A program made the position numbers and the translations under genes. The notes below the pieces were generated by a model, which was not told the DNA's origin, did no database searches, and saw nothing but the letters and a program-made list of their open reading frames with translations. Below, one piece after another: positions 1-54,411 of a DNA stretch of 54,411 nt (position 1 is its first letter; every line of letters begins with the position of its first letter). The stretch covers positions 1-54,411 of the forward strand of contig JBCCWZ010000001.1 of the NCBI GenBank assembly GCA_039192615.1, in the 5' to 3' direction. This DNA comes from Bacteroidota bacterium (GTDB lineage: Bacteria > Bacteroidota > Bacteroidia > Cytophagales > Amoebophilaceae).

Positions 1-271
1 CAACCAAGCAGTAGTAACAACGGTTCGCGGCAGACACGACCACAGCGATCATCTCCCGCTCCAGCTTGCTTAGCTTTGAGTTCGCCAGCATCACTTCGTT
101 ATACAACGTCGAGAACGCCCGGAGCTTATCCTGGTGACGCGAGTAGGTCCGAAGCACGTTCGGAATAAGCCCAAGCTTTTCTTCGCAGGTCTGAAAATAC
201 GCCTGCATATCGTCATCCAGTTCCGACGGAACCGGTAGATCGAAGATTGATACATGATCTGGCTGGGGCAA
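1..271 (-). CDS. carboxymuconolactone decarboxylase (AhpD-like, CxxC) family peroxidase-related protein; partial, runs off the window start
   Basis: Hand translation of a minus-strand frame that is not in the ORF track gives (TTG)PQPDHVSIFDLPVPSELDDDMQAYFQTCEEKLGLIPNVLRTYSRHQDKLRAFSTLYNEVMLANSKLSKLEREMIAVVVSAANRCYYCLV. The CYYC motif and overall pattern fit the CMD/AhpD-like family. GGAGG lies 8 nt upstream of the TTG at 269-271. The start is uncertain; an ATG at codon 22 is also possible. Confidence 0.6.
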   Translation of the reverse strand, partial: MPQPDHVSIFDLPVPSELDDDMQAYFQTCEEKLGLIPNVLRTYSRHQDKLRAFSTLYNEVMLANSKLSKLEREMIAVVVSAANRCYYCLV

Positions 272-694
272 GGTCCGACCTCCAATTGTGTCTTTTCTTG
301 GCCGACGAAGCGAAATCGCTTTGAGGCGCTGTTTCGTTAATGCGGCTGTTCAATTGCCAATATGAGTTATTGTCGAGCGATGCGAAATAAAGAAACAGTG
401 GCCTGAGTTTGGCGACGTTCTATGGACGCTAATCGGCGGCTTTTTTCATCTTCTTTTCAGATGCCTGAGCAGGAATACCAAACGCTCAGCAGGACTTTGC
501 GCATTTCTTCTACATCCGTCACAAGGGCGCTCGCTTACCAGAATGACTGCCCTCTTCTCGCCACATTCCAGCGTAGCCTACAAACCATGAATTCGAGTCC
601 TGGCGCTTACTACGCCTGACGGTTTCCGGTCGATGAAAACAGAAGATGAAGCCGCGCCCGGCAGCCTTCGGCGCGTGGTCGGGAGAGATCTGCC

Positions 695-2380
695 ATGAAC
701 GATACTACCGCCTATTTCGACGCCTCCAACCCTGACACCCCAGCCAATATGACAGCCTCCGTCGCAAGTACGGCCGTCAACGGTGTACCAAGTAGCGGTA
801 CTGGTTTGACCGGAGCCGCCTATGCGCCGGGTACTAGTATCTGGAACATAGACAAAGCCGCAGAAGCCGCTGCCGGTACCGCAGACGCAACCTTCGAAGC
901 CTCGGAGCTTTTCTTCCGCAGCAATGACAGCGAAACAACTGTTGCGGAATTTCTTGGTGATTTTGGCACGATAACAAGCGGTAACGGCGATGTGGAGATG
1001 GGCCCATCGGCGTTGACTTTCACGGGCTTCATTTACATCCCACCGGGCGTTCACGAGGTTGCCGTCATCTCCGACGATGGTTTTGATCTCAACATTGGCG
1101 GCGTCGATTTTTCAGAGTTTGCAAACGGTCGCGGCACTGACGAAACAGCTCGCGTTGCCGAGTTTGATGGCGGTCTATACCCCATTGAACTTCTCTACTT
1201 CGACGGCGGCGGCGGCATGTCTCTCAAGCTGGAAATCGATGGGTTGCCTGTCGATCAAAGCGCGTTTTATCAATCGGTTACTGACTTTACCAATCCTCCA
1301 CCGGATGTCCCTCTCGTTCCGATAGATGACTACCACCCGTCCTTCTTCATCCCAGAAACTGTGGACGGCGAAACAATATTTACCGCGTCAGAAACGCGCG
1401 ACGTTTTTATCGGCGACGGTGGCAACGACACGATTGACGGCGCTGGTGGCGACGATGAGATTATGGGCGGGTTCGGCGACGACATCCTGTCCGGCGGTGC
1501 CGGCAACGATGTCCTCGACGGCGGCTATGGATCGGATGTCCTCAACGGCGGCGAGGGTGACGACCTTTTGATTGCAGCGTCCGATGCGGGCGAACAGCGG
1601 ATTGGACAGTTGGCCATCGGTCAACCAACCCGCGATGATCCGGACGGCGAAGTCAACGAAGCGCTGCAGAAACTCGAGGCCTACAAATACGAAGCCATTG
1701 TCGGGGACGACGTACTCGTGGGCGGTGCTGGGGCAGATACCTTCCTCATCAAGCCCCAGATTGACGCCAAACTGGACATTATTCAGGAGCATGTCCGCGC
1801 CGATGGCACCATTAATTGGGCGGGCGTTGCAGGCGAAAATGATGAGCTGCACGACCACTGGGTTGATAGCTTTGGTATCGACATAATAGCCGATTACAAC
1901 GCGGCGGAAGACTCCATTGCGGTGATAGGGCACACTGCCGTGCCCTACGTTACATACGCGGACGTGATGGGTGATGAAGCACTCGAATCGATCATCACCG
2001 TGATCTCTGTCCAGCATGGGAACGGCGGCGCGCATGACCGCGACTTGATCGGTCAAGTGATCGTTCATGGGGACCTTGTCGACGTCGAGGACATTCAGAC
2101 CGACGACAATGTCACCTATGGCGTGGTGGACACTTATGATGAAATCGCGACCGCTCTTGCCGCACCGGGTGAAGAGAAGATGACCGAGATCGACGGTGAG
2201 TTGGTCAAAGGCTACGACACCCGTGGGCCTATGCAGATGATGGACGGCATGAATGGCGATGACCATGGTGGGCATGGTGGCCCCGGCACAAATATGCTTG
2301 GTGCAGTGACCGGCGATCCCTTTGGTGCTTTCGACAACGACAACTTCTCGCTTGATATGCTCTCCAAGGCTGGTTGGTAG
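695..2380 (+). CDS. PA14-domain / RTX (hemolysin-type) calcium-binding repeat protein, probably C-terminally truncated at the ~2353 junction
   Basis: 561-aa ORF. The N-terminal ~200 aa look PA14-like (GLTGAAY...FTGFIYIPPGVHEVAVISDDGFDLNIGG...LLYFDGGGGMSLKLEIDG). Tandem GGxGxDxL nonapeptides follow (GGNDTIDGAGGDDEIMGGFGDDILSGGAGNDVLDGGYGSDVLNGGEGDDLL, ~1405-1575), with a later GGAGADTFLI. Codon usage is GC3-rich. Confidence 0.8.
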   Translation: MNDTTAYFDASNPDTPANMTASVASTAVNGVPSSGTGLTGAAYAPGTSIWNIDKAAEAAAGTADATFEASELFFRSNDSETTVAEFLGDFGTITSGNGDVEMGPSALTFTGFIYIPPGVHEVAVISDDGFDLNIGGVDFSEFANGRGTDETARVAEFDGGLYPIELLYFDGGGGMSLKLEIDGLPVDQSAFYQSVTDFTNPPPDVPLVPIDDYHPSFFIPETVDGETIFTASETRDVFIGDGGNDTIDGAGGDDEIMGGFGDDILSGGAGNDVLDGGYGSDVLNGGEGDDLLIAASDAGEQRIGQLAIGQPTRDDPDGEVNEALQKLEAYKYEAIVGDDVLVGGAGADTFLIKPQIDAKLDIIQEHVRADGTINWAGVAGENDELHDHWVDSFGIDIIADYNAAEDSIAVIGHTAVPYVTYADVMGDEALESIITVISVQHGNGGAHDRDLIGQVIVHGDLVDVEDIQTDDNVTYGVVDTYDEIATALAAPGEEKMTEIDGELVKGYDTRGPMQMMDGMNGDDHGGHGGPGTNMLGAVTGDPFGAFDNDNFSLDMLSKAGW

Positions 2381-2601
2381 GGTGGCTGAAAAAGGAGTTT
2401 AAAGGAAAGAAAAATGAGGATTTGTGGCGGCGATTTTGGCGTGTATTTCAGCAGCATCAGGTAACGTTGCGCTGGATCAAAGGGCATGCAGGGCATCCAG
2501 AAAATGAGCGCTGTGACCAATTGGCTGTAAAAAGTGCACAAAAAAAAGAACTAGCCGAGGATAAAGGTTATCTTGATAGCCTAACATCTCAGTATTCATG
2601 A
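2356..2601 (+). pseudogene. rnhA: 5'-truncated ribonuclease HI fragment (C-terminal ~half only)
   Basis: [57 protein letters not shown] matches the RNase HI C-terminal half (..[13 protein letters not shown].LA). An in-frame TGA sits at 2353-2355 immediately upstream. The N-terminal catalytic half is absent. The stop overlaps the ogt start (ATGA). Confidence 0.8.
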
Positions 2602-3119
2602 ATGACTTTGCGGTTAATTTTCTGACCTACGAATCCAATACACCTGTTTACTATAACACCTACGCCTCTCCCTATGGAGATTTGGTGTTAATGACCACAG
2701 AGTCAGGCGTTTGTGGGCTTCATTTCCTAGAAGAACCACCGGCCTATTACTTACAATTAGCGGAAGAAAAATTGGGAGAAGTGCCTGTATTAGCCCCTGA
2801 GCGTACCCAAGCCTGGTGGGATTGTATACAGCAGGCTACGCAGCCGCTCCCATTGGTGGCACAGGGCACACCCTTTCAAATCAGTGTTTGGAAGGCTTTA
2901 TGTACGATTCCTTCTGGCACTACTCGCTCTTACCAAACGATAGCTAGGCAATTAGGACATACGCAAGGAGCGCGTGCTGTGGGCAATGCCGTGGCCAACA
3001 ACTTCATTGGTTGGTTGATTCCTTGCCATAGAGTGGTGCGCCAAAATGGGCAAATGGGGGGATATAGGTGGACGGTAGCTAGAAAAAAGGCGATTTTGGC
3101 AGCGGAAATGCATGGATGA
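2598..3119 (+). CDS. ogt: methylated-DNA--protein-cysteine methyltransferase
   Basis: 173-aa ORF with the active-site motif IPCHRVV and upstream TRSYQTIARQLGHTQGARAVGNAVANN, typical of the MGMT/Ogt DNA-binding domain. Confidence 0.85.
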   Translation: MNDFAVNFLTYESNTPVYYNTYASPYGDLVLMTTESGVCGLHFLEEPPAYYLQLAEEKLGEVPVLAPERTQAWWDCIQQATQPLPLVAQGTPFQISVWKALCTIPSGTTRSYQTIARQLGHTQGARAVGNAVANNFIGWLIPCHRVVRQNGQMGGYRWTVARKKAILAAEMHG

Positions 3120-3156
3120 GGGAGTATTTACACGGCTGCTCCCTGTTTGACATTTC

Positions 3157-3480
3157 CTACCGCATCCAATCAATGGGTAGCCCTCCTAGCATCCCCTGGG
3201 TATGCTGTTTGACTTCCTCTTGAATCTTTTCTTCTACGGCTTTATTAGCCAAGTTGACAGCGGCCACAATGAGGTCTTGCAGTATTTCCTTGTCATTGGG
3301 ATCAATGTACTCCTTGTCGATGTCCAAGCCTAGTACTTCTTTATGACCATTGACCGTAGCCTTGACAGCCCCCGCTCCAGCTTCGCCTGTGGCTTGCAAT
3401 TGGGCGAATTTTTGCTGCATCTCTTGCACTTTGGCCTGGGCTTCTTTCATCTGGCCCATCATTTTGGTGAAATCTTCCAT
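3157..3480 (-). CDS. ybaB: YbaB/EbfC family nucleoid-associated protein
   Basis: 107 aa. MMGQMKEAQAKVQEMQQKFAQLQATGEAGAGAVKATVNGHKEVLGLDID..DKEILQDLIVAAVN is the characteristic YbaB pattern. Confidence 0.85.
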   Translation of the reverse strand: MEDFTKMMGQMKEAQAKVQEMQQKFAQLQATGEAGAGAVKATVNGHKEVLGLDIDKEYIDPNDKEILQDLIVAAVNLANKAVEEKIQEEVKQHTQGMLGGLPIDWMR

Positions 3481-3506
3481 AAGCGAACTGATTTACGGTG
3501 CTAAAA

Positions 3507-4868
3507 CTACGATAATTCTTTCACCAACTGGTCTAGTGAACAGGATTGTTGCGTGCCGGTCTGCATGTTTTTCAACATGACGGTTTGAGTGGCATGTTCT
3601 TCTTCGCCAATGATGGCGACAAAAGGGAGATGGCGTTTGTGGGCATACTGCAACTGCTTTTTCAACTTGATAGGTTCTGGATATATTTCTGCTTGAATGC
3701 CGTGGGAGCGCAGTGCGGCCAGCACTTCTAAAGCCCATTTTTCTGATGTTGAGTCTAAGTTAGCCACTATCACCTGGGTAGCGGCACCCAGCGAATCGGG
3801 AAATAAGCCTAACTCTTCTACCACCTCATAAAGCCTATCCAGTCCGAAAGAAAAGCCTACCCCAGACACGCTAGGCAATCCAAAGACATCGGTCAGGCCA
3901 TCATACCGCCCACCGCCACCTATGCTGCCCCAGGCCATATCCTTGACTTTGACCTCAAATACAGCGCCGGTATAGTAAGAAAGTCCCCTAGCCAGCGTAG
4001 GATCAAGCGTGATGGCAGGCGCTTTGACCCCCAATGCCTGAACAGAGGTTAATATTTGTTGCAGCGCCTGTAGCCCAGATTGGCCCGCTTGGGTAGCTGC
4101 TAAATTTTCTGTCAAGACTGCCCATCGGTCCTCCTGCGTGCCAGGCAGGTCAAAGAGAAAGGCCAGCTTTTCCAGCGCCGTGGCTGTGAATCCTTTGCGC
4201 TGTAACTCCTCCAGCACCCGTTCTTGGCCCACCTTGTCCAGCTTGTCCAAAGCCACACACAAAGCTTCCTCTTGGTCAGCAGCGCCTACTAGGACTGCCA
4301 GCCCTTTGAGTACGCCGCGGTGGTTGATGTGGATGGTAAAATCCTTGACGCCGAGCTGCTGAAGTACTTCGTGGATAAGAACGAGTATTTCAGCCTCACA
4401 CAATAGGGAGCTTGTCCCTACTACGTCAATATCGCACTGATAAAACTCCCTATAGCGGCCTTTTTGGGGGCGATCTGCCCGCCATACGGGTTGTATTTGG
4501 TCGCGTTGAAAAGGAAAGACCAGCTGGTCTTTATTCATGACTACATACCGCATCAGGGGCACCGTCAGATCATAGCGCAGACCCTTTTTGGCTATCTGGG
4601 GTAGCAATACTTTGTAATCGCTACTTGGCGGCACTTCCCCAGCCAGAAAATCGCCTGAATTCAAAATTTTAAACAAGAGTTGGTCGCCTTCTTGGCCATA
4701 CTTACCCGTCAGGGTCTCCAGATTTTCTAAAGCAGGGGTCTCAAGGGGAAAGAACCCATACTTTTGGTAAGTGTTTTGGATGACGTCAACAATGTAATGT
4801 CGCTTGAACACTTGGTGGGCCCCAAAGTCGCGCGTCCCTTTGACGAGTGTTGGCTGTTTTCCCTTCAT
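3507..4868 (-). CDS. hisS: histidine--tRNA ligase
   Basis: 453 aa with class II HisRS motifs: KGTRDF, LRYDLTVPLMRYV, REFYQCDIDVVG, GGGGRYDGL. Confidence 0.9.
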   Translation of the reverse strand: MKGKQPTLVKGTRDFGAHQVFKRHYIVDVIQNTYQKYGFFPLETPALENLETLTGKYGQEGDQLLFKILNSGDFLAGEVPPSSDYKVLLPQIAKKGLRYDLTVPLMRYVVMNKDQLVFPFQRDQIQPVWRADRPQKGRYREFYQCDIDVVGTSSLLCEAEILVLIHEVLQQLGVKDFTIHINHRGVLKGLAVLVGAADQEEALCVALDKLDKVGQERVLEELQRKGFTATALEKLAFLFDLPGTQEDRWAVLTENLAATQAGQSGLQALQQILTSVQALGVKAPAITLDPTLARGLSYYTGAVFEVKVKDMAWGSIGGGGRYDGLTDVFGLPSVSGVGFSFGLDRLYEVVEELGLFPDSLGAATQVIVANLDSTSEKWALEVLAALRSHGIQAEIYPEPIKLKKQLQYAHKRHLPFVAIIGEEEHATQTVMLKNMQTGTQQSCSLDQLVKELS

Positions 4869-4900
4869 ATGGTATCAGTAGTTTGTATGCACTCCTAGCA

Positions 4901-5347
4901 TCATTGATCCTGGGCCACAAAGCTATATATTCCCTCTTTATGATACTCCTGCGCCACCCAAGCGGCGATGCCTGGTGGTACTACGTTGGCCATCGTAGAA
5001 AGCGCAGCGATCGGTACAGTTTCAAACTCTATGTGATCCTCGTTAGCAATCACAGGATTGTCAAGCAAACCTAGGGGAGGGACTACTTTAAAGATGAAGT
5101 CGAATTCTTGATAACCTCTTCCTTGGTCCTGTCTGTGCCATTCTAAACAGCCTAATAGAGGTCCTATGGCGACATCAAGGGCTAGCTCTTCTTGTAACTC
5201 TCGGGCTAAGCAAGCTTGGAGATTCTCTCCTGGTTCCAGGGTGCCCCCTGGTAACATCCACTTCTGGATGCGTTTTTCCCAGCACATTAAAAGTTGGTGG
5301 CCATCGCTGATGATAGCCCTTGCTTTGATCAATAATTGGGGTGGCAT
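4901..5347 (-). CDS. NUDIX hydrolase
   Basis: NUDIX box GGTLEPGENLQACLARELQEELAL. I prefer the internal ATG at 5347 (MPPQLLIK..) because the track start at 5410 would overlap the mraY 3' end. Confidence 0.75.
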   Translation of the reverse strand: MPPQLLIKARAIISDGHQLLMCWEKRIQKWMLPGGTLEPGENLQACLARELQEELALDVAIGPLLGCLEWHRQDQGRGYQEFDFIFKVVPPLGLLDNPVIANEDHIEFETVPIAALSTMANVVPPGIAAWVAQEYHKEGIYSFVAQDQ

Positions 5348-5352
5348 AATAG

Positions 5353-6567
5353 TTAACGCAGTTTGAGTGTTACGAGTGTGAGAATAGCCAACAAAACCCC
5401 TACAATCCAAAACCGAGCTACGATCTTGGCTTCGTGTAGGCCCAGTTTTTGATAATGATGGTGAATAGGGGCCATCTTAAAAATCCGCTGGCCTACGCCA
5501 TATCTTCGTTTGGTATACTTGAAATAAGCGACCTGGATGATGACGGAGAGGTTTTCAATCACAAAGATGCCACAGAGCAGGGGAATAAGGAGCTCCTTCC
5601 TGATCATGATGGCCAGTACAGCAATGATTCCACCGATGGTCAAGCTGCCCGTATCTCCCATAAAAATCTGGGCAGGATACGCATTGTACCACAGAAAGCC
5701 TCCACAAGCTCCTACAAAAGCGGTACAAAAGATCACTAGCTCGCCCAGATTGGGAATATACATGATGTTGAGATACTGCGAGAAAATAACGTTGCCCGAT
5801 AGATAGGCTAGAATGCCCAAGGTAATCCCAATAATTGCTGAGGTGCCCGCTGCCAATCCATCCAATCCATCCGTCAGATTCGCCGCATTAGATACTGCTG
5901 CGACGATAAAGACGGCCATGAACACATACACAAGCCATGTGTACCGTTTGTCTAGGCCAGGAATGAGCTTGCTGTAATCTAATTCGTTGTTTTTGAAGAA
6001 AGGTACCGTGGTTTTTGTAGATTTTACATCCTTGAAAGTCACTGGTGTTGCTTCTCCCTGTTCGATGACTGCTACCGGTGTTTCCAGCTCTCGTACTACC
6101 ACGTCTTGATGAAAGTAAAGGGTAAGGCCCACAATGAGTCCCAATCCTACTTGTCCAAATAGCTTGAATCTTCCTGCTAGGCCCTCTCTGCCCTTTTTAA
6201 ACACCTTGATATAATCATCAATAAAACCAATGGTTCCCATCCATAGCGTAGCAGTGAGCAATAAGATGACGTAGGTATTGTCTAGCTTGGCAAAGAGCAG
6301 AGTAGGAATAATAATGGCGGCGATGATGCTAATACCTCCCATGGTGGGAGTGCGCCCCTTTGCGTCTTGCCCCTCCAGGCCCAGTGCTCGCACCCCATCT
6401 TTGATTTGTTGGGCCTGAAACAATCGGATTAGTTTTCTGCCTAGCACGATTGTGATGAGCACAGAGAGGATGGCTGCTGCTGCTGCTCTGAAGGAGATGT
6501 ATTTAAACACACCGGTGCCTGGCCAATTCAGCGCTTCATGTATGTATCGAAAAAGGTAATAAAGCAT
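5353..6567 (-). CDS. mraY: phospho-N-acetylmuramoyl-pentapeptide-transferase
   Basis: 404-aa polytopic membrane protein with MraY signatures ([36 protein letters not shown]). Confidence 0.9.
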
Positions 6568-6707
6568 GTTGATTACTTTTGGGGTGATATTTCAATAGAT
6601 CCTCATAGAGCGCTAAAAAAGCTTTCAGAAAATCACGGCTGTTGCAAAGCTTGTAAGTGGATAAAATTTAGTGAGGTTTGTGCTTAGCTGATGCCTTTTA
6701 TAGCAGC

Positions 6708-6737
6708 TTGAAACTTTGGTTGCCCCAAATATATTTG
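6708..6737 (+). promoter_or_regulatory. candidate Bacteroidota sigma-A promoter for the mreB operon (-33 TTG / -7 TAtaTTTG)
   Basis: TTG at 6708-6710 and TATATTTG at 6730-6737 are separated by a 19-nt spacer, matching the published Bacteroidetes consensus TTG..19 bp..TAnnTTTG. The site is 144 nt upstream of mreB. This is a motif match only. Confidence 0.3.
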
Positions 6738-6880
6738 TGCTTGCATGATTTTAATAACTAAGCGCTCTAGTATTAAAACCAACAAGTCCTACAGGGGAGG
6801 TCCAAAAAATTTCTATAAATTAGGCAAGGTTCTGCTAGGGACTCGCAGAATACGTCGTGCTCACCGAAAATTCATAAAAA

Positions 6881-7912
6881 ATGGGACTGTTAGACTTCCT
6901 TTATAGTGACATTGCTGTTGATTTAGGCACCGCCAATACACTAATTGTACAAAATGATAATATAGTAGTAGATGAGCCTTCGATTATAGCAATTAATAGA
7001 GATACGAATAAACTGATTGCTGTGGGCAAAAATGCTATGCAAATGCATGAAAAAACCCATAATAACATCAAGACGATTCGTCCTTTAAAAGATGGTGTCA
7101 TTGCAGACTTTCATGCAGCTGAGCACATGATTCGAGGTATGATCAAAATGATCACCCCTACTAAATGGAGGTTCCTCACACCCTTGTCGCGTAGAATGGT
7201 TATTTGTATTCCTTCGGGGATTACAGACGTTGAAAAGCGAGCTGTAAGAGACTCTGCAGAGCATACAGGGGCCAAAGAGGTCTACATGATTTCTGAGCCA
7301 ATTGCAGCGGCTATTGGGATAGGTATTGACATAGAGGCCCCTGTAGGCTCTATGATCGTGGATATTGGGGGAGGGACAACAGAGATTGCTGTCATTGCGC
7401 TTTCAGGTATTGTGTGTGACCAGTCTATAAAAATCGCAGGAGATGTTTTTAGCAAGGATATTTTGGATCATATGCGCCGAAAGCATAACCTGCTGATTGG
7501 TGAGCGAACGGCTGAGAAGATTAAACTAGGCGTAGGTGCTGCACTAGAAGCGCTCGATAATCCTCCTGATGAATTTGAAGTGCGTGGGAGAGACCTCATG
7601 ACCGGTATCCCCAAAGTTGTTCGAATCAATCATCAAGAAATCACCTCAGCATTAGAAAAATCTGTCCTTAAAATTGAAGAAGCTATTTTAAAAGCACTAG
7701 AAATGTCTCCTCCCGAGCTGGCTGCAGATATCTACGAGAATGGTATTTACCTGACAGGAGGGGGTGCCCTTTTACGTGGACTGGACAAAAGGCTAGCGCA
7801 AAAAACAAAGCTACCGGTACATATAGCCGAAGATCCGCTCCAGGCAGTAGTCCGGGGTACAGGTATTGCTTTAAGAAACTTAGACGCGTACAAGAGCGTA
7901 CTAATGACTTAA
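6881..7912 (+). CDS. mreB: rod shape-determining protein MreB
   Basis: 343-aa actin-like ATPase: DLGTANTL, VICIPSG, DIGGGTTE, LTGGGALLRGLD. Confidence 0.95.
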   Translation: MGLLDFLYSDIAVDLGTANTLIVQNDNIVVDEPSIIAINRDTNKLIAVGKNAMQMHEKTHNNIKTIRPLKDGVIADFHAAEHMIRGMIKMITPTKWRFLTPLSRRMVICIPSGITDVEKRAVRDSAEHTGAKEVYMISEPIAAAIGIGIDIEAPVGSMIVDIGGGTTEIAVIALSGIVCDQSIKIAGDVFSKDILDHMRRKHNLLIGERTAEKIKLGVGAALEALDNPPDEFEVRGRDLMTGIPKVVRINHQEITSALEKSVLKIEEAILKALEMSPPELAADIYENGIYLTGGGALLRGLDKRLAQKTKLPVHIAEDPLQAVVRGTGIALRNLDAYKSVLMT

Positions 7913-8090
7913 TGTAATGTTAGACGGCGCTCTAGGAAGTTCAACAGCTTTCATAGGAGGCATGGCTGTTCATCCACTAGTTGGATACTACTTTTTAATA
8001 ATCTTATAGCAGCTTTTCATGCAAGAGCTTTGCTTGGGGCAAAACCCTAGACAAGCCTAACGTAGGAGCAAAGACGAAGTTGGTATCCTT

Positions 8091-8891
8091 ATGGTCAGGT
8101 TGCTGCAATTATTATATAGGTATAGGGAGTTTATAGTTTTTATACTTTTAGAGCTCACTAGCGCTATTCTTAGCTTTAACCGTGAGCGCTACCAAGCCGT
8201 TACTTCTGCAGTGGTAGGAAATATTCTCAATTTTATTAATGACGTAAAAAATCACCCCCTGCTGAAGGCAGAAAATGAAAAATTATTACAGGACAATGCA
8301 GCATTGAGAAAGCAGCTCTTGCAAAGAGAAGGGCCCAAAGATCGGTTGTATACTCCTGTAAAATGCGACTTCATTCCTGCACGTGTTATCAACAATTCGA
8401 TCGTTGGCTCTAAGAATTACCTCACACTAAATAAAGGAGCCATGGATGGAATAGCCCCAGGTATGGGAGTGATGAGTGATAAGGGCATTGTAGGGAGAGT
8501 CAAAGCGGTTTCTAAGCATTTTTCTACCGTCATTTCCTTGCTCCATACTTCTATGCAGGTATCTGCTAAACTCTCGAACGCAGCCGTACTAGGTACCGTC
8601 CAGTGGCCGGGCAGGGACCCCTTTCAAGCGCAGCTGTTATACGTACCCCGACATGTACAGGTAGAACCTGGAGACACTGTGGTTACCTCAGGTTATAATG
8701 CTACTTTCCTAGAAGGAGCTGTAATTGGTCACGTCAAGCAGGTAAGGCTTCGAAAAGAAGCTCATTTTTATGACATCGAGCTAACGCTTAGCACAGACTT
8801 CGGTACCCTGCAACATGTCTACGTAGTGAATAATACTTTGAAGCAGGAAAAAGATGCTTTAGAGCAACATACCAGAGCGTTTTATGAATAA
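8091..8891 (+). CDS. mreC: rod shape-determining protein MreC
   Basis: 266 aa with an N-terminal TM, a coiled-coil (ENEKLLQDNAALRKQL), and a beta-rich domain (GMGVMSDKGIVGRV, GDTVVTSG). It sits between mreB and mreD. Confidence 0.85.
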   Translation: MVRLLQLLYRYREFIVFILLELTSAILSFNRERYQAVTSAVVGNILNFINDVKNHPLLKAENEKLLQDNAALRKQLLQREGPKDRLYTPVKCDFIPARVINNSIVGSKNYLTLNKGAMDGIAPGMGVMSDKGIVGRVKAVSKHFSTVISLLHTSMQVSAKLSNAAVLGTVQWPGRDPFQAQLLYVPRHVQVEPGDTVVTSGYNATFLEGAVIGHVKQVRLRKEAHFYDIELTLSTDFGTLQHVYVVNNTLKQEKDALEQHTRAFYE

Positions 8892-9405
8892 AGTTAGTAA
8901 GATAGGGCAGTTGGCCAATTTGGTACTCTACCTCACTTTACAAATGGCTGTGGCGCGGTACATGGTACTTTTTCACACGGCTTTTTGCTTTGTCTATGTA
9001 GCTTTTCTCTTACTGCTCCCTCGCCGGCAGGAAAATTTGGCAACCCTTTTGTTCATTAGCTTTGCTGTTGGGTTGCTTGTAGACATGTTCTACAACAGCC
9101 TGGGCCTCCATGCATTTGCTGCCGTGCTGATGGTCTACAGCAGGTCAAATTTGCTCCCACTAATACTACCCACTAATAGCTACGAAGCAGCCGCCCGTCC
9201 TACATTGAATCGTTTGGGATTAAGAAAATTTGCCCTTTTTGCTTTGCCTCTCATAGGTATCCACCACGCTGCGTTATTTCTTTTAGATGCTGGAAATGCC
9301 TCGCTCTCCTTCGTAGCCATGCGTAAACTACTCTTCAGTACCTTATGGACATATGGCGCTGTGCTAGCCACTCAAATCCCCTCACTCCTACTAAGCAAGC
9401 GATAA
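8884..9405 (+). CDS. mreD: rod shape-determining protein MreD
   Basis: 173-aa multi-TM protein located between mreC and mrdA. It overlaps mreC by 8 nt and shares TAATG with the mrdA start. The assignment rests mostly on operon position. Confidence 0.7.
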   Translation: MNKVSKIGQLANLVLYLTLQMAVARYMVLFHTAFCFVYVAFLLLLPRRQENLATLLFISFAVGLLVDMFYNSLGLHAFAAVLMVYSRSNLLPLILPTNSYEAAARPTLNRLGLRKFALFALPLIGIHHAALFLLDAGNASLSFVAMRKLLFSTLWTYGAVLATQIPSLLLSKR

Positions 9406-11207
9406 TGCGTTTTCATAGAGGCCATATTATTCAGGCAGCCTTTACCCTTGTAGGGCTTATTTTTCTTGTAAGGCTATTCTTCATCCAGGTATTAAGTGAT
9501 GGCTACCAGTTGGCTGCCGAAAAGAACATCATCCAACCGGTCATAGAATATTCTTATCGAGGAGCCATTCACGATCGTCATGGAGAATTTTTAGTCTATA
9601 ATGTGCCTATTTATGACCTCATGGTCATTCCGAAAGAGGTAAGGAACCTTGATACCTCGGCTTTTTGTCAAGACCTTGGGATTGATCTAACTACCTTTCA
9701 TCAGGCCCTAAAAAAGGCTAAGCGCTACTCCTATGTCAAACCCTCTGTTTTCCTTAAAAACCTATCGCAAGCCACCTGGGCGAAAATCCAAGATCATTTT
9801 TCAGAGTATCCAGGGTTCTTTGTACAAGCCCGTACTGTACGAGAATACCCCCTCCCCATGTTAGCCCATACCCTAGGATATGTAGGTGAAATAAGTCCCC
9901 AGCAGCTAGCCGCAGATACGGCCCATGCTTACAGGCAGGGCGACGTGATTGGCATCAGTGGCTTAGAAAAAAGGTATGAAGTAGTCTTGAGAGGGCAGCT
10001 AGGAATTCGATATGAAGTCAGTGACGTCAAAGGAAGAGGCAAAGGAAAATTTAGAGGCGGCGCGTTAGACCGGGCTGCTGTACCTGGCCAGGACCTCAGG
10101 ACTACCCTGGATGCTGGCTTGCAACGATATGGAGAGCAGCTGATGGAACATAAGCTGGGCAGTGTCGTGGCTATAGCTCCTCAGACAGGTGAAATCCTTG
10201 CTTTAGTGTCTAGCCCTTCGTACGATCCTAATTTGTTGACAGGAAGAGAGTTAGGGAGTAATTTTGCTGCCTTAGGGCAAGACCCGCTTGCGCCGCTTTT
10301 TCATAGGCCCATCATGGCCATGTATCCCCCAGGTTCTATTTTTAAGCTCAGCCAAGCACTGATTGCCCTGCAAGAAAAGGTGATCAGTACGCATACAACC
10401 TATGTTTGTAATAAAAAACTAGTCAACTGCCACTCTCACCCTTCGCCTTTAAGCCTCCATAAAGCGATCAAGCACTCCTGTAATCCATATTTTTATCACG
10501 TATTTAAAAAACTTATCAATCCCCAAGTATCCGATAATACGTATGAAGATACCCGTATAGGGCTTAAACGGTGGTGTCGCTACTTGAAAAGCTTTGGCTT
10601 TGGCATCCCCCTCGGGGTAGACCTGCCAGGGGAGAAGGGGGGGTGTGTGCCTGATCCGGAGCTGTACGATAGACGCTATGGCAAGAGGCGCTGGAAAGCC
10701 TCTACCATTAGGTCGTTAGATATTGGCCAGGGAGAGTTGCTGCTGACTCCTTTGCAGATGGCTAATTTTGCTGCTACCGTGGCTAATCAGGGCTACTATT
10801 ATACGCCGCACGTGATTCAGCAGATAGGCGAGTGCCCTATGGTGCTATCAGAGGAACAGGACAAGCATGAGGTAGCGATTGATCGGGCCTACTTTGCATT
10901 CGTAGCCAATGCTATGCAAGAAGGAGTAGAAGGTGGCACTTCTCGGCGCGCACATGTTCCAGGTATCGACATCTGTGCCAAAACAGGTACGGCTGAAAAC
11001 CCGCATGGCGAAGACCATTCTATCTGTATCGCCTTTGCCCCTAAAGAAGACCCTCAAATAGCTCTGGCGGTGTGTGTGGAAAACGCTGGTTGGGGCTCTC
11101 GGGCTGGTGCGTCTATAGCTGGCCTACTGATAGAACAATACTTGCGGGGAACCGTTAGTCGCCCCTGGATCGAAGATTATGTACTCAAAGGAGACTTTTT
11201 TCATTGA
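9405..11207 (+). CDS. mrdA: penicillin-binding protein 2 (elongasome transpeptidase)
   Basis: Motifs SxxK (GSIFK), SxN (HSCN) and KTGT are present, with an N-terminal TM. I prefer the ATG at 9405 (MRFHRGHII..), which overlaps the mreD stop, over the track start at 9345. Confidence 0.9.
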   Translation: MRFHRGHIIQAAFTLVGLIFLVRLFFIQVLSDGYQLAAEKNIIQPVIEYSYRGAIHDRHGEFLVYNVPIYDLMVIPKEVRNLDTSAFCQDLGIDLTTFHQALKKAKRYSYVKPSVFLKNLSQATWAKIQDHFSEYPGFFVQARTVREYPLPMLAHTLGYVGEISPQQLAADTAHAYRQGDVIGISGLEKRYEVVLRGQLGIRYEVSDVKGRGKGKFRGGALDRAAVPGQDLRTTLDAGLQRYGEQLMEHKLGSVVAIAPQTGEILALVSSPSYDPNLLTGRELGSNFAALGQDPLAPLFHRPIMAMYPPGSIFKLSQALIALQEKVISTHTTYVCNKKLVNCHSHPSPLSLHKAIKHSCNPYFYHVFKKLINPQVSDNTYEDTRIGLKRWCRYLKSFGFGIPLGVDLPGEKGGCVPDPELYDRRYGKRRWKASTIRSLDIGQGELLLTPLQMANFAATVANQGYYYTPHVIQQIGECPMVLSEEQDKHEVAIDRAYFAFVANAMQEGVEGGTSRRAHVPGIDICAKTGTAENPHGEDHSICIAFAPKEDPQIALAVCVENAGWGSRAGASIAGLLIEQYLRGTVSRPWIEDYVLKGDFFH

Positions 11208-12484
11208 AGCCAGCTAGCAAAATATTCACCCACATTGACTGGCTGCTTTTAGGCTTGTATGCCAGCTTGGTCATCTTTGGCTGGTTCAACATCCATGCCG
11301 TCAGCTATGAAAAAGAGCTTGATCAGAGCCTGTTCGACCTGTCGCGAAGTGCTGGCCGACAGTTTATTTGGATTATGACCACCAGCATCATCTTTTGCGT
11401 GGCTTTTTTGTTAGATAGCAGAACTTATCAGGCTTTCGCCTATGTCTTCTATGCTTTCGTGATGCTCCTACTGCTTGGTACGCTTGTTTGGGGCATCAGT
11501 GTAGGAGGTCATAGGGCATGGCTTCCGTGGGGAGGCCAACCGTCTGAACTGGCGAAGCTAGCCTGTGCTCTAGCCATTGCTAAATACTTAGGGAGTGCCC
11601 ATATAAAACTGACCCAACTGAGGCCCCAATTTATGTTATTGGGCATTATCCTATTTCCTGTGGCCATCATTCTGGTACAAGGCGACGCAGGCTCTGGTTT
11701 AGTTTTCGTCGCTTTCGTCATCGTACTCTATCGAGAAGGACTCTCTCCTTGGCTCCTCTTGATAGGAGGAGCGATTGTCCTAATCTTTGTTTTGACACTC
11801 CTGGTTCCCCGTCTTTATTTAGTTATTGGCACACTTAGTTTATCGCTCCTATTGATTGGTCTAGTAAGAAGAACTTTGAAAACGGTCTTGCTGGTGATTC
11901 TGGTAACATTAGGGACCTTGGTGTCGATCGAAGGATTCCATCTTTTTGTAGGGAAGCTTCTCAAGCCTCACCAGCAAAATAGACTGAAGGCCCTCGTTGA
12001 CCCTAATGTTGATCCTCTTGGCATTGGCTGGAACGTGACCCAGTCTAAAATCGCCATTGGCTCCGGCGGTCTGTGGGGCAAAGGATTCTTGCAAGGTACG
12101 CAGACAAAATATGGCTTTGTACCAGAGCAGCGTACCGATTTTATTTTCTGCACGATAGGCGAGGAGCATGGTTGGATGGGTGCTTTGTTGGTGATTAGCC
12201 TTTTTTTAGGGCTCATTTCAAGAATATGCTACCTAGCAGAACGGCAAAGGCTCCGATTTGCTAGGGTGTATGGTTATGCCGTGGCCTCTATCCTATTTTT
12301 TCATTTTATGATTAACATTGGCATGACTATTGGGCTTATGCCTGTGATCGGCATTCCCTTACCGTTCACCAGCTATGGAGGTTCTTCCTTGTGGTCATTC
12401 TCACTCATGCTATTTATCCTATTAAAGCTTGACGCACAAAGACAGGATTATGTCTCTCGGCGACAAGCCCCTATCCTCGACTAA
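11204..12484 (+). CDS. rodA: rod shape-determining protein RodA (SEDS glycosyltransferase)
   Basis: 426-aa polytopic SEDS protein (QPSELAKL, GDAGSGLV, VPEQRTDFIF, GIPLPFTSYGGSS). It overlaps the mrdA stop. Confidence 0.9.
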   Translation: MKPASKIFTHIDWLLLGLYASLVIFGWFNIHAVSYEKELDQSLFDLSRSAGRQFIWIMTTSIIFCVAFLLDSRTYQAFAYVFYAFVMLLLLGTLVWGISVGGHRAWLPWGGQPSELAKLACALAIAKYLGSAHIKLTQLRPQFMLLGIILFPVAIILVQGDAGSGLVFVAFVIVLYREGLSPWLLLIGGAIVLIFVLTLLVPRLYLVIGTLSLSLLLIGLVRRTLKTVLLVILVTLGTLVSIEGFHLFVGKLLKPHQQNRLKALVDPNVDPLGIGWNVTQSKIAIGSGGLWGKGFLQGTQTKYGFVPEQRTDFIFCTIGEEHGWMGALLVISLFLGLISRICYLAERQRLRFARVYGYAVASILFFHFMINIGMTIGLMPVIGIPLPFTSYGGSSLWSFSLMLFILLKLDAQRQDYVSRRQAPILD

Positions 12485-12495
12485 ACCTGACAAGT

Positions 12496-13257
12496 ATGCG
12501 TCCTAAGATTATTGCTGCTAACTGGAAAATGCATAAAGACTTTGAAGAAGGGCTACAGCTGGCTACGGAGGTAACTCAACGGCTGTCCACGCCTGAGCAG
12601 GCTACTACCCAAGTCATTCTCCTTGTTCCATTTATCCACTTAGAAGCACTGAGTAAGCTTCCTGCAGCTGAGCGATTGCAACTAGGCGCACAAAACTGTC
12701 ATGAGCAAGCTGCTGGGGCCTTTACAGGAGAAATTTCGGCTCCTATGCTGCGGTCTGTAGGTGCCCAATTTGTCTTGGTAGGGCACAGTGAGAGAAGACA
12801 ATATTTTGGCGAAAAGAGTACACTACTGGCCCAGAAGATGACTACAGCGCTAGCCCACGGGTTGCGTCCTATTTTTTGTTGTGGAGAAAGTCAACAAAGC
12901 CGCGCAGCCGGGCAACAAGAGGTGGTGGTGACAGAGCAATTGGCTGCTAGCTTGTTTCATCTGACTGCCGCACAAATAGCTCAGGTGATCATTGCTTATG
13001 AGCCTGTTTGGGCCATTGGCACGGGAAGTACGCCTACACCTACCCAAGTACAAGCGATGCACCAGGCGATGCGGCATGCGATAGCCCAGCAGTATGGCGA
13101 GGAGATTGCCCAAGGTATTCCTATTTTGTACGGAGGAAGCTGCAATGCACAGAACGCATCCGCCTTATTTGCATGCCCTGATGTAGATGGTGGTCTTATA
13201 GGGAAAGCTTCTTTAGAGTTAGATTCCTTTATTACTATTGTTAATTCCCTGGAATAA
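12496..13257 (+). CDS. tpiA: triose-phosphate isomerase
   Basis: 253 aa: IIAANWKMH, VGHSERR, IAYEPVWAIGTG, YGGS. Confidence 0.95.
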   Translation: MRPKIIAANWKMHKDFEEGLQLATEVTQRLSTPEQATTQVILLVPFIHLEALSKLPAAERLQLGAQNCHEQAAGAFTGEISAPMLRSVGAQFVLVGHSERRQYFGEKSTLLAQKMTTALAHGLRPIFCCGESQQSRAAGQQEVVVTEQLAASLFHLTAAQIAQVIIAYEPVWAIGTGSTPTPTQVQAMHQAMRHAIAQQYGEEIAQGIPILYGGSCNAQNASALFACPDVDGGLIGKASLELDSFITIVNSLE

Positions 13258-13272
13258 TCAATCGAGCAAGTC

Positions 13273-13665
13273 ATGGCAACATCGATCAGAACTCAAAAAG
13301 TAGCTAGACTGCTTCAAAAGGCCTTAGGAGAAATATTTCTTCAAGAGACGGCCAGCCTGTTAGACAACACGATGGTCACAGTCACCGAAGTGCGTGTGAG
13401 CCCTGATCTAGGGCTTGCAAAAGTCTACCTAAGCTCTGTGCTGAACGGAGGCCAGGCCGAAATGATGGTCAAGGTGGAGCAGCAAAAGGGCACTCTCAGA
13501 AAGCTTTTAGGGGCCCGTGTTGGGAATAAGCTGCGCAAGGTACCTGAGCTTCGATTTTACCCTGATAACTCGGTAGCGCAGGCAACCAAGATTAATCAAC
13601 TACTGGATGAATTGGATATCCCTGAGGGTACTGATTTTATACAGAATGAGGAGTTTTTGTGGTAG
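13273..13665 (+). CDS. rbfA: ribosome-binding factor A
   Basis: 130 aa: RTQKVARLLQKALGEIF..VTVTEVRVSPDLGLAKVYLS..LRKVPELRFYPDNS is the typical RbfA pattern. Confidence 0.85.
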   Translation: MATSIRTQKVARLLQKALGEIFLQETASLLDNTMVTVTEVRVSPDLGLAKVYLSSVLNGGQAEMMVKVEQQKGTLRKLLGARVGNKLRKVPELRFYPDNSVAQATKINQLLDELDIPEGTDFIQNEEFLW

Positions 13666-13678
13666 ATACTTGTCTTAT

Positions 13679-15367
13679 TCAGGGCAAAATAGCCTCCAAA
13701 TTGGCCCTGCCTATGGTATGTATCCTCGTCACTAGCTGGTGGGCAGATTCAGTGATGAGTCCCAACAACACCTGTGGACAAATACCCAAAAGCAAGACCA
13801 GTAATAGGAGGGGAATGAACAAAATATATTCTCTTGTTTTCAAGTCTTGCATCGTAGGCTGGTAGTCAGGGTAGCGCAAAGAAAAGCTCCCTAGAAACAA
13901 CCGCTGAATCGTCCACACAAAGTAAACCGCATTGAGTAAGATGCCCACTGCCCCTACAATCCCCATCCATTTAGGCAAGGAAACGGTTTGAAACGCCCCC
14001 CACAAAACCAGTAGCTCTGCCACAAAGCTAGAAAAGCCAGGCATGCCCAAGGCGGCAAAAAAGCTCACGATAGCAATAGTAGTGTAATAAGGCATAGGGG
14101 TAGCGAGGCCTCTATAATTCTCAATCAGCCTGTCCTGCGTTCTATCTTGTAACACACCCACCAAGCCAAAAAGCAAGGCAGCGATGAGCCCATGACTCAC
14201 CATCTGATACAGAGCCCCTAGCAGCCCCTCCAGCGTCAGCGAAGCAAGTCCCAATAGCACAAAACCCATGTGCGCTATCGAAGCATAAGCCACCATCCGC
14301 TTTAAGTCCTGCATAGCCAACGCATTTAAAGCCGCATAGACAATAGCACCTACCCCCAACACCCCCATGCTAAATCCATAGTAGATTGCCCCCTCTGGGA
14401 AAATGCTGTAAGCAGTGCGTAATAATCCATAGCTCCCTATCTTGAGTAAAAGTGCTGCTAGTACCATCGAGATAGGCGTAGGTGCTTCTACATGTGCTTC
14501 AGGAAGCCAAGTGTGAAAAGGCACTGCCGCCAGTTTGATCAGGAATCCTATTACCAGGGCTAGAAATGCTACCAGCCTCGCCGCCTGCCCCCCCACCAAA
14601 GCGCCATCCATCAGCCCTAAGCCCGAACCTGGCAAAAAATTACGTGTATCCGTCATCAGCCTCAAATCCAGGGAACGCACAATATCTGAGGTAGCTATTT
14701 CGCAGCCTTGCACGAGATTTTGTATAGCTTCAATTTGCGTCAAGCTAGGTAGTTCGCCTGGTGTCAGCAACCCTACCTGTACACCTGTGGCCACAGGATC
14801 ATACACAGCGCGGCTTAAGGCAATCAGCACCACCAAGATCATGACCGTTCCTACCAAGGTGTACAAGAAAAATTGGGTAGCTGCCTGCTGGCGTCGAGGC
14901 CCGCCCCAGATACCAATAAAGAAATATATGGGCAGCAAGGATGCTTCAAAAAACACGTAGAACAGCAGAAAATCCCACGCCAAGAAGCTCCCCATAATCA
15001 ACGTATCCATGAGCAAGTACAAGGCAAAGTAGGCTTTGGTGTATTGCTGGATGTTCCAAGAAGCAATCACCCCTATCGTAAGTACCACGACAGCTAGTAG
15101 TACAAGGCCAATATTCAATCCATCTATGCCTACCAAGTAGTCTACGGATAACCGACCCAAGCTGCCCATCTCCAACTGTAGCCAAGCGCACTGTTCTACG
15201 GGGGTGTTAGGCAAGCCGTGCGCCACCACCAGTCCAACACCCAACCCTTGCAAAAGCGTGGTGCCTAAAGCGATGTATCGAAAGGCTGACTGCCGATGCG
15301 CAGGGAGTAATAGTAGGAGTGCTAGGCTACCGATGGGTAGCCAGATGATGAAGGATAAAAGGGGCAT
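13679..15367 (-). CDS. nuoM: NADH-quinone oxidoreductase subunit M (complex I chain 4 / proton-pumping antiporter-like family), stand-alone
   Basis: 562-aa protein with ~14 TM segments and the ND4/NuoM hallmark FHTWLPEAHVEAPTPISM, plus KRMVAYASIAHMG. No other nuo genes are adjacent. Confidence 0.75.
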   Translation of the reverse strand: MPLLSFIIWLPIGSLALLLLLPAHRQSAFRYIALGTTLLQGLGVGLVVAHGLPNTPVEQCAWLQLEMGSLGRLSVDYLVGIDGLNIGLVLLAVVVLTIGVIASWNIQQYTKAYFALYLLMDTLIMGSFLAWDFLLFYVFFEASLLPIYFFIGIWGGPRRQQAATQFFLYTLVGTVMILVVLIALSRAVYDPVATGVQVGLLTPGELPSLTQIEAIQNLVQGCEIATSDIVRSLDLRLMTDTRNFLPGSGLGLMDGALVGGQAARLVAFLALVIGFLIKLAAVPFHTWLPEAHVEAPTPISMVLAALLLKIGSYGLLRTAYSIFPEGAIYYGFSMGVLGVGAIVYAALNALAMQDLKRMVAYASIAHMGFVLLGLASLTLEGLLGALYQMVSHGLIAALLFGLVGVLQDRTQDRLIENYRGLATPMPYYTTIAIVSFFAALGMPGFSSFVAELLVLWGAFQTVSLPKWMGIVGAVGILLNAVYFVWTIQRLFLGSFSLRYPDYQPTMQDLKTREYILFIPLLLLVLLLGICPQVLLGLITESAHQLVTRIHTIGRANLEAILP

Positions 15368-15484
15368 AACTGAATAAAAAAGTATCTCTTAGAGACAAGC
15401 ACAAACCTACTAAAAAGCCTGACGAACTAGTAAGTGTATTTGAAAAGAGGCAGTAGCGCTGAAAAATGGGCTGTTATACACTTC

Positions 15485-16363
15485 CTAAGCTCTAGGATGG
15501 GCTTGTTGAAAGACCTCTTTCAGTTTTTTGAGGGAATGGTGGGTGTACAGCTGTGTGGCGGCTAGGCTTTCGTGGCCCAACAAGTCTTTGATCGCATTAA
15601 GGTCTGCCCCTTTGCTCAGTAGGTGGGTAGCAAAAGTATGCCGCAGCACATGCGGACTATACCGGTCTGCATGCGTGTGGGTACGTAGGTATTTCTTGAC
15701 CAGTCTGTATATCATCATAGGGTAGCAAGGAGCGCCTGTAGCCGTCACCAAGAGCAAACCTTTAGGATTACTCACTGTAGCATCTCTGTGCATCTTGTAC
15801 TGCTCAATCACCTGGCGCAAAGTTTTGGGAAAGGGCACAGTACGTTCTTTGTTGCGCTTGCCCCAAACCCTGATCGTGTTGTCATACAGATCAACAGCCG
15901 CATCTTGCAGCGTCAACAATTCTGCCAAGCGAATACCCGTGCCGTACAGTAGTTCTAGGATGAGTTTATCACGCCAGCCTTCGAATGTATTCTCAAACTC
16001 GTGATGCTCTAGCAGGTCTAGGAGTTCTTTTTCTTGCAGAAAGACAGGCAGGGTTTTTTTGAGTTTGAGCCTACTTAGGTGCAGAGTGGGGTCTTGTTTA
16101 ATGTAAGCCTGGGTATATAGGAATTTGTAGAAAGCTTTAAGGGCGGCAATCTTTCGGTTGATGGAGCGGTTGCTTAAGCCTTGTTGTGCCAACGCCACAA
16201 TCCATGCACGTAGGGCTTGGTGGGTAGCTGTTTCCAGTGCGCTCGCTGGGGCCTGGGTTTGTAGGTAAGCAGTGCATTGCTTGAGGTCTGTGCCGTAGGC
16301 CTGGACTGTATGGGGGCTTAGGCGCTTTTCACTGGCTAGGTATTGTATAAAAGCAGCAATCAT
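15485..16363 (-). CDS. tyrosine recombinase XerC/XerD family
   Basis: 292 aa with an N-terminal SAM-like domain and the catalytic residues in GIRLAEL, HVLRHTFATHLL and LGHESLAATQLYTH. Confidence 0.85.
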   Translation of the reverse strand: MIAAFIQYLASEKRLSPHTVQAYGTDLKQCTAYLQTQAPASALETATHQALRAWIVALAQQGLSNRSINRKIAALKAFYKFLYTQAYIKQDPTLHLSRLKLKKTLPVFLQEKELLDLLEHHEFENTFEGWRDKLILELLYGTGIRLAELLTLQDAAVDLYDNTIRVWGKRNKERTVPFPKTLRQVIEQYKMHRDATVSNPKGLLLVTATGAPCYPMMIYRLVKKYLRTHTHADRYSPHVLRHTFATHLLSKGADLNAIKDLLGHESLAATQLYTHHSLKKLKEVFQQAHPRA

Positions 16364-16409
16364 GGTTGTATAGGCGCCCCTAAATATTGAGCCATGTGCT
16401 TACCAAGGG

Positions 16410-16610
16410 TTACGCGTTGGCTTGCATCTTTTGCTTGTAGATGGCTTTGAGCTTTTCTTCTCTGCGTTGTATGGATGGTTTCTTGTAGTACATCCTTGCT
16501 CGGAGTTTTTTCAATACCCCTATCTGCTCATATTTCTTTTTAAACCGTTTTAAAGCTCTATCAACAGTCTCATTGTCTTTGACATGTATGGTAATATTGC
16601 TCTCACTCAT
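16410..16610 (-). CDS. rpsU: 30S ribosomal protein S21
   Basis: 66 aa: VDRALKRFKKKYEQIGVLKKLRARMYYKKPSIQRREEK. Confidence 0.9.
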   Translation of the reverse strand: MSESNITIHVKDNETVDRALKRFKKKYEQIGVLKKLRARMYYKKPSIQRREEKLKAIYKQKMQANA

Positions 16611-16729
16611 CGTGTTTTTTTATTTGTTTGGCGCAGTGGGCAAAGATAGCCTAGAAATAATAATGCGCCAAGTAGTTAGTATGATCTCCTCAGTGTCTGA
16701 TCTGCCGATGTAGCCTGCTTGTCAAGCCT

Positions 16730-18250
16730 TTACTTGGCATAGTTGATGGCTCTTGTTTCTCTAATCACGATTACTTTGACCTGGCCTGGATACTGTAGCT
16801 GTTGCTCAATTTTGCCGGAGATTTCAAAGGCCATTTGCTTTGCTTCCTCATCGGTAACGCTGTCAGCATCGACCATGACCCTGAGTTCTCGCCCTGCTTG
16901 TATAGCATAACATTTTTTCACCCCTCCAAAAGACAGGGCAATATCTTCCATCTCTCGCAGCCTTTTCACATAGGCTTCTACTACTTCTCGCCGTACGCCT
17001 GGCCTGGAGCCAGAGATAGCATCACAGGCTTGTACAATGGGGGCGATCATGGAAGTCATCTCTATCTCATCGTGATGGGCGCCAATAGCATTGCATACTT
17101 CTGGGCGTTCTCTATATTTTTTAGCCATTTCCATACCGAGTAGTGCGTGCGAAAGATCAGATTTCTCTGCTGATACCTTGCCAATGTCATGCAGTAACCC
17201 GGCGCGTTTGGCTAGCTTACTATTGAGCCCTAGCTCTGAGGCCATGGTGGCTGTGAGATGGGCGACCTCTCGGGAGTGATGCAGTAGGTTTTGTCCATAA
17301 GAGGAGCGGTAACGCATCCTGCCCACCATCTTGATCAGCTCTATGTGCATTCCATAGATACCTAGGTCGATCACGGTACGCTCTCCTGTGTCCATGATCT
17401 CTTTGTCTATGATCTTCTCTACCTTATCCACTACCTCTTCAATGCGAGCGGGATGTATTCTACCGTCTTGGATAAGCTGCTCCAGTGCTAGGCGGGCAAT
17501 TTCTCTCCTCACGGGGTCAAAGCTGGAGAGCAGTACGGTTTGGGGAGTGTCGTCTATAATGATGTCTACGCCTGTGGCGGTTTCTAAAGCACGAATGTTT
17601 CTGCCTTCTTTGCCGATGATTTTACCTTTTAAGGTATTGTTCTCGAGGTTAACTACTGAGGTACTGTTCTCTATCGTTTGCTCTGCTGCGGTACGCTGGA
17701 TGGTGGTTAGAATTACTTTTTTAGCTTCTTTTTCAGCATTGGTTTTGGCTTCGTCTACGATGGCCCTGAGGTGTCTAGAAGCGTTTGCTTTGGCTTCATC
17801 TTCTAGTGCTTCCAGTAGCTGTTCTTTAGCTTTTTCTGCGCTTAGGTGAGCGATACCTTCTAGCTGTTGAGCTTTTTGTACCTTGAGTTGTTCGAGGTCT
17901 TCTTTTACCTTGTCTAGCGCTAGCTCTTTGCGGTGCAGCTGCTCTAGTTGGTGGGTCATTTCCTGCTCCTTGCTTCGTAAGTAGTTTTCTTCATTAAGAA
18001 GCTTTTCTTTCCTTCTGCCTACGCCTTGTTCAAATTCTGCTTTTAGGCTAACAAACCGCTCTTTGGCTTCTAGTATCTTTTCTCTTTTGATCTTGGCTGC
18101 TTCTGCCTTGGCGGCTTTGATAATAAGTCTGGCTTTTCTCGCAGCCTGCTTTTCTTCGTATTTGTCAAATAGTGCAGCCGCAATTCTATCCAATGCTATC
18201 CCTAGAGATAGCATGAGTACACTTAAGATGAAAATTTGCGTTATACTCAT
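16730..18250 (-). CDS. rny: ribonuclease Y
   Basis: 506 aa with an N-terminal TM, a long coiled-coil, a KH domain ([15 protein letters not shown]) and an HD domain (LLHDIGK). Confidence 0.9.
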
Positions 18251-18330
18251 GTGTTGCTAGTAGGTAGACTGAGGCTATCCCGCAAGGAATGCTTGGGGAA
18301 GGCACTTAGTTTTGTCATACTTAGGCAAAG

Positions 18331-18648
18331 CTATCTAGGGGACGTGCTGTCAGGAGCTAAAGGTGGAAGCGTTTGGTCTACTAGCTCAATCAAGTTACTG
18401 ACCTGCTTCGTAAGCGCTTTCGTCGCCAAGGTTGCTCCCTCTTCGGCCCTCAAGGTGTCTATAAGACAGTCAAACGCTACCATAGCTAGTAGGTCTTGTT
18501 GATCCTTGATACCAAATTGATCCCTGTATGCCTTTACTTGTTCATTCACCCGCTTGCTGGCTGCTCTTACACGTGCTTCGTCTGCTGCCTGTACCTTCAT
18601 AGGGTACACCCGGTCGCATATTCTGATGTTTACAGCAAGTTCTTCCAT
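18331..18648 (-). CDS. zapA: cell division protein ZapA
   Basis: 105 aa: VNIRICDRVYPMKVQAADEARVRAASKRVNEQVKAYRDQF is the typical ZapA pattern. The position upstream of rny is conserved. Confidence 0.8.
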   Translation of the reverse strand: MEELAVNIRICDRVYPMKVQAADEARVRAASKRVNEQVKAYRDQFGIKDQQDLLAMVAFDCLIDTLRAEEGATLATKALTKQVSNLIELVDQTLPPLAPDSTSPR

Positions 18649-18938
18649 TACTGACGCTGTTCAAGGTAGGCGATGCTTTTGTCGATGTCCTTGATGTAAC
18701 GTTCAATGCTACTGCCCAACGCCCGTGCCTGTTCTTCGTTGACGATAATAGTACCAATTTCTGGCTTATTTGAAAAATTGCCTGGTGTCTCCACGCCGTT
18801 GTTAGCTTTTTGCTGCCATTGTGCCTGCTCCTCTTGGAGTTGCTGAATGATTTCTTGTTGCGTTTTGCAACGCTCTATTAATTCCTTGAGCTTCTGTTCC
18901 AAGGTCTGGATGTGTGCTTGCAGTTTTTCACTGTTCAT
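18648..18938 (-). CDS. small coiled-coil protein of unknown function
   Basis: 96-aa Q/E-rich heptad-like sequence. It is tightly packed: 1 nt after the pheT stop, and its stop overlaps the zapA start (TAATG). Confidence 0.55.
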   Translation of the reverse strand: MNSEKLQAHIQTLEQKLKELIERCKTQQEIIQQLQEEQAQWQQKANNGVETPGNFSNKPEIGTIIVNEEQARALGSSIERYIKDIDKSIAYLEQRQ

Positions 18939-18939
18939 C

Positions 18940-21354
18940 TTATCCTCTTATCAGTGCTCCTAGTTGGGTCTCAAAAGCACGCATCAGGCGCGCCATTACC
19001 TGGTCAATCGTCTTGTCATCCAGGGTTCTATCTTTTCCTTGCAGTACAAAGCTTAATGCATAGGCTTTTTTGTTGGGGCCCAGCTTTTCTCCTTCGTAGA
19101 CATCAAAGACGGTGAAGTCCTGGATGAGCTTATTATTTTGTTGAGCGATGACTTTCCTCACAGCTTCAAAGCTGACTGCTTGGTCCAGTACCAAAGAAAT
19201 ATCCCTTTTCACCGGCGGGAATTTAGAGATTGCCTGGTACTGCCTGAGGGGCTTCCAATTGCTTAACAAGGTATCCCAATCTATATCCACAAAAAACACA
19301 GGTTGGGCAATGTCCAAGTGCTTCAACAAGGTAGGGTGTACTTGCCCAGCAGTGAGTAGCTGTATCTGGTCTAGTAATATTTGAATGCCCTCCTGATAAA
19401 AAGCACTTTGTAAAGGCTCAGTGGCAAAGTCCGTAACGCCTAGTTGATATAGCACCTGATGCACCAGGACATGCAGCTCCTGGAAGGTCGCCGACTGGGG
19501 CTTTCTCATCCAATTGACCGCTTCCATGTTCCCTGTAAGCCATATCCCTAGCCTGTTGTCTTCTACATATTGTTGGCCCGTCTTGCGATAGATTTTGCCG
19601 AATTCAAAAAGCTTGAGGTCTGACTGTTTTCTATTGATATTGTGGGCGATCACTTCTAGGCCTCCAAAAAGCAGGGTTTGCCTGAGTACATCCAGGGTTT
19701 CACTGAGCGGATTGGTAATAGCGACACTTTGTTGGGAGTCAAGGGCATCAGTTAATTCTGCATAAGCCGATTTTGTCAGTGAATTGGTATAGATTTCATG
19801 ATACCCCTGAGCAGCCAAGAGCGCTGCTACCTGTTGCTTGAATTGATGAGGGGTTGGGTAGCTGGTTCTGGCTAAGTAGGTACTGCCTAGCTGGCCTTTG
19901 GCTTCGATGCGGTCGTAGCCATAGATCCTGGCTATTTCTTCAATGATGTCTGCTTCTCGTTTTACGTCTGTGCGATAGGGGGGGACTGAAGCTATCAAGC
20001 TGTCCGTCTCTTCCTGGCTAATGGTTATCTCCAGTTGTTTGAGAATCTGGTGTATAGTTTCCTTAGGAATCGTTTGCCCTAGCAGTCGCTTGATATGTTT
20101 GTAATGCACTTTTACCCTGGTAGGCTCTATCTTTTCAGGGTAGTGGTCAATCAGCTCAGAGGCAATTTTCCCTTGGGCAATTTCCTGGATCAGTAAGCAA
20201 GCTCGCTGCAATGCGTAGACGGTGCGGTCAGGGTCTGTGCCTCGCTCATACCGGAAGGAAGCATCTGTTTTCAGGGCATGTTGTTTAGCAGCCTTCCTGA
20301 TGATGCCTGGCGAAAAATAGGCACTCTCTAAAAAGATGTTCTGAGTATCTGCGTGGATGCCTGCGTGTTGGCCTCCTAGAATGCCAGCCATGCCTAGGCC
20401 GCCTGCTTGATCAGCAATCATGAGTTCTGTGCCATCCAGTTTTCTTGTTATACCATCTAGCGTGACCAACGAAGTATCTGGCTTAAGCTGTCCGACCGTG
20501 ACCTGCTTCCCCGTAATCTGGTCGTAATCAAATGCATGGAGCGGCTGCCCTAGTTCATGCATGACAAAGTTGGTCACATCCACGATGTTGTTGATCGGGC
20601 TTAGACCAATGGCCCTTAGCTTATCCCTAAGCCACGGGGGAGAGGGTTGTACTTTTACGCCACTGATCGTGATGCCTGCGTACCTTGGACAGGCGCTAGG
20701 GTCTAGCACTTCTACTTGGATGGGTAAGCGCTCTGCAGTTGGCTCAAATGTTGTTACAGTAGGATATTGTACCGAACGGTCTAATAGGGCTCCTAGCTCT
20801 CTGGCAACGCCTAAGTGAGAACAAGCATCACCTCTGTTGGGCGTCAGGTCTATTTCAATAATTTCGTCTGGCTGGCTATGAAAGAGCTGGGCAGCAGGCG
20901 TGCCAGTGGGCAGCGCCGTATCCAATACCATAATGCCTTCATGGGCATCTCCTAGTCCAATCTCATCTTCAGCACAAAGCATTCCCTCTGAAACTTCTCC
21001 TCTAATTTTGGCCTTTTTGATTTTCAACGTTGAGCCGTCTTGGCCGTATAGTTGGGTGCCTACAGGTGCTACGATGACTTTTTGTCCTGTTTGTACATTA
21101 GGAGCGCCACAGACAATGCGCAAGGGGGTATCTTGGCCCACATCAATCTGTGTTACTTGTAGCTGATCAGCATTAGGATGCTTCTCACAAGTCATTACCT
21201 GACCAATCAATAACCCTTTTAAACCTCCCTTAATAGGCTCAAAAATTGTTCTCCCTACTACTTCCAGGCCGCTCTGGGTAAGCAGCTGGGCTACTTCCTC
21301 AGGGCTCTCTGAGAGTTGGATATAGTCTTTGAGCCAGTTCAGTGATATTTTCAT
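18940..21354 (-). CDS. pheT: phenylalanine--tRNA ligase beta subunit
   Basis: It begins with the typical MKISLNWLKDYI, followed by a tRNA-binding domain (CEKHPNADQL), B3/4 and B5 domains, and a C-terminal anticodon-binding-like domain. I prefer the ATG at 21354 over the track start at 21384. Confidence 0.9.
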   Translation of the reverse strand: MKISLNWLKDYIQLSESPEEVAQLLTQSGLEVVGRTIFEPIKGGLKGLLIGQVMTCEKHPNADQLQVTQIDVGQDTPLRIVCGAPNVQTGQKVIVAPVGTQLYGQDGSTLKIKKAKIRGEVSEGMLCAEDEIGLGDAHEGIMVLDTALPTGTPAAQLFHSQPDEIIEIDLTPNRGDACSHLGVARELGALLDRSVQYPTVTTFEPTAERLPIQVEVLDPSACPRYAGITISGVKVQPSPPWLRDKLRAIGLSPINNIVDVTNFVMHELGQPLHAFDYDQITGKQVTVGQLKPDTSLVTLDGITRKLDGTELMIADQAGGLGMAGILGGQHAGIHADTQNIFLESAYFSPGIIRKAAKQHALKTDASFRYERGTDPDRTVYALQRACLLIQEIAQGKIASELIDHYPEKIEPTRVKVHYKHIKRLLGQTIPKETIHQILKQLEITISQEETDSLIASVPPYRTDVKREADIIEEIARIYGYDRIEAKGQLGSTYLARTSYPTPHQFKQQVAALLAAQGYHEIYTNSLTKSAYAELTDALDSQQSVAITNPLSETLDVLRQTLLFGGLEVIAHNINRKQSDLKLFEFGKIYRKTGQQYVEDNRLGIWLTGNMEAVNWMRKPQSATFQELHVLVHQVLYQLGVTDFATEPLQSAFYQEGIQILLDQIQLLTAGQVHPTLLKHLDIAQPVFFVDIDWDTLLSNWKPLRQYQAISKFPPVKRDISLVLDQAVSFEAVRKVIAQQNNKLIQDFTVFDVYEGEKLGPNKKAYALSFVLQGKDRTLDDKTIDQVMARLMRAFETQLGALIRG

Positions 21355-21448
21355 GGTGAGAAGTGCTATGCTAGTAAACTCCAAAAAACAGCAGCAAAAT
21401 TAATAATTCTCCTACTTCCTGCTCGGTGCCCTCGTGGGAATAGGCACT

Positions 21449-22186
21449 CTAGCCCTGCATAGCGATAATAGGAGTGGGTTTAAAAAGGAGCCTGTCGTCA
21501 GCAAAGCTAAAATAAGAACTCCCTGCCACAATGATATGATCCAAGACTGTGATGTCTAGAAACTTGCCTCCTTCGATCAGTTTTTTAGTCAAGGTAATAT
21601 CCTTATCGCTCGGCTCTGGATTACCAGATGGATGGTTGTGCACCAAAATGATGCCTGCTGCCTGATGATCAAGCGCAGCTCTAAAGACAAGCTTAGGGTC
21701 TGCCAGGGTGGCATCTACACCTCCACTGCTAATGAATTGTTTTTTTATCAGGTAGTTGGCCTTATTAATGAGAATGACCCAGAATTCTTCGATGGGTTTG
21801 TCTGCTAGCTCTGGCTGTATCAAATGGTAAACACTGCTCGAGTCATGCAACCTGGGTCGAGGCGCTATATTTTGGTCTTTTCTTCTTCTACTTAGCTCCA
21901 TCGCACTGGCGATGGTAATAGCCTTGGCTTCCCCAATACCTTTGAAGCGCTGGAGCTCTTTGACAGAACACTTGGCTAATAAATTCAGATCATTGTCATA
22001 GTGCTTCAGAATGAGCTGGGCAAGATTGACAGCGCTCAATTTTTGTGTTCCTGACCCTATTAAAATACCAATAAGCTCTGCTTCAGTCAGGACAGCACTG
22101 CCTTTTTGCATGAGCTTTTCTCTGGGCCTATCTGCCGTGGCCCAATCCTGTATCCTTAAGTGGGGAGCTTCTATGCAGGTATTCAT
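21449..22186 (-). CDS. radC: RadC-family JAB/MPN domain protein
   Basis: 245 aa: RPREKLMQKG..LTEAELIGILIGSG, HhH (FKGIGEAKA), and the JAMM motif HNHPSGNPEPSDKD. Confidence 0.85.
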   Translation of the reverse strand: MNTCIEAPHLRIQDWATADRPREKLMQKGSAVLTEAELIGILIGSGTQKLSAVNLAQLILKHYDNDLNLLAKCSVKELQRFKGIGEAKAITIASAMELSRRRKDQNIAPRPRLHDSSSVYHLIQPELADKPIEEFWVILINKANYLIKKQFISSGGVDATLADPKLVFRAALDHQAAGIILVHNHPSGNPEPSDKDITLTKKLIEGGKFLDITVLDHIIVAGSSYFSFADDRLLFKPTPIIAMQG

Positions 22187-22231
22187 GTTGACTTGTGATA
22201 AGAACTACCTGGTAAGATATATTCCTATTCT

Positions 22232-22267
22232 TAAATAAGAAAAGACCTGGTAGAAAATACTACCAGG
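22232..22267 (-). terminator. rho-independent terminator downstream of rpsT
   Basis: A perfect 8-bp stem cctggtag/ctaccagg (22246-22253 / 22260-22267) with a 6-nt loop. On the minus strand it is followed by TCTTTTCTTATTTA. Confidence 0.6.
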
Positions 22268-22292
22268 CCTTTATGAGGACTTATGTTTTTGA

Positions 22293-22544
22293 CTATGATT
22301 TACTGACCAATCTGGCTAAAGTTGATTTGTTATGAGCTGCCTTGTTTTTGTGGATAATATTCCTGGCCGCCAGTTTATCGAGCATAGAAGCCACTTTCTT
22401 AAACAACGTTTCGGCCTCTTGCTGTTCTGTAGTACTCCTGAGTTTTTTGATAAAAGTCCTACACGTTTTCAGTTGATACCTATTGCGGAGGCGTTTTGTT
22501 TCGTTGGAGCGGATACGCTTGAGGGCTGATTGATGATTGGCCAT
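22293..22544 (-). CDS. rpsT: 30S ribosomal protein S20
   Basis: MANHQSALKRIRSNETKRLRNRYQLKTCRTFIKKLR..AARNIIHKNKAAHNKS. I prefer the internal ATG at 22544; the track ORF has a 27-aa N-terminal extension. Confidence 0.9.
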   Translation of the reverse strand: MANHQSALKRIRSNETKRLRNRYQLKTCRTFIKKLRSTTEQQEAETLFKKVASMLDKLAARNIIHKNKAAHNKSTLARLVSKS

Positions 22545-22702
22545 ATTGTGTACAATTATATACTGCGAGAGCATTGCAAATGTAAAAGCTCTTCCATAGA
22601 AAAAAAAGCTTCCTAGGTGACACACTGCTAAATAAAATTATTTCCACAAAAATTTGTCCCGCCCTGGTAGCTTTTGAACTCATGTAGCAACCATCGACCT
22701 TT

Positions 22703-23656
22703 ATGAGAAGACTTATAATCATCCTACTCCTGCTCTTTTTCCCCACCTCCTCATCCTTAGGCTGGGGGTTTTTTGCCCACAAGCAGATCAACAAGCATGC
22801 TGTGTTTACCCTGCCGCCTCCTATGTTTGCTTTTTATAAGCATCACCTCCATTTCATCACTGAAAATGCCGTTAATCCAGATAAGAGACGCTACGTAGTA
22901 GAAGGAGAAGCGCCTCGGCACTACATTGATATAGAACGTTATGGGGACAGGGCGCTTGAGAAAATACCTAGGTACTGGCACCAAGCTGTAGAGTTATATA
23001 CGGAGGAAGTACTGCAGCAGCATGGTATCCTACCTTGGCATATTTACCGCATGAAGCAGGCACTCACATCGGCTTTTCGGCAAAAGGACGTTAAGCGGAT
23101 TTTGAAGCTTTCAGCGGACATAGGGCATTATATTGCTGACGCCAACGTGCCGCTGCATACGTCAGAGAATTATAATGGACAACTTACAGGCCAGGAGGGG
23201 ATTCACGGGCTTTGGGAGACGCGCTTGCCAGAACTCTTTTTCGACAGCTATGATTTGTTTATAGGCAGGGCAGCCTACATAAAAGCTCCCCGGCAAAGGG
23301 CTTGGGAAGCGATTATCACAGCCCATCAGGCAGTAGACAGCGTGTTGGCTTTGGAGAAAAAACTCTCTAAAGAATTTCCTGCTATCAAGCAATATAGTTT
23401 TGAACAACGAGGAGCTACCTTACAAAAAGTCTACTCTAGAGCATATGCAAAAGCCTATCATGCGATGCTTGAAGGGCAAGTAGAGCGGCAAATAAGAGCT
23501 TCCATCAAGATGGTAGGAGATTTCTGGCTGACTTGCTGGGTAGATGCAGGACAGCCTGACCTGGATGCATTGCTAAAGCTTCCTCTACAAGAAGACCAAC
23601 TCGAGGAGTACCTCCCAGCGCAGAAAAAGCTACCCGTGCGGACTTGTGGCGAATAA
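22703..23656 (+). CDS. secreted zinc-dependent phospholipase C / S1-P1 nuclease-like superfamily protein
   Basis: 317 aa with a signal peptide (MRRLIIILLLLFFPTSSSLG), then WGFFAHKQIN and HYIADANVPLHTSENYNG metal-ligand-like motifs. The family call is from memory of similar Cytophagales proteins and is not verified. Confidence 0.45.
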   Translation: MRRLIIILLLLFFPTSSSLGWGFFAHKQINKHAVFTLPPPMFAFYKHHLHFITENAVNPDKRRYVVEGEAPRHYIDIERYGDRALEKIPRYWHQAVELYTEEVLQQHGILPWHIYRMKQALTSAFRQKDVKRILKLSADIGHYIADANVPLHTSENYNGQLTGQEGIHGLWETRLPELFFDSYDLFIGRAAYIKAPRQRAWEAIITAHQAVDSVLALEKKLSKEFPAIKQYSFEQRGATLQKVYSRAYAKAYHAMLEGQVERQIRASIKMVGDFWLTCWVDAGQPDLDALLKLPLQEDQLEEYLPAQKKLPVRTCGE

Positions 23657-23726
23657 CCAGTAACACGCAACCAGCCAATCAGCTAGTCACCCAATAAATC
23701 AATCACCCAATCAAAAAATGAATAAA

Positions 23727-23816
23727 TGGCAGAGGGTGAGGGATTCGAACCCCCGGTACTCTCGCGAGTACAACGGTTTTCAAGACCGCCGCGTTAAACC
23801 GCTCCGCCAACCCTCT
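23727..23816 (-). tRNA. tRNA-Ser (anticodon UGA)
   Basis: Cloverleaf folded by hand. Acceptor stem AGAGGGT/ACCCTCT, anticodon stem-loop GCGGT-CTTGAAA-ACCGT (anticodon TGA), long variable arm (GTACTCGCGAGAGTAC), T arm GGGGG-TTCGAAT-CCCTC, discriminator G, and an encoded CCA. Confidence 0.9.
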
Positions 23817-23928
23817 GAGTGATCAGGCAAGCAAAATTAATGCAATAAAGTGACTCATACCAAATTAGACTCCCCAAGCAATTAGGAAAACATGATACAT
23901 TCCTCTTTGAGCATTAGCTACACCATTT

Positions 23929-25164
23929 CTAGCCTTCTACTTCCCGTGCTACAAGGATACTCGTCTTCGCAGCTACGCGAGCCGGCCGATAAGCAGCCAT
24001 GAGCGTCATACATACGACACCTATGGCCGTAAACACAAAATCACTTACTTGCATCTTAATAGGATAAGCCTTTACCAGACTCGTCTGTGCCCCCAAAGAG
24101 ACCAATCCAAACGTCTGTTGCAGCCAACCAAGCCCCCAAGCAGCCGCCATACCTACAGCCGTCCCACTCAAGGCAATCAGCAATCCCTCGATGAGAAAGA
24201 TACGCTGGATAGCCTGTGGCGTTGCTCCTAAGGTATGTAGTACAGCCATGTCTTGCCTTTTGTCTAGTACCAGCATGGAGATAATAAAGAAGATATTCAA
24301 GGAAGCAACAAAGAGGATAAATGCAAAAGTCAAGAACACAAAAAGCCGCTCCACATGAATAGCCTGCATGAGTGTAGCCTGTTGTTCCTGGCTATTGAGC
24401 ACTTGGAAGCGATCTGGCACACAGCGTTTCAGGATTCGCTGGACTTGACGAATAGAAAAGCCCTTCGTTACCTGTATTTCTAAAGCAGTCCGTTTATTCT
24501 CCATGCCCATCAGCATAGTTGCAAAGTCAATAGGAACAATCACATAGCTTTCATCAAACTGCTTCTCTACAGCAAAGACTGCCCCGGGCCTGATATTTTT
24601 ACAGGCATACAGGGGTTGGGGTAGTCCGGCGTTACTAGTCAGGTGGCGAGGATAGAAGACTTGCATGGTATGCGATGACTTGGAAATAGGAACGGATAAC
24701 GCATACTGTACCCCTCTGCCTAGCATAGCCCAAGCTTCATTGCCTTGCGTGAGCTTGAAATCACCTTGCTGAATGAACGGCTCTAGGCGACTTTGATGAA
24801 GAAACGATGCTGATACACCTTTCAGCTTGATGATGACTTGGCGGTCTTGGTAACGGAGCAAAGCATTATCTTCTGCCACCTCCACTACCTTCGCTACCCC
24901 TTCTATAGCAGTTAATTGGCGGCGTAGGTTTGGATCCAATGCAAAAGCTTTTCCTTTCTTGAGGGTGATCTTAATGTCTGGATCAAAAGAACGAAATAAA
25001 GTTTTGATAAATTCTTCTAAGCCATTAAAAACAGATAACACTAACAGGAGCGCCATGGTGCTCAAGGCCACACTAAGAAAAGAAATGAGCCCTATCCGAT
25101 GGATTAAATTCTTTTGGCCACCCCGGTAGAAGTAGCGTTGCGCAACGAAAAACGGAAATTTCAT
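23929..25164 (-). CDS. ABC transporter permease, FtsX/LolE-like
   Basis: 411 aa with an N-terminal TM, a large periplasmic MacB-like domain, and three C-terminal TMs of the FtsX type. Confidence 0.7.
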   Translation of the reverse strand: MKFPFFVAQRYFYRGGQKNLIHRIGLISFLSVALSTMALLLVLSVFNGLEEFIKTLFRSFDPDIKITLKKGKAFALDPNLRRQLTAIEGVAKVVEVAEDNALLRYQDRQVIIKLKGVSASFLHQSRLEPFIQQGDFKLTQGNEAWAMLGRGVQYALSVPISKSSHTMQVFYPRHLTSNAGLPQPLYACKNIRPGAVFAVEKQFDESYVIVPIDFATMLMGMENKRTALEIQVTKGFSIRQVQRILKRCVPDRFQVLNSQEQQATLMQAIHVERLFVFLTFAFILFVASLNIFFIISMLVLDKRQDMAVLHTLGATPQAIQRIFLIEGLLIALSGTAVGMAAAWGLGWLQQTFGLVSLGAQTSLVKAYPIKMQVSDFVFTAIGVVCMTLMAAYRPARVAAKTSILVAREVEG

Positions 25165-25372
25165 TTGACAAGCGATGCTAGGTACAGCCCCTAGATGAAG
25201 GCTACGCGTACTTTTTACGCCAAAATGGCCATAAGATTTTTTACAAATTTAGCTGCTCGTGCTGAGAAAATTGCTAGCAAGAGCTCTTGTTCACGGAATG
25301 ATAAAAATATTAAATTGGCGACCGCTTATAATGAACACTAAACTAGTAGCTCTTAATTAAAAATAACTGACT

Positions 25373-25591
25373 ATGTACTGGACACTTGAATTGGCCTCTT
25401 ATCTAGATGACGCTCCCTGGCCAGCCACCAAAGACGAACTCCTTGACTATGCGAAGCGCTCAGGAGCCCCCTTAGAGGTACAAGAGAATCTACAGGAGCT
25501 TGAAGATGATACACAGCCGTATACCAAGATTGAAGAGATATGGCCCGATTATCCAGACAAAGCAGACTTCTTCTTTGATGACGATTATTAA
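25373..25591 (+). CDS. DUF2795 domain protein
   Basis: 72 aa: PWPATKDELLDYAKRSGAPLEVQENLQEL resembles DUF2795. The call is from memory. Confidence 0.55.
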   Translation: MYWTLELASYLDDAPWPATKDELLDYAKRSGAPLEVQENLQELEDDTQPYTKIEEIWPDYPDKADFFFDDDY

Positions 25592-25643
25592 AGGTAGAGG
25601 CTGTGCATCGTCAGCAAACAACTATGGCACAATGAACACCTTG

Positions 25644-26918
25644 CTATGCCTTGGCATCAGGCTGAAACACGGCCTGATAAATGTCCGGTCTTTGGTGAGC
25701 TAACAAAACCTCCTTTTGCGCAAGCCATGCCTGGCCCAGGCGCTCGTCTCCATGCAAGACCGTCAGCAGGTTCACCTGCGGCTGGGCGTTAATTCTGAAG
25801 CGCTGGCCAAGTGCTGCAGCCAGTCCTTTTGTTTGATAATGATCATTGTTCAAGCACATAGTCAGCTTAAATGCCTCTCTTTCCATTAGGTTGGCCCGTA
25901 GATCTTGCTGCTCTAATTGATGAACAACTTCCTGCATACACGCTTCACTAAAGAAAGTTAAGTCATCCAAGCTGAGCTGTACTAGTACCTGATTCTCTTG
26001 GAGAACATAAATAGGATGCTCAACCTGAGCAAAGCCATTCATGACCACTGTGCCCCTTTCATGCGGGTCATGAAAAGGTCGAACATAAAGCGGAATATGG
26101 TGCGCAGCGAGCGGCTGTATGGTTTTAGGATGGACTACCTTAGCTCCATAAAAAGCCATTTCTTCCATTGCCTGGTAAGAAAGCTCACTAAATTTAGTAG
26201 CCTCCTCAAATAACTTAGGGTCTGCATTCATCACCCCAGGTACATCCTTCCAAATAGTCAAAGACTCTGCTCCCAAAGCAGCAGCCAAGATAGCCCCTGT
26301 AAAATCAGACCCCTCTTTGCCCAAAGTAGTTGTCTCGCCTTTCTCATTACTCCCAATAAACCCCTGTGTGAGTACTACCTGTTTTTGTCCAAGAAGTGGT
26401 AGAAAATCATTTTGTATCAAACGCTGCGTTGTTGCCCAATCCACCTGCGCATGGCAGAAACCCCAGTTCGTCTTCACATAATCCCTTGCATCTAGCCAGG
26501 TACAAGCCACCTGCTGTTCTTGCAGGTAATAGGCAATCAATCTAGAAGCCAACAACTCTCCTTCCGCTACTATACGACTATAAGTCTTGTCGGAGGACAC
26601 ATCCGTAATAGGCAACCTCATCACAGCTAAGAGTGTATCCTGCCACGCATTAAGCATTTGATAGGCCACCTCGCGCAAGCCATCCAAAAGTTGATCAATC
26701 ATATGTCTATGAAACTCATAAAGCTTTTGGAGCTGGGGGGCATAAGGCTGTCCTGCTACTTGACACTGCAAAATCTCCTCTAGCGCCTGCGTTGTTTTGC
26801 CTAGCGCTGAGACCACAACTACTAAAGAGCCAGGTTTTTCAGCTTGGATAAGCTGTGCAAGCTTGCGTATGGACTCGGAATTTTGAATAACACCCCCTCC
26901 AAACTTGTATACTTTCAT
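25644..26918 (-). CDS. lysC: aspartate kinase
   Basis: 424 aa: MKVYKFGGGVI, VVVSALGKTT, GFIGSNEKGETTTLGKEGSDFTGAILAAAL, and C-terminal ACT-like domains. Confidence 0.85.
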   Translation of the reverse strand: MKVYKFGGGVIQNSESIRKLAQLIQAEKPGSLVVVVSALGKTTQALEEILQCQVAGQPYAPQLQKLYEFHRHMIDQLLDGLREVAYQMLNAWQDTLLAVMRLPITDVSSDKTYSRIVAEGELLASRLIAYYLQEQQVACTWLDARDYVKTNWGFCHAQVDWATTQRLIQNDFLPLLGQKQVVLTQGFIGSNEKGETTTLGKEGSDFTGAILAAALGAESLTIWKDVPGVMNADPKLFEEATKFSELSYQAMEEMAFYGAKVVHPKTIQPLAAHHIPLYVRPFHDPHERGTVVMNGFAQVEHPIYVLQENQVLVQLSLDDLTFFSEACMQEVVHQLEQQDLRANLMEREAFKLTMCLNNDHYQTKGLAAALGQRFRINAQPQVNLLTVLHGDERLGQAWLAQKEVLLAHQRPDIYQAVFQPDAKA

Positions 26919-27010
26919 AGGTGAGATAGAACAAATAGGTTCTTAAACGGCATACAAAGTTACGCAGTAGCCTGTAGAATTTGATAACTTGGTGGTGCCT
27001 TTGGAACAAC

Positions 27011-28015
27011 ATGCTTATGAAAAAACAGCCCCCCCTTATCCCGCCTGATGTAGCCCTTTCCTTGACGCAGTTCTTCAAGGAGGAACAGCAGCAGTTGTCT
27101 GACCTCCCGCCTGCCTTACTACCTATTCTAAAAGCAATTATTTCGGCTGGTAAAACAATCAACGAAGTAGTAAGAAAGCTAGCCCTAACCGGCCTCCTAG
27201 GTACCCGAGGGACGTACAATGCTTCGGGTGATGAGCAGCAAAAACTAGACTTGCTGGCCCATGAGGCGTTTGTACACACACTCGCAGCCACGGGTGAGGT
27301 AGCGGCAGTGATTTCAGAAGAAGAGGCTGATATAATCGTGATGCCGAACCACGACGGCAACTATGTGGTAGCCATTGACCCTCTAGACGGCTCGCCCAAC
27401 ATTGATGTGAATGCGTCTATTGGAACGATATTTTCTGTGTACCAACGCCGTTCCTCGCAGCCTACCCCTATGCAAGCAGCAGATGTATTGCAAGCAGGAC
27501 AGCACCAACTGGCTGCCGGTTATATCCTGTATGGCACCGCCACGATGCTTGTTTATACGGTAGGAAACGGTGTGCATGGCTTTACTTATGACCCTGCTGC
27601 AGATGACTTTCTGTTAGCTTATCAGGCCATGAAGATGCCCCAGGATGGAAAAAGTTATGCCGTTAACGATGGATATTTCGATGTTTTCCCTAGCTATGTG
27701 CAGCGTTATATCCAGCAATGTAGGCAGCAGGGCTATGCGGCGCGGTACATGGGCGCCTTAGTAGCAGACTTTCATCGGCACCTGCTCCAGGGAGGTATCT
27801 ATCTCTATCCGCCTACCCAAAAGAATCCTGAAGGCAAGCTCAGGCTTACGTTAGAATGCAATGCACTGGCTTTTATTGCTAAGCAAGCAGGCGGCTTAGC
27901 CAGCAATGGCCATCAAGCCATACTCACCATCCAACCCCAAACCATCCACCAGCGTGTGCCCCTCTATATCGGTTCCCAAAACATGGTGGAAAGTCTGTTG
28001 GCCATCATTGATTGA
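27011..28015 (+). CDS. fbp: class 1 fructose-1,6-bisphosphatase
   Basis: TLTQFFKEEQ.., GDEQQKLDLLAHE, VAIDPLDGSPNIDVNASIGTIFS, RYMGALVADFHRHLLQGGIYLYP. The start is at ATG 27011 or 27017; the track ORF begins at an upstream TTG. Confidence 0.9.
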   Translation: MLMKKQPPLIPPDVALSLTQFFKEEQQQLSDLPPALLPILKAIISAGKTINEVVRKLALTGLLGTRGTYNASGDEQQKLDLLAHEAFVHTLAATGEVAAVISEEEADIIVMPNHDGNYVVAIDPLDGSPNIDVNASIGTIFSVYQRRSSQPTPMQAADVLQAGQHQLAAGYILYGTATMLVYTVGNGVHGFTYDPAADDFLLAYQAMKMPQDGKSYAVNDGYFDVFPSYVQRYIQQCRQQGYAARYMGALVADFHRHLLQGGIYLYPPTQKNPEGKLRLTLECNALAFIAKQAGGLASNGHQAILTIQPQTIHQRVPLYIGSQNMVESLLAIID

Positions 28016-28033
28016 ATGAGCTAAGAAGGGCCT

Positions 28034-28618
28034 TTACTTACCCAACTCTGGAGCCAGCGCCCGCTTAGCCCGCTCTTGCCACTTGGCCGCGTAAATACTA
28101 TTGAGCTTCGCATCTTGGATCAAAAGCAGATTCTCTGCATTTCTCTTTTCAGCCGCCTGCGTCCAATTAAAGGAGCCCGTGAGCACATACGCATCATCAA
28201 TGATCATCACTTTGTTGTGGGCGATGCCCGGCACCTTATCCACAGCCACATTAATACCCTGCTTCATCACATGACGTACTTGGCTGTATTTGCTCTTTAA
28301 TTGGGAGCGATCTACCAATATCTTAACCTCTACGCCTCGCTGATGGGCAGCAATGAGGGCATCGGCAATAGGCAAAGAAGTGAAGCCATAGGCTTGTACC
28401 AGAACACGTTTTTTTGCTTGCGTAATTGTCTCTTCCACCAGCTGCGTACAACGCCCGCCTGGGCTAAACCGTACTTGAATGGTAGCCTCAGGGGTGGATA
28501 AGAGGGCAGTAGAGGCTGCCTGGTGATAAATCCCTACTTCGTAGCCTAGGATACCCCCTATGATGAAGGCAACTAGAATAGTAGGTTTGAGCTTGGCTTT
28601 TTTTGTTTTACGAGGCAA
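28034..28618 (-). CDS. phospholipase D family (single-HKD, Nuc-like) protein with N-terminal TM/signal anchor
   Basis: 194 aa with the HKD motif IAHNKVMIIDDAYVLTGSFNWT and an N-terminal hydrophobic segment. Confidence 0.75.
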   Translation of the reverse strand: MPRKTKKAKLKPTILVAFIIGGILGYEVGIYHQAASTALLSTPEATIQVRFSPGGRCTQLVEETITQAKKRVLVQAYGFTSLPIADALIAAHQRGVEVKILVDRSQLKSKYSQVRHVMKQGINVAVDKVPGIAHNKVMIIDDAYVLTGSFNWTQAAEKRNAENLLLIQDAKLNSIYAAKWQERAKRALAPELGK

Positions 28619-28664
28619 AATGAGGCGAACTGGAGCTACTTAACATTAACCTAAGTTAGGCAAA

Positions 28665-31472
28665 CTATAATTTCTCTTTCAAGTACTGGGCGGTGTGATT
28701 ATCCTTGAGCTTGATCATCGCTTCAGGGGTGCCACTAAACACTACTTCTCCTCCTTTTTCACCCCCTTCTGGTCCCATATCGATCAGCCAGTCCGCACAC
28801 TTGATCACCTCCATGTTGTGCTCAATGACCAGGACACTATGCCCCTCGTCAATCAGCGCATTCATAGCCTTCAATAGCCTGTGGATGTCATGGACATGCA
28901 AGCCCGTTGTAGGTTCGTCAAAAATGAATAGCGTATGCTTGCTGGGCCTCCCTTTACCCAAGTAAGAAGCCAACTTCACGCGTTGTGCCTCCCCGCCACT
29001 GAGTGAGCTAGAAGATTGTCCCAGCCGAATATAGCCGAGTCCCACCTCTTGCAAGCTTTGCAGCCTATGCAGGATAGTAGGCTGATCGGCAAAAAAAGCC
29101 AAGCTATCATCCACCGTCATATCCAACACCTCAGCAATGTCTTTGCCTTTATACCTCACCTCCAGCGTTTCCTCCTTAAAGCGTTTTCCTTGGCAATCCT
29201 CGCAAGGCAGCAGGATATCCGCCATGAATTGCATCTCAATTTTAGTCTCTCCTTCACCCTCACATGCCTCGCACCGGCCACCTTCTAGGTTGAAAGAAAA
29301 TTGCCCTGGTTTGTAGCCTCGTTGTTGTGCCAGAGGCTGCGCTGCAAAAAGCTGTCGAATAGCATCATAAGCCTTGACATACGTGATGGGATTGGAACGG
29401 GAGGATTTTCCGATTGGGTTTTGATCAATAAAGTCGATGTGTTCAATATGCTGAAACTCGCCTGCCAGCTTCCCAAACTTACCTGCCTGTTCTGCCCCGA
29501 CCCCCAGTAGATGACTCATAGCAGGGTAAACGATCTTCTTCACGAGTGTTGATTTGCCAGAACCACTCACGCCGGTCACGACCGTGAGCACACCCAACGG
29601 AATTTTGACATCAATGTGCTTCAAGTTGTTCTCATAAGCTCCTTGAATGAGTACGGCATCGCGCCAGGGCCTCCGCTGGGCTGGAACAGGAATGGTATCG
29701 AGCCCATTCAGGTACCGAGCCGTATGCCCCTGGTTAACCTGCCTCAGCGCTTCCCAATCACCCTGAAACACTAGCTCTCCCCCCTGAGAGCCCGCCTCCG
29801 GCCCAATATCAATCAGTTGGTCAGCCGCCTGCATCACCATCTCCTCGTGCTCTACCACAATGACGGTATTATCCAAGTCCTTCAAGGCCACCAGAATATC
29901 CGTCAGCTTACGCGTATCCCGAGGATGCAACCCAATCGTAGGCTCATCCAAGATATACATCGTCCCCACCAACGTACTTCCCAGCGCCGTAGCCAGCTTA
30001 ATCCGCTGATACTCTCCCCCCGATAAAGTAGACACCTGTCGGTTTAGTGTCAGATACCCTAGTCCTACCTGCTCTAAATAACCCAGCCTATCTTCAATCT
30101 CTTTTAAGACCCTTGCTGCAATAGCCTGCTGATGCGTATCCAGTTTTAGTTGGGCAAAGAAAGGGCCCAGTTTTTCCACAGGCATCAGCAACAACTCAGT
30201 AATAGACTGCCCGCCTACCTTCACATAAGCTGCATCCTTCCTGATTCTCGTCCCCAGACAGTCAGGACACTCTGTTTTGCCGCGGTAGCGCGATAGCATG
30301 ACTCTGTATTGGATTTTGTGGACGCTCTTGGCTAGAAATTCAAAAAAAGCATCTAAGCCTTTGAAGGACTTACTGCCGCTCCAGAGCAATTTTTGCTGGG
30401 CTGCTGACAGCTCGTTATACGGCCTATGAATGGGGAAATCTAGTTTTTTGCTCTGCTTAATCAGTGGATCCAACCATTGCTTCATGGTTTCACTTTGCCA
30501 GGGCACAATAGCCCCCTCGTATACGGAAAGCTGTTTGTTAGGAATGACCTTGTCTGGGTCAATGCCCAGCACCTTGCCAAATCCATCACAAGTGTGGCAG
30601 GCCCCGTAAGGATTGTTAAAGCTGAAGAAGTTTACCGAAGGCACTTCAAACTGCATCCCATCCCGCTCAAAACGATCCGAAAAAGTCCGCTGCTCTCCCC
30701 CAAGTACCTCAATCAAACACGTCCCTTCTCCCTCAAAAAACGCCGTTTGCACAGAATCTCCCAGCCGAAACTGGTTGTTTTCATCCTCCTTATTCACCAC
30801 CACGCGGTCTATGACCAAATACAAAGGTATCTTCTTGTCTAGTTTAGCTGGTTCTGCGATGAGGTCTTCAATAAACAACACCTCGCCTCCTTGCATCACC
30901 CGAGTAAACCCTTTGCCTAATTCTATCTTGAGCGTATCCACCCAACTGCGATCCTTATTGGAATAAAGGGGCGAAAGCACCATCACCTTGCTGTCCGCTG
31001 GAAGTTGCTGGATATAATCCACCACATCCGAAACACTGTCTTGCGTAACAGGCTCGCCACTAACGGGCGAATAAGTAATGCCCACTCGGGCATAGAGCAG
31101 CTTCAAATAGTCATAGATCTCTGTGGCCGTACCCACAGTAGAGCGTGGATTTTTCGTGTTTTTCTTTTGCTCAATGGCAATCGCCGGCGCAATGCCCCGT
31201 ATATAGTCTACGGCAGGCTTCTCCATCCTGCCAAGAAATTGCCGGGCATACGCGCTGAGGCTTTCTACGTACATACGCTGGCCCTCGGCAAACAGGGTAT
31301 CAAAAGCCAAAGAAGACTTGCCTGACCCCGAGAGGCCCGTAATGACTACGAGCTGGTGGCGCGGAATGGCCACGCTGAGGTTTTTTAGGTTGTTGACCCG
31401 CGCTCCTTTGACAATGATGTATTCGCGGGCATCCAGTTGGTCGAGGTTATTTTGTGGGGCAAGGTTATTCAT
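28665..31472 (-). CDS. uvrA: excinuclease ABC subunit A
   Basis: 935 aa with two ABC modules (GLSGSGKSS, GVSGSGKST), zinc-finger CxxC pairs, and LSGGEYQR / LSGGEAQR signatures. Confidence 0.95.
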   Translation of the reverse strand: MNNLAPQNNLDQLDAREYIIVKGARVNNLKNLSVAIPRHQLVVITGLSGSGKSSLAFDTLFAEGQRMYVESLSAYARQFLGRMEKPAVDYIRGIAPAIAIEQKKNTKNPRSTVGTATEIYDYLKLLYARVGITYSPVSGEPVTQDSVSDVVDYIQQLPADSKVMVLSPLYSNKDRSWVDTLKIELGKGFTRVMQGGEVLFIEDLIAEPAKLDKKIPLYLVIDRVVVNKEDENNQFRLGDSVQTAFFEGEGTCLIEVLGGEQRTFSDRFERDGMQFEVPSVNFFSFNNPYGACHTCDGFGKVLGIDPDKVIPNKQLSVYEGAIVPWQSETMKQWLDPLIKQSKKLDFPIHRPYNELSAAQQKLLWSGSKSFKGLDAFFEFLAKSVHKIQYRVMLSRYRGKTECPDCLGTRIRKDAAYVKVGGQSITELLLMPVEKLGPFFAQLKLDTHQQAIAARVLKEIEDRLGYLEQVGLGYLTLNRQVSTLSGGEYQRIKLATALGSTLVGTMYILDEPTIGLHPRDTRKLTDILVALKDLDNTVIVVEHEEMVMQAADQLIDIGPEAGSQGGELVFQGDWEALRQVNQGHTARYLNGLDTIPVPAQRRPWRDAVLIQGAYENNLKHIDVKIPLGVLTVVTGVSGSGKSTLVKKIVYPAMSHLLGVGAEQAGKFGKLAGEFQHIEHIDFIDQNPIGKSSRSNPITYVKAYDAIRQLFAAQPLAQQRGYKPGQFSFNLEGGRCEACEGEGETKIEMQFMADILLPCEDCQGKRFKEETLEVRYKGKDIAEVLDMTVDDSLAFFADQPTILHRLQSLQEVGLGYIRLGQSSSSLSGGEAQRVKLASYLGKGRPSKHTLFIFDEPTTGLHVHDIHRLLKAMNALIDEGHSVLVIEHNMEVIKCADWLIDMGPEGGEKGGEVVFSGTPEAMIKLKDNHTAQYLKEKL

Positions 31473-31619
31473 GATGTCAAGGCGTAAAATGCCAAGCTAA
31501 TACATAGCGGGCTACCAGCCATAGGAAGCACTAGACTGTTGGAAGCATTTGCTCTAAAATCTTGCCAAATTGGGGATAATAAATAACACTTGTATTTTTT
31601 ACGTATTAGCGTTGTACCT

Positions 31620-32351
31620 ATGAAGATAACCCCCCAGCAAGTCCTTAAAAATATTCTTTTTCTCGACATAGAGACGGTCTCTTGTGTGGGTAGCTACGAA
31701 GAACTGGATAGTAACTTCCAGGCGCTGTGGGATAAAAAAGCAGCCAGCCTCCAGCCAGCTAGTGACACCCCTTCCAGTGACTTGTTTTTAGAGAAGGCAG
31801 CAATCTATGCCGAATTTGGCAAGGTCATTGTCATTGGCCTCGGGTTTGTCACTTTTGATGAAACAGGCCAGCCCACGCTGCGCACCAAAGCCCTGCAAGG
31901 CCACGATGAAAAAGCGTTGCTCTTGGCTTTCAAGGAACTGCTCGACAAAGGCTTTCCGCAAGAGGGACTTCGACTGTGCGCCCACAATGGCAAAGAATTT
32001 GACTTCCCGTACCTCTGCCGAAGAATGGTCGTGCATGACATTCCCCTGCCACCGGCTTTAGACATAGCCGGTAAGAAGCCTTGGGAGGTAGCGCACTTGG
32101 ATACGATGGAGCTTTGGAAATTTGGCGATAGAAAGAGTTTTACCTCGTTGCACCTCTTAGCTACATTATTCGGAATCTCCTCGAGCAAGGAACTGATGCA
32201 AGGCCACGAAGTCAATCACTATTACTACCAAGCAAACAACCTCGATAAGATTGCCGCCTACTGCGTGCAAGACGTAATAGTCACTGTTCAGCTTTTTCTC
32301 AAGATGAATTATTGGCCACTCCTCTCGCCTGACCAGATTGTGGTTGCATAG
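31620..32351 (+). CDS. stand-alone DEDDy 3'-5' exonuclease (PolB-exonuclease-like, RNase H fold)
   Basis: Exo I FLDIET, Exo II HNGKEFDFPYL and Exo III YCVQDV motifs are present. I prefer the ATG at 31620 (MKITPQQVLKNILFLDIETV). Confidence 0.7.
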   Translation: MKITPQQVLKNILFLDIETVSCVGSYEELDSNFQALWDKKAASLQPASDTPSSDLFLEKAAIYAEFGKVIVIGLGFVTFDETGQPTLRTKALQGHDEKALLLAFKELLDKGFPQEGLRLCAHNGKEFDFPYLCRRMVVHDIPLPPALDIAGKKPWEVAHLDTMELWKFGDRKSFTSLHLLATLFGISSSKELMQGHEVNHYYYQANNLDKIAAYCVQDVIVTVQLFLKMNYWPLLSPDQIVVA

Positions 32352-32456
32352 AGGTCACCAAGCCATCTCATCACTACCTAAGCAGCCCACCAATTTGAAT
32401 TCCCCTATTTTTTTCCAAAATTAGCACCCGGATCAAAAAAGAGTTGACTTTTACAG

Positions 32457-32480
32457 AGGGGGCCAAGCCCCCTATTTTTA
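32457..32480 (+). terminator. GC-rich hairpin + T-run (terminator or attenuator) 39 nt upstream of nusA
   Basis: agggggc-caa-gccccct (7-bp stem, 32457-32473) is followed by ATTTTTA. Only the plus strand has the T-run. Confidence 0.55.
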
Positions 32481-32518
32481 TATACTTAAGATACAACGGA
32501 AGCTTGACCAGAGTAACC

Positions 32519-33754
32519 ATGGATAGTAAAACACTTATTGAATCCTTTGCAGAGTTTGCCCGGTCTAAAAACATCGATCGGCCTACCGTCATTAGGATTT
32601 TAGAGGATGTCTTTAAAGCGATGATCCGCAAGAAGTTTGAGGTAGATGATAACTTTGACATTATCATCAACCTAGATGAAGGCGACTTGCAGCTATGGCG
32701 TTTTAGGGAGGTCGTGGATGATAACTCGGAGGATATTTGGGATCACGACAAGATCAGCTTGTCGGAGGCGCATAAGATAGAGGCGGATTTTGAGATAGGC
32801 GAGGAGGTAGCCGAGGAAGTTAAGTTGGAGAGTTTTGGCCGTAGAGCGATTATGACGGCTAAACAGGCGCTGATTCAAAAAGTAAAAGACTTAGAAAAAG
32901 ACGTCATCTACAACAAATACGCCCAATTGACCGGGGAAATGATCACAGCAGAAGTCTACCAAGTATTGAGTAGAGATGTGCTGCTGCTAGATGATGAAAA
33001 GAACGAGCTTACCCTGCCCAAATCAGAGCAAATTCCCAAAGATCGCTTCAAGAAAGGCGACTACGTACGGGCTATTGTACACAAGGTAGAGCTAGAAAGA
33101 AGCACCCCAAGAGTAGTACTCTCCAGAACCTCGCCTGTATTTTTAGAACGACTGTTCGAGAGCGAAGTGCCTGAAATAGAGGAAGGCCTCATCACCATCA
33201 AAAAAGTAGTACGAGAACCTGGAGAAAGAGCCAAAGTAGCGGTAGAGTCTTATGACGATCGCATTGACCCCGTAGGCGCCTGCGTAGGCATGAAAGGTTC
33301 CAGAATCCACAGCATTGTCAGAGAACTACAAAACGAAAACATCGATGTAATCAACTATACCGACAACCTAGACCTCTACATCGCCCGTGCACTTAGTCCC
33401 GCCAAAATAAGCAGTATGCAGCACAAAGAAGACCGGGTGGCTGTTTACCTCAAGCCCGACCAAGTTTCTTTAGCCATTGGCAGAGGCGGACAAAACATTA
33501 AGCTAGCGAGCCGGCTGATTGGCAAAGAGATCGATGTGTATAGAGAACTTGACGACCAAGAGGAGGACGTAAGTATCGAAGAATTTGCCGATGAGATAGA
33601 AAGCTGGATCATCGAGGAACTGAAGAAAATAGGGCTTGATAGCGCCAAAAGTGTCCTAGCAGTCTCTAAAGAAGACCTAGAAAGGCGCACAGACTTGGAG
33701 CAAGAGACCATTGATGAGCTATACCGTATTTTAAGCCAAGAATTTGAAGAGTAA
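32519..33754 (+). CDS. nusA: transcription termination/antitermination factor NusA
   Basis: [32 protein letters not shown], then S1 and two KH domains ([23 protein letters not shown]). I prefer the ATG at 32519 over the track start. Confidence 0.9.
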
Positions 33755-33767
33755 TAACACTAGCCCC

Positions 33768-36332
33768 ATGGCCGAAGGAAAGACAATGCGACTGAGCCAG
33801 GCAGCAAGAAAGCTCAACGTAGGGACTGCTACCCTCGTAGCCCACCTTGCTGAGCAAGGCATTGAGGTTGAAAATAAGCCCCACGTAAAGATTACGATGG
33901 ACCAGTTCAACATACTGGCCCAAGAATTTGCTGCTGCGGCTATGGACAAAGAGGAGGCATCAGAAATAGCCATTGGAGAAAGCTACGCCGATACCTCCAG
34001 TGTCGATGAGGAGCCCAAGCCTACGCCCAAAGAAAAAAAGGCCGTCTCAAAGCATGAGCTAGCGACCCCTCAACTACCTGGTGTGAAGATAGTAGGTAAA
34101 ACAGTGCTAGAGCGAGACAAAAAACCAGCCCCAGCAACCCCAGATTCGTCGACTTCAGCGGCTGATACTGACTCCACTGCTCCAATAACCGAGCAACAAC
34201 CCCCTGAGCCTGTTGAAAAAATCACCGTAGAAGAACAAGAAAACCTAAAGGGTCTGACGGTGCTGGGCAAGATGGACTTGCCCAAGCCTGAAGAGAAAAA
34301 ATTCCAGCAAGTAGCCTCTTCAGATACCAAGCAGGAAAAAAAGAAAAGACCTAGAAAAAGGCTCGCAACACCCACTTCATCGGGAAGCACCGCCACAAGA
34401 AAAGGTAAACCAGAAAAAGAGGGCCTTTCAGAACAAGAAATCCAAGAACAAATTAAAAATACCCTGGCCAAGCTAGGTAGAAGTAATACACGAGAAGCCA
34501 ACCGCGCCAAGTACCGAAAAGAAAAAAGATCGGCCATAGCAGAGGCTCAAGAAGAAGCACTCTTGCGCGAACAAGAGGGAGCCAAAACACTCCAAGTAAC
34601 CGAGTTTATCTCTGCCAACGACCTTGCCTCGCTCATGGGCGTCTCCGTCAATGAAGTCATCTCTACCTGCATGTCTTTGGGCATGGTTACTTCCATCAAC
34701 CAGCGGTTAGATGCCGAAGCCATCACTGTCATTGCCGATGAATTTGGGTATCAGATTGAATTTACAGACGTCAAAGACGAAGAAATCGAAGAAGAAGAGC
34801 AAGACAACCCCGAAGATTTGGTCGAGCGGGCCCCTATCGTCACCATCATGGGCCATGTAGACCACGGGAAGACATCCTTGCTTGACTATATCCGCCAAGC
34901 ACAAGTGACCCAAGGAGAAGCAGGCGGCATTACCCAGCACATCGGTGCCTATGACGTTGTTACAGAAAGTGGTAAAAGAATTGCCTTCTTAGATACCCCA
35001 GGCCACGAAGCTTTTACCGCCATGCGCGCGCGCGGTGCCAAAATCACCGATATCGTCATTATTGTAGTAGCTGCCGATGACAGGGTGATGCCCCAGACCA
35101 AAGAAGCCATCAACCATGCACAAGTAGCCGGTGTACCTATCATCGTTGCCATCAACAAGATGGATAAACCTGAAGCCAACCCTGACAAAATCAAAGAGGA
35201 GCTATCAGGCATCAATATCTTAGTAGAGGATTGGGGCGGCAAATACCAAAGCCAAGCCATCTCTGCCAAAACAGGGCAAGGCGTCAATGAGCTATTAGAA
35301 AAGGTACTCCTAGAAGCCGAACTTCTAGAGCTCCAAGCCAATCCCCACAAGAAAGCCAAAGGCACTGTTTTAGAAGCCTCGCTAGACCAAGGAAAAGGCT
35401 ACGTAGCTACCCTGATGATACAGGCCGGTACACTGAAAGTCGGTGACGTCGTACTAGCCGGTGCTTATTATGGTAAGGTCAAGGCTATGAATGATCATCG
35501 TGGTCACCATGTTCAAGAAGCCATTCCTTCTACCCCCGTCCAAGTATTAGGGCTCAACGGCGCGCCTCAAGCAGGGGATGCCTGCCGTGTCATGAGCACT
35601 GAAAAAGAAGCCCGTGAGATCGCCACCCAGAAGCAGCAAATTCTCAGAGAACAAACCCTCCGCACCAAAACCCACATCACTCTTGATGAGATTGGGCGCA
35701 GACTGGCCATTGGTAATTTCAAAGAGCTCAACATTATTCTTAAAGGCGACGTAGATGGCTCTATCGAAGCCCTCTCTGATTCCCTCTTAAAACTCTCTAC
35801 CGAAGAGATTCAAGTCAATATCATCCACAAGAGCGTAGGCGCCATCACCGATTCTGATATTCTACTGGCTTCGGCAGCAGATGCCATCGTCATCGGATTC
35901 CAAGTACGCCCCTCTGCCAATACCCGCAAACTTGCTGAAAAAGAAGGTATCGAAATGCGCCTTTACTCCATCATCTACGATGCCATCAACAATGTCAAAG
36001 ACGCCATGCAGGGCATGCTAGCCCCTTCTATCGAAGAAGTTATTACCGGCAATGCCACCGTGCGAGAAGTCTTTAAAATATCCAAAGTAGGCACCGTAGC
36101 AGGCTGCTATGTTACCGATGGCTACCTCAAAAAAGCCAACCAAATACGCCTCATCAGAGACGGCATTGTCATCTACACAGGCAGCATCAACCAACTCAAG
36201 CGTTTTAAAGACGATGTCCAGGAAGTAAAAAATGGCTTTGAGTGCGGCCTCAGCATCACAGGCTTTAATGACATCAAAGTAGACGACGTCCTCGAAGGCT
36301 TTGAAGAAAAAGAAGTAGCCCGCAAGCTCTAG
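33768..36332 (+). CDS. infB: translation initiation factor IF-2
   Basis: G domain [12 protein letters not shown] / DTPGHEAF / NKMD, a charged low-complexity N-terminus, and a position downstream of nusA. I prefer the ATG at 33768 (after the nusA stop at 33752-33754). Confidence 0.95.
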
Positions 36333-36399
36333 CCACTTGTGAATTGTGTGCGCTAGTGATTTCTTGATTCATATTTTCTTGACACTACTGTGCACCTTT

Positions 36400-36480
36400 T
36401 GTCACCCTGAGCCGCAAGCGAAGGGTCTTCTTCGCAGTGTATAGCACCCGTGAGATTCCTCACCTCCGTTCGGAAGGACA
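36400..36480. repeat. degenerate copy of a short intergenic palindromic element of the GTCAyCCTGAGC..GAAGGrTC type seen in many Bacteroidota genomes
   Basis: The arms tgtcaccctgagccgcaagcgaagggtc (36400-36427) and gattcctcacctccgttcggaaggaca (36454-36480) are imperfect reverse complements. The resemblance to the family is from memory. There is only one copy in this window. Confidence 0.3.
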
Positions 36481-36504
36481 ATCTTTAGTTTTATAGTTTG
36501 CTCC

Positions 36505-37254
36505 TCACTCCTCAGAAGCTGCAGGCTTGGCCCATTGGACGCCCATAAGCAAGGGGGCATACAAATCTTCGTGCATAGGAATGCGGATATCCGTCACTTC
36601 TGCTGGGATAGGAGGCTGATCCATGAAAGTCACCTGAGGCAAATCTTGGAGTAGTGCTAGGGGCGTTTGTTCACTTCCCTCCCCCATGACAAAAACAGCC
36701 GCCGCTGCTAACGCATCCAACACATTCGCTTGCGACACGCGCAAGGGTCTTCCATACAAATCAGGCTTTCCTACATAGGAATGCAAAGGCGCAAAGCCAC
36801 ACCACCCCAAAGCAATCCCCATGACACCCCGCCGCATCGGTGTCGTATGACTATCCGTAATCAAGACGCCTAGCCGTTTTACACGATGCCTTTGTCGCAA
36901 ATGATGCCATAATTCAACAGCTACGTCTTGCACATTAGCCGGATAAAGGATGTAAGTATGGTCGGCATTAGACTCGTCAATCCCTGCTGAAGGCAATAAA
37001 ATTCCCTCTTTGATGGCAAGGACGATGCCATAAGGACTTTCTACCCCTTGCGCCACTGCATCCGCCTCTTGTCTAATTAGTGCCTCTTTAGCAATCGAAT
37101 TTTGGTCTATTACCCGGCCCTGACATACACTAACGACTTTAGAAGTGATGGCTAACACACTCCCTTCAGTAATTACCGGTACATAACGATCAACTAGTGC
37201 CAAGAGAGAGGCCCCCACTTCTACCCGGTGTGTTTGAATGGCTTGAACTTTCAT
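36505..37254 (-). CDS. CofE-family gamma-glutamyl ligase homologue (F420-0:gamma-glutamyl ligase-like)
   Basis: 249 aa: SAGIDESN, LGVLITDSHTTPMRRGVMGIALG, GKPDLYGRPLRVSQANVLDALAAAAVFVMGEGSEQTP parallels archaeal CofE motifs. Confidence 0.7.
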   Translation of the reverse strand: MKVQAIQTHRVEVGASLLALVDRYVPVITEGSVLAITSKVVSVCQGRVIDQNSIAKEALIRQEADAVAQGVESPYGIVLAIKEGILLPSAGIDESNADHTYILYPANVQDVAVELWHHLRQRHRVKRLGVLITDSHTTPMRRGVMGIALGWCGFAPLHSYVGKPDLYGRPLRVSQANVLDALAAAAVFVMGEGSEQTPLALLQDLPQVTFMDQPPIPAEVTDIRIPMHEDLYAPLLMGVQWAKPAASEE

Positions 37255-37275
37255 ATGAGAGCTATTTTAAAAGAG

Positions 37276-39117
37276 TTAGCCTTCTTTTTGGTGCAGCAAG
37301 CTCAACTTGTGGTACAGTCCTCCTTGCCTTAGCAGTGCCTCATGCGTTCCCTGTTCTACCACCACGCAAGCCTCCATGACCAAAATTTCATCAGCATTCT
37401 GAATCGTAGCCAGCCGGTGGGCCACTACCAATGAGGTCTTGCTCTGCATGAGTTGGTCGATATTAGCTTGCACCTGCTGGGCCGTAGCACTATCCAGGGC
37501 TGAAGTAGCTTCATCCATGATGAGAACAGACGGCCTCTCTAGCACAGCCCGGGCAATGCCTATTTGTTGTTTCTGACCACTCGATAGGCCCCTGCCGCCT
37601 GTACCAATCACAGTTTGATAGCCCTGCGGTAGCGCCTGGATAAAGTCATGGGCCTGGGCTAGACGTGCTGCCTCCACCACGGCCTCCTCTGAAGCCCCTG
37701 GCCTGCCCAAAGTGATGTTATTCAACACCGTATCATGGAAAAGCACGGGCATAGGCGGAATTAGCCCGATCACCCGGTGCAATGCTTTCAAATCATAGTC
37801 TTGGATCGGGTGGTCATCGATTTGTATCACTCCCTCCGTCACATCATAGTATCTGTTGAGGAGGTGTATAAGGGTTGACTTACCGCTGCCAGAGAGGCCC
37901 ACCAAAGCCGTCTTCTTACCTGCTTTGATCGTGAGGTTCAGATGCTGGAGGATGGGCTTGTTGCCATAGGTGAAGCTTACGTTTTGGAAGGTAATCCCTT
38001 GCTGCAAAGCTTGGATAGTGCGTGGATGGGGGGGGCTAACAATGGCTGGAGATGTATCTATCAGGGCAAAAATGCGTTTACCTGCTGCCAGCCCTCGCTG
38101 AATGTTGCCGAGATATTTGGAGATCGACTTGACTGGCACCAGTGATTGGGCTAGGATAATGAGGTAGGTGATGAAGGTACTAGCTGTCAAGCTAGACATC
38201 TGCAGCAGCACCATTTTTCCGCCATATACCAAGAGCAAGGTTATGACCAAGACGCCCAGGAACTCAGACAGCAGAGGCACCAGGCTGTTCTTGCGTAGCA
38301 TAGAAAAGCTCAACCGTTTGTAATGATTATTTTCTTGCCTAAACCTAGCCGCTATATAAGGGCGTGTTGTCAACGCCTGACTAACCTTCATGCCTTCCAT
38401 GGACTCTTCGATAATCGACGTCAGCTTTCCCAGCGCAGCCTGGCTCTGCGTAGCGCGCTGCAAGACACGTCGCAAAAGCCACCCTACACCCCCTCCCACT
38501 ATCGGCAGCAAAAGCAGTACCAGCCAGGCCAGCTCAGGTGCCATATAAAATAGTACGGTAAAGTATCCTCCAATAGTGATCGGATCTTTCAGAAAAACCC
38601 GAAGCATATAGGCCATAGCATGCTCTACCTCCTGCACATCCCCCATCAGCCGAGCCATGACTTCCCCACTGTGCTGCTCATGAAAGTAGCCCATGTGTAA
38701 ACGCGACACCTTGTCAAAAAGTGTCTGCCGCAGGTGATGCACCACATGCACACGCAGCCCTGCTGTGATGACCTCGGCTAAGTATCTGAATAGGTTAGAT
38801 AGTAACATTGAGAGCACAATGGCCAAGCAGACAAAGTACAGGGCACTAATACGGCCATGACTAGTAATCATGCTGATCAGGTGGTAATTGAATACCTCTT
38901 TCAGGTAATTGAGCGTAAGAGAAAATGTAGGTTGGGAGGCAGCAACAACAGCGGCTCTGAGGTCATCCTGTCCAAACAAGACTTTGAGTACAGGAATGAG
39001 CATGCTCAGATTGACCAATCCAAAGAAAGTGCCCAGAGTGGTAGCCAGCAGATACAACACCAGCAGCCACTTGAGTGGGCCTGCATAAGACAATATCCGT
39101 AGGTAGGTCTTGATCAT
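37276..39117 (-). CDS. ABC transporter permease/ATP-binding fusion (MsbA-like exporter)
   Basis: Six N-terminal TMs, then Walker A GLSGSGKST, signature LSSGQKQQ and Walker B VLIMDEATSALD. I prefer the ATG at 39117; the track start at 39126 is a TTG. Confidence 0.85.
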   Translation of the reverse strand: MIKTYLRILSYAGPLKWLLVLYLLATTLGTFFGLVNLSMLIPVLKVLFGQDDLRAAVVAASQPTFSLTLNYLKEVFNYHLISMITSHGRISALYFVCLAIVLSMLLSNLFRYLAEVITAGLRVHVVHHLRQTLFDKVSRLHMGYFHEQHSGEVMARLMGDVQEVEHAMAYMLRVFLKDPITIGGYFTVLFYMAPELAWLVLLLLPIVGGGVGWLLRRVLQRATQSQAALGKLTSIIEESMEGMKVSQALTTRPYIAARFRQENNHYKRLSFSMLRKNSLVPLLSEFLGVLVITLLLVYGGKMVLLQMSSLTASTFITYLIILAQSLVPVKSISKYLGNIQRGLAAGKRIFALIDTSPAIVSPPHPRTIQALQQGITFQNVSFTYGNKPILQHLNLTIKAGKKTALVGLSGSGKSTLIHLLNRYYDVTEGVIQIDDHPIQDYDLKALHRVIGLIPPMPVLFHDTVLNNITLGRPGASEEAVVEAARLAQAHDFIQALPQGYQTVIGTGGRGLSSGQKQQIGIARAVLERPSVLIMDEATSALDSATAQQVQANIDQLMQSKTSLVVAHRLATIQNADEILVMEACVVVEQGTHEALLRQGGLYHKLSLLHQKEG

Positions 39118-39166
39118 AGCCGGCAAGTGAGGCTCTTTTTATCAGCCAGGGACGCCTAATAGCCCG

Positions 39167-40282
39167 CTAATCTACAAATAAATTCGTGGCAATATGATCA
39201 GCCAACAGTTTCCCCTGGCGTGTCAGCACTAAATTGTGCCCTTTCATCACCGCCAGCTGCTGGTCGAGTAGCTGGTCGAGATAAGGACCTTGGACGACTT
39301 CCAGATCATACCCATATGCCTCTTTGAGCCACGCCACATCACAGCCCCATTGAGTACGCAGTCGAGTCATTACATATTCATTGATATGGTCTTGGGGGGT
39401 GAGGACTTCTACGGTGCAAGGGACTACATCCTGCTGCAAACTATCGATATAGCGCTGGTTATGCGCTACGTTGCATTGCCTAGTCGTCCCATTGTAAGAA
39501 TGCGCCCCAGGCCCCAGGCCCAGATAAGGCCCTTGCTTCCAGTAGTTTGTATTGTGCAACGAATAACGACCTGGGAAACTGAAATTAGAAACCTCATAAT
39601 GTTCATATCCCTGTGCCGTCATCGTCTCTACCAGGATTTCAAATTGTCTAGCAGCCACCTCATCAGGCACCCTTTTGAGCTTACCATGTTCCTGCCAATG
39701 CCCAAAGGCCGTGTTCTTTTCGATGGTCAAACAATAAGCCGCTAGGTGCGGAGGCTGCAGCTGCAGTACCATGGCCAAGTCAGCCTTCCATATAGCATCG
39801 TTGGCTTCAGGAATGGCGTACATCAGGTCAATGCTCAGGTTGTCAAAACCCACTTTTTGGGCTAACGCCACACTCGCCACTGCCTGTTGGCTATCATGCA
39901 CCCGGTTGAGATAGCGAAGTACGGGGTCTTGAAAAGATTGCACGCCGATGCTCAGCCGGTTGATGCCCATGGCCCTCCAAGCTTGGAGCTTCGCCAGCGT
40001 TATGTCGTCTGGGTTAGCCTCTAGCGTAACTTCTACAGCATCTTGTAAGGGAAAGTGCGCTAAAAATGTTTGCAGCACTTCAGCCTCTAGGAGCGAAGGA
40101 GTGCCCCCGCCCAAGTAAATGCTCGTTACCGGCAAATGGCCCAGGTAGTCCTGGCGCAGTCGGAATTCTTTTGCAAGGGCCTGAAGCATAAGCCCCTTGA
40201 GGCGGGTGTTCGTACTGAAATGAAAGTCACAGTAATGACACGCTTGTTTGCAAAAAGGAATATGGATGTAGATACCAGCCAT
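39167..40282 (-). CDS. hemW: radical SAM heme chaperone HemW (oxygen-independent coproporphyrinogen oxidase-like)
   Basis: 371 aa: YIHIPFCKQACHYCDF (CxxxCxxC), GGGTPS, and a HemN-C-like C-terminus. Confidence 0.85.
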   Translation of the reverse strand: MAGIYIHIPFCKQACHYCDFHFSTNTRLKGLMLQALAKEFRLRQDYLGHLPVTSIYLGGGTPSLLEAEVLQTFLAHFPLQDAVEVTLEANPDDITLAKLQAWRAMGINRLSIGVQSFQDPVLRYLNRVHDSQQAVASVALAQKVGFDNLSIDLMYAIPEANDAIWKADLAMVLQLQPPHLAAYCLTIEKNTAFGHWQEHGKLKRVPDEVAARQFEILVETMTAQGYEHYEVSNFSFPGRYSLHNTNYWKQGPYLGLGPGAHSYNGTTRQCNVAHNQRYIDSLQQDVVPCTVEVLTPQDHINEYVMTRLRTQWGCDVAWLKEAYGYDLEVVQGPYLDQLLDQQLAVMKGHNLVLTRQGKLLADHIATNLFVD

Positions 40283-40318
40283 CTTCTAGGTGCTTACTGA
40301 AGCACGATAAGGGGCAAG

Positions 40319-40756
40319 CTATTGCGGACTGTTGGTGGAGGACTCTTGGGTGGCTGTAAAGAGTTCGGGGGTGTATTTTACCAAGAGGTTATACCAATGG
40401 AAAAGCTTCTTGATGTTGGAAGTGTACACTTTTTTAGAATCATAATCAGGAACAATGCGCTCCATCAAAGCGCGCAGCTTCTCAGGTGTGTCATACAAGT
40501 CAGCGTTTACCAAGCCTCCAAATTCGGCATACAGCCTCCATAAGATAGTAGCTACAGGCAGTGTCTCTTGCTCCCCTGTTGTGTAGATACCCACATCTTC
40601 CAAGGTAGCCATCTCGTGGTGCTGCGTTTGTTTGACAGACCGCTGCTTGTGTTTATCCAGGCTTTCCACAACCCAGCCATTTCGTGTAGGTTTGATGGCC
40701 TTAAAAAGACCGCTGTGGCCTGCAATAGTTACGATGTCTTTCAAATCAATCGCCAT
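40319..40756 (-). CDS. DUF5606 domain protein
   Basis: 145 aa. The N-terminus LKDIVTIAGHSGLFKAIKPTRNGWVVESL resembles the Bacteroidota DUF5606 family. The call is from memory. Confidence 0.55.
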   Translation of the reverse strand: MAIDLKDIVTIAGHSGLFKAIKPTRNGWVVESLDKHKQRSVKQTQHHEMATLEDVGIYTTGEQETLPVATILWRLYAEFGGLVNADLYDTPEKLRALMERIVPDYDSKKVYTSNIKKLFHWYNLLVKYTPELFTATQESSTNSPQ

Positions 40757-40790
40757 ATGCTTAGAACTTTAGTATGCAAATATAGGGCTT

Positions 40791-41393
40791 TCAGCTACTA
40801 GGCGGGCCAAGCACCTGCTGAATGTAACGCAAAAGTGTCTCACGCCCTGTCCTATCTTTGGAAGAAGTAACCAACATCTCCGGTAGCACCTCCCAGTCCT
40901 GGCGCAGTACACGCTGGAGTGCCTCCTTGTTCTGCAGGACCTGCTGCTTCGATCCCTTGTCGGCCTTAGTAAGCAAGATGACAAAAGGAATTTGGTGCTC
41001 GCCGAGCCAATTGATAAGCGCTATGTCTGACTTTTGAGGATCGTGTCGGGAATCTACCAACACCAAGACCAAGCTGAGTTGCACTCTATGCAGCAAATAA
41101 GCCTTGACCATCTTTTCCCATTGTTGTCTTTGGGTTTGGCTCACACGGGCCCATCCGTAGCCAGGTAAGTCTACCAAGTGCCACGCATCGTTCACCAAAA
41201 AATGATTGATCAGTTGGGTCTTGCCCGGTTTGCTCGATATTTTGGCTAGTTGCTTATTATTCAGCAACATGTTGATCAACGAAGACTTGCCTACATTAGA
41301 CCGACCCATGAGTGCCAATTCTGGCTTGGAAGAGGGAGGGCATTGCGTGTATTTGGCACTGCTGGTGACGAAGGCCGCTGATCTAATTTTCAT
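40791..41393 (-). CDS. engB: ribosome biogenesis GTP-binding protein YsxC/EngB
   Basis: 200 aa: GRSNVGKSSLIN (G1), DLPGYG (G3), TKADK (G4). Confidence 0.9.
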   Translation of the reverse strand: MKIRSAAFVTSSAKYTQCPPSSKPELALMGRSNVGKSSLINMLLNNKQLAKISSKPGKTQLINHFLVNDAWHLVDLPGYGWARVSQTQRQQWEKMVKAYLLHRVQLSLVLVLVDSRHDPQKSDIALINWLGEHQIPFVILLTKADKGSKQQVLQNKEALQRVLRQDWEVLPEMLVTSSKDRTGRETLLRYIQQVLGPPSS

Positions 41394-41404
41394 CGTAGCG
41401 GGTA

Positions 41405-42880
41405 CTATTGCTGGCCCCAGCCTACTGCATAGGAGACTGCTTGGCCGTTTGGATAAAAGCCATCGACCAAAAATGCCTTTTTCTTGCGTTCGAGGATGCC
41501 TTTAAGCTGCGCTGTTTGCTTAACAGGCTCGTTGTCAATGGCCGTCAGGACAAAACCAGGCTTAATACCGGCAGCCTGCCAAGGGCCTTTCTTCAAAGAT
41601 TTGATATGTACCCTGCCTCGCACATCATCTGGGCCTTTAGCAATCTGCTGGAGGTCTTCAAACGTAGCACCTGCGATTTCATTCTCGCTTTCTTGGCGCT
41701 CTAGAACGACAGTAACAGTTTTTTCTTTGGCTTTGCGGTAAAAGGTGATGCTGAGTTTGTCAAGAGGCTTGTACCGGGCTACTTGCTCTTGTAGCGCTGA
41801 GGCGCTTTTGACTTTGTTACCATTGATGGCCACAATCACGTCGCCTGCCTTTAGCCCAGCTTTTGCAGCAGCGCTTGCTTTGGTAAGCTCTTTTATATAT
41901 ACCCCACTAAGCTGCTTCAACCCTTTCTCTTTGGCTAGGTCAGCGTTTACATCTTGGATATAAACACCGAGCATACCGCGCTGTACCGTTCCATACTTCT
42001 TGAGGTCATCAGTGATCTTCTTGACTAAGGAGGAGGGGATGGCAAAAGCATACCCCGCGAAAGTACCTGTAGGCGCAGAAATGGCCGTGTTGATACCTAC
42101 TAGTTCTCCCTGTAGGTTGACCAGGGCCCCGCCACTATTGCCACTGTTCACAGCCGCATCTGTCTGTATAAAGGATTCAATCCCCACACCGTTGTTTTGC
42201 AGGTTAATATTGCGGCCTTTGGCACTCACAATACCTTTGGTGACAGTAGAAGTCAGGTTGAAAGGATTGCCTACTGCTAGCACCCACTCGCCCACCTGTA
42301 GCGCATCAGAGTTGCCAAAAAGCAAATAAGGCAATCCCTTTTCCTTGATCTTCAATAGCGCCAGGTCTGTATTGGGGTCTTGGCCAATGAGCTTGGCCGT
42401 ATAGCGGCGATTGTCATCTAAAGTCACCTCTATTTGGTCTGCACCGTCTATGACATGGTTATTAGTTACTACATAGCCATCTGCCCCAATGATCACCCCG
42501 GAGCCTGCAGTTTGCTGGGGGTTATTTTTTTGTTCCCGAGGGCCAATAGAAAAATCCTGGCCAAAAAACTCCTTCAATAACTCATCAAGGGGTATTTTTC
42601 CTCGCTGTATCTGCGCCCCCTTGGTCTCGTATGTAGCCTTGATGTGTACTACCGCAGGCGTGGCCATTTGAGCCGCATGCACCAAATTGGGAGTTGCTGC
42701 TTCATTAGCGTTAGCCAGGGTCGCTAAATGAACGGGTTGCTGTACCTGGGCCGATTCATAGACGATTGTATCGGGCTTGGAGGCGAAAAAGGAATGATAG
42801 CTCCCTAAGGCTATGCCGCCTCCTAGGAGCGTTGCTGTAATAACACTAACAAAAAATCTTTTTTGGCTTATCATAATCAT
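41405..42880 (-). CDS. htrA: Do/HtrA-family periplasmic serine endopeptidase (S1C) with two PDZ domains
   Basis: 491 aa with a signal/TM. The catalytic triad lies in TNNHVI, DLALLKI and GNSGGALV, followed by two PDZ-like segments. Confidence 0.9.
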   Translation of the reverse strand: MIMISQKRFFVSVITATLLGGGIALGSYHSFFASKPDTIVYESAQVQQPVHLATLANANEAATPNLVHAAQMATPAVVHIKATYETKGAQIQRGKIPLDELLKEFFGQDFSIGPREQKNNPQQTAGSGVIIGADGYVVTNNHVIDGADQIEVTLDDNRRYTAKLIGQDPNTDLALLKIKEKGLPYLLFGNSDALQVGEWVLAVGNPFNLTSTVTKGIVSAKGRNINLQNNGVGIESFIQTDAAVNSGNSGGALVNLQGELVGINTAISAPTGTFAGYAFAIPSSLVKKITDDLKKYGTVQRGMLGVYIQDVNADLAKEKGLKQLSGVYIKELTKASAAAKAGLKAGDVIVAINGNKVKSASALQEQVARYKPLDKLSITFYRKAKEKTVTVVLERQESENEIAGATFEDLQQIAKGPDDVRGRVHIKSLKKGPWQAAGIKPGFVLTAIDNEPVKQTAQLKGILERKKKAFLVDGFYPNGQAVSYAVGWGQQ

Positions 42881-43106
42881 GCGATGCTAAATTATGGGAG
42901 CCCAATATAATTATTATCGTTGGGCATTTAAAAATAGAGGCCGTAAAGCGTACAAAGCAGTAGCATTGCTTACCAGGGCGCATTAGGTGCCTAGTAGTTC
43001 CTGCTTACAAGCCGATTGAGAAGTATGGCCTGTATCGGGGAGCGTTTTATGGCTAGCTGCCTCTACACTGACTTATTCCGTTGACAGTTTCTGTAGCTCG
43101 TAAGAA

Positions 43107-43949
43107 TCAACGGTCGTTAAAATCAGGTATATGTTCTTGTATAAACTTTTTCACGGTGTGGGCAGGGATGGCATCGGAATAAATGCCATATTTGGTAAAA
43201 CTTACTCCCCTATTAATGGCCATTAATTTTTTCTTATCATTTACTACCGCTCCCCCGCTAGCCCCTGGACAGTTTGAATAAGTACAATGAATGAGATTCT
43301 GTGACCCTCGGGTGACTGTATAACCCTTGTAATAGCCTACACTGCCGCTGTACTTGGTTGAAGGGTATCCTATCATAAAAAGGCGGCCATCATCCGTTAG
43401 TGTACTGGAATTGCCAAACTCGAGATAGGGAAGGCCATCCTTTACTTCTTGAAGCTTAAGTAGTGCAAGGTCTTTCTGGACATCTCGTTTTTTTAACTCA
43501 GCAGTATAAACAGTACCCTCATCCTCTGTACATGCTACTGTAGCTGATCGATAGTTGAGAGGAATACAATGACTATTGGTAATAATATACCCGTCCCTAC
43601 TTATAATAACCCCCGATCCTAGTGAAGTTATCAACCTATCACCTATTGATTCACCTATTACTATAGATAGGATTTTTACTACAGCGGGCTTTACATCCTG
43701 TAAGATTTTGGATAGTTCCTCATCTATGTCAAGAGACATATCTCCTTTTAGTGTTGTATCATGTTCTGTTGAGAGATCCTTTTTGACTTTGAAGTAGGTT
43801 ATGAATTCCTGATTCTGTTGTTTGAGAACCTCAACCTGCTTTCCGAGTTTTTCTGATGCTACTGACGATGCAGATGGAGTATGACAACTTGCTACCACTA
43901 AGGCGCTTGCCACTATCATAGGTGCCCAGCCGTGTCTCTGATATTTCAT
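43107..43949 (-). CDS. trypsin-like (S1) serine protease lipoprotein, no PDZ (paralogue A)
   Basis: 280 aa with lipobox VVASC at the N-terminus. The triad lies in ITNSHCI, DLALLKL and PGASGGAVV. Confidence 0.75.
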   Translation of the reverse strand: MKYQRHGWAPMIVASALVVASCHTPSASSVASEKLGKQVEVLKQQNQEFITYFKVKKDLSTEHDTTLKGDMSLDIDEELSKILQDVKPAVVKILSIVIGESIGDRLITSLGSGVIISRDGYIITNSHCIPLNYRSATVACTEDEGTVYTAELKKRDVQKDLALLKLQEVKDGLPYLEFGNSSTLTDDGRLFMIGYPSTKYSGSVGYYKGYTVTRGSQNLIHCTYSNCPGASGGAVVNDKKKLMAINRGVSFTKYGIYSDAIPAHTVKKFIQEHIPDFNDR

Positions 43950-44176
43950 TGATCAGTATATTTTGTAAATAAACATTGCAAACTTACCAGATAACTACCC
44001 TAAATGCTATTACCGTACCATGCGTTTATTATAAGCTGTTGGTCTGGGAGCCCTCTACTATTTTACACTGGTGATCTATAGTTTGGGGATTTACCACCTT
44101 CAATGGTTCTTACCCATAGGTGAGGAGCATCGGAAAGTTCGACAGGTGGAGAGAGCTGCTTAAGGCGAGCTAATGC

Positions 44177-45076
44177 CTATTCAGGAAGCTGCGGTATATG
44201 CTTTTGTATAAACTTTTTCACGGTGTGGGCAGGAATGGCTACGGAATAAAGCCCCATTTCGTACCCACTAATTCCCTTGTTAATAGCCACTAGTCGAGGA
44301 TGCTTGCCAGTTACTACTGCTCCCCCACTATTTCCTGGAAAGTTGATATAAGTAAAATAGAGGAAATTGCTATTCAACGGAGATGTTTTAGGGGTGCTCC
44401 CACCGTAGCAATAGCCTGCACTACTCGTGTAAGTGCCTGAGACTCTTCCTACCATCACCATAAGTTGCTTATCATACGATATCATATCTGAGTCGACAAA
44501 CTCGAGATAGGGAAGCTTATTTTGTTGTACCTCTTGAAGCTTGAGTAGCGCAAGGTCTAGCTCTTTATTTCGCCTGACTAGCTTAGCTTTATACTCACGC
44601 CCGACTATCGTATCCTCATATACGGTGACTACTATAGCTGGGTTATATTTGTCAGGAAAAATACAATGACTATTAGTAATAATATACCCATCCTTACTAA
44701 TAAGAACCCCTGATCCTTGTCCACTATATGTAGAGGAGCTTCCCTCTGGATTTATTTTACATTGAATTTCTACTACAGCGGGTTGTGTTTTTAATACAGA
44801 GCCGCGCACTTCCTGCTCTTGAATTACCTTCTTCGTTTCCCACGCACATAGCTGCTTTCCTTCTTCGCATAGCTTATCAGATGCAGATAATTCTGCCATG
44901 ATCCCAGAAACAGGTTCCTGTGATATCTTTAGTGATATCTTTAGTACCCCCGGAGTATCTCGATACTCATTCTCTTTTTTGCTTTCCTCTGGCGATGGGA
45001 ATTAGTTCTGACAACTCGCCAGTGTTAAGACACCTGCCCCTATCATGGGCATCCATAGCCATCTTTTACGTTTCAT
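44177..45076 (-). pseudogene. trypsin-like (S1) serine protease lipoprotein (paralogue B) interrupted by one in-frame TAA after the signal peptide
   Basis: A 300-codon frame. ATG 45076 gives MKRKRWLWMPMIGAGVLTLASCQN, then TAA (45002-45004), then in the same frame FPSPEESKKENEYRDTPGVLKISLKISQEPVSGIMAELS.. into the track ORF 44177-44899. The triad lies in ITNSHCI, DLALLKL and PGNSGGAVV. Hand translated. Confidence 0.7.
44921..44944. repeat. perfect 2 x 12-bp tandem duplication (tgatatctttag) inside paralogue B
   Basis: 44921-44932 and 44933-44944 are identical. In frame on the minus strand they encode LKIS-LKIS. Confidence 0.9.
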
Positions 45077-45200
45077 TATCGATATGCTTTGTACACAAAA
45101 TTACCTGGCTACTATTACCGCTCCAAGTGCTTATTGGAGGTCATGAGTCTAAGGATATTCCCCTCCTGTTTTGCAGCTGCAATCTGTTACCTTTGTGCCT

Positions 45201-46688
45201 ATGCAAGGCCAACTCCAACTCTACAACACCCTCATCCGCCAGCAAGAACCTTTTGTGCCGCTCCATCCCCCTCGCGTGGGGATGTATGTGTGTGGCCCTA
45301 CGGTCTATGGCCATGCACACTTAGGGCATGCACGCAGCGCGATCAACTTTGATGTGCTATTCCGGTACTTGAAGCACCTAGGCTATCAGGTGCGATATGT
45401 CAGAAACATCACGGATGTGGGGCACTTGGAAAGGGATGTGGATGAGGGGGCAGATAAGATTGGGCAACAGGCCACGCTGGAGGAGTTGGCACCGATGGAG
45501 GTGGTGCAGCGCTACACCAATAGCTACCGCCACGATATGGCGTTGTTGAATGTACAGTCGCCTAGCATTGAGCCCCAGGCCAGTGGCCATATCACCGAAC
45601 AGATTGCCATGATCCAGCAGATCATAGACGCTGGTCTGGCCTATGAGACTCAAGGGTCGGTGTATTTTGATGTCTTGGCTTACAACAAATCCCATAACTA
45701 TGGCCAGCTCTCGGGCAGGGTGCTAGAAGACTTGTTGGCAGGAACACGAGTGCTAACAGGGCAGCAAGAAAAACGGAACTCAGTAGATTTTGCGTTGTGG
45801 AAAAAGGCAACTCCTTCCCACCTGATGCGTTGGCCTTCGCCCTGGGGCGAAGGCTTCCCAGGCTGGCACACCGAGTGCGCGGCCATTGCCACGAAGTATC
45901 TGGGGCCCCAGTTTGACATCCACGGTGGAGGGATGGACTTGCTCTTTCCGCACCATGAGTGTGAATTGGCGCAAGTCCAGGCGGCCTGCCAAACCTCCCT
46001 GGCGCGTTATTGGCTTCATCATAACCTGATTACCATCAATGGCCAAAAAATGGGGAAGTCATTAGGTAACTTCATCACCCTAGAGCAGCTTTTCCAGGGT
46101 ACCCACCCGCTGCTCGACCAGGCGTATAGCCCTATGACTTTGCGCTTTTTCGTGTTGCAGGCGCATTACCGCAGTACCCTGGGCTTTTCTAACGAGGCTT
46201 TGCAGGCAGCTCACCAGGGGTATCGCAAGCTGATCAATGGCCTGCCGATACTCCAGAAGTTAACTGCTCTGCCAGATAGCAACGCAGGTGCCAGTCCTGA
46301 GGTAGTATCACAAGTGGAGCAAGACTGCGATCGTTGCTACGAAGCCATGAATGATGACTTGAATACGGCACAGGTGCTGGCTGCATTATTCAGTTTGCTC
46401 AAGACGATCCATACCTTGCGCAATGGCCAGTTAGCCCCGAATGACCTTGGTAAGACCACTTTTGAGCGCTTGAGAACTACTTATGTCACCTTTGTGCAAG
46501 ACATCCTAGGATTGCGAGAAGAAGCCCAAGTCGATGCGTCAGCACTACTCAATGTGCTACTAGGACTTTATGGCCAGGCTAAGGCTAATAAACAATATGA
46601 CCAGGTGGATGCCATTCGTGCTCAACTCAAGGCACTAGGCGTAGTCTTGCAGGATACGCCTAAAGGACTAACGTGGCGCTATGAATAA
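45201..46688 (+). CDS. cysS: cysteine--tRNA ligase
   Basis: HIGH motif (HLGHAR) and KMSKS motif (KMGKS). The N-terminus [14 protein letters not shown] is typical. I prefer the ATG at 45201. Confidence 0.9.
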
Positions 46689-46742
46689 AAAAGGACGAGC
46701 TAGTCCTACAAATGCCCGCTAATAATCTAGAGTCTCGTGCTA

Positions 46743-47396
46743 TCAGCCTGCTGCCTGTTGCGCAAAGTAGTAGCAAAAGGAAGTCAGAGGACAAACTTCA
46801 CATTTAGGTTTGCGCGCCAGGCATATATACCGCCCATGCAAAATCAGCCAATGGTGGGCCTTGCTGATGTACTCCTCGGGGATATGCTTCACCAACTGCT
46901 GCTCCACGGCCAGGGGCGTTTTAGCGCTTTCGTCTACTAAGCCAAGCCGCTTCGAGACACGAAATACGTGGGTATCTACAGCCATTCTGGGCTGGTTATG
47001 CAAAACCGACGCGACCACATTAGCGGTCTTTCTGCCTACACCGGGCAGCTTTTGTAGGTCTTCTACCTGCTCAGGAATATCGCCATCAAAGTCATCTACC
47101 AGCATTTGGGCCATCCTGAGTAAATGCTTAGTCTTGTTGTTAGGGTAAGAGATACTCTTGATGTAAGGGAAAACTTCTTCAAAGCTGCTATGCGCCAGGT
47201 GCATAGGGGTAGGGAAAGCAGCAAATAAAGCAGGCGTCGCCATGTTGACCCGCTTGTCGGTACACTGGGCGCTCAGAATAACCGCTACTAACAACTGAAA
47301 CGGATCATCATACAAAAGCTCCGTAGTAGGGTCAGGCTGATGCTGCGTAAAATAGTCGATAAAAGCCTGGTATCGTTTCTTTTTAGTCATAGACAT
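46743..47396 (-). CDS. nth: endonuclease III
   Basis: 217 aa: HhH LPGVGRKTANVV, catalytic-region CTDKRVN, and the C-terminal 4Fe-4S ligands CLARKPKCEVCPLTSFC. Confidence 0.9.
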   Translation of the reverse strand: MSMTKKKRYQAFIDYFTQHQPDPTTELLYDDPFQLLVAVILSAQCTDKRVNMATPALFAAFPTPMHLAHSSFEEVFPYIKSISYPNNKTKHLLRMAQMLVDDFDGDIPEQVEDLQKLPGVGRKTANVVASVLHNQPRMAVDTHVFRVSKRLGLVDESAKTPLAVEQQLVKHIPEEYISKAHHWLILHGRYICLARKPKCEVCPLTSFCYYFAQQAAG

Positions 47397-47485
47397 CCTA
47401 TTTCCCCTAAAATAGCAATATTCTACCTTGCTCTAATTTCCATTAACACAAGCATGCCACCCTATAAGTTGTACTCTATTTTTGC

Positions 47486-47516
47486 TTGGTTGCAATAGAG
47501 TATTTCCCTAGATTTG
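47486..47516 (+). promoter_or_regulatory. candidate Bacteroidota sigma-A promoter for rpsL-rpsG-fusA-rpsJ
   Basis: TAGATTTG (TAnnTTTG) lies at 47509-47516, with TTG at 47486-47488 (20-nt spacer), 48 nt upstream of the rpsL ATG. This is a motif match only. Confidence 0.35.
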
Positions 47517-47564
47517 CGGTCTTGAACAAGAAGATTAGCGCTAACAAATTCAAATTATAACCCC

Positions 47565-47939
47565 ATGCTAACCATCCAACAGTTAGTCAGAAAAGGCAGA
47601 AAGAAGCTCACCAGCAAATCCAAGTCCCCTGCCCTAAAAAACTGTCCGCAGCGCAAAGGCGTCTGCACAAAAGTTTACACTGCCACACCCCGAAAACCGA
47701 ACTCAGCGATGAGGAAACTAGCCCGGGTAAGACTGACCAGTGGCAAAGAGGTATTGGCCTATATTCCTGGAGAAGGCCATAACCTGCAAGAACACTCAAT
47801 GGTCTTGGTCAGAGGGGGAGGCCCCAAAGACTTGGCCGGTGTGAAATACACCATCATACGAGGTACGCTTGATACAGCCGGCGTAGAAGGAAGAAAACAA
47901 GGACGATCCATCTACGGTGCCAAAGTGCCTAAAAAATAA
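47565..47939 (+). CDS. rpsL: 30S ribosomal protein S12 (atypical sequence in the conserved loops)
   Basis: 124 aa, collinear with bacterial S12 and first gene of rpsL-rpsG-fusA. It reads TPRKPNSA and [18 protein letters not shown] instead of the usual TPKKPNSA and RGGRVKDLPGVRYH.VRG. Confidence 0.9.
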
Positions 47940-48025
47940 TGTATAGATGAAGCGTAACTTATGATTAAGCTCTCCGAAAACGCAAAGCGCTTAATCAACC
48001 TGACAACCAATCACTCAATCAGCCA

Positions 48026-48493
48026 ATGAGAAAAGGACAAGCCAAAAAAAGACCCCTCTTACCGGATCCTAAGTATAAAGACCAACTAGTAACTAGGTTC
48101 GTCAATTCCTTGATGAAAGATGGAAAAAAGAGCCTCGCTTATGCTTTGTTTTATGACGCTATCGATCAAATTGCTGCAAAAACAGAGGAAGCAGGGCTTG
48201 AGGTATGGAAAAAAGCATTGAACAATGTAATTCCGGCCATTGAAGTCAAAAGAAGACGCGTAGGCGGTGCTACCTTTCAAGTGCCAGTGGAAGTCAGATC
48301 AGATCGAAAGGTTGCCTTAGGTATCAAATGGCTCATCACAGCGGCCAGAAATCGAGGCGAAAAGACCATGACCGAAAGATTGGTCAATGAGACGATAGCA
48401 GCTTCTAAGGGAGAAGGCAATGCAGTAAAGAAGAAGAATGACACCCACAAGATGGCTGAATCCAACAGAGCATTTTCACATTTCAGAATTTAG
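48026..48493 (+). CDS. rpsG: 30S ribosomal protein S7
   Basis: 155 aa: [45 protein letters not shown]. Confidence 0.95.
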
Positions 48494-48495
48494 CC

Positions 48496-50625
48496 ATGAG
48501 CAAGGAACTAAAATTTTTAAGGAACATCGGCATCATGGCCCACATCGATGCTGGTAAGACGACCACTACCGAACGTATCCTTTACTATACGGGGCTGACG
48601 CACAAAATTGGCGAGGTACATGACGGGGGTGCCGTGATGGACTGGATGGAGCAGGAGCAAGAAAGAGGGATCACGATCACCTCTGCCGCTACAACCACGT
48701 TCTGGAAATACCCTACCTCACAAGGCAAAGCCACCGAAGATACCCAGGAGTACAAGGTCAATATCATCGACACGCCTGGCCACGTTGACTTTACGGTAGA
48801 AGTAGAGCGTTCTTTGCGCGTGCTCGATGGCGCCGTAGCCCTTTTCTGCGCTGTATCTGGTGTGGAACCCCAATCAGAAACCGTATGGCGCCAAGCTGAC
48901 AAGTACCGGGTGCCTCGTATCTGCTTTATCAATAAAATGGATAGGGCCGGGGCCGACTTCTTCAAGGCCGTGGCAGAAATCAAAGACAAACTAGGTGCTA
49001 ACCCAGTGCCACTGCAGATTCCTATTGGCAGTGAAGACAGCTTCAAAGGCGTTGTAGATCTAATTACTAACCAAGCCATCATTTGGAACGAGGAGGATTT
49101 GGGCATGACTTATGAAGTAGTGCCTATTCCAGAAGACCTCCAAGCTACAGCCGAAGAATGGCGCCAAAAGTTGGTAGAAAGTGTTGCCTCCTACGATGAT
49201 GCTTTGTTAGAAAAATTCTTTGAAGACCCTAACAGTATCACCAAAGAGGAAATGATTGCCGCTATCCGCAAAGCTGTGATCGACTTATCCTTCTCGCCCG
49301 TGCTGTGTGGCTCAGCCTTCAAAAACAAAGGCGTTCAAGCACTCCTAGACGCCGTGTGCTCTTATCTGCCCTCTCCTGTCGACCTGCCGGCTATAAAAGG
49401 TACCAACCCTACCACTGAGCAAGAAGAAACGAGAAAGCCAGCCGTTCAAGAACCTTTTGCTGCGCTTGCCTTCAAGATTACTACCGACCCATTTGTGGGA
49501 AGACTGGCCTTTATGCGGGTGTACTCTGGCAGCCTCGATGCGGGTTCTTATGTGTATAACAACCGAACAGGCAAAAAAGAGCGTATTTCTCGCTTGATGC
49601 AGATGCACTCTAACAAGCAAAACCCGATCGACAAAGTCGAAGCAGGGGATATATGTGCTTGTGTAGGATTTAAGGACATCAAAACTGGTGATACCCTCAC
49701 TGATGAGAAAAACAGAATTGTCCTCGAGTCGATTTCTTTCCCAGAGCCTGTGATTGGTTACTCCATTGAGCCCAAGAAGCAAGCCGATGTAGACAAGCTC
49801 TCCATGGCTATTTCCAAGCTGGTAGAAGAAGACCCTACACTCAGGGTAGAAACCAACGAAGAGACTGGCCAGACCATTCTGAAAGGTATGGGCGAGTTAC
49901 ACCTAGAGATTATCATCGACCGTCTAAAGCGAGAATTCAAGCTGGAGATCAACCAAGGGGCACCTCAGGTGGCCTACAAAGAAGCCATTACTACAGGCAT
50001 CGAACACAAAGAGGTTTACAAAAAGCAAAGTGGTGGTAGAGGTAAGTTTGCAGACATTGTCTTTGAACTAAGCCCCAGAGAAGATGATAAGCAAGGACTA
50101 GAGTTTGTGAATGCTATTGTAGGGGGAGCCATCCCTAAAGAATTCATCCCTGCTGTCCAAAAAGGATTTGAGTCTGCGATGGTCAACGGCCCGTTAGCAG
50201 GCTACCCCGTAGAAGCCATGAAAGTCAGGTTATTCCACGGATCCTTCCACGATGTAGACTCAGACTCCCTTTCCTTCGAACTGGCAGCTAGACTAGGCTT
50301 CAAAGAAGCCGCCAAAAAAGCGAGTCCCGTACTGATGGAGCCTATCATGGCCGTAGAAGTGACCACGCCAGATGAATATACAGGGTCTGTAACTGGTGAC
50401 CTGAATAAGAGAAGAGGGATCATGAAAGGCATGGAGGCCAAAGGAGGCGTGCAAGCAGTCAAAGCAGATGTACCACTCGCAGAGCTCTTTGGGTATGTCA
50501 CAGATCTACGTACCATTACCTCAGGCCGAGCTGCTGCTACGCTCACCTTCTCTCACTACGAGAAAGTACCTAAAAACCTCAGCGAAGAGATTATCGAAAA
50601 AGTCAAAGGAGCCGCCGCAAAATAA
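48496..50625 (+). CDS. fusA: elongation factor G
   Basis: 709 aa: [24 protein letters not shown], and typical domains II-V. Confidence 0.95.
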
Positions 50626-50632
50626 CCGACCC

Positions 50633-50938
50633 ATGAATCAAAAAATCCGTATCAAGCTCAAATCGTACGATCACAACCTGATCGACAAGTCGTCAGAAAA
50701 AATTGTAACGGCTGTCAAAGCCACTGGCGCCATTGTCAGCGGCCCAGTACCCCTCCCCAGCCAAAAAGAAATCTACACTGTACTGAGATCTCCTCATGTG
50801 AGCAAAAAGTCCAGAGAGCAGTTTCAGTACGCTACCTACAAAAGGCTCATTGACATCTACGCCAACAACTCCAAAGCCGTTGATGCATTGATGAAACTCG
50901 AGCTACCGAGTGGTGTAGAGGTAGAGATCAAGGCATAG
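50633..50938 (+). CDS. rpsJ: 30S ribosomal protein S10
   Basis: [42 protein letters not shown] prefer the ATG at 50633; the track ORF starts far upstream inside fusA. Confidence 0.95.
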
Positions 50939-51037
50939 GTTGCTACTTTCTCTTGAAGAGGCCCGACAAATACTGTAGCCACACCCAATTTTCTATTGCT
51001 AACAGCCAAGCACCCAGTACTGCATAGCGTCTCTCAC

Positions 51038-51753
51038 TTAGACACTGTTTTTCTTTTGGGCGCTTGTCATCTCTCTTTTTCCAGGCGGCCCAGGAATCGT
51101 TTCTACGTCCATACCTAGCGCCCGGAGCTGGTGTTTAAGCCTCCCTTGCGCACAATAAGTAACCATTATCCCACCATTTTTCATCATCTGCCATACCTTG
51201 TGCAGTAACGTAAACTCCCACATAGCCGGCTGCTTGCTCGGGGCAAAGGCGTCAAAATAGACGAGGTCAAACACCTGGGGCGGAGTATTAAAAGCCTTAA
51301 GCGGCTGCTCATACTTCTGCAGTAAAAAGCGATCTGATAGGGGGCAGACAGCAGTGGCTCCTCCTTGGTGTATCTTCTCAAACGTTGTCTGCAGCTCCTG
51401 CTGGCTAACCACATGATATCCCCCTTAGGCTAGCTGTGTTATATAATTAAGCCTTTTTATATACTCCTTCGGAACTGGATAGGGCTCTAAGCCAGTGTAG
51501 ACAATATGTAAGGGGTTGTTTAGCAGTGCTAGGTAAGTCAGTAGCACATTCAGGCCAGTGCCTAGCCCTACCTCGAGAAGTTTGAGGTACCGGACGGCGA
51601 TGGCTCTCTGAGCAAGTGTATGAGTCCTTGTTGGATAAATGCATGCTGGGATTCCTGAATAGCGCCATGGGTAGAATGATAGGTTTCGTTCAGGGCAGGT
51701 ATCCGTAAAGTATGCGTACCGTCCTGAGTAGTAATTAACTGAAGCTGGTGCAT
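51038..51753 (-). pseudogene. MnmC/MnmD-like tRNA (mnm5s2U34) SAM-dependent methyltransferase, disrupted by a frameshift and an in-frame TAA
   Basis: Hand translation gives three segments. (1) ATG 51753 MHQLQLITTQDGTHTLRIPALNETYHSTHGAIQESQHAFIQQGL.. runs into TAG at 51568-51570. (2) The SAM motif LKLLEVGLGTGLNVLLT (51536-51586) is in a different frame. (3) That frame hits TAA at 51425-51427 and then continues in frame as ..VFDLVYFDAFAPSKQPAMW..GGIMVTYCAQG..PGPPGKREM (track ORF 51038-51412). Confidence 0.7.
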
Positions 51754-51764
51754 CGGTGATAGAC

Positions 51765-53018
51765 TTAGCTGCCCTTCGTTGCTGCTTGACGCTGGTAGTA
51801 AATCGTAGAGCAATTGTCAGCTTTGAAGATACGCTGGGCTACCTGCTGTATCCCTTCGGGCGTAACCCTGTGTAGGCTTGCCAACTCCTGATTCACCAAG
51901 TCAGTATCACCCAACACCGTGGCCATAGCTAGTTCCTGGGCTCGATGCAGCAAATCTACCGCTTCAAATACCTGGTACGCTTCCCGCTGGTTCTTGGCCT
52001 TCTCCACCTCTTGGGCTGCTACAGGTTGGTGTTGTAGAGGCTCCATAATCGTCTGTAGGGCCGCTTCAGCAGCCTCAAAAGAAACATCATTGTTGAGGCT
52101 CCCACTAATGATGCACAAACCTGGATCAATGGTCTCGGTCGTGTAGGCACTTATGGTATCAAAATACTGCTGGGTATCGACCAGCTTCTCGTACAACCTA
52201 GACGACTTGCTTCCACCTAAGATATCAGTCATTAACTCAACCGTATGGTAATCTGGCGCCAAACGACCGGGTATATGATAGGCTTTGTACAGGGCATTCA
52301 GGGGTACATCCGCGGTGATAGTCAGGCTTCTAGGGGCGTTTTGGGGAGGCTCTTGAGGCAGGTTTCTGGGGGGCACTTCGCCAGGTGGAATAGGCTCAAA
52401 CCATTTTTTGCTGAGTTGCTTGACTTCTTCTAGCTTCACACCCCCTGCTACGACGAGTACGGCATTATTGGGTACATAAAATTGATGAAAAAAGGCTTTC
52501 ACCATGTCCATCGTAGCGCACTCGATGTGCCCTATCTCTTGGCCAATCGTTGGCCAGCGGTAAGGATGCTGGGTATAAGCTAAGTCACACAACTTGAGCC
52601 ATACATCTCCATAAGGTTGGTTCAGATAGCTTTCTTTAAACTCCTCAATGACCACTTTTTGCTGCACAGCCAAGACCTGTGGATCAAAAGATAACCCTAA
52701 CATACGGTCTGATTCGAGCCAGAAAGCCGTTTCTAGATTGGAAGCAGGTAGTGTACAGTAATAGTTCGTCACATCTGGGGTCGTGTAGGCATTGTTGTCA
52801 CCCCCTACTTGCTGTAGCGCCTGGTCGTAGGCCGGGATGTGCTTTGATCCGCCAAACATCAGATGCTCAAACAAATGCGCAAAGCCCGTTTTGTTAGGTG
52901 CCTCATCCCGCGACCCCACGTCATACATGATGTCCACCACGGCAATGGCACTGCTAGGGTCTTCGTGGACAATAACCCGCAGACCATTATCGAGGGTAAA
53001 GCTTTTAAAGGCAATCAT
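51765..53018 (-). CDS. M16 (pitrilysin/insulinase) family zinc peptidase
   Basis: 417 aa with the inverted zinc motif HLFEHLMFGG (HxxEH) near the N-terminus. Confidence 0.85.
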   Translation of the reverse strand: MIAFKSFTLDNGLRVIVHEDPSSAIAVVDIMYDVGSRDEAPNKTGFAHLFEHLMFGGSKHIPAYDQALQQVGGDNNAYTTPDVTNYYCTLPASNLETAFWLESDRMLGLSFDPQVLAVQQKVVIEEFKESYLNQPYGDVWLKLCDLAYTQHPYRWPTIGQEIGHIECATMDMVKAFFHQFYVPNNAVLVVAGGVKLEEVKQLSKKWFEPIPPGEVPPRNLPQEPPQNAPRSLTITADVPLNALYKAYHIPGRLAPDYHTVELMTDILGGSKSSRLYEKLVDTQQYFDTISAYTTETIDPGLCIISGSLNNDVSFEAAEAALQTIMEPLQHQPVAAQEVEKAKNQREAYQVFEAVDLLHRAQELAMATVLGDTDLVNQELASLHRVTPEGIQQVAQRIFKADNCSTIYYQRQAATKGS

Positions 53019-53152
53019 ACTGCTAAGTTACACCGTATGAGTCATTATGTAGTCATGTTATCGCCTATATTAGATGGCCGCTAGGCATTTACTAGCTTGA
53101 CTTTTGTCAATAACTACCACAGCTAGCCAAGCGTATATACCCACCTCATACC

Positions 53153-53179
53153 AAGGCTGCCTATTTAGGCAGCCTTTTT
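53153..53179 (+). terminator. terminator-like hairpin in the lipA upstream region
   Basis: A perfect 9-bp stem aaggctgcc / ggcagcctt (53153-53161 / 53168-53176) with a 6-nt loop, followed by TTT. There is no T-run on the minus strand. Confidence 0.45.
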
Positions 53180-53249
53180 AGTGCCGTGGCGGCAGCTTGG
53201 TGCTCCCGTGAATTGCTGGTATTTTAGCTGCTCCCAAACAGTGGTTACC

Positions 53250-54152
53250 ATGAGCCATCAATCTGCTACTACATCTAGCCCCAATAAGCCTACTACTACG
53301 CTAAAGGAAAGGACCAAAAAACCAGACTGGCTGCGTGTGAAGCTGCCCGTGGGTAGAGAGTATACGAAGGTGCGTAACATCGTAGACCAGTATAAGCTCC
53401 ACACTATCTGTACCAGTGGCAATTGCCCGAATATGGGCGAGTGTTGGGGAGCAGGCACGGCCACATTTATGATTTTGGGCAATGTCTGTACCCGGGGCTG
53501 TGGTTTTTGTGCTGTAGCTACGGGCCGGCCCCCAGAGTATGACACTGAAGAGCCCCAGCGGGTAGCCCAGGCGATCCAGCTGATGGGCGTTAAGCATGCC
53601 GTCATTACTTCGGTCAATCGGGATGAGCTCAAAGATCGCGGCGCAGAAATCTGGTTCCAGACCGTCCAGGAAGTCAAAAAACTTTGCCCTGACACTACCA
53701 TCGAAACGCTTATCCCCGATGTCAAAGGCACTTGGGAAGCGCTATACAGAATGATTGAGGCGGGCCAAGAAGTGGTGTCGCATAACATGGAAACTGTGGA
53801 GCGCCTTTACCGCAAGGTGCGGCCCCAAGCCAAGTATGCGCGGAGCTTAGAGCAAATCAAGCTGACGAAGGCGTATGGCAAAAGAACCAAATCAGGCATT
53901 ATGCTCGGGCTGGGAGAAACCGATGAGGAGGTTTACCAAACCATGGACGATTTAGTGGCGCATGGCCTGGATATTCTGACGATAGGGCAATACCTGCAGC
54001 CTACGCCGTTGCACCTGGAGGTAGTGGAATATGTGCCTCCGGCTAAGTTTGCTCATTTTAAGGAGGAGGGGCTAAAAAGAGGGCTCAAGTATGTAGAGTC
54101 TGGGCCTTTAGTACGGTCTTCTTACCGGGCAGAACGACATGTAAATGTCTGA
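53250..54152 (+). CDS. lipA: lipoyl synthase
   Basis: N-terminal cluster [12 protein letters not shown] and radical [21 protein letters not shown] is typical. I prefer the ATG at 53250 (MSHQSATT..). Confidence 0.9.
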
Positions 54153-54214
54153 AGAGCAAGGGCTATCGCGATGAAGAGACTCTGCAATAGCTCAATGTTA
54201 TAATAGAAAAATAA

Positions 54215-54411
54215 CTCAATGGGTAAGCTCGATCTCTTCGCCTTGCTTATTGATGAATCTAAATTCAGTGACGCCCATAGAGGAGTCTTCTGCAAGTCTG
54301 ACCCATCTTTGGTAGCGGAATAACCATCGGAGTCGCTTAGAGGGGAAGCCTGTGGTAAAGTACGCGTATAGATAAGGGTGTAAGAAGAGCGTTATCCCTT
54401 TCTCATTTTGG
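54215..54411 (-). CDS. rng: ribonuclease E/G family protein, C-terminal end only (5' part lies beyond the window); the reading frame at the extreme 3' end is ambiguous
   Basis: Hand translation from 54410 gives QNEKGITLFLHPYLYAYFTTGFPSKRLRWLFRYQRWVRLAEDSSMGVTEFRFINKQG.., which resembles the Bacteroidota RNase G C-terminus (..HPF.AAYL.KGFPS.R.KW....KKW.KI..). As written the frame runs on to TAA at 54108-54110, inside lipA. A frame shifted by one nt gives ..KGEEIELTH and stops at 54215-54217. Confidence 0.5.

Follow-up and report, generated by a model that had tools for sequence, protein, structure and literature searches.

Gene content of the two segments

The window, which is the entire 54,411-nt contig, is made up of two segments of different origin that meet between positions 2365 and 2366. 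The left segment (1–2365) lies at the contig end and is Rhodobacterales-like Pseudomonadota DNA. The right segment (2366–54411) is part of the core chromosome of a Bacteroidota organism from an uncultured, Cytophagales-like lineage, an assignment drawn from its histidyl-tRNA synthetase (HisRS), synteny, housekeeping genes and tetranucleotides. The left side carries a CMD-family (carboxymuconolactone decarboxylase-like) gene and the 5′ part of a gene for an RTX calcium-binding protein, and the right side opens with the 3′ part of rnhA.

The CMD-family gene (2–283, minus strand) is cut by the contig end. The sequence-only reading had already placed it in this family, and the match to Pfam PF02627 (E = 6.7e-8) agrees. 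The RTX gene (695–2365, plus strand) retains its native codons 1–557 and has lost its 3′ part. The segment is colinear with two contigs of another NCBI record, the Pseudomonadota MAG GCA_039025695.1, of which L001 (JBCCNS010000269.1) covers 3–2088 at 91.4% nucleotide identity and L026 (JBCCNS010000155.1) covers 1236–2365 at 96%. Relatives of the RTX ORF are all Pseudomonadota with Roseobacter-type names (among them Boseongicola, Litoreibacter, Silicimonas, Ovoidimarina and Paracoccaceae). The CMD gene also adjoins the RTX gene in L001 and in a more distant relative, L032, where the same locus consists of CMD on the minus strand, an 873-aa RTX-LamG gene on the plus strand and then a transporter. 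In L026 the continuation of the RTX gene is followed by a LamG/RTX ORF and then an ABC transporter, and the native order in the relatives is CMD, RTX/LamG, ABC transporter. The RTX gene differs from that of L026 by 30 synonymous and 8 non-synonymous codons (32 of 42 differences at the third position), and from that of L001 by 106 and 11 (111 of 124). As these differences are mostly synonymous, the left segment is ordinary live alphaproteobacterial DNA and not a decaying or ameliorating relic.

On the right, the rnhA fragment (2366–2601, plus strand) is followed by the first intact gene of this side, encoding an O6-methylguanine-DNA methyltransferase of the ogt/ada type (MGMT; 2598–3119, plus strand; PF01035, E = 4e-30). 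In the ORF list ybaB (3157–3480) and hisS (3507–4868) come next, both on the minus strand. The relatives share the arrangement gidA(−), marC(+), rnhA(+), ogt(+), ybaB(−), hisS(−), mraY(−), which was found in the ENA scaffold L002, in 14 Logan contigs of several runs (L027–L030) and in the NCBI record L031; ogt sits directly after rnhA in L002 and in L027–L031 as well. The marC–rnhA pair is intact in all of the related Bacteroidota contigs retrieved, none of which is from the same species. Neither marC nor gidA occurs anywhere in the 54,411-nt contig. Further core genes on the right side are mreBCD, PBP2, rodA, tpiA, a xerD-like gene, rny, pheT, radC, uvrA, nusA, infB, cysS, rpsG, fusA and rpsJ. 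HisRS is 80–82% identical to proteins from metagenome contigs, 69% identical to a protein recorded as ‘MAG: Bacteroidota bacterium’ and 54–58% identical to those of the Cytophagales genera Rufibacter, Pontibacter, Dyadobacter, Runella and Marivirga.

An intact rnhA from the same species was sought by searching genome contigs with the MGMT protein, the best match being only 37% identical, and an exact look-up returned no identical MGMT or RTX proteins on other contigs. The sequence-only reading had proposed two unrelated origins, with a Bacteroidota-type gene set on the right, and separate homology searches of the two sides as a check. These searches return Pseudomonadota on the left (91–96% nucleotide identity to GCA_039025695.1) and Bacteroidota/Cytophagales on the right, where the relatives of HisRS and the conserved Bacteroidota synteny coincide.

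The composition of the two segments differs in the same way. GC content is 55.0% for 1–2352 versus 47.6% for the remainder, and the spot values given earlier for two short stretches, 57% for 1–60 and 67% for 1441–1500, were correct on recount. The GC-rich third codon positions noted at that time on the left are also seen, with GC3 values of 0.62 (RTX) and 0.66 (CMD) versus 0.41 (RNase H fragment) and 0.46 (MGMT). The tetranucleotide distance between the left piece and the rest is 0.0389 (z = 9.2), compared with 0.0169 ± 0.0024 and a maximum of 0.0239 for 22 equal-sized chunks of the right side. Tetranucleotide log-likelihood ratios were calculated from two models trained on external relatives only, with the parts that align to this contig left out. 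Of the 1-kb bins, the first two resemble alphaproteobacteria by this ratio and all later ones Bacteroidota, the ratio being positive in the left segment only. The cumulative ratio peaks at 2349, which is the change point given by composition only.

Position and nature of the joint

A hard junction within 2330–2400 is confirmed, far beyond chance. The sequence-only reading had set it at about 2353; the junction itself is real, and its true site is 10–13 nt further right, between 2365 and 2366, inside both the rnhA and the RTX genes. BLAST and a three-way alignment place an exact switch of homology at this position. The BLAST alignments to all five Bacteroidota relatives (L002 and L027–L030) begin exactly at 2366, and the ungapped alignment to the Pseudomonadota contig L026 extends through 2365. 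Across the joint, the three-way display gives identities that fall from 91% on the left to 18% on the right for L026, and rise from 22% to 78% for L002 and from 22% to 87% for L027.

The joint reads ...GATATGCTCTCC/AAGGCTGGTTGG..., where the slash marks the breakpoint. It is blunt, with neither filler bases nor microhomology, and the join is seamless, without Ns. An adapter or linker was rejected as its basis: the two alignments meet without a single unaligned base between them, which leaves no room for one. The hexamer GCTGGT, which is common to both sources, was likewise considered as a microhomology and rejected. It is displaced by 3 nt between the two, and the BLAST alignment to L026 can be extended to 2374 only via a 3-nt gap. 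A template switch at GCTGGT is rejected because positions 2366–2369 (AAGG) already fit the Bacteroidota relatives, and because such a switch would not leave ‘AAG’ in between. The joint belongs to the deposited NCBI contig of 54,411 nt, which also carries the 561-aa RTX ORF and an RNase H call of 59 aa, and was therefore not made by the choice of window.

The two truncated genes

One gene is truncated on each side of the joint, as the sequence-only reading had it: the RTX gene after codon 557 and rnhA before residue ~78. As read across the joint, the complete RTX ORF spans 695–2380 and encodes 561 aa. Its RTX character is supported by a match to PF00353 (E = 2e-13, 50.5 bits), which covers GGxGxDxUx calcium-binding nonapeptide repeats. 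The ORF had been described earlier as a PA14/RTX gene; the RTX part of this description holds, and the N-terminal region of the 561-aa ORF is PA14-like with a sub-threshold match (18.3 bits versus a cut-off of 24), several homologues carrying an annotated PA14 domain. The homologues are 717–955 aa in length and go on past ‘...NFSLDML’ with a LamG domain, and in the protein alignment every aligned homologue extends 160–400 residues past the end of the 561-aa ORF. In the closest relative, L026, the native continuation is ‘...DMLSAGAGDEEALLETRAPFE’, also given as ‘...NFSLDMLSAGAGDEEALLETRAPFE’, and the part missing from the contig would begin ‘GCTGGTGCAGGTGACGAAGAAGCG...’. The native C-terminus, where an RTX substrate of type I secretion would be expected to have its secretion signal, is thus absent from this ORF in the homologue alignment, as had been suspected, and the reading frame ends instead in a read-through tail translated from rnhA DNA, K-A-G-W-stop (2366–2380, plus strand). 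The earlier statement that the ORF crosses the joint is correct; its count of eight further codons before the stop becomes four foreign codons once the joint is placed between 2365 and 2366.

The rnhA fragment corresponds to residues ~78–151 of the 151 of RNase HI and has no start codon. It matches positions 78–140 only of the 141 in the PF00075 profile, compared with positions 5–140 for a full-length relative of 151 aa. With the full-length L002 protein as a tblastn query, residues 78–151 were matched at 91% identity, and the N-terminal half was found nowhere in the 54,411-nt contig. The rnhA genes of the relatives encode 151 aa from a TTG codon that overlaps the end of marC, with the sequence ‘MIKIYTDGSS...NNRMEL...YSDS’. 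Residues 1–77 are lost here, and with them the acidic residues of YTDGS (D), NNRMEL (E) and YSDS (D), which we take to be the equivalents of D10, E48 and D70 of E. coli RNase HI; their absence had been correctly recognized before. In comparison with the RNase HI of Bacteroidota, the 74 retained residues are therefore a close match to the C-terminal half of the nearest relative, but they form a fragment that lacks the start codon and three of the four DEDD carboxylates. With half of the domain missing, the piece is predicted not to work as an RNase HI.

The similarity to RNase HI had been thought to start at the tyrosine codon at 2356. This is a coincidence: the ‘YALQ’ in question comes from translating alphaproteobacterial DNA in the frame of RNase H. 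Equating this residue with the tyrosine of the E. coli enzyme was rejected, as close relatives have ‘...DAVNKGWLVGW’, which places the onset of similarity at G-W. Genuine RNase H sequence begins at AAG GCT... in the DNA and at ‘GWLVGWLKK’ in the protein, and the bases just 5′ of AAGGCTGGTTGG in the native gene would be ‘...GATGC.GT.AA.AA’. The TGA reported at 2353–2355 is present in the RNase H frame, but it is incidental. The RTX and rnhA fragments lie in different reading frames and therefore do not give a fusion protein. The cut falls within a domain in both genes and, judged from their sequences, nothing functional would be expected to result from either.

Origin of the joint and its consequences

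The joint fails as the border of a mobile-element or tRNA-linked island. No integrase was found at the joint and no transposase in the contig, the only tRNA of the contig lies at 23727–23816 and none is at the joint, and there are no meaningful direct or inverted repeats flanking it. The tRNA, repeat and gene-content searches therefore agree with the sequence-only reading, which had seen no inverted repeat, integrase, transposase or tRNA there. An XerC/D-like recombinase (15485–16363) was considered as an island integrase and rejected; it is 13 kb away, among core genes, and has the architecture of a housekeeping Xer protein. Like genomic islands, the locus shows a sudden shift of composition and taxonomy within a core chromosome. 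It differs from them in lacking an integrase or transposase as well as a tRNA or an att-like repeat, in that its border lies inside a gene of an essential-type housekeeping operon, in its truncated cargo gene and in its single border, only one being visible as the foreign piece is terminal. A local rearrangement was also rejected, as the contig contains neither marC and gidA nor the 5′ half of rnhA.

The contig shows every sequence-level feature of an inter-genome chimeric contig, namely a switch of homology, a change of composition and cut genes without a coherent product. We consider it, with a probability of roughly 90%, to be an inter-genome chimera, an artefact of assembly or library preparation rather than of biological origin. 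The join would have arisen outside a cell, in vitro or in silico. The suggestion of the sequence-only reading that a chimeric or artificial join is likelier than a clean natural insertion is made probable by the homology switch, the truncations, the lack of mobile-element marks and the intact native context in relatives. On this reading, 2,365 bp from the chromosome of a Rhodobacterales-like alphaproteobacterium, presumably co-sampled, would have become joined end-to-end to the chromosome of the Cytophagales-like Bacteroidota organism, midway through rnhA. The piece comprises the CMD gene, the intergenic region and codons 1–557 of the RTX/LamG gene. The cause may have been a chimeric template or read (a ligation-type library chimera or a long-read chimera) or, alternatively, a false link in the assembly graph where coverage was low at the tip of a contig, after which the assembler would have run along the foreign genome to the contig end. 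A misjoin by a de Bruijn assembler normally depends on a k-mer that both sources have in common. The two sources share no sequence or k-mer at the joint; a collapsed repeat is therefore not the cause, and the need to assume a chimeric molecule or read counts against this reading.

Inter-species translocations are the commonest class of misassembly in the CAMI benchmarks (metaMIC preprint, doi 10.1101/2021.06.22.449514). The present contig shares with this class, which is the target of MetaQUAST, metaMIC and DeepMAsED, the two unrelated genomes, the single breakpoint, the composition change and the cut genes, as well as a foreign part that is short and terminal and would add contamination to a MAG. 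It differs from typical de Bruijn chimeras, which pass through a shared k-mer (rRNA, IS elements or conserved genes), in that its sources share nothing at the joint, a difference suggestive of a chimeric template or read.

The same blunt joint can be read as a genuine and very recent inter-phylum transfer, since the collapse of an assembly graph does not give a blunt joint without a shared k-mer, and since the NCBI record, as deposited, already contains the joint. Alphaproteobacterial DNA would then have been integrated by illegitimate (end-joining-type) recombination with destruction of rnhA, and the contig would happen to end 2.4 kb into the insert. The loss of rnhA could be tolerated, the gene being dispensable in E. 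coli. This reading is nevertheless very unlikely. Integrase, transposase, tRNA, repeats and microhomology are all absent from the joint, only one junction is seen and no second, and the insert, which breaks off within a gene, carries nothing selectable or mobile. The foreign DNA shows no amelioration, its substitutions follow a pattern of purifying selection, and the native marC–rnhA context is undisturbed wherever it was retrieved. A 24-mer spanning the joint had 0 matches in the JGI metagenome contigs, which is weak evidence against transfer because the lineage itself is not in that collection (a degenerate rnhA pattern also gave 0). Such a transfer would ask that a free-living Cytophagales-like cell had very recently taken up naked chromosomal DNA of a co-resident Rhodobacterales bacterium and joined it into the middle of rnhA by homology-independent end joining, with no mobile element involved, a course of events to which we give little credence.

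A misjoin made after assembly, by scaffolding, gap-closing, bin reassembly, contig merging or manual curation instead of through a chimeric read, would account for a terminal foreign piece joined seamlessly without Ns, and merging tools are able to butt contig ends together. Mergers based on overlap need a terminal overlap, however, which is lacking here, and scaffolders normally leave Ns; such a misjoin is less probable still than the transfer. A chimera formed in the library or during assembly would differ from it solely in the stage of origin.

With an inter-genome chimera as the preferred reading, the junction is in all likelihood not a real biological feature. A genuine joint would be of moderate importance, as a rare case of recombination between phyla, newly made and independent of any mobile element, caught in the act. 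The main value of the finding is one of quality control: bases 1–2365 ought to be removed from the contig, and the gene calls of 561 aa and 59 aa dropped. If left untrimmed, the piece could be mistaken for inter-phylum gene transfer or for a virulence-type gene in Bacteroidota. As deposited, the contig adds Pseudomonadota CMD and RTX ‘adhesin/toxin’ genes to a Bacteroidota genome, presents a fake fusion ORF of 561 aa and makes the organism appear to be without a functional RNase HI.

Start of the RNase HI gene in the Bacteroidota relatives

The public gene calls for RNase HI of the Bacteroidota lineage (P0121-P0137) are annotated at 105-116 aa, with the annotated start being an internal methionine within the motif 'NNRMEL'. 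In two relatives of the right side of the window, an ENA scaffold (L002, rnhA at 3383-3838) and a Logan contig (L027, rnhA at ~9872-10327), the missing N-terminus ('IKIYTDGSSRGNPGPGGYG...') is encoded in frame upstream of this annotated start. The upstream reading frame can be followed back as far as a TTG codon overlapping the end of marC, and the resulting 151-aa version matches Pfam RNase_H at positions 5-140/141. The short public calls are a systematic start-codon mis-annotation in this lineage.

Gene content and composition of the Bacteroidota segment

An extra ORF on the minus strand (window 4901-5410), matching the NUDIX hydrolase family PF00293 (E = 1.5e-16), sits between hisS and mraY and overlaps the start of mraY by 58 nt. 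It is absent from the hisS-mraY position of L027 and of the NCBI record L031. These two relatives carry a gliding/T9SS cluster of gldK-like, gldL, gldM and gldN genes between mraY and mreB (L027 13934-18480; L031 3958-8350), whereas in the window mraY directly adjoins mreB with no intervening gld cluster (interval 6567-6881), and gldKLMN was not found by tblastn anywhere in the 54 kb. This absence could be the result of a lineage-specific deletion or of relocation.

Further along the window, three tandem trypsin-like protease genes are found on the minus strand (41405-44899), one of the HtrA/DegP type with PDZ domains and two that are shorter. The tandem is located where the GC content of the contig is lowest (41-43% at 43-45 kb), and the region is the largest tetranucleotide outlier of the right side of the window (d = 0.0239). 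The AT skew is strong and of opposite sign in two stretches, -0.27 to -0.31 at 16000-19000 vs +0.29 to +0.34 at 33000-35000. The first coincides with the minus-strand genes rny/pheT and the second with nusA/infB, which are encoded on the plus strand, so the skew probably reflects a coding-strand purine bias.

RTX-LamG genes in the Pseudomonadota MAG

Two contigs of the Pseudomonadota MAG GCA_039025695.1 are related to the left side of the window. In L026 (JBCCNS010000155.1) an in-frame TAG at 1182-1184, following '...ETRAPFE', splits the RTX-LamG gene; the homologues P0002 and P0003 are each a single protein (717-873 aa), uninterrupted at this position. The gene may be a pseudogene, the stop may be a sequencing error, or the split may be genuine. 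Both L026 and the second contig, L001, overlap window 1236-2088 and carry diverged versions of the RTX region (96.0% and 91.4% identity to the window, respectively), which suggests either a mixture of strains in the bin or paralogous loci.
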